From positions 2,294,001 through 2,358,000 of the forward strand of contig OX337238.1 in assembly GCA_946965045.2 (NCBI GenBank): a DNA stretch of 64,000 nt. The letters run 5' to 3'. The position numbers and the translations under genes are program-made. Position 1 is the stretch's first letter. Each line of letters begins with the position of its first letter. Origin of the DNA: Epithemia pelagica (Eukaryota > Protista > Bacillariophyta). The notes under the pieces are model-generated. The model worked only from the letters and a program-made list of their open reading frames with translations, was not told the origin of the DNA and searched no databases. Below are positions 1 through 64,000 of the stretch, in pieces.

Positions 1-323
1 CTACTACACAACGAGCCAACAGACAAGAACCTGTGTCATGATTCAAGTGTTTTGAGATGGGTGTGCGATGCGCAGCTTCCCCCTGCTTGCTTGCTCGTCC
101 AAACATACCCAACAGCACACTCTTATCTACCAGAACGTAGATCGCCATCTGGGTCAGTTTTATACGGGTTCATGTTGTGTGCAGTCGTACCACATCACAT
201 GGAGAGTGTTCGTAACACAACCACACACAACGAAGAAACCACAAGACAACCAACGAAACAACTCTCGACGATTCGAACCAACTCCTCTCTGCTTTCCATT
301 TGCCATTGGAAAGCCTCATTAGT

Positions 324-1079
324 ATGACAGCAACCGTAGCACATCCGAAAAGCATCCTAGTTACTTCACGATGTTCGTCTCGCTACAGCGATGACCGCTC
401 GTCTCCGATCAAGGCTTCCAGCGGTTCGAATTCGTGCAACATTACAATGACCATGGCCGGTCCATCTCCAGTACTCCTTACGGGGAAACTAAAGAACCTG
501 CGGAACTACTATGCACGAAGGCGTCCAACGCTCAAACCTCCCACTCCGGTGTTGATTGTCTCTTCACCGGAGTCCACTCGAGTTCGGTTCCGTCCTCGTG
601 TCTTTATCCGTGAAATTCCCAATCGCAAGGACTACAGCAAAGCGGACAAGCGAGCCATATGGATGCCTCGTCAAGAACTCAAGAAGTTGATCCTCAAGAA
701 CCACACTGAGTTTTCCTTTGAAGGTCGAGACTGGCGGAATGCACCCGAAGAAGACCAATTTGGAACCGATGAGGACGGACAATTGCTTCATCCGGTACAT
801 TTGGCATTGAAGAAGAAGAAGCGGGCTCCACAACCACAGCAAGTGTCTGCGGCGTCGACTCCTTGTTCCTCATCAACAGCTGTGATTCCCTCACTGGCTC
901 CCAGGAAACGGAAAAGCAACGCTGTTGCCGGCAAAAACCGACGTTGCCTACGAAGACTTCCTCTGAGTTATCAAAACACCAATGCTGCGGTGATTGAGGA
1001 TGATGAAGAAACAAGTGACGAGGAAGAAGAGGAACTAGTTCCGGAACTGAAACGAGCGCGCATTCAACCCGCCTGCTAG
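324..1079 (+). CDS. Hypothetical protein (basic/acidic low-complexity, possibly nuclear)
   Basis: Open frame from ATG 324 to TAG 1079. It has a globular-looking core (RVRFRPRVFIREIPNRKDYSKADKRAIW...EGRDWR), basic clusters (KKKKR, RKRK) and an acidic tail. No family is recognised with certainty. Confidence 0.55.
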   Translation: MTATVAHPKSILVTSRCSSRYSDDRSSPIKASSGSNSCNITMTMAGPSPVLLTGKLKNLRNYYARRRPTLKPPTPVLIVSSPESTRVRFRPRVFIREIPNRKDYSKADKRAIWMPRQELKKLILKNHTEFSFEGRDWRNAPEEDQFGTDEDGQLLHPVHLALKKKKRAPQPQQVSAASTPCSSSTAVIPSLAPRKRKSNAVAGKNRRCLRRLPLSYQNTNAAVIEDDEETSDEEEEELVPELKRARIQPAC

Positions 1080-1576
1080 TAAGGCGGAGGCCATGATGCT
1101 GCCTATGCTGTTTAGCATATGCCCCTATCCAACATGTTGTGCGGTAGCTGTTCTTTTGCGACTTTCATTGTGTTGACAGGATGATGTTGTAACCACTAGT
1201 TTTGTACATTTTTCCAACTTTTTCAATTCCATTCCAACCTAAAACTGGAACAGTGTCATTGCATATCTCTACTGGCGGAGCTCTCAAGATGAAAACCGTG
1301 CGATATTGTTGCTAATAACAGTGCCGTTAAGAAACAGTCCATGGCTTGGTGACTCCGCAGTTGCAGCAACATTTACCGCTGCCATGAACTCTCGGACGAG
1401 GTATTCCTCTTTTGATCCACCAGAAACTCATCCATCGCTAGATGTCGTCAACAAGGAGAGAGAGAGCCTCTGTTGACTGTCCATCCTACAGGAACGCCTT
1501 TGGCAGCACTGTCACAAGTGGAAAATGGGACGGAAGATCGTCGTTTCTCAAAACCCTGTCATGATTCTCTGTCCCC

Positions 1577-3140
1577 TTATACGGGCATTCCATAGGAATC
1601 CCTTGTGGCGACGGATCCCACTACAGATCCTGTTCCACCCGAGTCTCGCATTTGCTCTCTCAACAATCGTTGGGGAGTCGAGTAGCCCATCACGACATCG
1701 TAGTCATGGAAAATGGGGTCCAGAGGAAGGGGCCATTGCCACAAGGGTCCAATCCCAAAGACATGTGACAGGGGAATCGGCTCTTCATCGGAATCATTCA
1801 AGGTACCATTGGCCTTTTTCTTGAGTCGATCGATCGTGCCGACGCCGGTAATGATTCCATAGACGACATTCATGAGCATGGAGCTGGTAAACAAAAAGCA
1901 GGCCACACCCAGTATACTCATGAGTCGAACCAGTTGCAACAAGACTATTTGAAATACACAAGATTCGTCGGCACAAAAAAAGTAGTTCCAGCCCAACAAA
2001 GTAAGCGCGTAAACAGAACAAGTCCAAGTATAGACTAAAAACAGTAAGAAATGCTTGAGGTTTCCTGCCCCCACGCAATTGTTCATCCTGAAGAACGACA
2101 TGGTCCAGTTTTTCTATGAGAGGGAAAATTCACCAGTGACAAACTATCCGGAACAATGCTATGACGTACCAGGGACAGTGATGATCCATTCGACTGATAC
2201 ATCGATTGCAGATTCGACAGTGATGGGAGAAGGGTGGCTTGAAGGTTTGACATTGAGAGCACATGCTGAGTTTTTGTGCCGACGACCGTTGTTCTTGGGT
2301 CGGCACTGCTGCTGTGGGGACAGCACCGGGGTCTGTCAAGGATGTTTTCACATGGGAGGCCAAGGCCAATGCGGCCAAAATACTATACGCCATGGCCGCC
2401 GTCGGTGGGATCCCCCCTGTCACAGCCAAAAAGGTCATGGTCAAGGCACTGTACAGCAACAGGACCCACACCAAAAAGGCCATGATGGTACCGGCTGTAT
2501 CGGCTTGATTAAGCCAAATTCCATCTTCGTCCGATGTCCCAAAGCTACAGGACCATGACAAGTCATTAAAGGAATCTTCGTAGTAGAGGGAAGCATCGTC
2601 GGCATTGTTCAACAATGATCCACCTCCAAAGGCCATTCCGGGTCGAGTGGAACAGCACACAGTGCAACACAGGACAGATTGACAAGTTCGCAAGGCTTTT
2701 TGGGCCGCTGTGAAATCTTTGGGCTTTTCCATATCACCACCGCCATAGGTACTCGCAGGGCCGTAACCACCTGCGGTCAAGGATTCGAGACGAGGTGGGA
2801 GCGACTGTTGTTCCGAATAAACAAAAAGAAAATTGCAGAAAGGAATCACCAGTATGTGGTCCATGAGTGCAAACGAATGAGGGTGCATTGAACAGAGGAA
2901 AAACAAGGGATATGACAATGACAAGTGTCAGTAGCTCGTCATTTGTGCATATCCCGAAATTCTTCTGGGAGACGCCATACTTTCCAGCGAACGAGAGAAA
3001 GTCCATCCATGTGAATGTGTGGATTGAAGTCTTTTCAAATTGCTTCCACGTACCGGATCGTCTCGATAGGGAGAATCTCCTCCGATGCGACTACCTCCCG
3101 CTTGCTGTCGTTGTCGCGTCGAGCCAGAGCCATTGTTCAT
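1577..3140 (-). CDS. DHHC-type palmitoyltransferase, 3 exons (3140-3054, 2804-2170, 2087-1577), about 410 aa
   Basis: Cys-rich domain [31 protein letters not shown]|MNNCVG is split by a GTACGT...CAG intron that restores frame. DPG motif and TM helices are present. Exon 1 has a GTACGT donor and a phase-compatible AACAG acceptor. Confidence 0.92.
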
Positions 3141-3631
3141 TATAGTCGTCGGTCCATTTTTCGAGTGCATCTGTTGCGTGGAGGCCAGCATTGTTTGGGC
3201 TTTGAACGACGGGCCGAGAACCACAGCGCGTTGGAAAACTGATGGGGACTACAGATCTCTTGAGACAAAAAGCTGGTGCAGATTTCGTTTTTCTTCCAAT
3301 GTCCGGACGCTTGGACCAGCCTCGAATCTACCGAAGAAAGGTCCTTGGATGTCGTCCCAAGCGATCTGACTGAAGAATAGAGATCAACAACACCCGCTCC
3401 TCGACAAGAAAAAAAAATAATTTGAATCTATTTTAACGCTGCCGCGCGGACCCACTCTAACGCCTGGGGTACCGTCGACCGACGCGCCCGGCCTGAAAGA
3501 CAGGCGAGGAGACGTAACGACCAGTCGATACCCATCCACATTCACAACTCATTTGCCACACCCCCACGGTGCGCGCTTGTTTGCATAAGTTGCGCGGAGA
3601 TTTTGGGACAGTTTTTGGCCTTGGCCTCTCG

Positions 3632-4798
3632 ACTTTGGTCTTGGTCATGATCGAACACGTGCTCTCTTCAGTCCCGTCACCCCTTTTCGTCCCCGCCTTC
3701 GACATGACGTCACATCCACGATCTACACTGTGGACAAACTCCTTCGCGGTTAGGCGCCGTTTTTGCGAGAGGATCGATCTTCGCCCCGCCCACCGCCCAT
3801 GTGACTTTTGCAACAACCACATAAACCACCTGTCTGTTGTTGATGCGTTGCACGACGCTGTTACCTTTTGCGTTTTCAATTCAAGCCTTGGCGTTGCTGC
3901 TTTCTGAGACAATAGAGATAGAAAGAAGAGAGAGCAGCGCAGATCCGAAGAAACCACACAACCATCTCCCTATCCATCCCAGCTGAAACAACAATGCTTT
4001 CTTCCAGCAAAGGTCCTTCGAATGAGGCCGGTGATGTGGACGACATTAATGCAGTGATGTTATTGGATCGTTTAGTATCGGCGACTCTTTCGTCGGACGT
4101 GATTGACTCGTTGCAAGGACTGGAACGAGGCTGACTCCTTCAAATCCTCAAATGTTTCGTCTTGCCAGGTCTCTATTTCGCGCGTCATACTGATTGGAAG
4201 CCACTGGCTTACTATCTCCACGTCCTCTTCAAGCTCAAGCGCACCTTGGCTGTCCATACCCTCTTTCCATTCTTTCAGATGCGCGCTGGTCGATGGATCC
4301 AAAACGATATCTTGCTCCGTTCTTAAGACTTCCCCCTTACCGAGAAGACAGTCCAGCAGATTGAATGCATAGAAACGAGGGACACGAGAAAACAGTGCGT
4401 GAACAAGATCTTCAGCTACAGGAGGGACTATGCACTCTGCCAGAAGCTCACGACCACCTTGCACCCGCGATATATCTTCGATTATCCTTGGAAAGTCAGA
4501 GTAACTTTTCCAAACTGGGTTTTCCCCCGGGTTTAAGTCTTCATCTAGATTCCAGTTTCCGGTCGAAAACGATTCGATTGCAACAGACAAACAAGCCCTT
4601 TCGGCTGTCCTGGGATCTAGTTTGGATTCGACCATCGAAAAAAATGCAGGAGACCGCCTTGCGACGGATAGTGCCTTCAGACCAAGCATCGAATCACTTG
4701 TGAATCTTCCAAGAAACCGTCGAGCCAACAAAGCTGTCGAGAATTGGCACAGTCGTTGGTGTTGTTGGAAGATTCATCTCCCGACAATTCCAAAGTCT
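3632..4798 (+). pseudogene. Truncated duplicate of the promoter and 5' end of the Uso1-like gene, interrupted by a 571-bp insert
   Basis: 3632-4132 and 4704-4798 match 7821-8405 closely, including the ATG (MLSSSKGPSNEAG...). The insert creates an immediate stop (GAA CGA GGC TGA). Homology ends at AAAGTCT 4798. Confidence 0.9.
4133..4703 (-). other. 571-bp insertion carrying an open, protein-like reading frame on the minus strand (captured gene fragment)
   Basis: Absent from the paralogous copy (GAGGCT-T-ATCTTCC there). About 190 codons are open on the minus strand (…KLDPRTAERACLSVAIESF…VPRFYAFNLLDCLL…). No TIR or clean TSD seen. Confidence 0.6.
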
Positions 4799-5550
4799 CC
4801 GTACAGATAAAAGTTACGGGGACATGTACGTGACCACAGACTTTTTGTCGTCATTCGTCATGGCCTTGCTGGTGTGGTTCTTAGCGGGGATCTTTTGTTC
4901 GACGGTACTGCAGAATGATTGCAGATTGCCTTTAACAATATTTTCGAGCCCGTCGTACAACCAGCTCTCGGTGTGCTCATATTGGGAGCAGCCGCCAGTG
5001 CTGTTCTCAAAGATGAAGAACAGAATATAAGTTCAAAGACGGTGCGGGAGATGGCAGTCTTTTTCCGTGTGGCATGAAAAAGAAAAATTTTGTGTGTATG
5101 TCCATGCATCGCCAACTAGAGTTTTTCGACCGGCATGTGGAAAACAAGCAAAGCGCCAGCCAGCGACAAGTAGCATGATCTGTTAACGAGCTAAAATTAT
5201 TCGGTGGCAATCATCTCCCGAGAGATTTAGTCTTCTGATCTTAAGGTTGTTTGTTACGACAGCGTAGAATCTGACAGCTTCCCAATACCATTCTTGATGT
5301 TGTGGATGACCTCGTGGTACGTTGCAAAGGCTTGGACCATTAGGTTGCCGCACTATTATTAGTCACGCTCCAACAGAGAGAGAAAGGGTGGACGTCATGG
5401 ATCGCACGATGAGGGAACAAAGTGGTGACAAGACTGAATGAAGTGAACAAAAAAATAGACTGCCCGTTCCATGCGTTCCTGTGGTGTCATTGTAGTCATC
5501 TCTCACCCAACAAGACACCTTCTTGCCAGTCGGACGGAAAGCTGCAACCA

Positions 5551-7625
5551 CTACCCACTGAGCTTTTTGGAAAGTGATTCAACTGCACGGGTTACCCAAT
5601 CATCTTGTGGATCCTGCTTTGCAGACTGCACTCGCTGCATGTCAAACACAACCGCTCCAATCTGGCCGTCGCTTTTACGATAGATTCCGATATTTCTCCA
5701 GGCCACATCGTCGTGGCGAACTCCCTTGGCCACGTAGTCATTTCTCAACGTGTCCATGATCGCATCCAACTCGGATTGCGTTCGTTCTGGCGCCTGAAAC
5801 CAGGGCATGAGTAGTGCAGTGTTGCCCATAACTTGCAATGTCCGCACCGTCTTTTTCACCGGTGCAAGATGAGAATATGCTACCCTCCACATCTGCATTT
5901 CATGCTTAGCCTTGCGTTCAGCATCTGTGAAGAAGAACTTCAAAACTCCGACAGCATTCCTTGAGCCACCGGTGACTAGAAATGCTCTACCATCCGCACC
6001 AGTGCCAAGGTCTTCCCAAAGGAAAAAATTCTTCACTGTAGCAGAGATGCAGAGATCAAATCGCAAGCTGTTGAACACTGGAGCTCGTTTCCAAGCAGAA
6101 GTTGTTTCATTCGCTAATCGCAATACAGTCCGTGTGCCTACCTGCTGTGCAAGCACCATCTTTCGTATTAAAGACGCCAACACCAAAGGGAGCTCCTGGT
6201 TGTCCCATTGTATGATCTTAGTGCCACAGAAGACGCGCGGGGAGTCGTCTTTGCCCACCTCTTCATCTTTCGGGGGTGGCTTTGAGTCATCAACTACTGG
6301 TAAGGGCGCACAGCCTTTCGCTCTGCTTGGAGTTTCAGGAAGCGGAGGAGAATCTGTCTTGGTTTTGACCATCGCCAGTGCGTCGTCCAAATTCTGCTTT
6401 CGCTTTACCGGAGTGACGTAGGCACCTGGTTTTGGAAGTTTGTCCGTCCTAGCAAGTTCGCTGCTTGATATGTCGTCTAGCCAACATATTCGCCATTCCT
6501 CTTAGGAGGTGAGAATTGCAAAAGGAGTAGAGACGCGAAATACGCTTGACAGATGCACCAGGTGATCGTAAACCTCGCCGAGAATATTTGGGTGAACCAT
6601 CGCAACATCCCCTGGTTGCTTTCCATTGACTGTTCCAATTGGATGGCCATTCACTAGAATCAACATAAAATCTGGGCAATTTTTCATCACCTCGACTTCC
6701 TCTCGAAGTGTTACTTTTCCTTCTGCGCCGATGGCGTCGACGACGTCCATGATAACTCGGTTGACATATTTGTTCACGCCAGCTTCATTGGAATAGCCGC
6801 CAAGGTGACCACGGTCGGTGAGACGGTTCCATATGTTGTCCTTGGGTGACTCTAGTCCACCGAGGTCGGTCAGGATCGCAAAACTGGAAATTGTCAAAGA
6901 GGCCGCCGCATGCTGCTCCTCCGTTGGTACAGACGGGTTTGACGTGAACTTTGTCGTCTCCGAAAGCGGTCCCAGCTCCGGTAATCCGTGGGTAAGAATC
7001 GATCGTTGTTGCCGTTGTTGCTGTCGATTCCGAAGAAAGTATCGCAGTCGAGTTTTTGCTGCCACCCCTTGACACTTAGAATTCCACACAGCTCGTCAAA
7101 CTCCATTTTCTCGGACACATCGACATCCTGCAGCTCAATGCCGTTGTGGCGTGCGGTGTGTTCCCACACAGCCGTTTCGTCGTGCCGCTGCGGCGGAGCA
7201 GGAATAGCAGCAACAACCTCGATGCGGTAGCAATCGCCTTGTGACAACGTCAAGAGACCACCATCCAGGCCGAGTAAAGATTCAAACGTGTCAAATAGAG
7301 GCGGCTCTCCGTTCCTGTCTTGCGCCGCCAGAAAATAGGGCCTCTGCGAAAATCTGGAGGACGGCACAACGGCAAACTCTCCGTCGCCCAGATTTAGTTT
7401 GACAAAGTTGCCACTCTGCGAGACTTGAGCTATGGGTATGATGTCTCCGGACATTGCACAAGTCCCATTATAAATGCAAACAACGAAAGAAGAACAAGGA
7501 ATTGCCACACCAACAACTTCCGCCGTTACTTGTCCTCCTCCATGAGGCGCGGCGATAGACCCAGGTTTTCCAGCGAACACATCCTGCAATGTTGGAGTCG
7601 GAGCGGTCTGTGTCGCACTCCTCAC
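5551..7625 (-). pseudogene. Disrupted Crinkler-like gene: REase-like domain plus C-terminal protein-kinase-like domain
   Basis: REase-like PDFMLILVNGHPIGTVNGKQPG...LGEVYDHL...FAILTS*EEWRICWL, with TAA at 6502-6504 where Tyr is expected and the frame continuing into ORF 5551-6390. Kinase-like EDLGTGADGRAFL, VLKFF, AKHEMQMW, VRHDDVAWRNIG, VVFDM. A probable frameshift at about 6900-7050 separates the N-terminal ORF 6894-7625. The start is uncertain. Confidence 0.68.
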
Positions 7626-7820
7626 TCCTCAAGCCGTGTGCCCACTACACGCCAACATCCAACATGGGCCGTTGGGCACATTGGGAGGAGGTCAACATTC
7701 AATGTCCATATTCAATGTCCATAGTGAAGGGGCAAATGTGCTTGATAACGAAACAATGCGGTGCTTACGAGTACGAGTACACGTGGATTGTGGATAACCG
7801 TAGTCAATCCATAGGTCTCC

Positions 7821-8405
7821 ACTTTGGTCTTGGTCATGATCGAACACGGGCTCTCTTCACTTTTCGTCCCGCCTTTCACATGACGTCACATCCACGATCC
7901 ACACTGTGGACAAACTCCTTCGCGGTTGGGCGCCGTTTTTGCGAGAGGATCGATCTTCGCCCCGCCCACCGCCCATGTGACTTTTGCAACAACCACATAA
8001 ACCACCTGTCTGTTGTTGATGCGTTGCACGACGCTGTTACCTTTTGCGTTTTCAATTCAAGCCTTGGCGTTGCTGCTTTCTGAGACAATAGAGATAGAAA
8101 GAAGAGAGAGCAGCGCAGATCCGAAGAAACCACATAACCCATCTCCCTATCTATCCCAGCTGAAACAACAATGCTTTCTTCCAGCAAAGGTCCTTCGAAT
8201 GAGGCCGGTGATGTGGACGACATTAATGCAGTGATGTTATTGGATCGTTTAGTATCGGCGACTCTTTCGTCGGACGTGATTGACTCGTTGCAAGGACTGG
8301 AACGAGGCTTATCTTCCAAGAAACCGTCGAGCCAACAAAGCAGTCGAGAATTGGCACAGTCGTTGGTGTTGTTGGAAGATTCATCTCCCGACAATTCCAA
8401 AGTCT
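7821..8405 (+). repeat. Second copy of the approximately 585-bp duplicated segment (the copy that belongs to the intact gene)
   Basis: Direct repeat of 3632-4132 plus 4704-4798, with scattered substitutions and a short deletion near 7860. Confidence 0.9.
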
Positions 8406-11400
8406 TGACCGTGTTTTGGAAATTGCTGCATCGAGAGCATGCCTTGGTCCGAGACGATCCCGACCAAGCGCAAGATGGAGTGTTGTGGACTTGTCGGATT
8501 TTGTTGCAACTCCTCGAAAAGGAAACGGATCGGGCAGCCAAAACCTTGTTGCAAGAACCGGCGCCTGGACGCATTCTAGAAGCCTTGATGGATGTGGCAG
8601 TGGCCGATCAAGGAACCAGCAGTACACCGGATGACAACAACAATAATAACACAACAGGAGCCTCTTCGCTGTCGCCATATGTTCGTGTCTTGGCCCTTCA
8701 GGCCTTGCATAAATTGTGCACCTTGCAACCTTCCTTGGCCCAAACGCAATTGTTGGGAGCTCCCAATGGTTTGCATCGATTAGGAGATTTGTTGCAAGTG
8801 CAAACAGATGAACAAGTCCGGAACCAGGCCTTGTTGCTGGCGGCCACCCTGGCCGAATGGCCCTCGGTGGCACAGGTTTGGATCTTTTCCAATTTGGCAG
8901 AAGGCTTGATGGAATTAGCGACCAATGGAGAGGAAGATGGAGGCTTGACCAATGGACCAGTCTTGACGCAAGATTGCTGTGCCATTCTACACAACCTTGT
9001 CACGCATGCCAATCCTCTCATGACAGCGGAACTCTTGTTGGGAAGCGCTTCGTTTGGACAAAACATGACGGCATTGTTGGATCTCCGACTGGGACAGCAG
9101 TTTGTTCACCCTGAAACGAGCCCCAACAACAACATCACGAATAGTACAGGAACCATGCCAACCAGCAACGCTGCGGAGGCGGAAGATGACCTGGATGATT
9201 TGATCAAAAGTGCCTCCAATGTCGGTAAGCACAAGACAACGGATGAAGCCATCGAAGGCGCGGGGCCTGTTGCAGTCATGCCTCGCTTGTTGGCTTCGGA
9301 GGAAACCATATTGAGGACGATTCTGGATATTTGGTTCACCTTGTTGCAAGACCAAGAACAGATTCAACAAATGGCGTGGCGTCAACATCCTACCGTGATA
9401 CGAATGATTTGGGAAATGGCCCTGTTGAGTCCGCCGCCCACGCCCCAGACTCCCTATCCCTGTGCCATTCCATCGATTGCCCTGCAACAGTACGCCTTGC
9501 ACGTGGTGGCACAAGTCATGGCCACCGTGTCGGTGAACCAAGTGGATCGTGACCGACTCTTGTACTTGACCTGTACCGGTGGACTGGGTACCACACGTCA
9601 AGAAAAGTACGAAATTAGTCAAGCGGCCCTGCATGTATTGAGACATTCCGCCGACATTGTCTTGACGACGGAAATGATTGCCTTTGCCTTGGCGCCTCCA
9701 CCTCCCGAAGACGAGTCTTCGGAGGGTGCTCCGGGCGCTGCCGCCGCCGTACCCGAACAGGCCATGGTCGTTCCCAAACTCTTATCTACGGTGCATCAAA
9801 ATCTTGCCATTCCCAACGACACATCATTGTCGTCCGAGACAGAGGAGGATCTTCATGCCGTAGGATTGGTGGGTTCTACCTGTGCTTTGAGCCTCTTTTT
9901 GCGCGACGATGTGAGCCGAACTATGTTGCTCAAGCTCATTGAAAAGCAACACCAAGAGCAACTTCCCATGGACAGGAATAGTGATTCCTCGTTTTCCTTT
10001 GTGGATCAATTGTTGCAACGAATCAATCACGAAACAGAGGTGTTGTGGAAGGAAAAGGACAAGAGCAACAACAGCCTTGGTGTGGTCGCAGAGAATGTCC
10101 ATGGTGAAGTCGCTGCTTGCTTGCTACGATTCCTGGCGAGCTGGTGCACACAAGCTCCGGAAGTGGTGTACGCGGTATTGTCCTCGCCGCATGCGACCGT
10201 ATTGTGCAATGTCTACAATCATCAGGATGCTTCCTCGTTGACAACGGCAGGATCCTCTGCGAGTGACCCCCTGTCGTCCATCGTCCTGCCGCAGTTGGCC
10301 GGTCTGATATTGGGTACATGTCTGGCGCAGTTGAAGGATGAAGCCCAAGCAGCGGGATGGACCCGAGAAACCCTGACGCAGATATTGACACGACGTCAAA
10401 TGACCATTTTGCAGCAGCCATTGGGAAGTAATAGTAGTACCAATGCCGTCGATGCTGGATTGCCCTGGTCGTATTCATCCTTTGAACGCACCGTTTTTCG
10501 AGAGTGGAATAAGACCACCTTGTTGTCGGCACGACAAGCCATGGTCCATTTCCTGACGGCCTCGGCATCCGCAAATCAGAGCAAACACCAAGAGGGAGAA
10601 GGCAGAGTGGATGACCACAATCACGTTTCCAATGATTCCTTGACACAAATGGTTACCCAACAAACAACGGAATTAGAAAATCTGCGACAAGAACTGGCCA
10701 AATCCCAATCGGCCCTCGCGGAGAAAGGTAAGAGGCGTGTTCTTGTAGGTTGCGAGGTGCCGTATTCCAGCTCATTCCGGTTTCTATGTACGTGTTTCAT
10801 GGTCCACAGAAAAAGAATTGAGTACTATGCGTCTCCGAGTGGAAAGCACTCCCACGGAATTGGATACCATGGTAAAGGAAACCACGCAACAAAACAGCGA
10901 GCTGCAGAATCAAATAAAAGATTTGGAAGAACGAGACCAAGAAACTCAGTTGAAGCTGACGCAGATGCAAGAAAAGGTGGAAACCGCATATAGTGAAAAG
11001 AATGAAGCGCTTCAACAGGTGGAAACTCTTACACAAGATATGAATTCCTTGACCCAAACATACTCTAATTTGGAACAAGAATTTCAGAGGCAAAAGGAGT
11101 CTTTGTCAGAACTTGAGCAAAAGGGCAATGACAATGGGAGTCATGCGTCCGAGAGTGCTGAGGTTGTGTCGACGCAGGTAGCAACCTTGCGTGCGGAAAA
11201 TACGCGTTTGCGAGAGGACGCTAGATCTGCGGACAGCTGGATGAAAATGGCCGTGGAGCGTTTCAAAACCATGGAACAGGAAAAAGTTGAGCTTCAGCAA
11301 CGTGTGGCATCTCTCGAACAGGATATGACGTCATCGGTTGGAGCTCAACAGCAACAATACACCCAGCAACAACAACAAATGCAACAAGAACACACCCGTG

Positions 11401-14400
11401 CGATGGAAGCCCTTGAAGACCAAATGCAACAGCAAGTGGATGAGGCTCAAAACGAGGTGGATCGATTAATGAACGAACTCGATTCAACTCGATCTAGCCA
11501 TGAAGAAGAACGTGATGAACTTCAAACTCGATTGGAAGATTTGAAGAATAAGTTTGATTCTGCCATATCGGTCCACGAGGAAGAACGTGACGAATTGCAA
11601 ACACGTGTAGAAGATCTGAAGCAGCAAGTGAACAGTGCGGTCCAAGAGAAAGCGCAAGCCGCGCCCCAATCTTCTCAAAATAACGCCACCGAAACTCCGG
11701 ACCTGCAGAATCAACTTACAGCCTTGCAAAAAGAGTTGCAGGAAGCAATCAAAATGAAAGACGAACAAATATATCAACATGAGGCAACAATTCGAGAACT
11801 GCAGGCTCGCATAGACTCTGGTTTAGGTTCTTATACGGTCGATGATATCCGAAGCCGTGATGAAGAAATCGAGCAGCTGCGTCAGTCGAACGACGCTGCT
11901 CAAGATTGGATGTCAAAGGCGGTCGAGCATCATAATATGCTCTCGGAGCAAGTGGCGACGCTCACGAATGAAAATCTACATCTGAAATCGGAGAACAAAG
12001 AGCTGCAGGACAAACTCTTGCCCTCTGAGGCGTCCGCACGCCTTACAGAACAGCTGGAAAAGGATACGGAAAAGCAAGGAGCGGAATTGGAGAGACTGAC
12101 GTCAGAGCTTGAGCAGAAGGAACAAGCGTTGAACGACCTTGTTGCCAGACATAATGATGAGATAGAGGGATTGAAAGCGTCTCTTGCTTCAGCCTCTATC
12201 CATGAAGAAGAGAGACATCCTGTGGCAACGGAGGAAGTTGCCTCTCTGCGAATACCGTTGGGTGACAAGATTGAGGAACTCAACAAATTGATTCATGAAC
12301 ACCAGTCTCTTCAAGACAAGTTTAATGAAGTCAATACTCGAGCATGTGATTTTGATATGGAGGTAGCAGAGTTGAAAGCAGAGTTGCAAGATGCAGAAGA
12401 GGGCAAGGAAATGTCTGAATCAAAATCCAGACATTTGGAAGAGAGACTTCAAGCGTTGATTGGAATGGAGGAACGTGTAAAAGAACTAGAAGGTAAGCTC
12501 GAAAACCTTGCGTTGAATGGTTGATCAGTTTATGCGAGGACTCACACAGGATAACAAAAACCTGCTTTTGTGACGTAATCACACATTGCAGCAGCTGAGG
12601 CTAAATGGAGCGAGGACATGGATCAATATCGAACTGTAAAGGACGAAGAAATTCGACAGCTGACTGATCGCATCGCCTCTTTGCAAGAGAATTGTGCGAG
12701 TCTCGAGGAGCGCTGCCGTGCGGCGGAATCTCGATCGATGGAACATGAAACAGAGCAGACGGCTGGTGAAAGTAGGAGCGAAGCAAATGAAATGGACAAG
12801 GTGCACGAGTTGGAGACTCAGCTGTCAAATCTCCGAGAAGAAATGGAAGTCCAAGAAAAAGAAGCCACACGTGTCATCTCACAGTGGCAAGAAAGTTATT
12901 CCTCGGTTGAAGCGCGATGCAATGAACTGCAAAGTCGCATAGTCGAGTTAGAGTTCACACGGACGTCTGTCGATGCAGCCATCATCAACGGGAAAGACAG
13001 TGACCACGTACAGTCCGCTAGAGTCGTGGAACTTGAACAGCTTTTGCACGAAAAAGAACGACAAGCAGCAGCCGTAGCGTCTCAATGGCAAGCTAGCTAC
13101 GAATATTTAAAGAACGAAAACGCCGAGCTCATGTCGCGACTTGAGGAGCAACCAAAGGTTCAAATAAACTCTGTCGATACAGGTAACGAGAGCGCCGAAC
13201 TCCAATCTCTGAATAATAGAGTTGAAGCAATGGAAATTCAGTTGCATCAAGCAAACGAGAATTCCTCCAAATCCGAGTCGTTGTGTGAGGGTTTACGAGC
13301 TGAAAAAAAGTCCCTGGCAGCGCAGCTTGTAACCATGTCGCATGAATATGACGATATGGTAGGCCAAGACGAGGAGCTGAAAAAGAAGTTAAGTTCTATG
13401 GAGCGAAAGGTGACGGACATGGAAGGTTCGTTGAGTACTTTAAAGGGCGTTGCAGAAGACCGTGCCTCTCACATAAAAGAACTTGAGGCAGAACTAGAAT
13501 CCAAAACCGCCGAACTTGCTGGTGAAGAAAGCGAGGCTGATGAAGTGATTAAAGAATGGCAAGAGAGTTACAATGACCTCCAAAAAGAAAAGACAGAGAT
13601 CGAAAAGAAGCTCGACTCTCTCTCGTCAGATTATGACACAGCTTTATCTGAACGTGAACAGTACCACACAAGGGTGAGGGAATTGGAGTCAAAGCTTGAG
13701 GAGATAGAGTTGCAAAACGCGAATCTAGCTGAAGAACATGCTCGACGGATAAATGAACTTGAGGTAGAACTAGAATCCAAAACCGCCGAACTTGCTGGTG
13801 AAGAAAGCGAGGCTGATGAAGTGATTCAAGAATGGCAAGAGAGTTACAATGATCTTCAAAAAGAAAAGACAGAGATCGAAAAGAAGCTCGACTCTCTCTC
13901 GTCAGATTATGACACAGCTTTATCTGAACGTGAACAGTACCACGCAAGGGTGAGGGAATTGGAGTCAAAGCTTGAGGAGATAGAGTTGCAAAACGCGAAT
14001 CTAGCTGAAGAACATGCTCGACGGATAAATGAACTTGAGGTAGAACTAGAATCCAAAACCGCCGAACTTGCTGGTGAAGAAAGCGAGGCTGATGAAGTGA
14101 TTAAAGAATGGCAAGAGAGTTACAATGACCTCCAAAAAGAAAAGACAGAGATCGAAAAGAAGCTCGACTCTCTCTCGTCAGATTATGACACAGCTTTATC
14201 TGAACGTGAACAGTACCACACAAGGGTGAGGGAATTGGAGTCAAAGCTTGAGGAGATAGAGTTGCAAAACGCGAATCTAGCTGAAGAACATGCTCGACGG
14301 ATAAATGAACTTGAGGTAGAACTAGAATCCAAAACCGCCGAACTTGCTGGTGAAGAAAGCGAGGCTGATGAAGTGATTCAAGAATGGCAAGAGAGTTACA

Positions 14401-17400
14401 ATGATCTTCAAAAAGAAAAGACAGAGATCGAAAAGAAGCTCGACTCTCTCTCGTCAGATTATGACACAGCTTTATCTGAACGTGAACAGTACCACGCAAG
14501 GGTGAGGGAATTGGAGTCAAAGCTTGAGGAGATAGAGTTGCAAAACGCGAATCTAGCTGAAGAACATGCTCGACGGATAAATGAACTTGAGGTAGAACTA
14601 GAATCCAAAACCGCCGAACTTGCTGGTGAAGAAAGCGAGGCTGATGAAGTGATTCAAGAATGGCAAGAGAGTTACAATGATCTTCAAAAAGAAAAGACAG
14701 AGATCGAAAAGAAGCTCGACTCTCTCTCGTCAGATTATGACACAGCTTTATCTGAACGTGAACAGTACCACGCAAGGGTGAGGGAATTGGAGTCAAAGCT
14801 TGAGGAGATAGAGTTGCAAAACGCGAATCTAGCTGAAGAACATGCTCGACGGATAAATGAACTTGAGGCAGAACTAGAATCCAAAACCGCCGAACTTGCT
14901 GGTGAAGAAAGCGAGGCTGATGAAGTGATTCAAGAATGGCAAGAGAGTTACAATGATCTTCAAAACGAAAAGACAGAGATCGAAAAGAAGCTCGACTCTC
15001 TCTTGTCCGAGCATAACGCTGCCTTGTCTGAACGGGATCAGTACCTCACGAGGGTGAGGGAGTTGGAGTCCACGCTTGAAGGTATAGAGTTGCAAAAGGT
15101 CACCGTGCAGTCTCAAGAAACGCGTATTGGAGTCCTGGAAACGCAACTGAAAGAAAAAGAGGATGAGCTTGCCAAATTATCGGGTGAAGATGAAATTATC
15201 GATGGGTTAGAGCAACATAATAAGTCTCTGGAAAAAGAATTAGAAGATCTGCGGTCTCGAATGGATACAGTGGCGTGTTCGCTAGATGAAGCCAGACAAA
15301 AAACAGAGAAGGATCGTGCGAAAATCGCTGAGCTGGAGTCAACTGTATTGAATGGTAACTTGGACAAGAACAAATTGACTGAAGCGACTGCTCGTATCAC
15401 AGAACTGGAGACTGAGCTACGAACCGCAGAAGATCAGTTTGCGAAGGACAGTGAAGAGGCTGATGAAATCATCACGCAGTGGAAAGACAGTCATGATGAG
15501 CTTGAAAGGGCGAAAGCAGAAGTTGATGAGGCGCTACATGAAGCTGTCTCGAGTCGAGACGAATATATGGCTATGGCTGATCAGCTTCAAACGGACCTAC
15601 TGGAAGCCCAGAGGTCGGTAGAACGTGGAAATGTTACTGAGCTGCAACAGCAAAAAGCTTCGTTAGAAGCCCTCATTGTTGGCAAAGATGAAGCCATTTC
15701 AGATGCTGTTTCGAAATTGGACACAGCGGAAGAAAGAATCCATTCCTTGGAACAAGAGCTTCTTATGAAAACAGAGGAGCTTGAAAAGGACGTACAAGAC
15801 GCCGATGATGTCATCAATCAATGGCAAGAAAGTTACAACCTTGTTTTGGCTGAAAAGGAAGAGGCAGAATCGCGTTTTGAATCAATATCGAAGGAATTAG
15901 CAGATTGCAAAACCAGGCACAGTGATGATCTTCGGCGCTGGGAAGAACGGCATGACCTTGCCATTGCCGAGAAAACTGATTTGGAATCGCGTTTGGAAGA
16001 CATATCGAACGAGATAGACCGAAAGCAAATAGAAACAAAAGAGGACTCCCTTGCATGGCAAGAAAAGATCGATGCAGTTGTCTCCGAGAAAACGGATATG
16101 GAACGTAGTCTCGAATCGATGTCCCAAAAGCTGGAAGATCAGAAAGTTAGTCTCTCGGAATTACAGGATAAATACGATTCCGTTGTCAACTTAAAGAACG
16201 AGACCGAGTCTCGTTTGCGAGTTGTGTCAGAGGAGGTAAAAGAAAATAATGCCCGACATAATGACGATATCCGTCAATGGAAGGAAAAGTACGATCATGC
16301 TGTGTTAGAAAAAGAGAAAGTTGAAAATCGGCTGGAGAGTGCGTTAGAAGAAATCAATGAGCAAAAGTCTAAAACTGATGGCGAAGCAAGTCTCTGGCAA
16401 GGAAAATACAATCTTGTAATGGAGGAGAAAAAAGAACTTGAGTGTCGTTTGGAGAACATATTGAAGGAACGCGAGCAGAACCATGATCTAGATTCAGAAC
16501 ACAAGGTTCATGGTTTAGATGATCTCGCGCAAGAGCATCAGAGGATCACGGAAGAACTCAACGTGAAATGCAAGTCACTAGAAGATTTGTCGGCAAAGCT
16601 TGCCAATAGCTTGGACTCAGTTAGAAGGGATCATACAAACAAAGAATCAGAATTTAAAAGAGAAACGGATGCACTCAAGCAATCCGTTAGTGAATATGAG
16701 ATTCGAGTGAAGGAATTGGAAGCAGCTTTGGCCGAAGAGGTTGAACAGGCCGACGAGGCCATTCAACAGTGGCAAGAAAGCTACGATGCGGTTCTAGCGG
16801 AAAAAGAAGAATTGGAATCAGCATTGAAGGATGCAAAAGGAAGTGAACCAATGGATTCCGAGCAAACCCTCCTAGTCACTGAGATAACTGAGGCAAAAGA
16901 CCTTTTGTCCAAGAGAGATTTGGAGCACCAGGAACTCTTAGATTCTTACACGGCAACCCTGCAACTCTTTGACGAACAGAAAGTGTCCTACGAGGAACAA
17001 CTCGAACTGTTCAGGTTGAAGGCTGAACGCTTTGAGGCTGAAGCCGCCAACTCGACTCAAAATCTGGAAGTCTTGAAGTCACAATACGATGATCTTCGAG
17101 CTGCGAAACAAGATATAGAAGAGGAGCTTCGTGTTCTGTCCAGAAAACTCGAAGAATCCACCACGCCGCCCAGCGAACAGAACCATGATCGAAGTCCGTC
17201 AAAAAACACATATAAAGACCAAGAAGATGTATTCCAGAACAAGGCGGACACAGAACGTTCGGAACGAATGGACGGAGACCCTAGAGGTTCCTTGGCTTTG
17301 GACGAAGACATAGTCCGTGGTTCCCATCATGGAACCGAGTCTGAACTTGATGGGCCCGGGCGCCTCACTAGTTACACTCCTCCACCACGAACAATTTCAG

Positions 17401-19639
17401 TTAATTTACAGGCTGAACTTGAATCAGAACGAGAAGCACGAAAAAATGAGGAGGATCGATGTATGAGATTAGAGCTCGAACATGAAGCGCAGAAGACCGA
17501 ATCGACAAGACTTATAAGGTCGTGGAGAGGTACGAGCAAGTTACTTATGTGTTTTGTGGTGCACAATTTATCAGTTAACTTTGTTTGATATTCAAATACG
17601 CTACAGGAGAAGCAGAAGAATTTGGTAAACTTCTGCAGAAGACACGTCTTGAACTGGAAACGCATCGCAAAGAGGCTAATGAGACTATAGCACGACTTGA
17701 GGCCCGCTGCGAAGAATTAGAATCAAAAGAATCGCGTGATATCGGAGATCATGGAAGACCAACAGAATCTGCTGTTGACACTGTTCCACGCGAAATGTAC
17801 GATAACGAAGTTGCGGTGAAAAGGAAAGCTGAAACTGAAGCATTAATGATGAATCAAAAGGTTGCAGAAAAAGAGGAAGAAATAGCTATTCTGAAACAGA
17901 AGTTAAGGGAAACTGAAGAGGCTCTATCGGTACGTCTGGAGTCGGCGATATCGGATTGTGAGCGAATCACTCGAGAACGAGATACACAAAGAACAATTGA
18001 AAATGAACGTTTCGCTGCTCTTGAGCGTAGCTTTGAGGACCTTCGAGGAAGCTTTGCCTCTCTGCAACAAGAACGTGACGCTCTGCGTCTTCAAGTTACA
18101 GAACTCGAGGGGGAGCTCAAGGAAGCTTTTGACGGACTGCAGTTCCACCTAACGAATGAAATCTCGGAACAAGCAACGAAGATGGCCGCTGACGCGCTGA
18201 GACAGCAGGTAGACGATTTGAGGCAGAAAGTCGAAAAGGAGGGCATGGCATCTCAGGCGGAGCGCACTGCGAGGCTAGCAGCTGAACAAGAAACTAAGCG
18301 ACTGAGGTCGGACCTGGCCGCAATATTTGGAATGGAACCAAGTGACGAGAATCAAAACGAAATCTTGAGGAGGACTGCGAAAGCAACCGAGCGTTTCCAA
18401 CGCTCTGAAAAAGCCGAGATCGATGAAATAAAAAACGCTGTTCAACGTGCGGTCGAGGAACTTGACTCCACGCGAACAGTCCTTGCTGGGACAGAGCAAC
18501 GTGCATCTGCCGCCGAGCTGCGTTCAGTTCAGTTGGAACAAGACTTGTTAACTTCCAAGAGTGATCTTGAATTGCTGTCTCAGATGATGGAAGAACTAAA
18601 AACCGCAGAATCCTCGAAACGAGTATCAATGGAAAACCGCATCTCAGCCTTTGAGGACGAGCAGAATGTTCTCCGCCGTCTCCACGAAGCAGAGGTGGAA
18701 AATTTGCGCAATGAACTCGAGCATGTTCGTTTGGAAAAAGAGGGTTTGTTTCAATCTCTAAAAGACTCCGAAAAGAGCAGGGAAGCTTTACTCCAGGCTT
18801 CGTCACGGAGCAGAGACCTCGACTCCGCTCAAAATGCTGCGCTTGAGTTGGCTCGGTTGAGAATGGAGAAGGCGCATCTCCTAGCAGCGTCTTCACAGGA
18901 AGCGTCGCGCACGGAACGTCGCATTAGAGAGCTAAGAGAGGCAGCAAAGTCTACAGCAGAAGCAGACGTCTTGGTGGAACGTGAACTACGAGCTGCCGCC
19001 GAACTTGCTTTGGAACGTGCTACAGCAGATCTACGAAACGCAAGGTCAAGGTTGACAACAACGGATGCTGCAACCTCGCAAAGGGGCTCAAACATGAATG
19101 TGCTGGAAGTGGAATTGAAGAAACTTAAGGATAGTTTATCGTTGCTGGAGGAAGAAAAGAAAGGACTTCAGCAGGAGCTGGATTTGTTGAAACAATCCTC
19201 TGAACAAAGGATTGTCAATCTGAAAGAAGAAGTCCGATCCGCAAAAGCGAAGGCCTTGCAGTCCGAACGTGCTGTCCGTCGCGACGCAGAGGTTCAGGCT
19301 GAGCTGGCGAAATTGCACAAAGACTCAGATGGACTTTCGGCATGTACTCAGGTTGATGAGGGAGATGATCAGTTCCACCACTCTTCCCGATTGTCTAGTC
19401 TGTATGATCTCGTCGAACAACAAAGGGACACAATAAAACAGCAACGAGATGCTCACTCGGCCTTAGAGAGTGACTTTGAAGGCCTTTTGGCTCTTCTTGC
19501 TCAAAACAAACTGGTTGAAGAAAGTCTTAGTGCTGCACTCATCGAAGCTGGGGGAGAAAAAGCCGTTACGGATGCGATCTCGAACGCCGAAGAAAAGGCG
19601 GTGGCTCAGTACGGAACATTTGTCCGAGTTGGTTGTTAA
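8171..19639 (+). CDS. USO1: Uso1/p115-like vesicle tethering protein (armadillo head plus very long coiled coil), 4 exons (8171-10727, 10810-12519, 12592-17529, 17607-19639), about 3,745 aa
   Basis: Head motifs LLDRLVSATL, LLGAPNGLHRLGDLL, EQVRNQALLL and EDGGLTNGPVLTQDCCAILHNL, and C-terminal DFEGLLALLAQ, resemble Uso1/p115. Three GT-AG introns, all phase 1, join four ORFs into 11,238 nt (a multiple of 3). The intron 2 acceptor is NAGNAG (12592 or 12595). Confidence 0.85.
13473..15097 (+). repeat. Intragenic tandem array, 276-bp (92-aa) unit, about 5.9 copies
   Basis: GAACTAGAATCCAAAACC recurs at 13491, 13767, 14043, 14319, 14595 and 14871 (exact 276-bp period). Units 2-5 are nearly identical, including at synonymous sites. 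Confidence 0.97.
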
Positions 19640-19890
19640 AGACACCATTTCTTTCTATAGCGTGGAATTGGTTGTATTTTTTGTCTGTATCTGGGGCTGT
19701 CTGGAGAGATGATCATTTCATGATTTCATGTGATTGGTGGAAACTAGTGTGGCGTGCCATACGCGCAAATGAATTTTGAGCTACGTTGCTATTGGTGGAA
19801 AATCTTTGGTGTCTTGTATCCTCGGCCTCTCGATTTTGCATCATTTTGGTCAACTATAAGCTCATTGTTTTTGAATGACTCTACTTGAAC

Positions 19891-22800
19891 ATGATGTTCT
19901 CTACACCTCTCGGTCACCAGGTGCCGCCACCTGATGAAGAAGAGCTCTTTTCATATAGATCCTCCTTCACTAGAGGGTTTACTGAGTATCACGAGCTTCT
20001 GCTTAATATCTGTCTGGGCTTTGTCCGCCCACCACCAGTGCAACGTAGACTAAACAAGATTTTGGATAAGAACGATCTTGGTCTTCTCAAAGGAATGGTC
20101 CAGATTGAGTTTTTGTCTGGTTTAGAGAAGAATAGATCGGGGACGGAAGAAGCCTCAGGAAAAGAAGACCCACACCCTTACGACGTCTTCCTCATGGAGA
20201 CGACCCTCTCTCGACAAGACATGGGAGTTGCTGTCTGCATGCCAACCAAAAGTGGTAAAAACCTTTGGTACAATGGCCGAACGGAGATATGGTCCCTAGA
20301 TTCTCCTCCCTTTCCAAAGTGGAGAATTGCTTCGCTTTCCGGGCCGGCACGTATTCTTGCAGCGCTTTCGGAGAATCCCGATGTTCACCCTTTAATGGAA
20401 GCTGCAATGAAGCGCGAGCTCCTCATGGATGCAGAAGAGGATTTGTCATCGCTCGATGAATCGAAAACATGGCACTTGAACGAGTCGCAAAAGGTTGCCG
20501 TTGCTACAGTCACCAGCCCAAGCTTTCAAAGTGGTTTCTTCTGTATCCAAGGACCCCCTGGGTATGTTCTTGATTGATCAATCGTTTGTAGGCGTGTGTT
20601 GCCCTAACTTACTACTTTTTTCAGGACCGGGAAAACATCGACTTTGACTGCGATGATATCAGCGATGAAGGAGCGCTCTCTTGTCCTCGCTCCATCGAAC
20701 GCCGCTGTGGCGAATATAGCGCTCAAGCTTTGGGCACAAGGAGGACTTGAATTGGAGGACATTATTGTTCACGGCTCGAACAGCGATCCTTCGGTTCACT
20801 TTTTGAATCCTCCTGCAAGGGGCATTCAGTACAGCACACTGGTCGAGGCATGGAAAAAAGAGAGAGACGCTTCCAAGCGAGATATCATTCTTCGAGAATT
20901 TGTCGAATGGCTGAAGATAAGGGAAGATCATAACCTCACATTGGCTGAACTTGGTCACATGTGTCCTTTCTTTGAGCTAACGTGTCGCGAAGGCCGTGCG
21001 CAGTACCAACAAGCGATAAATCAAGCAAAGGTACTTCTTTGCACTTTAAACTCTGCAGGATCGAAAACGATTCAGGATAATTTCTCCGCCCACACGATAT
21101 TCTTGGATGAAGCTTGTCAGTGCCCAGAAGCCGAGTTTTACATTGTCACTTCGTTTCCTCGTGTAAAAAGAGTTGTGGTTATGGGGGATCCTCAACAACT
21201 GCCATCTACTGTTCTTGACCGAACCTGCAAAGATTTCAACTATGGGTCTTCGTGGCTCGAGTCCGTCTACAAAACAAACCCCGACAAAATCCATCTTCTT
21301 GATACTCAGTACAGGATGGATCCATTAATTTTGAAGTTCCCGAACATGAAATTCTACGATAATCTTATTCAATGTGGGCGAAATGTATTGTCCAGAAATT
21401 CTCTTCTTTCTAAGCCGTTCGTCTTTGTTGACACAGATTCAGGGGGGCACGAAGAATTAGACAGTTTCTCGTGGAAAAACATCTTTGAAGTGACAGTTGT
21501 GAAGTCGATATTGATGACGGATTCGGACATAACACAGCTTTTGAAAAGTACCCGAGGGAAACGGGTAATTGTAATCACGCCGTACAAAGCTCAAGTTCAG
21601 CTCTTACGGTCAGCGCTGAAGCTTCCGTACCCTGATCACACTCTCGAAGTGAACACGGTGGATTCTTTCCAAGGGCAGGAAGGTGATGTTGTCGTGCTAT
21701 CAACTGTGAGAACACACAAAGTTGGCTTCGTCGACGACCGTCAGCGCCTCAATGTTGCTGTGACTCGAGCAAAAAGTGTTCTCCGAGTTGTAGGCGATGC
21801 GAAGTTCTTCAGTTCTCTGTCCCAATCTTCAACGTTACGCGCGCTTGTGGAGTTTTCCCTCTCTTGCGGAGTCCTGGAAAAGACCAAAGTGCGAACTATA
21901 CCATGGAGCCCTCCCAACTGGAGTTGTGAGACTTTTTTCAAGCCAGTCATGACAGTACGGTTTCTCGAATGTGTAAGTAGATGTCATGCATTTTTCATCT
22001 TGAAAGACAAGAAATAAGAAGACTTAAGTCTATCTTTTTCTTCAGGTTCGGAAATTGTCAAGTGTTTCCCGAAATATTTGCCAAAATACCCTTTTTGCTC
22101 TCGCCAAAGGTGATGAGAAATCTTTACTCTCGCCCATTCCAAAACGCTCCCTTCCTTCATGGTACATTTCATGTTTGCATGACTACTTTGATTTACGGAT
22201 TGTGTGGATTACGAAGCTTATAGACTGCAAACCCTCAATCGAAGCTCACTTCGCTGGAACTTACAAAGATTGTCTACGATTCACTCAGATGAATGCAGGT
22301 ATGATCCCTCCTGACACTTGTATAATGGAACCCAAGCTCGTAGGGGTGAGCCAGTGTGCAGAACAGCTCAGCCATCCTTCGAGTAAGGCAGAATTCACAG
22401 TATCATGGCCCGTGACAAATGTCACACAGAGAATAATGTTTTCTGGGGGGGACGAGCCAATCGGCAGTGTTCAACTTGACACATTTCAGGAACGAGTTGC
22501 TTGTGCATCTCCTCCTCTGATCATAGAGTCAAGGTCTGGAACCGGGAAAACTCTTGTTCTTCTGCAGCATTCGGCATATCATGCTCATATAGCGGACAAA
22601 AGACCTGCTTGCTTCGTAACGGTCTCCAGGCGTCTGCGTAATGAACTGGAATCCCGGTACAAACAAGTAAATCAAGCAGAGAATCTCCAGTTGCCAGACA
22701 CTTTATTCTTCACACTTTCCCAGCTGTTAGAAGATCTCCTGCAAGTAAGAAACATTCATGACTTTGACCAAAAACATCGATGTACGTATCTTGGTTACGT

Positions 22801-25800
22801 GGAAGAGCGCAGGTCTTACAGGAAGATCAAAGTTGAGGCCCATCTTGTGGAGAATGAAATTGGTGGAGTCATCAGTGGTTCATTAGTTGCGGCCACGCAG
22901 CGGAAACCTCTTTCTCGAAAACAGTACATGGAGGATATTAGGAGCAACATTGGGAATGACTTTAAAGAGGAACGCTGGCAAAGAACTCTTGTCTACGATG
23001 AATACGAGGAATATGTCAACTGGAAGCAGCGAAAGGAAATGTACGATTTTGGTGATGTTGTAATGAGGCTATTGCAGGAAGACGTCCCACAGTACTTCTC
23101 ATCAGGTAGGAGAGAATTTCGGTGAATGGCCCGTTTTACGATGCAATAACTCACCAATGAATATCTCGTGATTTTACCAAATTCAGCATACTTGGACGAA
23201 ATTCAGGATCTTTCCTATGCCGCGATTTATCTCATCTGTACATTGGCGGGTAAAGAAAGACTGCGATGGGTCTGTGCTGGCGATCCAGCTCAGATGATAT
23301 CTCCTGGATGTTCGTTCACATTTGACGGATTGAAACAGACTCTTCTTGCTGTGAAACCGGGAATAGAAGACCGCGTCAAACAGGTTACCCATTTGCTAGT
23401 CAATTACCGTACAACCAAGGACGTTCTTCATTTAGCCAATGAGGTGCTTACCGTTGCCCGTAAAAATTTTCGAGGCGCGATTCCATTCGCACGCCGCGAA
23501 GAGGCGAAGAAAGACCTTGGGTTCAAAGTGCTCCTTTGTGATCGGAAAACAGCATTTCAGCAGAAGTTGAAGCTGGGAACAAATCAAGCCGTGGTTTTCT
23601 CGTCCACTAATCCAGCGGATGCAGAAAGGATCATATTGAATTGGATTGGTTCACATCCTTTTGTTGTGTCCTCCTTAGAGTCAAAAGGTCTAGAGTTCGA
23701 CGATGTCATTGTTTTCTTTGACCATGACAGAACAGTATGGAACGTCGCAGGACAATCTGCATCATCGCTCCGGATGCTTCGCGAACTTTATGTTGCCATT
23801 ACCCGAGCCCAACGTCGCGTCGTGATTTTAACGAGCGGGTCCGACTCTGACATGGTCAAGTTCTTCAACAGTCTTGACTGCGAGTTTCAAGTCGAAGGCG
23901 CTGAGTTGGTCCTGAGCGACTTCAACAAGGTGACTACTCCCGAGGAGTGGTTCAAGAAGGCTCAAGAACATTTTTTCAATGAAGTCTACTTATTGGCAGC
24001 ACGTTGCTTTGACATTGCTGGGAAATCGAGCTGGTTTCACTGGAGCCAAGGAAAACATGCCGAAACATCAGGTAATTATTCAACTGCCTGGGAGGAATAT
24101 ATTTTGGCATTGAAAGCGTTTGACGCTGAAAATGACCATGAGAATGTAGTGCATGTCGGTTTGGCTCTCGCACACCCCTCCATCGCCAAACCTTCAGAAT
24201 GGGAAAAATCATACGATACTATCGTTGATGAGGCGTTGAAGTATAGTTCGAAGATGTTGCAGAAGATTGACAGCAGTTCAAAAGTAAGATTGGCTTTACT
24301 TCGAGATGCTTGGGAAAGTATCTCGATTGATCACCTGAAGGATCAGACCCTTGCTAGTCTTTTTATCGTATACCGTGGACAACAGAGCTTGAACGCACTT
24401 GTCGCCAAAGGTGATGACGAAGACAGATTGGTAGTTGCTGAAGCGCTGCCTTCGGTTGTCGGAGATTATCACAAAGAAAAGAAAGAGTTTGCCAAAGCCT
24501 CGTCTCTCTATCTTAAGCTTGGTACTCGTGGCAGGTCTGACGCAATCGAATTCACTAAATTATCAATGCGCGAGAATGAAGAGGGCACGAGACTAGTGGA
24601 GCTTCCTGGCGTCTGCGAGAGTTGGGTTCACAGTACGATTCTTCCTCGGGATGAATACGTCGAGTTGCTTCTCCAGTTGTTCAAAGATCCACTGAATGTC
24701 CCTTCCACATTGGCAAGACGTATGCTCACATTACTTGAGAAAAATCCGATCATTACGGCGGTGGATCATATTTCCGGCGATCGCACCCAACTAAAGAAGT
24801 TTGGTTGTCGTGAATTTTTCAAGGAAATTTCTGATGCGCTAGAAGATACATACCAGAAAGGTCGTCTTGAAGCGGCGAGATGGTTCATGGACCAAAATGA
24901 AGAAGAACTCGGGTGGCAGTTCTTACATGAATGTCGTTCAAAATTGACCGATGACGAAATGTGTGTTGCTGTTCAGATGTCACGGCCCTGTCGAACATGG
25001 TTGCTTCAGGAGACAAAACAGCGCCATATCTTTCCACTTGTTTGCTTGCGAACGCTCGCTTCACAAGACTTGCCGGAAAGCGGAAAAGACACGTTCCTCG
25101 CGGTATTGTCAGAATTTGCAATTGATTTTGAGTGCTCGCTTGTGGCTCTTGTTGCTTGGTGCTTTGAAAACTATTCAGGAAGCAATGGCTCTAGGAAAGG
25201 AAAAGGTGGACGAAAGACTAAGCGTGGTCTTCATGAAAAAACGTTGGCTCCAGCGAAGATCGTTGAACCTCTTTCCATATTCTCAAGAAAGCTACTTGCA
25301 GTGTGGCCAAGGATAGCTCATTCGACAGCCGCAGAAGGTCACGCGTTCTCGGGACCAGAGATGAAAGCGTTGCTTTTCTTCGTCTACAAACGTCTCAACA
25401 TACAAGAACGAACAAAATTTGACAAGATCACGTCTAAGGACAACGACATTCGGAAAGCCTGTGAAGTGTTTGTTGAACTATGGCTAGGTACCTCGGCAGC
25501 AGATCGAGATCGATCAGTTTGTCTCTCCGCTTCCGTAACAACTTCTTTCCTGAACTCAAAAGGACTTGACAGTGTTCAGCTGTTTTCTCTTTTCCAAGCT
25601 TGGTGCTTGGGAACCAATTGCTTTGAAGATTCCTTACCTGGTGCAGCGATTCTTCCAACTGTGAAGCTCGCACTTCAAGTGGATGATGACATTCGTGCAT
25701 TTGAAATAACTCGTAGAGCACTGTCTCGCAAAAACATGACAACGAAACAACATGGTGCTGTTTTATCATTTCTTTCTTCGAATCCCTCAAACATCTCGTC

Positions 25801-26692
25801 AGCTGTCCACAAAGGTTTTTCAGATGTCGCCTTGATGTGCACCAAGTCTAGCCTTAAGGAGTGTGCCAGCACGCCAGGTGAAGCCGGCGAAGTTTTGATG
25901 ACATGGCTGGAGCGGTGCAAGAAAATTGTCACCATCAAGAACGAAGTAGATCTGTTCTCGTTCCTGGTTCTTCTGGCAGATGAAGTAGAAGTGCGACAAG
26001 ATCATATGGCAAGTATTGTGCTGCGTTGTTTTGGTCCCCACGTCTACCGCTTTACCAAGATGTATTTCAGGACGACGTCGTCATCGTCAAGTTCTCGCTC
26101 CAGCGATACGCCGTTCATGGCGGAGATAGTAAAATCGCATAGAGCGCTGTTGGACCATGTTGTGAGCAAGCATACGATTCTCCATAACTTGCACCAAAAC
26201 AACGAACCAACGGGAAAGCAACCCCACAAAGAACGGAATCAAGGTAAATCCAAGGGTGACAAGAAGAAGGGATCAAAAAAGGTACAAGGTGACCAAAAGC
26301 AGCCATACCAGAGTAGTGGCATGGAACAAAAGAACGTACCGCCATCTTCTTACCAACAGGACGACTTTGCGCAACGGTTGAGAGGTTGGGCGCAAGACGA
26401 ACCCATCAATCCTGGGTCTTCTGTGGCTACAACGGGTATCCCAGGATTAAAGTCCCTGGCTGATTTGCAAGCCCTGATACCACATGAGGCCAAGGAAGAA
26501 TACAGGAGGGCTTCCCGTGGTGCCTCGGACGAATCTGTCCAAGAACAAGAAGATGACGAGGAGGAGGGAAATTCCGGAAACAATATTGACAAGGACACGC
26601 AAAATCCGACGCACAACAAGAATAATAATAATAACAAAAAGAACAGGAAGAAATGCAAAAGAGGTCGGAACAATAACAAGAAGAAGCGTTGA
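19891..26692 (+). CDS. Tandem SF1 helicase protein: DNA2/NAM7 (Upf1-like) helicase plus UvrD-like (TRANK1-type) helicase plus helical C-terminus, 4 exons (19891-20561, 20625-21972, 22046-23105, 23187-26692), about 2,190 aa
   Basis: Helicase 1: QGPPG|TGKT, APSNAAV, LDEACQ, GDPQQLP, LDTQYRM, TVDSFQGQE, RLNVAVTRAK. Helicase 2: ESRSGTGKT, YLDEIQD, AGDPAQ, LVNYRTT, SKGLEFDDV, LYVAITRAQ. Three canonical introns restore frame. An additional upstream exon cannot be excluded. Confidence 0.88.
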
Positions 26693-27096
26693 GCGTTGAC
26701 CATCATGGTATGAACGAGTTCATCTGTCAACCTGGCCGTAGTAGTTCCTGTAAAGCTCTCTTATAATCGATTAATGGTGGATCGCCAAAAAGAACCACAA
26801 ATCTATTTCTTTCGCGCATATCTCAAAGTCCAATGTTGTTTCGAGGTCTCTGAGTATCGTTCTGGCGCTGCTAATGTTTCAAATATGATTCTTTTTTTGT
26901 TTTATGCGTCTTTCGCGCATTCTTCCCTTGCAAAACTTTTTTACTATTTATTTTTCCAAACGATTGCGAATCATCGTTTCAACGTCCTTACAATCGTTTC
27001 TCGGCGACCACTCTTGGCAAACCGTCGTTTCAGAGGTACAATGGGAGACTCGGCTCCACCAGTTCCAACGGGTGTATCTTGGCGCATTCTATACTC

Positions 27097-27894
27097 TCAG
27101 CGGAACGGTCCAGTTTGAAGGCCGGCACTGGCTTCATTGTCCGCCTCCTCGGTTCGATATTTACGAGGTCTGATTTGCAGCATTTTCTTGTTGATGCTTT
27201 GTTGACCGTAAATTTCAAAGATAATTGATTGTTTGTCGCAGGCACCGCGGTTGGCACAAAAGACTGCACAGGGCGAGGAAGCAATGTTTTGGTCTTCATT
27301 GACAAAACAGGCTCGACGCCGATCGTCAATATGGACAAACATGTTTTTGCAGGCTACTCCAAGGCCTAGATTGGGACTTTCGCAACGGACTTGTCCATAT
27401 TCGCCGCCTACCAAGTGTACACTCAAGGGTTTCTCATACACACAGGAACGATCTCCATAACACAGCAAGTCGGCATCCGTCTGAATGGTGGCATCTAGAC
27501 ACGAGCCATCTTCCATATTACCCGATCCACAGTCAATGTCATGAGATTGCCAAAAGTCGGCCTGTTGACAAGCCTTTTCGGCCCAACAAAAGACGTGTTC
27601 ATTGTATTTGAATTCCACGTTGCGACAGGATTGACGCCCTTCGCAATAAACGGCTTGACACCCCGAAATCAAATACCCCTCGCAGGAACGCTCGGTCAAA
27701 CAATAAATGGTATTTTCGACATCCATGTACATGACACCGCTGGGTAACTCGTCCAAGGGGATGGTTGTTTCCTTTTCATCACCGCTTTGGACCAAACACG
27801 TGGCTTGTACCACGTGATTGACACCCAACAAGGCATTCACTGTCAGTGTGACGAACCAAACAACCACATGAGTCCTAGTTCTGCCTGGAATCAT
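27097..27894 (-). CDS. Secreted cysteine-rich protein (18 Cys), paralog of 59964-60644
   Basis: Hydrophobic N-terminus (HVVVWFVTLTVNALLGV) followed by C-x-G/A-x-x-S/A-C repeats. All 18 mature Cys align with the 59964 paralog. ATG chosen at 27894 within ORF 27097-28101. Confidence 0.75.
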   Translation of the reverse strand: MIPGRTRTHVVVWFVTLTVNALLGVNHVVQATCLVQSGDEKETTIPLDELPSGVMYMDVENTIYCLTERSCEGYLISGCQAVYCEGRQSCRNVEFKYNEHVFCWAEKACQQADFWQSHDIDCGSGNMEDGSCLDATIQTDADLLCYGDRSCVYEKPLSVHLVGGEYGQVRCESPNLGLGVACKNMFVHIDDRRRACFVNEDQNIASSPCAVFCANRGACDKQSIIFEIYGQQSINKKMLQIRPRKYRTEEADNEASAGLQTGPFR

Positions 27895-28745
27895 GATGAT
27901 TGAAGCAAACAACAAAAATGCCTCCAATGCAAAGACAACAACGATGCCCAACGAGGAAGGAAGAGGGTTTGATAGAATCTGTTGATGTGAGGTGAACGAA
28001 AGGAACTGGTGACTGGTGACACCGAAAACGATTCCGCGATCTTTTCTGGAAGCTTTGAAATTGAAACTCCTCCTCGTTACAGGGAAAACCAAGACATGCA
28101 CAGCATAGCCACAATAATGAGTGGTCCGAAAAGTTGTATGGTAGGAATGCGCACTTTCTGCATCCGAGCGCGCGAGAATCTTTCAGAGTTTCATATAGTC
28201 GCGGGTAGAACGCATATAATAAGGCATGCCAATCGGGAGCTATCGCTATCGGGACCCCGCTACTCTCTTGAAAAAGAAAAGGAGTAGCTAGGTGTAACAT
28301 GGCCTAGCTCTTCGGAGGAAGGGACAAGAGACAGTCTACAATAGACCCGTATCAAGAGTCGAACATGAAATAGATAGAAAACACAGGAATGTGACCATCG
28401 CATCGATTATACCATCTCTCGGTGGTTTGACGCTCCGAACCTAGGACGAGGTCATTACATATTGAGTAATTCAAGATCGATATGAACAGGGGGAAGGAGA
28501 AGGAGGGGTTCGTTCCAACCGAGTTTTGCTCAACCATCGAGTTGGTCTACGGTCCGAACCATGTTTACTCCCTGACGAACCTATCCTGTCTACATAGGAT
28601 GACCAGCGGGGAAAATCATATCTACCAACTGAACCATCCAGTATAAGATGACGATGTTTGTTATTCTTTATTTGATTCATGCATGAAAACTGAACAGTAG
28701 GACGTGTTCAGTGTCCGATTCCAGTACCCAATGCCCTATCAGCCA

Positions 28746-31700
28746 TCAGGAACAATAGGATGCGGCGAGATATTCAATGGAGAGACGATCCGCCACAGCT
28801 TCGGATATGCGCTTCGCCACTTCGGCTTGGAGCACTGTGGCCACCTCCTCCCCACTAGCAATCTGCCCAAAGATATCGGAAAGCTGAGCAGTTGTGGCAC
28901 TTGTGTACACCTTACCGCGAGGAGATGCGTTGGCAATTGCTTGGAGTTGCGACGTGGACGCCCCACCCCGAAAAGCAATGACGTGAAGCTCAAGGTCATT
29001 CCCATCATAGGTTGACTTCACGGATTGGTTGGTACTTGAGAATGTTGAGGCTGCTTGTGTCGCATCCCCAGCACATCCATCACTCATAAACACAACGACC
29101 GGGACGTGCGTTGACGGGGTCGCCAGAACCAGCTCCTTGGCAGATAGGGCGGCAGGGTAGAAACACGTGCCACCTCCTCTATAGTCAAGTGTGGTGCACA
29201 CGGTGTTAAGTTCCTTCATTCTAACAGTCGTCCGGGTGCCACCCTGAAATTGGACTACAGAAACAAGATCAGTCGAGCATTGAGTTTGATTTCTCTTGTT
29301 CAGGTATTCGTTGTACGCTGTAACGACACCAGACCAATGATTCGACATGGAACCGGACTCATCAAGGACAAACACCATGTGTTTACCATAGCCGTCAGTC
29401 AAGGTACTTCGGTTGCGATGTGTCTTTGGATCCACCAAAGGGATTGGAATCACATCTCGCTGCCCCGTATTATCAGGGTGACTGATTAAATTTTCAGACA
29501 ACTTGGACTCTGTGGTTTTCGTAGCCTTTGGATCAAAAGAACAAAGGCATAAATCAATATCCTTGGCTATCAAACTGCCAACAACATCTTTTACCTTGAG
29601 ACCAGACGGATGAAGTAGACTGTAACTATCAGCGTTCGGCGCACCGACAAAGGCAGGTGGTACCATTCCATGAGCTGGTGCATCTGTCAGAAGAACCATG
29701 AATTTGACTTCCGATGTCCAGTCCGTGGCTGATTCCCATTTTGAAGCCCGCAAGATTGCTCCCAAATGATCTTCGGCAATGTCACCTCCACCAGACGGAC
29801 TTGAGAGTGTCTTATCAATGGCTTGAAATATCATTGCTGGATCATGTATAAAGTGTTCTCCTCCCCAGCGATTCTCCATATACTGGTTATTCCCATCGTC
29901 CACATCTCTGTAGCCCATCACAGCATATCTGATTACGAAAGAAATGCCGGGAAACTGAGCTTTGAGCTTTTCACTTATAGATTTGTTTCCTGAAATGACG
30001 GCCTTCAGTGTATTTCGAGCTGGTGCTGTATACTGAGCCATGCTTCCGGTCTGATCCACAACGAAGCCAATATCGATTGTGATTTCTGATGGCATGTTCG
30101 CTTTCTTGAATGATCTATGAAGATCACAGAGGAGCGCTCCGCTCAGTTCAGAATCACCATCTAGAAGAGCATCGAAGTATTTATGGGTCTCGGTGTCGAT
30201 ACTTGTGGCTGCCGACAAATGTTTTTCGACCAAGCGACAACGTTGCTCACAGCGCCTTCGTCGAGCTTCCTCAAGAAATGAGTAAATGTCTTCTTTCGGC
30301 ACGTTGGAAGCTGCACCTTCACGGATGCCGAACTCTTTCGAGAGATCTGATTCCAACAAGATAAGTTCGTACGAGCCCTTTTTACCCTGGCGCGCTGTTC
30401 GGCCCTGGATTTGAATCTCTTCGCTAACTTCGTCCGAGAAGAATGTTTGGAGGACCAACACTCCTCCTGCTTGTTGAACTCTGTCGTCCTTGCAAAAGAA
30501 ATCTGTACCACGCCCAAACACAGCCGTACAAAGGGTCACCTGGCCGGATGTGGCAGCTCTGCTTATGGCATGTTCTTTCTCGGATGCTGTCATGTCCTCC
30601 TTCAGAGGCGATACGGTCACGTTCAATGAATTCAATTTTCCGTAGAATGGACTGTCTATGTATTCATCCATTCTTTGCTTGGAATGAAAGAAAACAATCA
30701 CAGCTCTCTTTCTCTTTCTTTCATCTTGTATGCGTTCTGTTATGCTATGGAAGTAGTCACTTCTTCCCTTGTCAATTCGTATTCCATTACCTGCCTTGTC
30801 AAAAGAGAAATTGGACTTCCCATACACACTGGGAACAAACAAAAATTTTTGTAGACCATACTTAGCCAATACGTCTTTCTCGTACTCTCCCGTGGCATCG
30901 AGAGTACCTGAGACACCCAGTACACGAGAGGGCGAAATATTCGCATACGAAAACCGACCACATGAAACTTGCATCGCCAAATGTTTCGCGACATCTTTAT
31001 CTGTCAGATTTCCCTTATCAGCTTCTTTCAAATAGGCAAAGACTGTGCGATACCCATAAACGGCTTCGAAGCTGACGCTGTCCATCACTTTGTATCCAAT
31101 ACGTCCCGACTGCTTGTCGACGTAGTAAGGTTCCTCGTCAACCAGCGAGACTTCATTCAACATTGATGTCACCTCACTTTCTAGTATGTACTCGAAATTT
31201 GGAAAAACCTTTGTGAGTGCAGAGTATGCTTGAGAGACTTTGATTTCATCAAGGCGCAATCGACGCCCTCCAGTCTTGTGGGCACTCCAAATTTGTCGTA
31301 GAATGGTCTCCACTGCGTCATCTTGTATCTGTACTACTTGGTTATAAGTTTGTCCGTAAAACTCTGAGCCGAAGAAAACGTCCACTTCATCTACCAGAAG
31401 AATTTCTGCCTCTGTGGCATCTGTAACTTTCGACTTTGTTTCCACATTACTGAGCATCCGATGAAGTGATTCCGACGTTACACATTGAGAGACTGATCCA
31501 GTGGGAATGCTGGACAAAGAATTTCCTGCACTTTTTTGATGACAACTTTCCGGGTTAGACAACGTATCATTCGAAGGATGGTCTTCATGATCCAATGACG
31601 GGGGACCAAGTTCCGAATTATTGCTCGCATTCGTCTGGTGACGAACGGGAATGCTTTCGTTAAGGGCAGTATGTGTTTGACGACCAGAAGAAGGAACAAG

Positions 31701-34700
31701 ATATCCAACAGCCTCTCGACTCGTCTTCTCAGCTTGCGTTGTGTTCAATTCACCGCGAAACAACTTTTCGGAGAGAACACGGATGTTTCCCTTCCTCGCC
31801 GTTGAATCCTCAGATAAGGTGGTGATCTTACTGTACGTGACCAGATTCTCGAGATGGAAGGCCTCAAAAATTTGACTAAAAAGGTTGTAGTCCCTCGTCG
31901 ACAAGTATTCACTGTAGCATACGCATCGCACACGGAAGCCGAACAAACTGAGGAGAACTGCTGCAGCGCCCAGGATAATCGACTTTCCCTCACCAGTGCG
32001 GATTTGCATAAGTTGACTCTCCAACGAGTCGGCCTGTAAGGACGCACAACCAAACATGCAGAGAAGAGTCAATACTTGAATGTTGTGAGGTTTCATTAGC
32101 ATTTTGTCACCAATATCGTTTTTGCTTCCGGAAGCCTCTACACGATTGTAACTTTCACCCGATTTGAGAATCGTGAAAACTGCAAAAATTCCCGCAAGGA
32201 CGAGTGGGATCTGCTTTTTTGTCGCCTCGGCCCACCCTCTACTGCAAGAGCAAGGCTTTATCGAGTAGGCTGCCTTGGTCACCCTGTCCACAAGGACTCC
32301 CAAGTCAGATTCTGGGGGTAAAAATGAACCCAACAACGATCGGTACTCTGCTTCAAAGATCCAGTAGCTCTTAAGCAATAGGTCAGTGTCTATTTGAGCT
32401 TTGGTCTCGCTCCCATTGGGACGATACACACCATATATCTCCTTCACCGTCTCTTCGACTGGTTTTTGGGTTGTTTCCTCATTCCAAACCATCGTCAAAA
32501 CCTCTTTAAATTGGCGAAATTCAGTCAGAATGGTCTGGGCAACGACATTGTCTTCTTCGGAAAACCCTTCATCACTTCGTCGAAGTCCCAAACCTAGATC
32601 GAAAAGATAACTGTAGCCCCAATCGTACTTAAGACACGACTCCAAGACTTCGCTCATCATGATTTTTGTAAACTCCCGGAAAGGTGCAAGCTCGACTAGC
32701 ACTTTGCCCATCTCAATGAAACACCGACGGAAATCTTGCATCCTGCTGATTGCAGTTGACTGGTCGGAGATGTAGCTTTTAGTCTTCTGACGTAGGGATT
32801 CGATTTCTTGCTCAACCATATTTAAGATGGACTTATACCAAGATGTCGCAAAAAAGTCAGGATGTCCTTTCAGTTTGCTCTCCATTGACTTCAGGTCTGC
32901 AATATTGCCATTGAGTAACTGATACTTGCGGTCCGCCCAGTTTGAGTCAATGTCCTTCTTTATCCTTTCCACTTCTCCTCTTACCATGTCCATTATATCA
33001 GAACAAGTCCGAGCTGAGTCCAAAGGAGGAGACACGAGATCGTTGAGAAGGTCGAGTTCATCCAGATGTACAAGAACGGTCTCAACTTGACTGTATTTCC
33101 GGTCGGCCAAAAGAGCTTTTACTTTCTGTCTCATCTCCCAAGGTATATTTCTGATGTTGCTATCAAGTGACTGGCTTTCTGATTTCGAATCACGCGCCAA
33201 CGCGAGAAGCTTCTCCTTGGCATCTTTAACTTGCAGAAACCTTTTACCACTATCACTTCCTTCATCAGGGTTTTGTTTGTCAGGATGGGTATCTTTTGCC
33301 TGAAGGCGGTAAGCCTTTTCAATGTCTTGTTTTGTTGACGAAGGAGGCAACCCCAATATAGCGTAGAGGTTGATATTTGCGAAGTCACGACCAAGGTAAA
33401 AATGTTCTTGACATATTTGAAATGTTTTGCTCAGCCATTGATCTTCTCCAAGTACTCCAGATTTAACTTCTTGATGAAATAAGGTCCCAAAGTCCGCAAT
33501 ATAACCACCAAAATGTCTTAGCTTCTGTAGCCGTTCCCTGAAAAGGCGTAAGTCAAAAGTTTCTTTCCATTCACTGAGCTTGTCAAGGTCATTTTGTAGT
33601 GTCTCGAACACCAGCTGGTTTGTAAATTTGAACTCCCGCCCATTATCTCTTGTTAACACAATACACGGAAAAGCACATACAAGTTTCCGGTACACCTCAT
33701 AGATCCGCTGGAATTCTCGGCGACGCGACTCACACAGCAGCACTTCTTTTATGTCCGAGCACAAATCACGGAACAAACTAAAAGCTTGGTCCTTAAGTTG
33801 GTTGCATCCCTCGCGCACCGATGGTATATAGTGCGAAAGGTGGCGCTCCATCATTTCAAGTGACTTGATAGTCTGACCAACGGCATAGAAGCTACGACCT
33901 TGCATCGCTGCGGTTCCAGATGAAACCTTTTGCATCACCTTCCCGTTGACCTTTCTTCTAAAATCATCGAACGAGACACCGCTAAAAACACTTCTCAGCG
34001 CACCTCTCCATGTTTTTGGGTCAAGGCCTTCCAAACGTTTCTTCCAAGAAACGACCATAGGTTCACTTAAATTCTCTTGGAAATAACTCTGCTCCGCCGT
34101 TTTTCGGGCGCTTTCCCAAGTTTCACGGAGACCTCCTATGTCTGACAGTACGTCTCGAGACGTTATGTGGCCTCTGAGGCCCATTTCGAGGGCATTGTCC
34201 AAGACTTCCAACAACCCGAGGGCATCATCATAACAGCAATTCTGCGAGACAAATTCCTTGAGACTTGTCAGTGCTTCTTGAAGCGTGTTGACAAGTGTGA
34301 TTTGTGTATCGTGGTATACAACAACAAGTTCAGGTATCTCCGGGGACTTCTGTTCAGTGGCAGACTTCAGCGAATTAAGATGACTGACCAGTTTCTTGTT
34401 CTCGAACCAGCTCTTTGCGAATGCTTTCACATCAGCTTCACACCTATTGACGGTCTGGTCAAAGTTCCGTTTTGCTTGACTTACTGCTTTAGTCGTTGCA
34501 GTAGTAAAGGAACTCTTTAAATGTCTTTCGAATGTATTTGCATACATTCGATTTGTCCCAAGCGCAACGAAATCGAACGAGTTCGAAGCTCGCTTAATCT
34601 TTTGCACGAAGTCCATTGTGAATTTGTTAACGTCTTCTTCAATTTTCTTCAACGTCTCGAAAACTCGAAAGTCTTCGTCCACTGAAACTAGGATCTTGCC

Positions 34701-37700
34701 CAATTCTTCCTTTGCTTCTCGAAGAATCTTCAGGTTTTCTAAGATTTGCTGCAATGGCTCGTCGGATGGATGAATGAATTGAAGCAGGCGTTCAGTATTG
34801 TCTGCAATAATAGAGAGGGTTGACGCGATTTGAGAGAGACTCGTCTGGAACTTTTGCTTTTTGATTTGATCCCTCGTCGAAGCCAAGGGAATGAGAAACT
34901 CGCGAAGACCCTTGAAGTTCTTTTTTGCAATGTGTTCCTCTACCAAGGAGTCCACTGTTGTTTGTTTTTGCCCCATGAGCTTCCGAAGCGATGCAATCCT
35001 TGCTGATCCCTCACTTGAAGTATACTCATCAATAATTTTTGCCTGTTCTAGATTTTCAAGTTGTCCTTCGACCAGCTCCCAGTCCGTAGTCTCGAGTATT
35101 GATGCTTCGATCTCATCAGAGTGGGCTCTCACCCCAGTACGAGCTTGCTCTTTTAGCACTTCGAAATCAAGGGATAGGGTGTCGGCGAGATGTTTGCTTT
35201 CATGGGAGATAATGTCCAGTGCTGACAAATATTTTGCTTTCTCTGCGTATGCATAATCTGAGTTAATTACAGCCGTTGCAACCTTGGAAAAGTCGTTTAA
35301 AGCCGCTGTAGCGACCGATGAAACCACGTGGCAATCAAGGTTCAGTTCCTGAAGCAACTGATTTTCACAAAGGAAGTTCCCAATTTCTTTCGAGAAGAAG
35401 CCGACATCATCGTCCCCTTCGTCGATTGCAGAAAGCAATTTTGATTAAGAGTTTTGGGTTCGGTCTCCAAGGCCCTGAATGTATATTTGCAACTTTGCCC
35501 TTGTTTCAGTTTCCGCTGATCTAAGAGCTTGATCAGTCAGCACTTCAGCAAGATATGACAGTTCTTGCTGTTCACGCACAATCAACTTGAGAGCACGAAT
35601 GTGATCAAGTGGTTCTCCTGTTTGTGTGGTCAAATTCTCAATATGAACCGTAGCCATATCCATTACAGTCTTGCTCCTTGTCTTGTAGTCAACCTCAAAC
35701 GCAACACAACAATTCGCAACGAATCGATCCCCTGACGCGAGAAACTTATCAAAGAACATATACGATTTGAATAACATCAATTCACCACGGTCACCGCGCC
35801 CATCCTTGACTCCGTTATCCCGTGCCATCTTTGTTAAAACTGATATTTCTCTGGACTTGCTCTTCAAAAATTCCTTGTAAAAATCGATCACAGAGATGTA
35901 GGGAGCCAACACTTCGTTCCATACATATTGTGCCAGATCTGAAAAAGCTGTGTACGTTTCGAGCAAAAAGTCCAGTGACTCGCTCACAAGATTGACATTG
36001 GAAACATCTACCTTGCGTGCTTGGGCACATGCATCATGCATGAAATCAGCTGCCACCGCTTGAAGTTGGCGGCACACTGACGAACTCTTCTCTTGGAAGG
36101 AAGGAAAGTCGTTCAGCTCCACTAAGAGAGAATTGATCGCTTCCACACGTCTGGCCTGAGACGCTAGATGGAGCACGTCGTGTTCACGTTTTCTAACAGA
36201 GATACCCGGGCTTAATGATACTTGTGCATATGCATCAAGTGCTCCCATAATAATTGATTTGGCTTTGGCAGAGGCTCTCAAAACTTCAGAAACATCAATG
36301 AACTGTTCCAACTGCTCCGAGAACACAACGACAGGCTCAATAAAATGGAGAGCAAAAAGTATCTCGCGGATCCACTCGTCAGGAGCCTCTTCCAGCTGGG
36401 ATATTTCGTCAAAACCGTCAACAACAGCAGTGGCCGAAGAGATCAACTTGGAAACGTGCTCTACACAGCTCTGGTAATACTCTTTTAGTTCCGGAAATTC
36501 ATCCGACCACAAACACAGCTTACTGAGACGGCGATGAATGTTTACCATAGACTCATTCGACTCCACTTTGACTTTCTCGCAATATTGGGCTAGCCGTGTG
36601 ACCATTTCCTCATGAATCCGTCCCATATCCACTTCCTCTGGGAACTCACCCTGAACCTCATTCAAGTAGCGCATACAACGATGGATCGTGGACGTATTGG
36701 CTCTTCCGAATATATGCTCATCGGAGATGCCAAGTTCCAGTTGCTCATGAAAGACCTTCCGATTATCAGAAATGAACCCACAGAAAAGGTTGTACACATT
36801 CGAGGCCACAACGTGAACATCATTCACGGGAATGCTAATGTCCAACTCTCTGAATGTATGGAGAAGCTCACGGGCACGATCTAAATCGGGTGATTCTGAT
36901 TCCAGTATCGAGCGGACATCTTGATACAGCTTGTTGAGTTCACCCGATAACTTGAGTTGGCTTGTAGCTGTCAAGCCACAATGGCTTCTCAGATGATCAC
37001 CAGGTACAGCCTTCAGGCGCTTTATGTGCGTCTTGAGGACATCGGCATCTGACACCATTGGATGAAAGACATCAACGAGTGGGTATCCTTTCTTGAGGCT
37101 CTTCTGCATAAAGTTCAAGACTTGCCATAAATCAGCATCCCTTGTTCCCTCCATTGTCCACATGATTTCTTGGCGCACGGCTTCTCGGGCAGCACTGAGC
37201 GAGTCCTTGGGTTGGATTTTGGAACTCTCGTTCGTGTGCGTAAAAAGGAACATGAAGGCAAATTTGGACGCTTCAAAGTCGCTCACGAATGTACGGACAA
37301 GCTTGAGGATTCCCTTGACGGCCGTTCCACGATCTTCAAGAAGGGAAACATAGTTTATCATAATCACAAAACGGAGGCTACCAGCGATCTTCGCAACTTC
37401 GCTAAGCATCACCGAAGTTGCAATGTCAATCTCATGACCTTCGGTATCTTGAAACCCTGGTGTGTCCAAAAATACAAGCTCCTTCTTTTTCACAGTAAGA
37501 CTGTAGAAGTGGATATACTTGGTTTCGGAAACCTTGTCGTGGCCAATATCGAATCCCTTCAGAGGGTTCTCTGCTTCAAATACTGTCTTGTCCAACACTT
37601 CTCCTGAGGAACTGGTAGTCTGATGACTGGTCGTGTACATCCGTTTTCCTGCGATACATTGGACTACGGTTGATTTTCCGCTTCCAGTCTTGCCTACGAC

Positions 37701-38075
37701 AAGAACCACGTCTTTGCCCTTGAGATGCTTTAGAGCTTCCGAGCCGTTGGAAATGCTTGAACGAAGCAACTGCATGTTAAACGAATGAGCCAATTCGAAA
37801 CGATCCGACTCCTCGGAAGCATCCTTGTCGGAAGCAAAGTCAAAGGCGTCTTGGCTAAGTTCACTATCACTACCATCATGCGACTCGGTTGTCGCATCAG
37901 TTCCGTCTTGCATTACCGCATCCACAATAGTCGTCCTCTCCTCCTCCCTTTCCACAATGCAGAGGTTCTTCGACTTTGATCCTGACGTTCCCGAAATAAT
38001 CACCATGTCGTTGCTTACCAGATGGTTTAAATCCAATGCTTCTAAAGCATCAATCTCCATGTCATCCTCACTCAT
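28746..38075 (-). CDS. Giant multidomain protein (3,110 codons): AIG1/GIMAP-like GTPase, helical region, DnaJ domain, SecA-like ATPase/helicase and two vWA domains. One in-frame TAA at 35445-35447 (possible pseudogene or sequencing error).
   Basis: GTPase GKTGSGKS, DTPG, FTHT. J-domain LYAILGL...AYRLQAKDTHPDK. SecA-like QIRTGEGKS, SEYLSTRD, VDEVD, FGRGTDF, QIQGRTARQG. vWA VVDQTGSM...GGGDIAED...LLTDAP and VLDESGSM...GGT...FMSDG. The two ORFs are in the same frame: ACC CAA AAC TCT TAA TCA AAA TTG. Confidence 0.8.
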
Positions 38076-40030
38076 GGCAAAACTGATTGGCTTGGATAAA
38101 ACTGCGGGTTGACAAAAGAGACAAAGCAAAAGAAATGGGACTTTGGATCTTCGATCTGTGCTGCTTTTCACAGGAAAAGCTCAACTTGTTTCACCAGAAA
38201 GCCACTGTCAGAAATCTTTTTCTCGTTCTGCAGAGGAGACCTGTTACCCAACAGTCGTTTCCGAGATCATTTGTGACGGGGTTCCGAATCGATAAATACG
38301 TGGCGAGAGGCTGGCGTTTTCTAGATTTCAAGTTTGGCGCGATGGACTATACTTCTCGTACGATGGACAGACTACAATACAATACGGGGACGACGGAGGG
38401 TATTGCATCCCTCGGTATCAGTGTCCACTGCTTAGCTGTTTTTTGTCTGTGCCATCATTTTAGGTTCCCAGGTGGACACAGACATCATTTTTTGCTTTCG
38501 AGACAAATAGAAATGATCAAATGGCAAATTGGCACGCATACCCAGCTGGAGTTTTCACAGTTTGAAACAGACGCATGCCCAGCAAGCGGCCGTGCGTGGA
38601 TAACTGTTGGTTGCTCCATAATTCATAATGACAAGCACACAATTCTTTTCTTTTGTTGCCGAAGCACATCGTACCAATGGCATTCCAGGTGAGTGTGATC
38701 CGTTGCCAATTGCCGTGACAATTACATAGATCATGCTCACTGATCACTGACACTTGTCACTTTTGTTTGCTCTGCTCATGGGAAGAGAGGCGATCATCTG
38801 TTGTGTCTCTGGGTAGCTCATTACGTGCCATTCTACATGTCGAAATGACGGATTTTTGATAACTTTCATTCGATTCATAAACAGACTGCAGACATTGTTT
38901 TCTTTATATACTAGGAGTAGAAATAGAACTCAAGTGCTATTCATTCGTAGAGTTCAGTGCATTCTGAATTCGTTGCAGATCTCTTTTCTGTTTTGAGCAT
39001 GGCAATGACTCTCAGTTTCACCATGAACACAAGCAGCTCTCACACGCTACAGCTACAACTTTTGACTCTATGAACTGATAGACATGGAAAGTAGGGTGTG
39101 GCAAGAGCAAGAGGGCTTCCCATCTATTTGAAGCAAAAACAACAAAGTGTTCGGTCATTGAGAAATGAGATGATGCTACGACCTATGACAATAATGAATC
39201 ATCTATCCTACAGAAGACATGAAAGCAACCAACCAACAATCAAACAACAAAACAATTACTCCTACATCAACAAATGAGACGGGTAAGATACTCCAGTTGA
39301 CATCAAGCGGCTTGTTCCTAGTCTACTCGTTCAACAAGAGACAAGCCAAAGGATCATGCATGAACAAGAGGAAAGATTGCAGCAGTGATGAGTGAGAAGA
39401 AAGAAAAAGAAACAAGAAGATTAGAAATAAGCCACAGCAGTGAGAAGTGAGAAGCAGTTCAGGTTCAGCCCAGCATGTTGCATCCATTGTTCTCACCTCA
39501 CGTCATGGTCAAGCATTTGGCTCGGTTTTTGGTGTTTTGTGACAGACGAGGACGGGAGGGTTGCCCAAAAAATTTGAATCGTGGTGACCAGAGGACAACC
39601 ACCAACCGTCAACTGTCACATGCACGCTGGCCTTGCTCCAACCCTGAGGAATTTTATTGGGTAGACAGACAGACGAAAAACATAAAATGCTGGCTGTGTC
39701 CACTTGGGAACCTGTGAAGGTGGCACAGACAAAAAACAGCTAAGCAGTGGACACTGATACCGAGGGATATATCCTTATGATGACAGACGTATCCTTATCC
39801 TTAACGCACCCTCTAAAACTCTCAATAAGACCAAAGAAAGATATTCCTCTGGTTTAGCATGAAGGAACAGTTGCAAAAAGGGCTTCTTTAAATCAGTCCA
39901 GATAACGGGAAGGGTTCCTGCAGTGCTCTATCTAGTCGACAAAATGTCAGATGTTTCGCTAGAATGTTGGTTTGCTTCCCCTGACTGAAAGAAAACAGGA
40001 CACCCGTAAAAATTTTGTTCTTGCCACTAC

Positions 40031-41878
40031 TCAAAGCCGTTGGACCTGCATGACATGTGATCCCACATAGATTTGTCCTGGTATCATGCAAATTGCTTCG
40101 CCCCCTTTGGGTACTTCTGTTTTGCGCGTGAGTCCCTTTCGGCCCACGTGGACCGACTCGCCACCCGGATTCAAGTCCTTCACTACCACATGTAGAACCC
40201 GTTCGCGTTGGATTTTGGGAGTAATTCGGCAACTGCTGCTTCCCGGTATTTCAATCCAAGTATTTGTTTCAAGGACCTCAGCCGATGGTTTCTTGCCAAC
40301 ATAGAGTGCTTCATCCACAGCCATTTTATAGTCCACGACACCACTCTTCCCAGGAGATTGAATGACGAATTTCAAACCAAGCTCTTTGCTAGTCTTTGGA
40401 ATGTTGACATTTTGATTTTCCGTATCTCCATTCGCGTCACTTTCAGGAGATCCAGGAAAAACTTCAACCACCTCCATTGGTGACGTTGGCCGAGGACGGG
40501 TCAATCGTTGTCGTTTCATGGGAGGATCTGATCCACCGTTTCCGCTTTGACCGTGGTCCTTTTTGGATTGGTTACTACTCTTTTTGGTAGCAACGGGCGT
40601 CGATTTGGTACTGGAATTTCGTGTCACTCGACCGGACCGCGTGGCACGCGTTTGGGGAGGTGAAACCACAAGTACCTCGTTATCGTCGTTCTCCTCATCA
40701 TCATTATCCTGCTTTGAAGCTGTAGCAGCGGATGCCGTCCGGCGTGTGGGTTTTGCGGTTCGTGTGGGTTTCTTGCCCTTTGCCTTTGTATTTGGGACAG
40801 ACAAGGAACGGAGCTTTTTCTTGAGATCGTCATAGTCGGGCTCTGTATTAAAATTGTACGACCATACGAGTTCCAGACAGTGAAAGAGAATGCGGGCCGC
40901 ATCAAGGGGCATGCGACAATAAAACTCGGACGTGAGGTCCTTGACTTGTTTGAGCTTAATGTTGTAAAGTTCGTCATCTGACTGCGCTTGACTCCATGGA
41001 AGGTAGGAGGGAATGCTTGTTTTTTCATAGGTTTGCTTTTTGCCATCGGCAATGGATCGAACCCGAATCAAAATCTCGCCCAGAACGTACAAGACCATTT
41101 CCACGTCATCACGACGGCTACTATTGTGAAGAGTATGCATGTGCAAGCTGGCATACATCGCGGTTCCATGCAGCTCTCCAATTTCTTCAGGTCGTTTGAA
41201 CGCGTGCATCAAACCAAAGTCCACCATTCGTAGTTGCTCCACCGACATGACATCATTTTTACCCCTCGTTTTCGATGACGCCGAAGCAAACATAAAGTTT
41301 TCTGGCTTGACGTCAATGACCAGCTGATTTACGTTGTGGATCGCTTGTACCAGGTCCACCATTCGTTCGGCCAGAGGACCAATGGGAATCAATGACAGAT
41401 CACAGTTGACCGCCATTTCTTCCACTCGACTGACCATATCACTTTCCATTCGTTCCATTATCAAAAAGAGAAAACCTATATCGTGCAAAATAAAGTAACG
41501 AATGAGTTTCACTTGGCTGAAGTGCGGCATTCATGTTTCGTTCAAAGACGTACCAGCAGATTCTCGGACTTTTCGGGCGGGCAGAGGAATGTCAGGCACA
41601 ATGGTACCTCGAAGAGGTTGAAGATGTGCAACGTACAACTGACCCTCATTTCGAAGACTTATTTCATTAACTTTAGCTTCCATCTGGGTTTTGGAGCGAG
41701 GATTGGTGGGTTTCACCGTCAGTTTGACGGCCCATTGGGTTTCCTTTTGGGTTTTGCCATCGACCACGACATGGACGCTTCCCTGGGCTCCCTCGCCTAA
41801 CTTTCGGCCCACTTTCCAGCCATTGGGGAGATCAATGTCACTAAGCTTGCCACTACCGGAGCTCTTACGAAGCGGCAT
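40031..41878 (-). CDS. CK1-group (VRK-like) Ser/Thr kinase with low-complexity linker and possible FHA-like C-terminal domain, 2 exons (41878-41554, 41475-40031)
   Basis: GRKLGEGAQGSV, WAVK, VIDVKPENFM, VDFGL, GTAMYASL, SRRDDVE. A GTACGT...TATAG intron in phase 1 gives SAG|FLFLIME. Confidence 0.85.
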
Positions 41879-42093
41879 GATGTACACCCACAGAAGAAGA
41901 CACCTTGCGCTGGATTGGAAAGGTTTTTGAATGAGATTTACGAAAAACTGAAAAGTAGAGAGAAAAAATGGCGACAAACGCAAGGCGGGCCATCTTTCGG
42001 TAACGGAAACACGGCAAATTTTGAAATTTAAAATCATGCTTCTTTTTTGAATTGCATCCAATCTCGCAACCACATACTTGAACCGTATTGACC

Positions 42094-43430
42094 ATGGTGA
42101 GTGATGCAACCGGTCCGTGTCTGTTCTCGCTGAGCTAGGCCAACGAAAATATTCGTATCTCTGAAGTGGAGAACCATCATGAAAGATGGAGCATGCGGAA
42201 AGAGATATTTGGGTTGAATGTTGCCCTCCTACTCGTTTTTGATGTCTCATTCATTCCCTTTCTTTGCCACCGTTGCTTTGATTCAAACGTGCAGAGACCG
42301 TACTTGCTTCAGGGACACGAACGTCCCATTACATCCATCAAATTCAACTACGATGGAGATCTGTTGTTCACTGCCTCCAAAGACCACGTCCCTTCCGTGT
42401 GGCGGGCCGACAATGGTGAACGACTAGGTACCTTCAATGGACACAAGGGGACCATTTGGGATTTCTCCTGTGATCGATTCACCAAACGGTTCTTGACCGC
42501 TTCCGCGGACGCCACTTGTCGTCTATGGGAGGTTGAGACTGGCGAATGCACCAAAATCTTTCCTCACATTGGCCCCGTCCGTGGAGTGGCGTGGGCCGAG
42601 GGTGGACAAATGTTTGCGACAATCTCCGATCCCTTTATGGAACACAATGCCAAAATTAGAATCTACAACATTCCGGAAGATGCGGTAGACGACCCTGCGA
42701 AATATTCGGATGAACCAGAGGTGGAAATTGACTTGTCGAAAATGGGTGGGAAACGCGTCAATCCTACCAATGTACACTGGACGGCCTTGAACGATGATCT
42801 CTTGGTCTCCTTTGATAATGGACTAATTCGTTTGTATGATCCTTCGGATGGAAGTATAAAGGAGGAAATCCAGGCACACGAGAAAAAGATCAACCGCGTT
42901 CGGTTTAATGGCGACAAGACCTTGTTCATTACAGCGTCGGCCGATTTTACCAGCAAGTTGTACGATCCAGTAGATCTCAAACATTTGAAAACGTACCGCA
43001 CCGATCGTCCCGTCAACGATGCGGTGATTTCTGATACCAAAGAGCATATTTTGTTGGGAGGAGGTCAAGAAGCCATGAGTGTAACGACGACGGCCGGAAA
43101 GGTTGGAAAATTCGAAACTCGCTTCTTTCACATGGTGTACGAAGAAGAATTTGGGATTGTGAAAGGACACTTTGGTCCCATCAACGCATGTACGTCCCCT
43201 CTGTGCTGGTGTTCTTGTAGATTTTGTTTCTTTCTCACATTGTTGCTTTGTATTTAATAACAGTGGCTATCAATCCAACAGGGAGAAGTTATGCCAGTGG
43301 GGCAGAAGATGGATACGTGCGGTTGCACATATTTGACAAGGACTATTTGGAGATGAAAGATCCAGTACCCGAAGAAGAAGAAGATGACGACGACGATTAT
43401 GTCGATGGAGAGGGGGAGCCAACGCGCTAA
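42094..43430 (+). CDS. eIF3i: Eukaryotic translation initiation factor 3 subunit I (WD40), exons 42094-42096, 42295-43189, 43264-43430
   Basis: M|RPYLLQGHERPITSIKFNYDGDLLF, GGGQEAMSVTTT, VKGHFGPINA|LAINP, SGAEDGYVRLH. Donors are GTGAGT and GTACGT. Confidence 0.95.
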
Positions 43431-43851
43431 TCATGATAAGCACCTAGACCAAACTTCCTTATCACTGTTCTTCTAGTCTATAATGCAAAGATCAGTATAT
43501 AGGCCATAGACGTTTGAACAGGTTTGCTTCAGATCGGCTGAATACCAAACCATACGAAAAAGATTCTGTATGGCACAAGTCTTGAAACAACAATTTGTCT
43601 CGACCAAATGTGCAGCTGTTTTATCGACAATTTCACGATGGATTCGCCACGGTCATAGAAGTAACAACATGGAATACATGTCGTCCACAATGGTGTCGTC
43701 AAATCAGGTACTGATTGGCTCGACGGAAATCAGGTTCATTTTTTTGTTGCCCTGAAGGTTCCAGCCCCATTGCTTCCTTGCCATCAGTGTTTCAGTGTAG
43801 GGCGGTCGTTTCAGCACTCCCGATCGTTGTTGTTGGATGGATTGTCGCAGG

Positions 43852-45453
43852 TCAAGGTTTGGTGGCTGCTGCTGCTGTAGCATGAGGTTTGGAATGCACG
43901 AGTCCTGCCGTGGCAAAGGTGAGAAAGGCGGTATGTCCTCGTATCAGTCCAAACGGACGTGCCACAATCATAGTCTTGCCCCTTGGTTTCGAGGCAGTTG
44001 GTTCTGCATCATTCTGTTGTTCTTGCAGTGGCTCTTCCGTTTCTGCCTTTGCCTTTTTGGACATTTCTCCAGTCGCATCGGGAGTGCCACCTTCCTGATT
44101 CTTGCGCTTCTTGCTTTTCCCCGATGTCTTTTTATTGTTGTTGTTGGATTCCGGCAGTGTCTGGGTCCCAGCAGCAGAAGCAGAAGCTGCTGCCGCTTCA
44201 GCGGCATTATAAGTGGCATCAACCAAACAGGGTCGTTTCAAGTGTCGTGGTGCCGGCGCATAGGTAATCTTGTCCACATAATGTTGCATGAGTCGAAATT
44301 CCATGGTTTGAATGGAATGAAATCCTGCTTCTTCGAGGGCGGCCACGGCCCGTTGCGTTTGTTCAATACAGGGACTGTAATTGGCAATGCGGCCATTGGG
44401 TTTCAAGACCCGTGCCGCCTCGGCAATGGCATTCCAGGGTTCCGGCAAATCCAAAAAGACGGCATCGACCGAATGTGCCGCAACCCCGACAAACCCTCCT
44501 CCTGGAACAGTTGGTGTTGGTTGCGAGGAATCCTTTGGATTCGTCTCGGGTGGGCAATTACTGCTCGTACTGTTACTACACACATCCACATTCCGGACCG
44601 TCACCAAGTGGGACAATCCATGGCGGGCCAATTCGTCACGGGCCGTTTGAGCACGATGAGGATTGAATTCGTAGGTATGCAAATGACCGCGCGGAGCAAT
44701 GGATCGGACCAAGGCATGACTCAAGGCAGCACTGCCCGTCCCACTTTCCACGACAATGGAATTGGGACGAATCTGCAATTGAAAAATAATTTGCGCTTGA
44801 TCCAATTCATGGACAATTTGTGTCCGATGTGGCAAGGAACGGACCCAGAGTTCGGGTGTCGGTTTGAGTAAATAGCAAAAGCCATAGCCCTGATGCGTCC
44901 GCGATCGAACCTTGCATCCAAAGGGTTTGCCCAAAAAATCATTGTGATGGAAATGTCCATTGCGATTGGAAAAAATGGCATTGCGTTTGGCGTAGACAAA
45001 ATTCAAGGTATCAAAGGAGATCATGATAACCACCAAATCTCCAACTTGAATCGTCGATTGGCGAGGCAAACAACGATGCTTGTACAGGGACGCGTCAATC
45101 ATTGAATGAGGGACACTAGTGGACACACTGGTGGCACCTTTTCCCCCATCCTTGGTGGGAGAAGACGGCCTCGAAATGGCATATTTGGGGACCAGCAAAG
45201 AAATGGCGGCATGGTTTGCTGCGTTCAGAGCCATTTCATCCAATCTTTTATCTTCTTCGTCCTTGTTCTCGTTTGAGGTTTGTGGTGGTGAATGGGGAGA
45301 CGTCTCGTTGTTGGCCAGTGGTTTTTGGTCGTCGGTCTCGTCATGGCTGGTGGAACGCTCGACAAGTGCCAGGCCTTCTTCTTTGGAAATATATCGAATC
45401 CCCGATCGAGATGCCACCGATTCCTCAATCACATGAGCATGTCCAAAATCCAT
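43852..45453 (-). CDS. TRM61: tRNA (adenine58-N1)-methyltransferase catalytic subunit
   Basis: LKPTPELWVRSLPHRTQIV, VVESGTGS, GHLHTYEFN, DAVFLDLPEPW, YSPCIEQ, GHTAFLTFA. Confidence 0.93.
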   Translation of the reverse strand: MDFGHAHVIEESVASRSGIRYISKEEGLALVERSTSHDETDDQKPLANNETSPHSPPQTSNENKDEEDKRLDEMALNAANHAAISLLVPKYAISRPSSPTKDGGKGATSVSTSVPHSMIDASLYKHRCLPRQSTIQVGDLVVIMISFDTLNFVYAKRNAIFSNRNGHFHHNDFLGKPFGCKVRSRTHQGYGFCYLLKPTPELWVRSLPHRTQIVHELDQAQIIFQLQIRPNSIVVESGTGSAALSHALVRSIAPRGHLHTYEFNPHRAQTARDELARHGLSHLVTVRNVDVCSNSTSSNCPPETNPKDSSQPTPTVPGGGFVGVAAHSVDAVFLDLPEPWNAIAEAARVLKPNGRIANYSPCIEQTQRAVAALEEAGFHSIQTMEFRLMQHYVDKITYAPAPRHLKRPCLVDATYNAAEAAAASASAAGTQTLPESNNNNKKTSGKSKKRKNQEGGTPDATGEMSKKAKAETEEPLQEQQNDAEPTASKPRGKTMIVARPFGLIRGHTAFLTFATAGLVHSKPHATAAAATKP

Positions 45454-46197
45454 GGGGTATATGAACTAGTATGGAATGGAGGGAAACGATGAGATACACA
45501 AGAGATTCCGATGGAGAGAGACCTGAGTTTCCAACAAGCTTTACACCGCACCGTCTGTCGGATCTGGATGATTACAGAGCAGCACAAAGAAGGCACGGCT
45601 GGTATGGTATATGGTATGGTATGGTCTTGTTGTATCTTGCCAAAGATGTGACGAGTGACGACGAGAAAAGTTTCTCTTGATTTTTGGTCGATGGTGGAAG
45701 CAGTCGTCTGTCAGACGTACGCGTTTGAATCGATCCCAAGCGTTTCCAGTTTTCCTTGTCGTAGTCAGATCTCTCTGCGGGAATGAGAAGGTGCTTGCGA
45801 GGAGTAGTAGGTAAGGGTGCTAGAGAGGGTAGCAAGAGCATACGACTCCAATCTACTCCAGTAACGGGAAATGTGGTAAGTACAATGCTTTCCATATGAT
45901 GATGATGATAATGATGAATGAGACTCTCAAGACGAAAAAGAACTGGAGAGGAAAACCGAGATCACAAGTGACGCGGTAGAGGGACGATTCACTTCATAGA
46001 GTCGCCGAATCATGATTCGTAACCCCTTCCTTCTTAACGGGATACTGTTGTTTTTTTGTTAAGCTTCAACTACTATACAGAGTGGTCCTTTCCAAGTTAT
46101 CCAACCAGCAGCAATTCACTTATCTCCACATTTTACGATTCCTATTTCTTCTTCTTTTTTTCTCTCTCTCGCAGCAACCATTAGCAGGATTCTTCTA

Positions 46198-48387
46198 CTA
46201 CTCTTCGAGTTCCTGTTCAATCGCGGGCGAACTCATACAGTCTTCGTCGAGGGCCGCAGCCGCCCCACTGTCATCCGTCTCCAACTTGCCATAATCGGGC
46301 ACGAGCATACGGGATGTGACCATGGGTGAAAAGAATTCTCGACAAATCGTTTCCAAATCTTCCAAGACGGCCAAGGTCGCAAATCGAGCCGTGGTTAATT
46401 TCCATCGTCGGACCAAATCTTCTCGTTCCTCGCGTGTCTTGGTTTCAAAGACATGTTCTTGTCCATCCGACGTGCGAATCAAAATCCCACAGGCCGGTCG
46501 TACCAACGGATACCGACTCTTGTCCAAACTATCCGGTGTCAGGACCCGACACAAGTTTAACAAGCGAATGTAATGCGGTTTCTGCGAGGACTTGTTGAGT
46601 TTGCGTTTGGTTTCCAATTCGGGATGAAAGGTTTCCCGCCACATGAGATTGGGTTCCAACATGACAGTATTCATTTCAATCAAGGTCCCACGTTCAATCC
46701 AAATTTGAACCGGCCGAGGATCGGCCATATTATTGTTGTTGCTGCTGCTGGTAGCATCGTCTCCGGCTTTTTTGCGCGGATACCATGTCACGGTCCAACT
46801 CATGTTGAGTGTTTCTTGAACCATGTCAAACATGTTGTTGTTGCTATCGTTGTTGGTAGTGTCGCTGCCGGTCGCAGGGTTGTACGACTCGGAGTGTTCC
46901 CCAGTGGTGCTGTCTGGACTGCCGATGGATCGACTCGACGGGTTGCTCGTCTTGTTGTTCTTGTTGCTGCTGCCACGTCGACGATTGGACGATTGTTGCT
47001 GGTTCAAAACAAGGGCCGTTCGTTCTTCCGGATCACTATCATAGCCTGTCGTAGCCTCACCACCGTCTTGCGAATAGAGCAAGGTGGGATCCAATCCAGG
47101 TCCCACGGTTGTGGTAGTCGCCGAAGATGGCGTGGTCGTACTACCACCAAACAATCCAAAGGCACTGCTCCAGGCCGTGCTGCCGAGGGGATTGTAATAC
47201 TGAGAGTATGACGACGATGATGACGATGACGACGTGGCATGATTGGACCACAATCGATCGTCCATGGATCGACATTTGCTGGTCGGAATCACCACGGAGG
47301 AAGGAGACGAACTCCGTTCCATGCGCAAGCGATGAACGTACATGGCACGTTCGCGCCATTGACGTCGTCGCGATCGTCGTTGTTGTTGCTGCTGCTGGTG
47401 TTGTTGTTGTTGGTCTTCCCCAACACCACCACGACCGGGCGAAGACGTACTCGTCCCAAGGGGTGGTGTCGTACTACTACAAGCCGTGGCGGCACCCGCC
47501 CCGGGCATGGCACAGGCGTGACAGTCGGCCGACGATGCGGCCGTGGTTAAATTGAATTGCCACACGCGATGAATTTCATCTTGATCGGGTGGATTGGAAC
47601 ACCCCAACAATTCCATGATATCATATTCCAAGACTCGTCGATATTGTTCCCACACCAAGGCGGCATCTTGTTCGGTGGGTACCGATAAGGGCTTGTTGCC
47701 GGCCGAACACAAGCCATCCAAAAAATCCAACAAGGAGGCTTCCTTCATGGCGGCCACTTGTTCGCTGGGACTTGTGGTCGTCGTCGGTGTCGTGGTTGTC
47801 GTACTCTTGTGGTGGTTTGGGTTATTGTGGTTGTTGGGAGTGGCCATTTCGTGTGTGTGGCTGCTACTACTCACGACGGGGTGTTCACACCAAGACGATT
47901 TCCAAGACGATCGACAGGCCGGTGGTGTTTGGGGAATGCATTGAAACTGTGGTTGCGAACGATCGTCCGAGACCACCGACAAATGATCGTCATCGTCACC
48001 GTGCAAGGCGCCATCGGGATCCAACAAGAAGGACGTTTCAATGGGAATTTCCGATCCTTCTTCATCGTCCTCTTCTTCGGTAATGTTGAGAATGGAATTG
48101 TGCGTATTCACGGTAATGCGACTCGTCTCGACACCACCCCCATCCAAGGAGTTGTCGCGAATGAACAAGGCTGTATGATTGGACGATCGCGATCCAAACG
48201 AAGTGTCCACCGTCGTGTCGGTATCCGCTGGCGTGGCTGCTGCTGCTTCCTTTTGCTGGTGCTGCTTGTTGGCCGCCTTGTTGTTGCTACCACCACGATT
48301 GGGGGAACCACCCTTGCGACTTGGCAAGGGTTTCGAGAGGGGTTGTACATCCAACGAAACGTGGGATTGCTCCAGTTCCAAACTCAT
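46198..48387 (-). CDS. Hypothetical low-complexity protein with a C-terminal PH-like domain
   Basis: Long ORF with S/T/Q/N tracts. The C-terminal globular region (VQIWIERG...LIRTSDGQEHVFETKTREEREDLVRRWK) ends in the strand-then-helix pattern typical of PH folds. Confidence 0.65.
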   Translation of the reverse strand: MSLELEQSHVSLDVQPLSKPLPSRKGGSPNRGGSNNKAANKQHQQKEAAAATPADTDTTVDTSFGSRSSNHTALFIRDNSLDGGGVETSRITVNTHNSILNITEEEDDEEGSEIPIETSFLLDPDGALHGDDDDHLSVVSDDRSQPQFQCIPQTPPACRSSWKSSWCEHPVVSSSSHTHEMATPNNHNNPNHHKSTTTTTPTTTTSPSEQVAAMKEASLLDFLDGLCSAGNKPLSVPTEQDAALVWEQYRRVLEYDIMELLGCSNPPDQDEIHRVWQFNLTTAASSADCHACAMPGAGAATACSSTTPPLGTSTSSPGRGGVGEDQQQQHQQQQQQRRSRRRQWRERAMYVHRLRMERSSSPSSVVIPTSKCRSMDDRLWSNHATSSSSSSSSYSQYYNPLGSTAWSSAFGLFGGSTTTPSSATTTTVGPGLDPTLLYSQDGGEATTGYDSDPEERTALVLNQQQSSNRRRGSSNKNNKTSNPSSRSIGSPDSTTGEHSESYNPATGSDTTNNDSNNNMFDMVQETLNMSWTVTWYPRKKAGDDATSSSNNNNMADPRPVQIWIERGTLIEMNTVMLEPNLMWRETFHPELETKRKLNKSSQKPHYIRLLNLCRVLTPDSLDKSRYPLVRPACGILIRTSDGQEHVFETKTREEREDLVRRWKLTTARFATLAVLEDLETICREFFSPMVTSRMLVPDYGKLETDDSGAAAALDEDCMSSPAIEQELEE

Positions 48388-49659
48388 GATGATGAGGATT
48401 CCACTGTGGTCACCACTTGTGGTTTGTAGACAATCAAAATCAACACCAACGTACGTACACTCCAATCAAGGGAATGTAATGATTCTACAGTTGTTGCTTG
48501 TTGTGAATTGAAACGCCTCGTTCTCTGTATCACAACAGGCACAGTCCAAGTCTGGAGAGTTTGCCAGAGTGATGTCTTGTGTTGATCCCTCCAATCAACA
48601 ACAAGGACACCCACGCCGTCTACCACCACGATTCTACCAGGGCTCTCGGTTCCGTGTCTGGTTTGTGTTGTATGTGATGGCTTTTCTAGTAGTTTTGCGA
48701 ACCAAGAACTCGGGGCTTGCCGTGTATGTGAATGTGCTTCTTGTGCCTCTTTTGATTTTTCGAGAGATGTCTTCTCGTCTTCGGGCTTTGGTTGTCGCGC
48801 TTGTTATCCCTTTCTCGTGGTGGTGTCGTCGTCTCTTGGATGGAGTATGTGGTCGGCACACATGCTCCACACTTCGTATAGTAGTGTACAAACTTGGGGC
48901 TAAGTACTGGTAGTGACTCGTGTGAGATACCCACGCCGAACCATTCCCAAAATTTTAGGCCATCCAGTGTCATTGCCGAGGATGGCCCAAAAAACGACTG
49001 CGCGGGCGTGTGAAATATTCAGAACGCCAGGCATCTTTGGAAGCTTGTTGGGAAGCCCTAACTACGTGAAACAGCGTCTTAACGACAGCGAGCGCGCGAG
49101 GCGAGATTCCGGAATTTACTTAGGCATCGGAGGCTATGGTACAACAATTGGGGAATCCGAGGCATTACAATAAGTGTCGGAGAACGGGACATCCTCTCAC
49201 TGCGACTGGAAGGCGCACATTCGGCGTCTCCCGAGCGACACACGTACGACTCGCCATTCGATCCAGCCAACGGGTAGTAGGAGTAGTTAGGGGAACAGGT
49301 TTGAGAATCACCCCATTGGGAAAAGTCGCTTGGGCCTGAACCTCTCTCTGCCAGAACCAACTTGCGGTTGTCGTCCATACTGTCCATTGGGTTCCATCCA
49401 GATCGATCCGGTGAACGGGTCATCCATCTCTTCGGTGCCCGAGTCCAAGCGCAACGATCCAGGGCTTCCACTCCCGATATTCCTTCGAGTCGTTTTCAAG
49501 GACATGGCGTCTTCCATAACAGACTGTTGGGGCCCAGGACAATGCACACACGCACATGGCACACATGCGGCCTATCAACCAGGACAGAGCTGCGGTCTCC
49601 TTGGAATGGGTTGGAGACAACAGGATATCAATCCACCAGCACACAACGTCGTGCGCACA

Positions 49660-50962
49660 TTATGGATGATAGGCATCGGCGGAACAATTCCTCCAATCGG
49701 GCGGTTTCATTTCGTGAACGGGAGGAGTGGTTGTGTCATTGGTGACTTGATCCAGGCCATCCAAATAACAATCCAAATAGGGACAACCTTGTTGTTGGGA
49801 CAAAAACAAGGTGTATCCACACGTGAGGACGGGATCCCGTCCATAAACGGCAATCCCATTCATGTACAAGCCCCAGCACCAAGCCAAGGTTGCTCGGCTC
49901 CACCAGATATCAAAATTGGCATGCATCCCCAACAACCAACCGGCAAACCAATGGTGTAAATGCATGTACGGCGACGATGCCGAGGGGAGCAACAACAAGA
50001 CGACCGACAAAATCAATTCCAATAATTTCAGGACAAAGACACCCTGTCGAACGGCTTGGCGGACATGCAACAAAATAAGCGTCACAATCAAGGGTACCAA
50101 TACCAGGACAAACAGCCACAACTTCCACGACCAGGTACAATGCATGGAATACAGAGTAAAGGATTGTTGCAAAAAGCCAAAGGTGGTGATGAAGCTCGCA
50201 TAAAAGCTACCCGCCAAGGCCGTCACGATCCACGCCATGTGATCCACGCCGACTTGTCGGTGCAATCGAGCCACGGTAAAAAAGAAGAGCGCATCCATCA
50301 CCACCAGAGTGGATTCATAGGTCCAAAAATCGCTCAAGGTAAAGTCCTCGCGATGTTCCCACCCCTGTGTATATGCATATAGTACGCAAGAACAAATTAT
50401 GAAAACAAAAATACCATGACACGAGGAAACGTTTGTGTCAGAAACCAAAATGACCATCTAATAATGTACAACGACGGCATTGGTCAACCGTTGGACGCAC
50501 CATTTTTCGAACAAACCAATGGGCCAGGGCAATTCCCAGAAATGTGATGATGACAAACTTGAACAATTTGACGGCAAAGGGACCTTCGGCTAATGGTAGA
50601 CCACAAATTCGAGGTTCGTTGTCGGGTAGTGCACAGTGGTTCAAAAACTTCCAAAACGACAATGACCTCCATGATGCCAATTCGTCAGCATCTTCATCAA
50701 TGTCTTCATCTGGAAACGTTTCTTGGTTTCCCGAATCACGCTCATCCATTTCATCGTTGTCGCCATCATCATCATCATGGTCGCCGGTAGCGAGCAAACG
50801 TTCCTCCGATGGTTGCTGTTTGCGCCCTTGTTCTTCATCTACCACTTCCACCAGTTTCGACCGCTCCTCTTTCCTGGTTTCCTGATCGTCCATTGCCATT
50901 TCTTCTTGTGTCGATCCCAACAATGGCTCACGGAGCGAGTTTGTCGAGTGCAAAGGATCCAT
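49660..50962 (-). CDS. Multi-pass membrane protein of unknown function, 2 exons (50962-50501, 50364-49660)
   Basis: Acidic N-terminus and several TM segments, with a HLHHW motif. A GTGCGT...ACAG phase 0 intron gives RKM|GWEH. Confidence 0.72.
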
Positions 50963-51445
50963 ATAAACAAGAAACAAGATCCCACTAACCCAGCAATGAT
51001 TCTTCGCGATTGTCTCCACCGCGGTGTAGATGCGTATGACGGTGTGTTGCCCAAATCAGCCAAACTCTTCAGCGTACTGCAGCGCTCACCAAAAAGACTC
51101 TTACAACGTTTTTGACTTCAGACTATCTGGGGTTTGGGGGGAACGAATGTGGGGGTCGTGCCTAATTTGGACCCTCCAAGAGATAAGCCCTTCAGCGCAC
51201 AAACTTCTCGAACCTTCTCATCCGCGACTGAATATCCTGCTCATTTTTTCTCGAGCAATCTTTGCGCTCACAATCTGGCATTTTCCAAAGATTGAACGAC
51301 AAACGACAGCACGAGCAAATGGCTACGAACGCAACGTTGTTGGCTCTGCCATGTCACAATATCTGGCAGAAAATCACACAACATGTGCAAGACAGCAAAA
51401 GACAACTCAACAAAGCGGACGAAGGGAGTCGTCGTCCTCAGTGAC

Positions 51446-52492
51446 ATGAGTAGTATGGCAGGAGACGGTCCACATGATGCCTTCAAGCCACCACGGCAGA
51501 ATCAGCAACAACAACCACAGATGAGGACAATGACAGTTAGCTCGGACACACAGATGGAGGAGGTTCATGTCGAAAGTGAGCAAGAAACGGTGGATATGGA
51601 AGAAGGAGGAGACCACACGTGCAATAGTGTACCTCAAGAAGCGCCAACAACAAGGCGGCAAGATCGTCTGGAACGTAACGAAATTCTCAACCCTCAGATT
51701 GGTCCCTACGACGTTTTGTGCGGTCGAGACCAGTTGGCCTTTAACAACATTGGAAATCGCCGCATGAGAGTCTTTGTGGAACTGTACTTGCAGCAATATC
51801 TCGAAGCATCGAGTCGAGGTCAAAAGAGCAAAATCATCAAACGAGTGGTCGACACGGTCCGACAAAGTGGAGGTCGTTTTCTCAAATGGGTCCAAGCCGA
51901 CCAACGATGTGAAGAAATCAAGAGTCGAAAAGCTCACGAAAAGTGTAGCCATGCATTCCGTGATATGGTAATCGCTCGCGGGTACTCGGCCTCGTCTGCC
52001 TCGTCGTCGTCCTCCTCGGCGGCGACGAGCCTCCAAAACTCCATGTCACCAAACAAAACAGCAAGCCACAGAAAGCAATTTCGTTCCTTCTCCTTTCCCA
52101 CAAAACTTCCGGGAAGACGGATTTCCACTCCACGAGAACGAGCCAACTCGGACTCTGCAGGAAAACTATCACCACACTTGTGGTCGGGGGACAAGTCTCC
52201 CTTTGTATTTTCCTCGACCACCCAAAGTGAACCGCAGGATGATGACAAGGCACCACCACATACCAAGAGGCATGATGCAATGGATCCAAAAGAAGACTCC
52301 ATGTTTGAGTTTGCTACGACAGGGGATGTCAGAGCACAAGCTCGAGAGCGGGGGAATTTACATCCGTCTGTGACCTCCATCGAAGGGTTGATAGATGCAA
52401 ATGATGAGCGAGGGGACGCACCACAGGTTTTTGACAATGAGGATGACCAACAATTGTTTTTAAATTTGATCACAGACAACAATCTTGTCTAA
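51446..52492 (+). CDS. DUF6824-like domain protein (diatom-expanded family)
   Basis: YDVLCGR...NNIGNRR...Y..A.SR..KSKII..VV...GGRFLK...AHEKCSHAFRD signature. Confidence 0.8.
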   Translation: MSSMAGDGPHDAFKPPRQNQQQQPQMRTMTVSSDTQMEEVHVESEQETVDMEEGGDHTCNSVPQEAPTTRRQDRLERNEILNPQIGPYDVLCGRDQLAFNNIGNRRMRVFVELYLQQYLEASSRGQKSKIIKRVVDTVRQSGGRFLKWVQADQRCEEIKSRKAHEKCSHAFRDMVIARGYSASSASSSSSSAATSLQNSMSPNKTASHRKQFRSFSFPTKLPGRRISTPRERANSDSAGKLSPHLWSGDKSPFVFSSTTQSEPQDDDKAPPHTKRHDAMDPKEDSMFEFATTGDVRAQARERGNLHPSVTSIEGLIDANDERGDAPQVFDNEDDQQLFLNLITDNNLV

Positions 52493-52606
52493 GGCTAGAT
52501 AGAAGCAACTTTTCCAATTTGAGTATGAGTAGGGGAATGAAAAAGGATCGACCTAAACGAACACCTGCCGAGCTCTTTGTACTTTAAAGTATCGATGTGG
52601 GGTTCG

Positions 52607-52936
52607 TTAGTGGATAACACTTGAGGTACCTTGTCCTAGGGCTTGTTCGACCCATACGACTCCTCCCGAGGCTTCGGGAAAGGCACAGGCCAACTCGGTG
52701 GTGACCAGCACTTCTTGGAGAGACCAGATAAGGGGAAAGATCAAAAAGCCCACCAGGGTATAAAAATTGCCTTTCGATCGTACAGCTTCCTCGACGCCAA
52801 AGGCACCACCCGAGACACTGTAAAAGATCAACACTGCAAAGGGTACAACCCCCAGTTTGTTCTGATTGTTGTTGTTCTGGTTGCCATTGTTTTGGTCGAG
52901 AGGAAGATCAAATTCATCCACTGGTTCCACATCCAT
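52607..52936 (-). pseudogene. 5' fragment of an APC-family (polyamine/amino-acid, PUT/RMV1-like) transporter
   Basis: KLGVVPFAVLIFYSVSGGAFGVEEAV...FPLIWS...TTELACAFPEASGGVVWVEQALG. No continuation fits before the convergent gene that ends at 52492. Confidence 0.7.
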
Positions 52937-53137
52937 GGAAGTTCTTGTGGCTGCCGTTCCAACAAGCCAACCTTGGTGTTAACTTTTGTCTTACATATAT
53001 TCGTAGCTAGAACATCATTTAAACTACAGACTCATTCATAGGAGTAGATATACAAGTCCCTCAAATACAAAGTCAAAAACATTTCCGTGCGATTCGATGA
53101 TCCATGCAAAAATACTGATGATTTGGATGCGAATCGT

Positions 53138-54529
53138 TTAGCTGCTGGTGTTGTTCTGCTCCCTAGGTCCCGGTGTTGGCGGGAACCGAAATGTAATGGT
53201 AGGTCGCTCCTCATCAGTCTCGTTCCGCGTCTCCTCCTCCACTATCCTTGCTCGTCCCCGTCTTGTTCTGCCCGAGGAGGGGATGCGTCGTTGACCTTCT
53301 CGGGGAATACGTATTCTTTGATGCCGACCAGGAAGGACCCGTGCTGTGAATGCTTCCATGGCTCGTATGCTCTCATCACTGACATCCAACCGCGGTGGTT
53401 GCCCTGCAGATGATTCACCATCAGCTCCGTTGGATGCATTGTCGCGTGCAGACTGATACATCATTCGATAGACACGACCCATTTCTCGAATTGACTCCAA
53501 AACTGAACTGGGATCCGATGACCCAAATGGAGCTACATGCCCTTCCGCCGGTGTACCCGATTCTTCGTCAAAATGTAGAAAGAATCTCCGACACACTGGA
53601 CACTCTTCCTTTTTCTCCAACCACTGAGCTATGCATTCTCGGTGAAACACATGGCTACATTGTTTATTGTTGGACCACGAGATAACATCATCGTGGTCGT
53701 ATTTGGCGAGGCAGATTGCACAAATGTCGCGTGAGTCCTCATCCTCCAGTTCGTCGATGTCCCCTATCTCATCCTCGTCCCCATGAGATTCTGTCCGTGA
53801 GCTGTCCCCTGCTTCAAGATCTGTAGTTGAAGCGGTTTCCGAGAAAATTTCTCTACTAGAAGTTGCATCATCATCATCGACCTGTACTCCTCGTTCGGAC
53901 TGGTACTCGGAGAATTTCTGTTTCGTACAATCGTCCAAATTGAGAGAAATCACAACAGTCATCCACTACCAGCAACAAAAATCGTACCTTTTTCATCAAC
54001 ACATTCTCCAAATACTCTTTCCGTCGCTCAGTCTGTTCTCGTGGGTGTCCTCCTGGTCGGAGGAGTGTCCTTACAAACTCAACCTCTAAAACGCCACAGA
54101 CACAACTGTGAGTGTTCCCTCCATCCAAAATTCCATCCAGACACGGCACAGATACGTACCTGTTGCATACAACATTCGTTCCAAGGCAAGCTCAAACGCT
54201 TGTTGTCGTGCATCGATTCGTGTACGAGGCCTCCTCGTTCGATTGTGGTTGCGACAATTTCGACAGCAGTTTCGACATTTTCGTATTATGGCAGGAACGC
54301 TATATTCCACACCAACAATCCAATAGATAGATGGATGCAGTTGTGATGAGAACAAGAACACAACTACTAGCAAAAACTCGTCCGGCCTCACGACTTACAC
54401 CCAAAGTAACGCCACCAACATAATGGCGGAAAAGACAAAGAGTGCCGACCAATCTTGGGGATCGCTGTTGCCTTGAGAGTCATGATCCTCGGCAGATGAC
54501 GGGTCGAATTGGAGATGTCGTCGCTTCAT
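53138..54529 (-). CDS. Membrane-anchored RING-H2 E3 ubiquitin ligase (ATL-like), about 4 exons, start uncertain
   Basis: CAICLAKY...CSHVFHRECIAQWL...CPVCR. An upstream TM helix (WSALFVFSAIMLVALLWV) is joined through GTAAGT, GTACGT and GTACGA donors in compatible phases. Confidence 0.78.
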
Positions 54530-55199
54530 GAGTGCGGATCGTGTTGTTGTGATCGTAGTAGTCGTCGTATATTTGGAACACACTTCTTCTTCTTCGTTTG
54601 GCTTGGTCGACTCCCCTCGTACATGAATGCTTCTACAGGTTGCTGCAACTGATGGTTCCGAGGTTCCGTTCGTCTCCACCAACCCGCATACATGGACAAG
54701 CTCTGGAGACTGGAGAAGCTGGAATGTCCTTTTATGGGTTCGTCTCTGAAAGATTTCTCCAAAAGAATCGATTGTGATTGACACTCTGGGCACAACAACC
54801 AACAACTCTTTTACACACATGGAAGATGAAAACGAGAGAAACGAGTCAAAGTCATTGCACGCGCGATGGAAGCAGCCTCAAGGGAAGTATTTTAGTATAG
54901 CCCTCGATAATCCATTGCCAAAACGAAATCTGTTCAGCGACGCGCCTGCCGACAGGCAATAATCTTTGAAATGCGTCCGGTAAAGCAGAGGGGATGTCCG
55001 AATCACGTCCCATGTGCAACCGGCATAGTAAATTCTTCGATCCAGCACGTGCGTCAAGATTAAATACAATAGCCCGCGATCTGATAAGTGTCAAAACAAA
55101 CAAGCCCAACGTCTCCATCAAACCTCACTCTATCTCAATCTCTAATAATGAAACTATGGATAAAATTGAGAGGCATCTTCGGCTAGCTACGAGTCCTTA

Positions 55200-55214
55200 G
55201 GCTATCTCCACCCG
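55200..55214 (+). repeat. Left terminal inverted repeat of the Harbinger element
   Basis: GGCTATCTCCACCCG, preceded by TTA. Confidence 0.95.
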
Positions 55215-55447
55215 AGCGCCGCTATGCTGACGTATTCGAGCTTTCTGATTGGCCTCGCTATCCGGATAGCGGGTTAGCGGAGCCAAGAGGAAATGAACTC
55301 CACGATCTCCGTTATACAATAGTGCCGCTATTGATAAGGCATTTGCAAATTCACATATGCCCTATCTTGTTTCGGTTAAAGAATGAGAGGGGAGAGGAGT
55401 CATCAAACAATAGTCAGCAAGAACAGACCAAAGTTTGCTCAAAAAAG

Positions 55448-56782
55448 ATGGAGGACTCGTTGGATGAACTGTTGGAGCTGCTCCAACAGGAGGCAGATGT
55501 TGACATTGGTGTAGCTTCTACAGTTGCATCTGATCTCCTGGAACAACATACTAGCACCCAACATGGTGGTTCGCCTAAAGGAAAGGCACCAAACAAGAGT
55601 CGTGACTTTGACGAAGCGTACAAGCGATTGGTGCGCAATTACTTTGATGGAGAAAACTCCATCTACGACGAGGCAGACTTTGAGCGTCGGTTCCGATTAC
55701 CCCGCGCAGTTTTCAATCAGATATACAACCAACTTTATGGTAGTGGTTGCTTCACGCAACATTACATGCTTGATGGACGTCCTGGGATCAACCCACTTGT
55801 GCGTCTTGTGGCTTGCTTTCGGAAGATTGCTTATGGGGATGCTGATGACAGGGAAGATGAAAATCTTTGCTTGTCTGAGTCGGTCTTACATGAATCCTTT
55901 GAGCAATTCTTATCCCTTATCAAACAACATTTTGCCAAAGACTATTTAAATCGCCAACCTTCGTCTTCGGAAAAGGAGCACGCGTTGAAGAAAAATGCTG
56001 CTCGTAACTTCCCAGGTTGCTTTGCGTCATGGGATTGCAAGCATTTCAATTGGGAAAACTGTCCTAAAGCTTGGGAAGGGCAATTCCGTGGAAAGGAGGG
56101 TGTCACCACTCTTGTATTGGAAGCAATTTGTGATCCTGACTTGTACATTTGGTTTTTCTTTTTTGGGCAACCAGGGACTTTGAACGACATAAACATTTTG
56201 GATAAGAGTTCCATAGTTGGCGCAATGGTGAATGGCTCCTTTGATTTTTCATGTCCCGCTCCATACAAGATAGGACCAAATTGGAGAGACTACATGTACT
56301 TCTTGGTGGATGGTATCTATCCAGACTGGTCCATTTTCATTGATTCCTGTCAGGGCTCTGATGAAGAAAAGCTCAAGTATTTTTCATCATGTCAAGAAGC
56401 CGTCCGTAAAGACATTGAACGCTGTTTTGGTGTTCTGGTTAAGAGGTTCCATATTCTCAAGCGACCTCTGCGGTTCTGGACCCGATCAAAAATTGGAGAT
56501 GTGTTCGATTGTTGTATTATCCTACACAACATGTGTGTCGAGCATGGACGTGGCACGGATCCGATGGATGTCGATAGCGAAAACATGGCGTTCAATGCCG
56601 AGACAGATGAAGTCGTGTCGTTGTTTGGTGCACCAGCCGAGGAAGTTGGTGCTGTCGGAGGAAGTGGAATTCAAGCCATTCTCCAGCATGCTCATTTGCA
56701 GGAGAATATCCAGGACTCGCAACAAAAAATATCCCTAAAAGGCGACCTGATTGAACATGCATGGTCTAAACGTAACGGGTAG
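55448..56782 (+). CDS. PIF/Harbinger DDE transposase
   Basis: FERRFRLPRAVF, catalytic ASWDCKHF, FLVDGIYP and KDIERCFG; uninterrupted ORF. Confidence 0.93.
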   Translation: MEDSLDELLELLQQEADVDIGVASTVASDLLEQHTSTQHGGSPKGKAPNKSRDFDEAYKRLVRNYFDGENSIYDEADFERRFRLPRAVFNQIYNQLYGSGCFTQHYMLDGRPGINPLVRLVACFRKIAYGDADDREDENLCLSESVLHESFEQFLSLIKQHFAKDYLNRQPSSSEKEHALKKNAARNFPGCFASWDCKHFNWENCPKAWEGQFRGKEGVTTLVLEAICDPDLYIWFFFFGQPGTLNDINILDKSSIVGAMVNGSFDFSCPAPYKIGPNWRDYMYFLVDGIYPDWSIFIDSCQGSDEEKLKYFSSCQEAVRKDIERCFGVLVKRFHILKRPLRFWTRSKIGDVFDCCIILHNMCVEHGRGTDPMDVDSENMAFNAETDEVVSLFGAPAEEVGAVGGSGIQAILQHAHLQENIQDSQQKISLKGDLIEHAWSKRNG

Positions 56783-56790
56783 GTTAATCA

Positions 56791-57750
56791 CTAAATACTA
56801 GTTGCAAGCTGGTTGAGTGCAACCGCCACTTCAGATTCATCGCCGTCCATAATTTCTGTAGAGTTAGTGCTTTCTCCTGGGTCATTTTCCTTGTCACCTT
56901 CGTTTGTACCAGGTTCATTTTCTTTTTCACCTTCACCAGCGCTAGACAGGTTTTGTCCATATTTGCGCAAGGTTTCTTCAAGAAGCTGTTGCTTGAGTTG
57001 GTAAACTTGGTCCTTGTGAGTCTCACCACACAATGAGATAACGCTCTTCAGCTGTGCCAGACGCCCAATGCTCTCTAACTGTTTATTACGGTGCTCGATA
57101 GCAAGGCGGAGTCTCTTTGCTTCTTCAAGCCGTTCTCGTGTCTCATCAGTCTTTTTGTTCTTGAGCATTTTTGATTTTGCCATGTCTCGACCACCAGGAC
57201 GACTCTTGCTGTTGGGCTTAGGAGTAGATGCCACTTGTTCCGCGTCTGCTGAGGAATCAAAAAAGGAGTCCGTCACGTCGTCATCCTCTCCAGAGTTGGA
57301 CGAAGAGGACTCGGCAACAGCAAATTTAGGGATATCTTTTAATTCGATCCATGCCAGATAGTTGGGCCACTGGCATGCATCAAAGCTCTTGAAAAGGTAG
57401 GAAGGAAGCGAACTTTTTTTGAGGTGAATCGCCACTGCCATGTTTATTTTCTGTTGCTTGTCCACACCACTTAGATTTGCTCCTTCGACCAACCGCAACA
57501 CACTGTTGAACTTCTGGATGTCTGCGAAAACTCTATCACGCAAATGTCCAAAAATGGACGCGGTGGAGCGATAGTGGTAGCATTGTTTGTCGCAACCATG
57601 TGGGGCAAGTGCTGCAATGTTTACTTTTACCTTTTCACGGAATATATCAGCTTTCTGGTCAGCACCAGAAATAGGGTCGGCAGAGGCCCTCTTCCACGCA
57701 AGTGCAGCAATGCGCTTTTCTTCAGGTGACCACACAGACCCACGACCCAT
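56791..57750 (-). CDS. Harbinger accessory ORF (Myb/SANT-like DNA-binding N-terminus, NAM-associated-like C-terminus)
   Basis: MGRGSVWSPEEKRIAALAWKRASADPISGADQKADIF resembles the Harbinger/PIF ORF1 N-terminus. RPGGRDMAK motif and coiled-coil tail. Lies inside the TIRs. Confidence 0.82.
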   Translation of the reverse strand: MGRGSVWSPEEKRIAALAWKRASADPISGADQKADIFREKVKVNIAALAPHGCDKQCYHYRSTASIFGHLRDRVFADIQKFNSVLRLVEGANLSGVDKQQKINMAVAIHLKKSSLPSYLFKSFDACQWPNYLAWIELKDIPKFAVAESSSSNSGEDDDVTDSFFDSSADAEQVASTPKPNSKSRPGGRDMAKSKMLKNKKTDETRERLEEAKRLRLAIEHRNKQLESIGRLAQLKSVISLCGETHKDQVYQLKQQLLEETLRKYGQNLSSAGEGEKENEPGTNEGDKENDPGESTNSTEIMDGDESEVAVALNQLATSI

Positions 57751-58013
57751 GTTTTCTGTTTGATTGTTTTATGAAGGAGGCATAGAAAACACAACCATGA
57801 AACCCAAGAGATGGCATGCGATCGCTACCATGCCATCTCTTCGGCGGGAGAGATTCAAAAACACAACAGAATACACAAACCCACGACCGATGTTTTCTGT
57901 TTGATTGTTTTATGAAGGAGGCATAAAAAACACCAGCATGAAACCCAAGAGATGCCATGCGATCGCTACCATGCCACCTCTTCGGCGGGAGAGATTCAAA
58001 AACACTACAGAAC
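57739..58013. repeat. 141-bp tandem duplication inside the transposon, spanning the accessory ORF start
   Basis: CCCACGACC(C/G)ATGTTTTCTGTTTGATTG... begins at 57739 and again at 57880. Confidence 0.92.
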
Positions 58014-58195
58014 CAAATGAAGGGGACGCTGTTGGCATCATGCGTTGATTTATTTATGCCTACGGTTACCGCTATCCGCTATTTTTCCTGCTATTGGGGG
58101 CCCCAAATAGCGGCAAAAATAGCGGATAGGGGAGCTGTTTAGCGGTTAGAGGACGTGGTGGAGTTCAATAGCGGTATTTGGACCATTAGCGGCCC

Positions 58196-58210
58196 CGGGT
58201 GGAGATAGCC
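58196..58210 (-). repeat. Right terminal inverted repeat of the Harbinger element
   Basis: CGGGTGGAGATAGCC, followed by TTA. Confidence 0.95.
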
Positions 58211-58296
58211 TTAGTGTTGTTTTTCAGTCTACCGATGACGTGTTGTCTTCATTTTGCATTTTGCATTTTGCATATTAGGAGTACTTGCGAGTGACC

Positions 58297-59472
58297 ATGA
58301 CGAAGAAGCACGTAATTGTCGGTGGTTTGGGCAATTTGGGTCGTCATTTGCAACGCACATTGCTCGAACAAGGCAAGTCGGTGACAGTCATTGACCGACC
58401 TCTTCAGCAAGAACCGCCGTTGGAACATTCGTCCGTCACCTATGTCCCGTTTGTCTTGGGCGAAGGCGACGTTCGGAATTTGCAAAGCAAGGCGGAAGCC
58501 CTCCAATCGGCCTTGCAGGGTGCCGATACAGTCTATTCGATCGTAACACCGGATGTCGCACGAGGGACACGGTCCGAATTTCAACGAGTCAATCGATGGG
58601 GCGTTCAGGAACTCATTCATGCCTGTCATGTGGCGCAGGTACCGAAATTGGTCTATGGATCCAGCATTGCCGTCATGAATCATTTTGAACCACACCACAA
58701 TGCCAATGAAACACACCCCTTGCCTGCCATGGATTCGTATGTGTCCTACTATGATCTCACGAAACGATTGGGTGAAGATGCCGTCCTGAAAGCCCACAAT
58801 ACGACATCTTCTCGACCGTCGGCATCGACACCCGTCTTGTTGAAAACGTGTGCCTTGCGTTTTGGAGGCATTTTAGCAGGACCACGGGACTATTATTTTC
58901 GTGACATGTTCCCCTCCTATCGCAAATCAGGTGTCGTTCATACCAATGCCATTTATCCATCCCTGGATGTCATTTCGGCGGTCGATTGTAGTCGGGCGTT
59001 GGCGGCAGCCTCGGAACAATTGGAAGAAGAAGAGGCCATGGACCCGTATGAATCGACCCTGTTATTGTCTGGAAAGGCTGTGTTTTGCACCAAGGACAAG
59101 TCGCAAATTGCTCCCACAACCACACAAGTGATGGAATATGCGGTGGAACGGATCAATACCATCAACAACAACAGCAACGACAGCACCTGCAAGGTCCAGT
59201 ACATTCCGCCGGCCGTATACCAACTTATTCGGGGTGGGTTTTGGGCCTATCATTATGGTGTACAGCAATGGACGACCAAGGCGGACGACTTGCCGGGCAT
59301 TCCCATGTACCGGTATATGCAAATCCCCTTGGTCGAACAAACCTTTGACAATGCTCTGGCCCTTGAAGCATTGAAAGGATGGACTCCTCAGCTCTCCTGG
59401 CAAGATGCCATTGATCAAATTGTACAAGAAGAGCAAGAGCAATACCAGGCGTCCATCAAAGTGCAAGTATAG
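58297..59472 (+). CDS. Extended SDR, 3-beta-hydroxysteroid dehydrogenase / NAD-dependent epimerase family
   Basis: VIVGGLGNLG Rossmann motif, LVYGSS, YDLTK (YxxxK), TCALRFGGILAG. Confidence 0.87.
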   Translation: MTKKHVIVGGLGNLGRHLQRTLLEQGKSVTVIDRPLQQEPPLEHSSVTYVPFVLGEGDVRNLQSKAEALQSALQGADTVYSIVTPDVARGTRSEFQRVNRWGVQELIHACHVAQVPKLVYGSSIAVMNHFEPHHNANETHPLPAMDSYVSYYDLTKRLGEDAVLKAHNTTSSRPSASTPVLLKTCALRFGGILAGPRDYYFRDMFPSYRKSGVVHTNAIYPSLDVISAVDCSRALAAASEQLEEEEAMDPYESTLLLSGKAVFCTKDKSQIAPTTTQVMEYAVERINTINNNSNDSTCKVQYIPPAVYQLIRGGFWAYHYGVQQWTTKADDLPGIPMYRYMQIPLVEQTFDNALALEALKGWTPQLSWQDAIDQIVQEEQEQYQASIKVQV

Positions 59473-59963
59473 ATATACAAGGTTACATATTAAAGACACT
59501 ACGAAAGGATGCCGAGAAATGCACCTTGTCCAATAAATAGCTAGACTTGCGAACGCAAGATGGTGTACTAAAGGCGAAAGAGTGTTACCTTTATGAAGAG
59601 GCACAAAGATCGAGAAAGGAACTATACTCTGGTGGCAAGGTAGGGGCCAAGCCGAACTGGAGCTACTCCTACCTCCTACTCCTAGCTAGAGACGAGTACT
59701 ACGGTAGGTAGCTGTGTGGTGGGATGTGGGATGACCGACGATGGAGATTGTCAGTAACGATGTCGGTGAAAGATGGCATTTTTATTTGCTGACAAATTGA
59801 CGCGATCTTTCTCCCAAAGATTTCGCATCTGCAGCTTTCATTTTTTCGACTTTTTCTCTTTTTTCAACTCTTCGGTTTGCCGCTGTGAGTTCTGCTACAG
59901 GCCGTTCGTCTTCGGCTTCTTGTTCGAATCAATCACTCGTATTGCTCATTACACTCCCTGAAC

Positions 59964-60644
59964 ATGAGGTTTCTTCCGTGTTGTCGAACTTATTTATTGT
60001 TGGTTCTGTTGACAATCTGCTTCTTATTGCCTGGCCATTTTGTGGAGGGCACCTGCATTGTGATGCGATACGGTCGACGTGTGTCATTGCAGAAACCACC
60101 GCACGGTGTCAAATACGTTGGAATCACGGGTACACTCAATTGCCTGACACCCAAATCCTGTGAAGGATGGACCATTTCGGGATGTGCCAACGTGTATTGC
60201 AAGGGTGCCGAATCCTGTCAAAATACCAAATTCAAATTCAATCTTCAAGTCTTTTGCTGGGCCAACAATTCCTGCAAGGGAGCCGACTTTAAACAATCCC
60301 ATGCGGTCGAATGTGGATCTGGCAATAACGAAAAGGATGCGTGTCTCAATTCGGTCGTCCGCGTTGATTCCGGTCTCTTGTGTTTTGGAGCTGGATCGTG
60401 TGCCATTACTTCCGGCACCATGAATGTACATCTCATTGGTTGGGGCGATGAACGAGTCCGGTGTGACAGTGGCAAAAGTAGTGGAGGAAGGAAAGCTTGT
60501 GAGAACATGTTTGTGCACGTCAATGATAAGAGTCGAGCCTGTTTTAATCACAATGGCAATCCCAGTGATGAATCTCCCTGTGCTGTGGTGTGTGCCACTC
60601 CCGACTCGTGTGATGAGGAAACCATTGTGTTTGATGTCTCTTGA
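59964..60644 (+). CDS. Secreted cysteine-rich protein (18 Cys), paralog of 27097-27894
   Basis: Signal-peptide-like N-terminus (YLLLVLLTICFLLPG). Shares blocks VFCWA, ADF.QSH, CGSGN, NMFVH and SPCAV.CA with the 27-kb copy. Confidence 0.8.
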   Translation: MRFLPCCRTYLLLVLLTICFLLPGHFVEGTCIVMRYGRRVSLQKPPHGVKYVGITGTLNCLTPKSCEGWTISGCANVYCKGAESCQNTKFKFNLQVFCWANNSCKGADFKQSHAVECGSGNNEKDACLNSVVRVDSGLLCFGAGSCAITSGTMNVHLIGWGDERVRCDSGKSSGGRKACENMFVHVNDKSRACFNHNGNPSDESPCAVVCATPDSCDEETIVFDVS

Positions 60645-61424
60645 ATGGCGCAAAACTGTTCTATACCAGCGTTTGTTCAGGATGAGGATAATGTCTTTAG
60701 GGAGGATTCAACAAAAGAAAGGAACAGACAACTGTGTGACTGAAATGAGCTGCGCTTAAAGATGGATAAACCGTCATTGTCAAAGAAGGGACAAGAGATC
60801 ACAAGACTGTCCAATGGTTATAACACACCAAGGCAAAAGAACAGACGCACCAAAGATCTACCATTGCCAGATCAATGCTCCAGGATGTGACGCGGCTTGG
60901 TCCACCAACTTGTTTTAAAATATGAAGAACGTTTGACTACGCCATTAATACTATAGAAGACAATATAGAGTTACACCTTGTCAAAAAAACCTCTTTGGCA
61001 TGACAGTGGGAGAACAGGACGAATGAAAATGTCGCTACAAAACGGATACAACATGCAACAATGCAGTGCTTCATGGTTACCCTTATTCGGTGTGGATCAT
61101 GTACATTCCATATACAACGAGCCCATGACAGCTGCAACAGAGGAACGACAGTATGAAAATCATGCACGGAAACTTCCATCCCCTGGCGATGATCGAATGG
61201 CCCGAGGATATGAAGTGGTGACCCTTTCTTCCAAGGAATCGTTGTCGACGAGTGACTTGCACAGAATTTCCTCTCGGTGGCAGGATCATCGTAAAACCCA
61301 AAAGTGTGACATTGTGGAGTGGGCGTACAGTTCCAACCGACGTTTCTCGCACGTATAGGGTTTTGTGTCACGCAGCAAAAGGACAGTACACTCATGGTCC
61401 TATACCACAACCAAAATGGCACCA

Positions 61425-63068
61425 TCACGACCGTTCAAAATCGTCATCGGGTGGATTCACATACAAGTCATCATCCACATTGGGTGGGTGGTCATCATTC
61501 AATTCCTGCAATGGGACAAACTCGGAAATCCACTCATGGTGGCCAGTGAAAAGGTCATTGAGGAATTGCCAGTAGCGTCCCATGTGATGAGAGGAGAGGG
61601 CCCCGGGAACCCACAAATAGGGACGTTCGTTCCATCCAAAGGGAATGGGAGCATACTTGAGAGACTTGTCTCCATAATGATGATAATAGGCTCGTACCTT
61701 GCCCGTAAAGTTGGATTCCGTGGTAGTATCCTCCACCACATTTCGTAAGCTCCTCTTCGGCATGCTGGTGTTCGTGGTTGTGGGTGGCGGATCGGGCACT
61801 CCGGAACATTGAATGGTATGTCCGACATGATAAAAGAGTTCCGGTAATCGGGGGACCAAATCCCATCCCAAGACGACACGCCAAATGGCCAAGGACGAAG
61901 TAGATAGGCCTGTCGAGTCGTGCAGATAGGTACGCCAGGCCCGATTTCCCACACAGGGACAGCCAAAATTCAAACTAGTCACAGTGGGAGTAGTGGATGA
62001 TTGCGGAATGTCCTTCGAAGGCTGCAAAGAATTGCTGCGAGGGGAGGATGCCTGGTCATCATAATACGAGGCCAACCCGACGGCTGTCAAGACGGAGGCT
62101 GCGCCACCCAAGGAATGACCTGTTGTGTAAATCTTGAGCTCGTTTGCATCTGTTTGGAGGAATGGATGGGAGAGTCGTTTTGTATGCTGTTGTTGTTGTT
62201 GACGACGGAAGTCGTGACGAATGGCTTGGACACGAGACAAAATTTGATCCATCAAGCCATGGTCAAAGACGGCATGATTGAATCCGGAATGGACTTTGGC
62301 TCGCTTGTACGACGAGTCTGTGGCATTGCGATGTTTGTTGATTTGCTCTCCATCCCATTTGGAGGACACGAAAGAAGAGGATGGTTTGGGCAGCGTCCAG
62401 TCATGACCATCCCCATAGGACGCTTTCCAAATATTGGCATCGAGCAAGGCCGTTTGCAAATTGTCAGTTCCAGCGAAAACGACCGTCACATACTCATGTT
62501 GGTAGGACGAGACAATCATGAGTTGAATACCGAGACCGTGACGATCGTGATAATACCAATGGCACTGCAAATCGGCTGGTAGGGTGACATTGACATCCAA
62601 ATCAAGGTGAGAGATGGGAAACAAACTCCGCCTTTTTAAAGGGTTGCTACGATTGTGGCGGCGGCGATTGTTGATGAGATCGCAAACGGCCGTGTCGTTG
62701 GGTTCGGGTTTAAAGGAATAAATGAACAAGGATAAGGCTGCCATATCCATGGTTTCGTTCAAGGTCGGAAAGTCGTTGCCAATGTGTTGTACCCTCTTTT
62801 GGTCCGACTGCCTGGTCGTGCTGGTTTCCAAAAGGGGACTTGGTACTTTCTCGGTGGTTTGAGCCGTCACCAGGAACGATTCCCCCAAGATCCTCCTGAA
62901 CGATAAAGGACTCGTTGTCACTGTCATCACCAGGATGGACATTACGGCGCAAAAGAATCCGCCCACCATGACAATCAGAAAGGGTCCGAATCGTTGTGAC
63001 AACAGAGGACGAGTGCATTCGTACTCCTGGTTCAGGTCACCAGTCAGGGATTGTTGATGTCGTGCCAT
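61425..63068 (-). CDS. Class 3 (fungal-type) lipase with N-terminal membrane anchor
   Basis: VVFAGTD, VHSGF, TTGHSLGG (GxSxG), FGCP.VG, DLVPRLP, HHMGRY. Confidence 0.9.
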   Translation of the reverse strand: MARHQQSLTGDLNQEYECTRPLLSQRFGPFLIVMVGGFFCAVMSILVMTVTTSPLSFRRILGESFLVTAQTTEKVPSPLLETSTTRQSDQKRVQHIGNDFPTLNETMDMAALSLFIYSFKPEPNDTAVCDLINNRRRHNRSNPLKRRSLFPISHLDLDVNVTLPADLQCHWYYHDRHGLGIQLMIVSSYQHEYVTVVFAGTDNLQTALLDANIWKASYGDGHDWTLPKPSSSFVSSKWDGEQINKHRNATDSSYKRAKVHSGFNHAVFDHGLMDQILSRVQAIRHDFRRQQQQQHTKRLSHPFLQTDANELKIYTTGHSLGGAASVLTAVGLASYYDDQASSPRSNSLQPSKDIPQSSTTPTVTSLNFGCPCVGNRAWRTYLHDSTGLSTSSLAIWRVVLGWDLVPRLPELFYHVGHTIQCSGVPDPPPTTTNTSMPKRSLRNVVEDTTTESNFTGKVRAYYHHYGDKSLKYAPIPFGWNERPYLWVPGALSSHHMGRYWQFLNDLFTGHHEWISEFVPLQELNDDHPPNVDDDLYVNPPDDDFERS

Positions 63069-64000
63069 GATCAAGAGTAAATAAACAGAAAACCCCGAGT
63101 CGTCGTGATTGTGAAAGCAGCCCTTTATCCTGTGACTGTCTCGAGACCAGAAAAGAAGAAATGGAATGTGGCAACAACAATACCTCGATACTCCTGCTTC
63201 TATTACCGCTCACACGCTACTTTGGTAGTGATTGCAATCTGATTCCGTCTGGCACCTTTTGTCAACATTTACTGCAACTGTATAGAGCCATGACACTGTG
63301 TTGTAGAGACAGCCGCCATTCTTGAGAGGCCAAGAAGAACATGTGACCACGACACAGCGTTGATGTTCTCGGGTCGTCCACTTCCGTTTGGTGGTGTACC
63401 TCCAAGCGCGTTGAGAATCGTCCATGCCCCCTTTTGTTAACTCATGAAGCTATCCGGGCTGGGGCGTACTTGGGCAGCCTCCGAAAAGCGATCTTCGTGC
63501 GACTTGATATGCTCTCAGACATTTTTGACAGACGTCAGATTCTTCAGGATGCGAGAATTGAACATGGCACATCATATCTGGCAAGAAGACGATAAAGAGA
63601 ACAGCGCCGAGGAATACACTCAACAGAGATAGACAACGACGACCGGTTCCTCCCTTTTTATGCCGAGCGACGAGCGACAAGCCATTCTTCGACACGAGTC
63701 CTAGTCTTGAATGTAGTATCCCTATGCGGTTGTGTTCGGACGGGGCATGAAACTTCCAGAGGCGCATTGTCCACAACGAGACGCTTGAATTCTCTCCTCG
63801 AGGTCCAACTCTCTCTCGAGTTTTGAGAAGAAGCTCAACACTAGGTATTCATTTTGCCACAACCCCTAAGCGCTGCATTTATCATGGCAACAATCCAAGA
63901 AGAAGCAGCACACTGGTCGGGTCCTGCCTTTCGTGGCTGTGCCTTTTACACGTAGCTGCGTGTCATGCAGATTATAAATCTGAAGCGGTTATTGAATAAT

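Follow-up and report, generated by a model that had tools for sequence, protein, structure and literature searches.

The window considered here, a stretch of 64,000 nucleotides, carries on its minus strand a giant gene whose product would join a GTPase, a J domain, a SecA-type motor and two vWA domains in a single polypeptide. The locus raises the question of what kind of machine such a protein might be, and whether this copy of the gene can still make it. SecA is the textbook translocase of bacteria and plastids, where it works at the SecY channel. The gene family to which the window copy belongs places this type of motor in the eukaryotic cytosol, without the parts that dock on the channel, and wires it to MIDAS domains, a J domain and a large GTPase.

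The reading frame and its internal stop codon

The gene is nuclear and intronless. Its family, which is large, eukaryotic and uncharacterised, consists of cytosolic proteins of about 3,100 residues. An earlier note on this DNA had described one intronless frame of about 3,110 codons; the length and the lack of introns hold, but the frame is broken once.

28746..38075, minus strand: intronless frame of the giant gene from end to end, 3,110 codons with the internal TAA and the closing TGA counted in
35445..35447, minus strand: in-frame TAA at codon 877, in a variable, mostly hydrophobic alignment column

The frame opens with the ATG at 38075 on the minus strand and closes with the TGA at 28748-28746. 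Codon 877 (35447-35445) is its sole break, leaving pieces of 876 and 2,232 codons, and two codons downstream of it the window copy has Leu where 14 of 15 homologues have Trp. An assembly error is ruled out as the source of the TAA by the contigs of three runs from two samples (65-117x), all of which reproduce it without difference or joint; a further run, X4, is too thin at this position, and whether the runs are RNA or DNA is not on record.

Other ways of explaining the stop away were considered and rejected. All in-frame GT/GC-AG intervals spanning the TAA were listed, and none has a credible intron donor. Each of them would also remove sequence that is colinear with the Epithemia homologue P0002 (3,185 aa), which continues across the TAA with exactly one residue opposite the stop and is 54% identical to the window gene over 2,273 columns and 43% over 866 columns. 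A changed genetic code was discarded, the giant gene itself ending in TGA. A natural split into two genes, as might be read from short database relatives of about 2,000 aa, was discarded as well, these being fragments that a prokaryotic gene caller had cut at introns.

Apart from the TAA, the window copy is without signs of decay: it is off at 4 of 331 otherwise invariant columns, the second lowest count among 16 sequences, and its branch in the tree is no longer than those of the Epithemia paralogues. Since the remaining sequence shows no decay, the stop looks recent. Because the TAA ends translation after 876 residues, the window copy is predicted to be a null or truncated allele, and the full protein cannot come from it, as the frame is broken.

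That the gene works despite the TAA is very improbable. Such a reading would call on read-through, RNA editing, a hidden intact allele or two separate products, with GTPase and arm in a protein of 876 aa, and J domain, motor and vWA domains in another that starts downstream. The 9.3 kb contain no other lesion and the invariant sites are excellently conserved, as would be expected of a working gene, and a second allele at the TAA could be hidden, since Logan contigs drop minor variants. However, the TAA does not vary in three runs, the protein is a single polypeptide in homologues, and the syntenic contig of the same assembly, ctg1338l (the sister contig), holds a different, badly broken copy rather than an intact twin. 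The first Met lies about 157 codons downstream of the stop, and reinitiation after an open reading frame of 876 codons is improbable in eukaryotes, which speaks against a second product.

Domain anatomy

All the domains listed in the earlier note are present in the order given there, and all the motifs that it quoted were found, with GKTGSGKS, DTPG and FTHT in the N piece and HPD, TGEGKS, DEVD, GRGTDF, QIQGRTARQG, DQTGS and DESGS in the C piece. From the N-terminus to the C-terminus, the protein is composed of the following parts:

37731..38075, minus strand: acidic, poorly conserved N-terminal region, 28 D/E against 7 K/R in 115 residues
36996..37730, minus strand: TRAFAC-class GTPase domain with G1 GKTGSGKS, G3 DTPG, and FTHT replacing G4 NKxD
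35448..36995, minus strand: helical arm part A, an all-helical bundle (AlphaFold model, pLDDT 88)
33375..35444, minus strand: helical arm part B, 26% mean identity to homologues
33195..33374, minus strand: J domain with intact HPD; Pfam DnaJ E 2.2e-11, 44.1 bits against a cut-off of 27.8
32205..33194, minus strand: conserved linker between J domain and motor, 43% mean identity to homologues
30300..32204, minus strand: SecA-type DEAD motor (NBD1 and NBD2) with TGEGKS, YSEYLSxRD, DEVD, SGT, GRGTDF and QIQGRTARQG
30090..30299, minus strand: long helix after NBD2, in place of the SecA scaffold helix (model helices 638-682 and 686-701)
29430..30089, minus strand: vWA domain 1, MIDAS DQTGSM ... LLTDAPAHG
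28845..29393, minus strand: vWA domain 2, MIDAS DESGSM ... FMSDG; Pfam VWA 44.5 bits

When checked against profiles, as had been proposed, DnaJ, SecA_DEAD, Helicase_C, P-loop_SecA and VWA all rise above the Pfam gathering score, with the first vWA domain recognised by fold only. Two AlphaFold models were used (pLDDT 82 and 88). The J domain is genuine, as are both vWA domains with their MIDAS sites.

The acidic N-terminal region is modelled with a pLDDT below 50, has a mean identity to homologues of 28%, and yielded no signal or transit peptide. In the GTPase domain that follows, Pfam gives weak matches to Dynamin_N and MMR_HSR1, confined to the P-loop, and the AIG1 profile reaches 20.4 bits against a cut-off of 27 and matches 7 of 51 homologues. 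The P-loop and DxxG motif are invariant among the 51-55 homologues compared (25-66% identity). A canonical G4 motif, [NT]KxD, is absent; the strand expected to carry it ends in FTHTNE (family consensus FTHTxE), and the guanine preference of the domain is unproven because FTHT stands in place of G4. FTH at the G4 position is known from the Toc/AIG1 group. Structural comparison gives VIA Z scores of 12-13.4 to GIMAP2/4/7, Toc34, Era and EngB, with GIMAP2/4/7 and Toc34 reaching 12.5-13.4 and Era and EngB scoring equal to them. The AIG1/GIMAP-type assignment made in the earlier note is only a best guess, because Era, EngB and GIMAP tie at Z 13; the AIG1 profile, moreover, stays below its cut-off.

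The helical arm extends over about 1,200 residues in total. Its part A evolves fast, with 22% mean identity to homologues, and no Pfam domain was detected in its part B. In the J domain, HPD is residue 720 of the C piece, and the NCBIfam DnaJ models match too. Of the two vWA domains, the first has a MIDAS D, G, S and M that are invariant in 55 homologues; it lies below the Pfam VWA cut-off (22 vs 27 bits), yet adopts a vWA fold in the AlphaFold model. The second matches Pfam VWA with E 2.5e-11 to 3.5e-10 and the vWA structure 4fx5 with a VIA Z of 22.3. As a tandem, the modelled pair matches the tandem-vWA protein PTMP1.

The SecA-type motor

Walker A, DExD and motifs III, V and VI of the motor are invariant among 51-55 homologues of 25-66% identity, and mean identity to homologues is 57-65% in the motor vs 22-26% in the arms. 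Between Walker A and Walker B lies a Ser/Thr-rich disordered insert of 108 residues (31416-31739). In Pfam, SecA_DEAD scores 39.4 bits (cut-off 24.6; E 5e-10) and P-loop_SecA 27.6 (cut-off 27), and Helicase_C is above its gathering score. SecA and SecA2 hold the top 24 PDB places in both sequence and fold searches: the family profile matches SecA in the PDB with E 1.5e-16 and the first DEAD-box protein with 3e-4, and SecA leads in Foldseek at 7.5e-17. A VIA alignment of model residues 1-709 with residues 63-745 of B. subtilis SecA covers about 500 residues at Z 32.5; for eIF4A, the best DEAD-box helicase, the figures are about 315 residues and Z 24.8. Judged from both its sequence and its predicted fold, the motor is specifically SecA-type.

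These data bear on whether the protein may instead be a nucleic-acid sensor or helicase, in which the motor would keep the RNA/DNA habit of SF2/DEAD-box proteins and act like RIG-I, while the GTPase, J and vWA domains signal or recruit. Its appeal is that the structural matches ranking next after SecA are to DEAD-box and RIG-I-like helicases (Z 22-25), that the peptide-handling domains of SecA go undetected, and that a double SF1 helicase gene adjoins the giant gene. We consider it improbable, as the signal in both sequence and fold is specific to SecA and not to RNA helicases, an insert sits exactly at the position of the PPXD, and a scaffold-like helix is present. The YSEYLSxRD that follows Walker A, read by eye in the translation and the family consensus, also argues against it, as it is close to the DYLAxRD of SecA and unlike the PTRELA of DEAD-box proteins.

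Although the motor is of the SecA type, the protein is neither a plastid nor a canonical SecA by the criteria of sequence, as the earlier note had held for the plastid form: its best NCBIfam SecA model scores 57 bits vs a cut-off of 862, so that the SecA/SecA2 equivalog score is not reached, it has no PPXD or wing profile match, and it has no signal peptide and no membrane segment. Neither the window protein nor, as far as their precomputed Pfam annotations go, the family members match PF01043 (SecA_PP_bind). In the model, a folded insert of about 130 residues (residues 1366-1499 of the C piece) occupies the PPXD position, and a further 90 or so residues can be aligned with full SecA, though at high rmsd. 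For the wing domain and two-helix finger (SecA_SW) and the C-terminal tail, no profile match was obtained, and the model shows one long and one short helix followed directly by vWA1. Membrane anchoring or self-export was rejected; no transmembrane segment was found in the window protein, and its two hydrophobic stretches are helices inside NBD1.

Spread and evolution of the family

About 1,500 clusters (50% identity) match the gene, and they come from diatoms, dinoflagellates, a green alga, the alga Chrysophaeum and a bdelloid rotifer. The database entries are named merely "SecA family profile domain-containing protein" and similar, and no description or functional study of the architecture was found in the literature, in agreement with the earlier note, which knew of none. 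The family is in this sense a sizeable blind spot: very large, and without a functional study found.

The layout of the family is fixed, consisting of acidic tail, GIMAP/Toc-like GTPase, fast-evolving arm, J domain, linker, SecA-type motor and one or two MIDAS vWA domains, with the same order and spacing of motifs in some 45 homologues of full length. The family-wide core is made up of the motor and vWA1, most of the 150 best family representatives matching the profile there only, and vWA2 is specific to the diatom subfamily according to the profile coverage among these representatives. Pennate and centric diatoms alike have this architecture; over eukaryotes as a whole, the family has a patchy distribution. 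In the tree, the window copy groups with Epithemia genes with 100% support.

Copy number and domain shuffling, which had been put forward as a check, reveal a multi-copy family and not a single-copy gene, in which whole clades have lost the J domain and Cymbomonas has gained a kinase. The family is clustered and rich in broken copies. At least four family loci exist in the assembly, among them a three-member cluster on ctg1311l in which one copy is broken, and tandem pairs on one contig are common (Pseudo-nitzschia P0036/P0037, a Bacillariaceae MAG and Cylindrotheca closterium).

Searches for an outside source were negative. A pattern scan of IMG/VR gave no viral relative, and a pattern-based genome scan for a prokaryotic source gave two weak NBD2 matches only (26-29% identity; Rickettsiaceae and Coxiellaceae MAGs). 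Matches to PADLOC defence models were P-loop noise only.

Two divergent lineages at one locus

The window and ctg1338l are syntenic, and they differ sharply over one block:

28400..39950, no strand: hyperdivergent block between the window and ctg1338l, gene 60-76% identical, flanks 97-100%

Within the block, the promoter region can hardly be aligned, with many gaps and about 57-59% identity, and the giant gene has a dS of about 1.5 and a dN/dS of about 0.15. By region, dN/dS is 0.2-0.25 in the arms and 0.05-0.14 in the motor and vWA domains. No positive selection was detected, pairwise dN/dS being below 1 everywhere, with saturated dS leaving little power. The dS falls to 0.5 in vWA2 vs 1.1-2.6 elsewhere, and divergence fades gradually at the 3' end. 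The neighbouring helicase, which is 98-99.6% identical between the two contigs, is 58-66% identical to Epithemia. Two very old sequence lineages (dS about 1.5) sit within nearly identical flanks.

The copy on ctg1338l has at least five lesions, and the syntenic Epithemia orthologue, P0050, has one premature stop, so that each of the three syntenic copies examined contains at least one premature stop. P0002 and P0003 were rejected as Epithemia haplotypes of the locus; their flanks lack the neighbouring genes, and only P0050 is syntenic. The window and ctg1338l copies are each other's closest relatives in four regional trees, separated by a path about 80% as long as that to P0050. Other gene calls from the assembly are included in the protein database, and neither copy has a relative of at least 90% identity there (single-member clusters).

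Saturated synonymous divergence within flanks of 97-100%, combined with recurrent null alleles, is a pattern otherwise typical of immune or recognition genes. It may have arisen without an old balanced polymorphism, and it is quite possible that the two haplotypes are pseudo-alleles, left by reciprocal loss from an ancestral tandem pair of paralogues, or that one was replaced ectopically by a paralogue. Tandem pairs being common in the family, with a cluster on ctg1311l, the raw material for this would be available, and the lower dS in vWA2 than elsewhere is what would be expected at a recombination edge. Set against this origin is the mutual closeness of the two copies in all four trees; no extant donor is seen either, because neither copy has that close a relative in the protein database.

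A possible role in biological conflict

On the anatomy and evolutionary pattern established above, the leading, though tentative, reading is that the window gene is an allele, disabled not long ago, of a protein-remodelling machine of the conflict type. The intact protein would be a nucleotide-gated remodelling or extraction machine acting in biological conflict, for example in cell-autonomous defence or in self/non-self recognition. The MIDAS sites of the vWA domains would latch onto a target protein, and the SecA-type motor, always fused to vWA1 via the scaffold-like helix, would use ATP to grip or pull a polypeptide segment. The J domain could bring in Hsp70 to hold or unfold the released material, and the GTPase and long variable arm may govern assembly or the choice of target.

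The conflict reading draws on the multi-copy cluster, the turnover of domains, the contrast between arms at 22-26% and motor at 57-65% identity, the divergent gene in flanks of 97-100% and the recurrent stops. The immunity-like flavour has indirect support, which comes from multiple copies, frequent broken copies, fast arms and the hyperdivergent second haplotype. Counted against it are the dN/dS values, which lack positive selection, and the long-term purifying selection and diatom-wide conservation, which fit housekeeping as well; the J domain, moreover, is dispensable in several clades. Action of the motor on protein is left in doubt because the polypeptide-handling parts of SecA, namely PPXD, wing domain and two-helix finger, are undetected by profile.

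A bolder version, which appears unlikely, has the window and sister contig as two allelic lineages that balancing selection would have kept apart over about 80% of the period since the Epithemia split. The gene would then be a new eukaryotic cell-autonomous immune or allorecognition machine, in which the MIDAS latches a foreign or non-self protein, and a cytosolic SecA-type motor and recruited Hsp70 pull it apart under a GIMAP-like GTPase with a hypervariable arm. Against balanced alleles it counts that the hyperdivergent pair could be pseudo-alleles from reciprocal loss of tandem paralogues.

The purifying selection (dN/dS 0.05-0.14 in motor and vWA) is strong and the catalytic residues are invariant, and the architecture is kept across pennate and centric diatoms, all of which would suit a constitutive, chaperone-like housekeeping factor in proteostasis or assembly, engaged in midasin-like extraction or in disaggregation with Hsp70. 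A MIDAS domain paired with an ATPase recalls midasin and the MoxR-vWA remodellers, which also counts in its favour, and the window copy would in that case be a redundant paralogue in the course of being lost. Housekeeping genes are, however, rarely multi-copy and clustered, repeatedly pseudogenised or variable in domain content, and rarely have alleles at a dS of about 1.5 inside 99%-identical flanks. Given also the patchy distribution over eukaryotes, this explanation seems rather improbable. If the conflict reading is true and the family is a defence system, it would offer a concrete, testable gene family for diatom-pathogen biology and a new motor-adaptor design for protein-remodelling research.

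Relation to known systems

The closest relatives of the motor, SecA and SecA2, share with it a two-lobed DEAD motor with TGEGK[ST], [DE]YL[AS]xRD, DEVD, GRGTD and QxxGRxxRQG. In both, an insert occupies the PPXD position and NBD2 is followed by a long helix, and SecA gives the best sequence and fold matches. They differ in that the window protein has no PPXD or scaffold/wing profile match, no wing domain, two-helix finger, N-terminal membrane-binding region or C-terminal tail, and carries the disordered 108 residues between Walker A and Walker B. It is also a cytosolic giant of eukaryotes, with no apparent link to SecY, in which the motor is joined to GTPase, J and vWA domains.

[quoted passage not shown] Like the window protein, they have a SecA-type motor without scaffold/wing, apart from canonical SecA or within a very large multidomain protein. 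The bacterial proteins possess transmembrane regions or adjoining secretion genes, and export of themselves or of partners has been proposed for them (PMC4452313, bioRxiv 10.1101/2023.11.21.568195, PMC8195603), whereas the window protein has no membrane segment.

The logic of an NTP motor combined with a MIDAS domain that docks on the remodelled protein is shared with midasin/Rea1, MoxR-vWA systems (RavA-ViaA, CbbQ-CbbO), VWA8 and Mg-chelatase BchI/BchD. These are built on AAA+ ring motors, whereas the window family has a monomeric SF2/SecA-type ATPase, and the sequence relationship is limited to the vWA fold. With GIMAP/AIG1, Toc33/34, GBP and IRG, the window protein has in common a TRAFAC G domain followed by a helical extension, and multi-copy genes of fast turnover; GIMAP2/4/7 and Toc34 are among the best structural matches of its GTPase. 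In contrast to them, its AIG1 match is below cut-off, Era and EngB tie, the arm has about 1,200 residues, and the G domain is merely the first part of a larger machine.

At the level of the locus, plant NLR, MHC and fungal het loci likewise show two very old lineages in near-identical flanks, frequent null alleles and clusters. They have no homology to the window gene; here no positive selection was detected, and allelism is deduced from one assembly.

Neighbouring features

Upstream of the giant gene, a transposon-like feature is found:

38407..39768, no strand: MITE-like element of 1.36 kb, lying 330 bp upstream of the ATG, with terminal inverted repeats of 92 nt

The sister contig apparently lacks this element, whose repeats occur at very high copy number. 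A depth spike in this region had no tRNA behind it, and corresponds to the inverted repeat of the element. Further apparent in-frame stops nearby, at 41533 in a kinase gene and at 23123 and 23147 in the helicase gene, look like gene borders or introns.

Reading frame and domain composition

The giant gene encodes, in order, a GTPase, a helical arm, a J domain, a SecA-type motor and a tandem pair of vWA domains. All the motifs that the earlier note quoted for it are present in the translated frame, but the single uninterrupted frame described there is broken by an in-frame TAA at codon 877, which leaves an N piece and a C piece.

Features of the giant gene
38075 (ATG) to 28748-28746 (TGA), minus strand: giant gene frame, 3,110 codons
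35447-35445, minus strand: internal TAA (codon 877), giving an N piece of 876 codons and a C piece of 2,232
N piece: GKTGSGKS, DTPG and FTHT, all present
C piece, by residue: HPD (720), TGEGKS (1150), DEVD (1352), GRGTDF (1644), QIQGRTARQG (1678)
C piece, MIDAS (vWA metal-site) motifs, by residue: DQTGSM (1797), DESGSM (2028)

Among the Pfam profiles, DnaJ, SecA_DEAD, Helicase_C, P-loop_SecA and VWA all exceed their gathering scores, in agreement with the domains proposed from the sequence, and the GTPase matches are weak and confined to the P-loop. The domains of the giant gene are real, and its frame is broken.

An AlphaFold model of the N-terminal region (809 residues, pLDDT 88), built on the family alignment, consists of a disordered acidic tail, the G domain and an unbroken helical bundle. 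Z-scores of 12-13.4 link the G domain to TRAFAC GTPases; across 51 homologues its P-loop and DxxG are unchanged, with FTHTxE standing where the NKxD of G4 is expected. For the proposed AIG1/GIMAP-type GTPase, GIMAP2/4/7 and Toc34 are among the top structural matches; membership is not demonstrated, and "GIMAP/Toc-like" remains a reasonable guess, because Era and EngB score equally well and the AIG1 match falls under the Pfam cut-off.

The SecA-type motor and the vWA domains

The C-terminal region was likewise modelled on the family alignment (1,153 residues, pLDDT 82). In this model, Walker A and Walker B of NBD1, one of the two motor lobes, have between them a disordered 108-residue loop rich in Ser and Thr, and a folded insert of ~130 residues directly past DEVD occupies the position of the preprotein cross-linking domain (PPXD) in SecA, with no profile recognition of a PPXD in the protein. 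After the insert come NBD2, a 45-residue helix with a short one, the vWA pair and a last helix.

The motor is specifically SecA-type, since SecA leads the profile, Foldseek and VIA-align matches. With a 55-member family profile, 24 SecA/SecA2 sequences top the PDB search (E 1.5e-16), the first DEAD-box helicase following at 3e-4, and SecA is the top Foldseek match of the C-terminal model (7.5e-17). VIA-align superposes model residues 1-709 on residues 63-745 of B. subtilis SecA with a Z of 32.5 over ~500 residues, against 29 over 332 residues for the isolated SecA motor and 24.8 over ~315 for eIF4A. The only NCBIfam matches are to SecA/SecA2 and DnaJ models, far under their equivalog cut-offs. 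The profile, Foldseek and VIA-align results thus uphold the motor assignment. That the protein is not the plastid SecA also stands: neither a targeting peptide nor a transmembrane segment was found in it, its scores lie far below the SecA equivalog cut-offs, and the wing domain, two-helix finger and C-terminal tail of SecA are absent. Of the vWA domains, the tandem pair is similar to PTMP1 and vWA2 by itself to integrin I domains; no member in the family alignment departs from the DxTGSM site of vWA1.

The stop at codon 877

The TAA is genuine. It is spanned, with no differing letter, indel or joint, by contigs of three public runs that represent two samples at a depth of 65-117; a fourth run is thin, and the TAA lies outside its listed pieces. 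None of the four is recognisable as RNA sequencing. The closest full-length homologue of the window copy is an Epithemia clementina protein of 3,185 aa (P0002); the N piece matches it as far as its residue 918 and the C piece resumes at 920, so the TAA takes the place of exactly one codon. Of all the in-frame GT/GC-AG intervals whose splicing could take the stop out, none has a credible donor, and each would remove sequence homologous to P0002. Nor is there any sign of an altered genetic code, since the in-frame stops of neighbouring ORFs resemble gene borders or introns.

The stop also looks recent. When the gene is aligned to 15 full-length homologues, the helical-arm column at the stop proves variable and mostly hydrophobic; the window copy has Leu two codons further on, where 14 of the 15 have Trp. 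At only 4 of the 331 columns invariant in the other 15 sequences does the window copy differ, the second-lowest count of the 16, and in the family tree its Epithemia relatives have branches at least as long. The window copy is most likely an allele that was disabled recently.

Extent of the family

Of the 115 relatives obtained by a word-indexed search, ~45, of 3,000-3,600 residues, share the order and spacing of all motifs. Relatives with a named source come from the diatoms Epithemia (six of the 115), Thalassiosira, Skeletonema, Cyclotella, Seminavis, Cylindrotheca, Pseudo-nitzschia, Nitzschia, Amphora and Attheya, as well as from the green alga Cymbomonas, whose member carries an additional N-terminal protein kinase, Chrysophaeum, the dinoflagellates Polarella and Symbiodinium, and the bdelloid rotifer Adineta. 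With the threshold at E <= 1e-30, an exhaustive profile search yielded representatives of 1,516 clusters formed at 50% identity, most of which align solely over the motor and the first vWA domain, which are therefore taken as the family core. Mean identity is highest for the motor lobes (57-65%) and lowest for the arms (22-26%); the G domain (50%), the vWA domains (45-54%) and the J domain (40%) lie in between. The J domain has been lost from whole clades of the family tree. Four kinds of active site are under constraint.

The sole prokaryotic matches of the family profile patterns are in Rickettsiaceae and Coxiellaceae MAGs (L006, L007), obligate or facultative intracellular bacteria, and consist of weak similarity over NBD2 (26-29% identity). 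Database entries of ~2,000 residues were rejected as natural forms, being fragments cut at introns by a prokaryotic gene caller. In a subfamily of ~2,600 aa with GTPase, J domain and motor (P0056-P0068), most sequences stop ~25 residues past motif V, without motif VI and any vWA; they may reflect a truncated architecture or faulty gene models at an intron.

The family is multi-copy, with some copies broken: contig ctg1311l (L002; ERZ21939226, 594887-625695) holds three adjoining members, none with a J domain, of 3,115 aa, 3,602 aa (P0034) and, in a broken gene, 983 + 132 + 2,008 aa.

Relatives in the AlphaFold database bear automatic names only, and the literature search found no account of the GTPase–J–SecA-like–vWA architecture, in line with the earlier note. 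The closest precedents for SecA-like modules are all bacterial and all export-linked, namely the "secondary SecA_DEAD proteins" (PMC4452313), giant Omnitrophota and actinobacterial proteins with SecA-like modules lacking scaffold and wing (bioRxiv 10.1101/2023.11.21.568195) and giant actinobacterial toxins (PMC8195603). The family is a new variant assembled from known parts, with no characterised member found.

A hyperdivergent pair of probable haplotypes

Of greatest interest is a hyperdivergent pair of haplotypes whose divergence is restricted to the giant gene. The window's assembly (ENA ERZ21939226) includes a second contig, ctg1338l (L005; 880571-902871), with an identical order of GCD14, WD40/eIF3I, kinase, giant gene, 265-aa ORF and triple-ORF SF1 helicase.

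Features beside the giant gene
19885-26692: SF1 helicase, three ORFs (AAA_11/AAA_12, UvrD-helicase, UvrD_C)
38407-39768: MITE-like element, 1.36 kb, with 92-nt inverted repeats, 89% complementary

Because the flanks are 97-100% identical on either side, we infer that ctg1338l is the other haplotype and not a recent large duplication. The giant gene itself is only 60-76% identical and its promoter region hardly alignable, identity recovering via 81, 88 and 93% at the gene's 3' end. That the hyperdivergence is limited to this gene, and does not reach over the 18-kb conflict block that had been proposed, follows from the adjoining helicase, whose proteins are 98.4-99.6% identical across the contigs; the kinase is 97% identical. 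The excess length over ctg1338l is explained by the element at 38407-39768, which ends 330 bp short of the giant gene's start codon on its upstream side. Its inverted repeats reach a k-mer depth of ~40,000, several hundred-fold the local depth (65-117 for the giant gene), and the element is probably a MITE-like transposon of high copy number.

Across 2,604 aligned codons the two copies share 66% amino-acid identity, with a saturated dS of ~1.5 and a dN/dS of ~0.15, which ranges from 0.05-0.14 in the motor and vWA1 through 0.2-0.25 in the arms to 0.4-0.9 in the acidic tail. No positive selection was detected between them, at the low power that a saturated dS leaves. They are mutually closest in four regional trees (support 96-99), and in the G-domain region the path between them is ~80% as long as that to P0050, the sole Epithemia gene with the helicase neighbour in common; the helicase itself is 58-66% identical between genera.

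The ctg1338l copy has Ile for the P-loop Lys, a deletion of ~385 arm residues with a frame change, one in-frame TAG, one in-frame TAA and a frameshift in vWA2. In Epithemia clementina (JBGMNV010000411.1; L010, 10001-19555) the syntenic orthologue is annotated as two genes, of 2,560 and 612 aa, but is one frame of 3,185 codons, open except for a single premature TAG in NBD2.

Reciprocal loss of tandem paralogues could have left such a pair as pseudo-alleles, but no relative at least 90% identical to either copy is present in the protein database. One syntenic locus thus has two ancient lineages, both long under purifying selection and both now disabled.

Possible role of the intact protein

The intact protein may be a nucleotide-gated machine for remodelling or extracting proteins. 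Docking onto a target protein would fall to the MIDAS sites and gripping or pulling to the SecA-type motor; Hsp70 would be recruited through the J domain, and the GTPase and variable arm would set assembly or target choice. Midasin and MoxR-vWA pairs, in which an ATPase is coupled to a MIDAS domain, are well studied and offer an analogy for the giant protein, and the combination of a translocation-type motor with a J protein recalls, also by analogy, Hsp70-assisted pulling at translocons. The evolutionary pattern fits, without proving, a role in conflict or recognition better than a housekeeping one, and the interpretation given in the earlier note is, taken as a whole, partly supported.

Other features of the window

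On the minus strand, 40031-42250 covers a kinase-like ORF of 499 aa with a weak Pkinase match and, immediately upstream of it in the same frame, an ORF of 239 aa that ends in TGA; they may represent a single broken gene or two neighbouring ones. The upstream part of this region is 72-82% identical on ctg1338l, compared with 97% for the kinase. Between 10000 and 19640, the window shows strong purine skew (AT skew 0.21-0.27, GC skew 0.15-0.20) and long coiled-coil ORFs of 568, 1,656 and 684 aa, the 1,656-aa ORF having a short match to the rve_3 integrase core.
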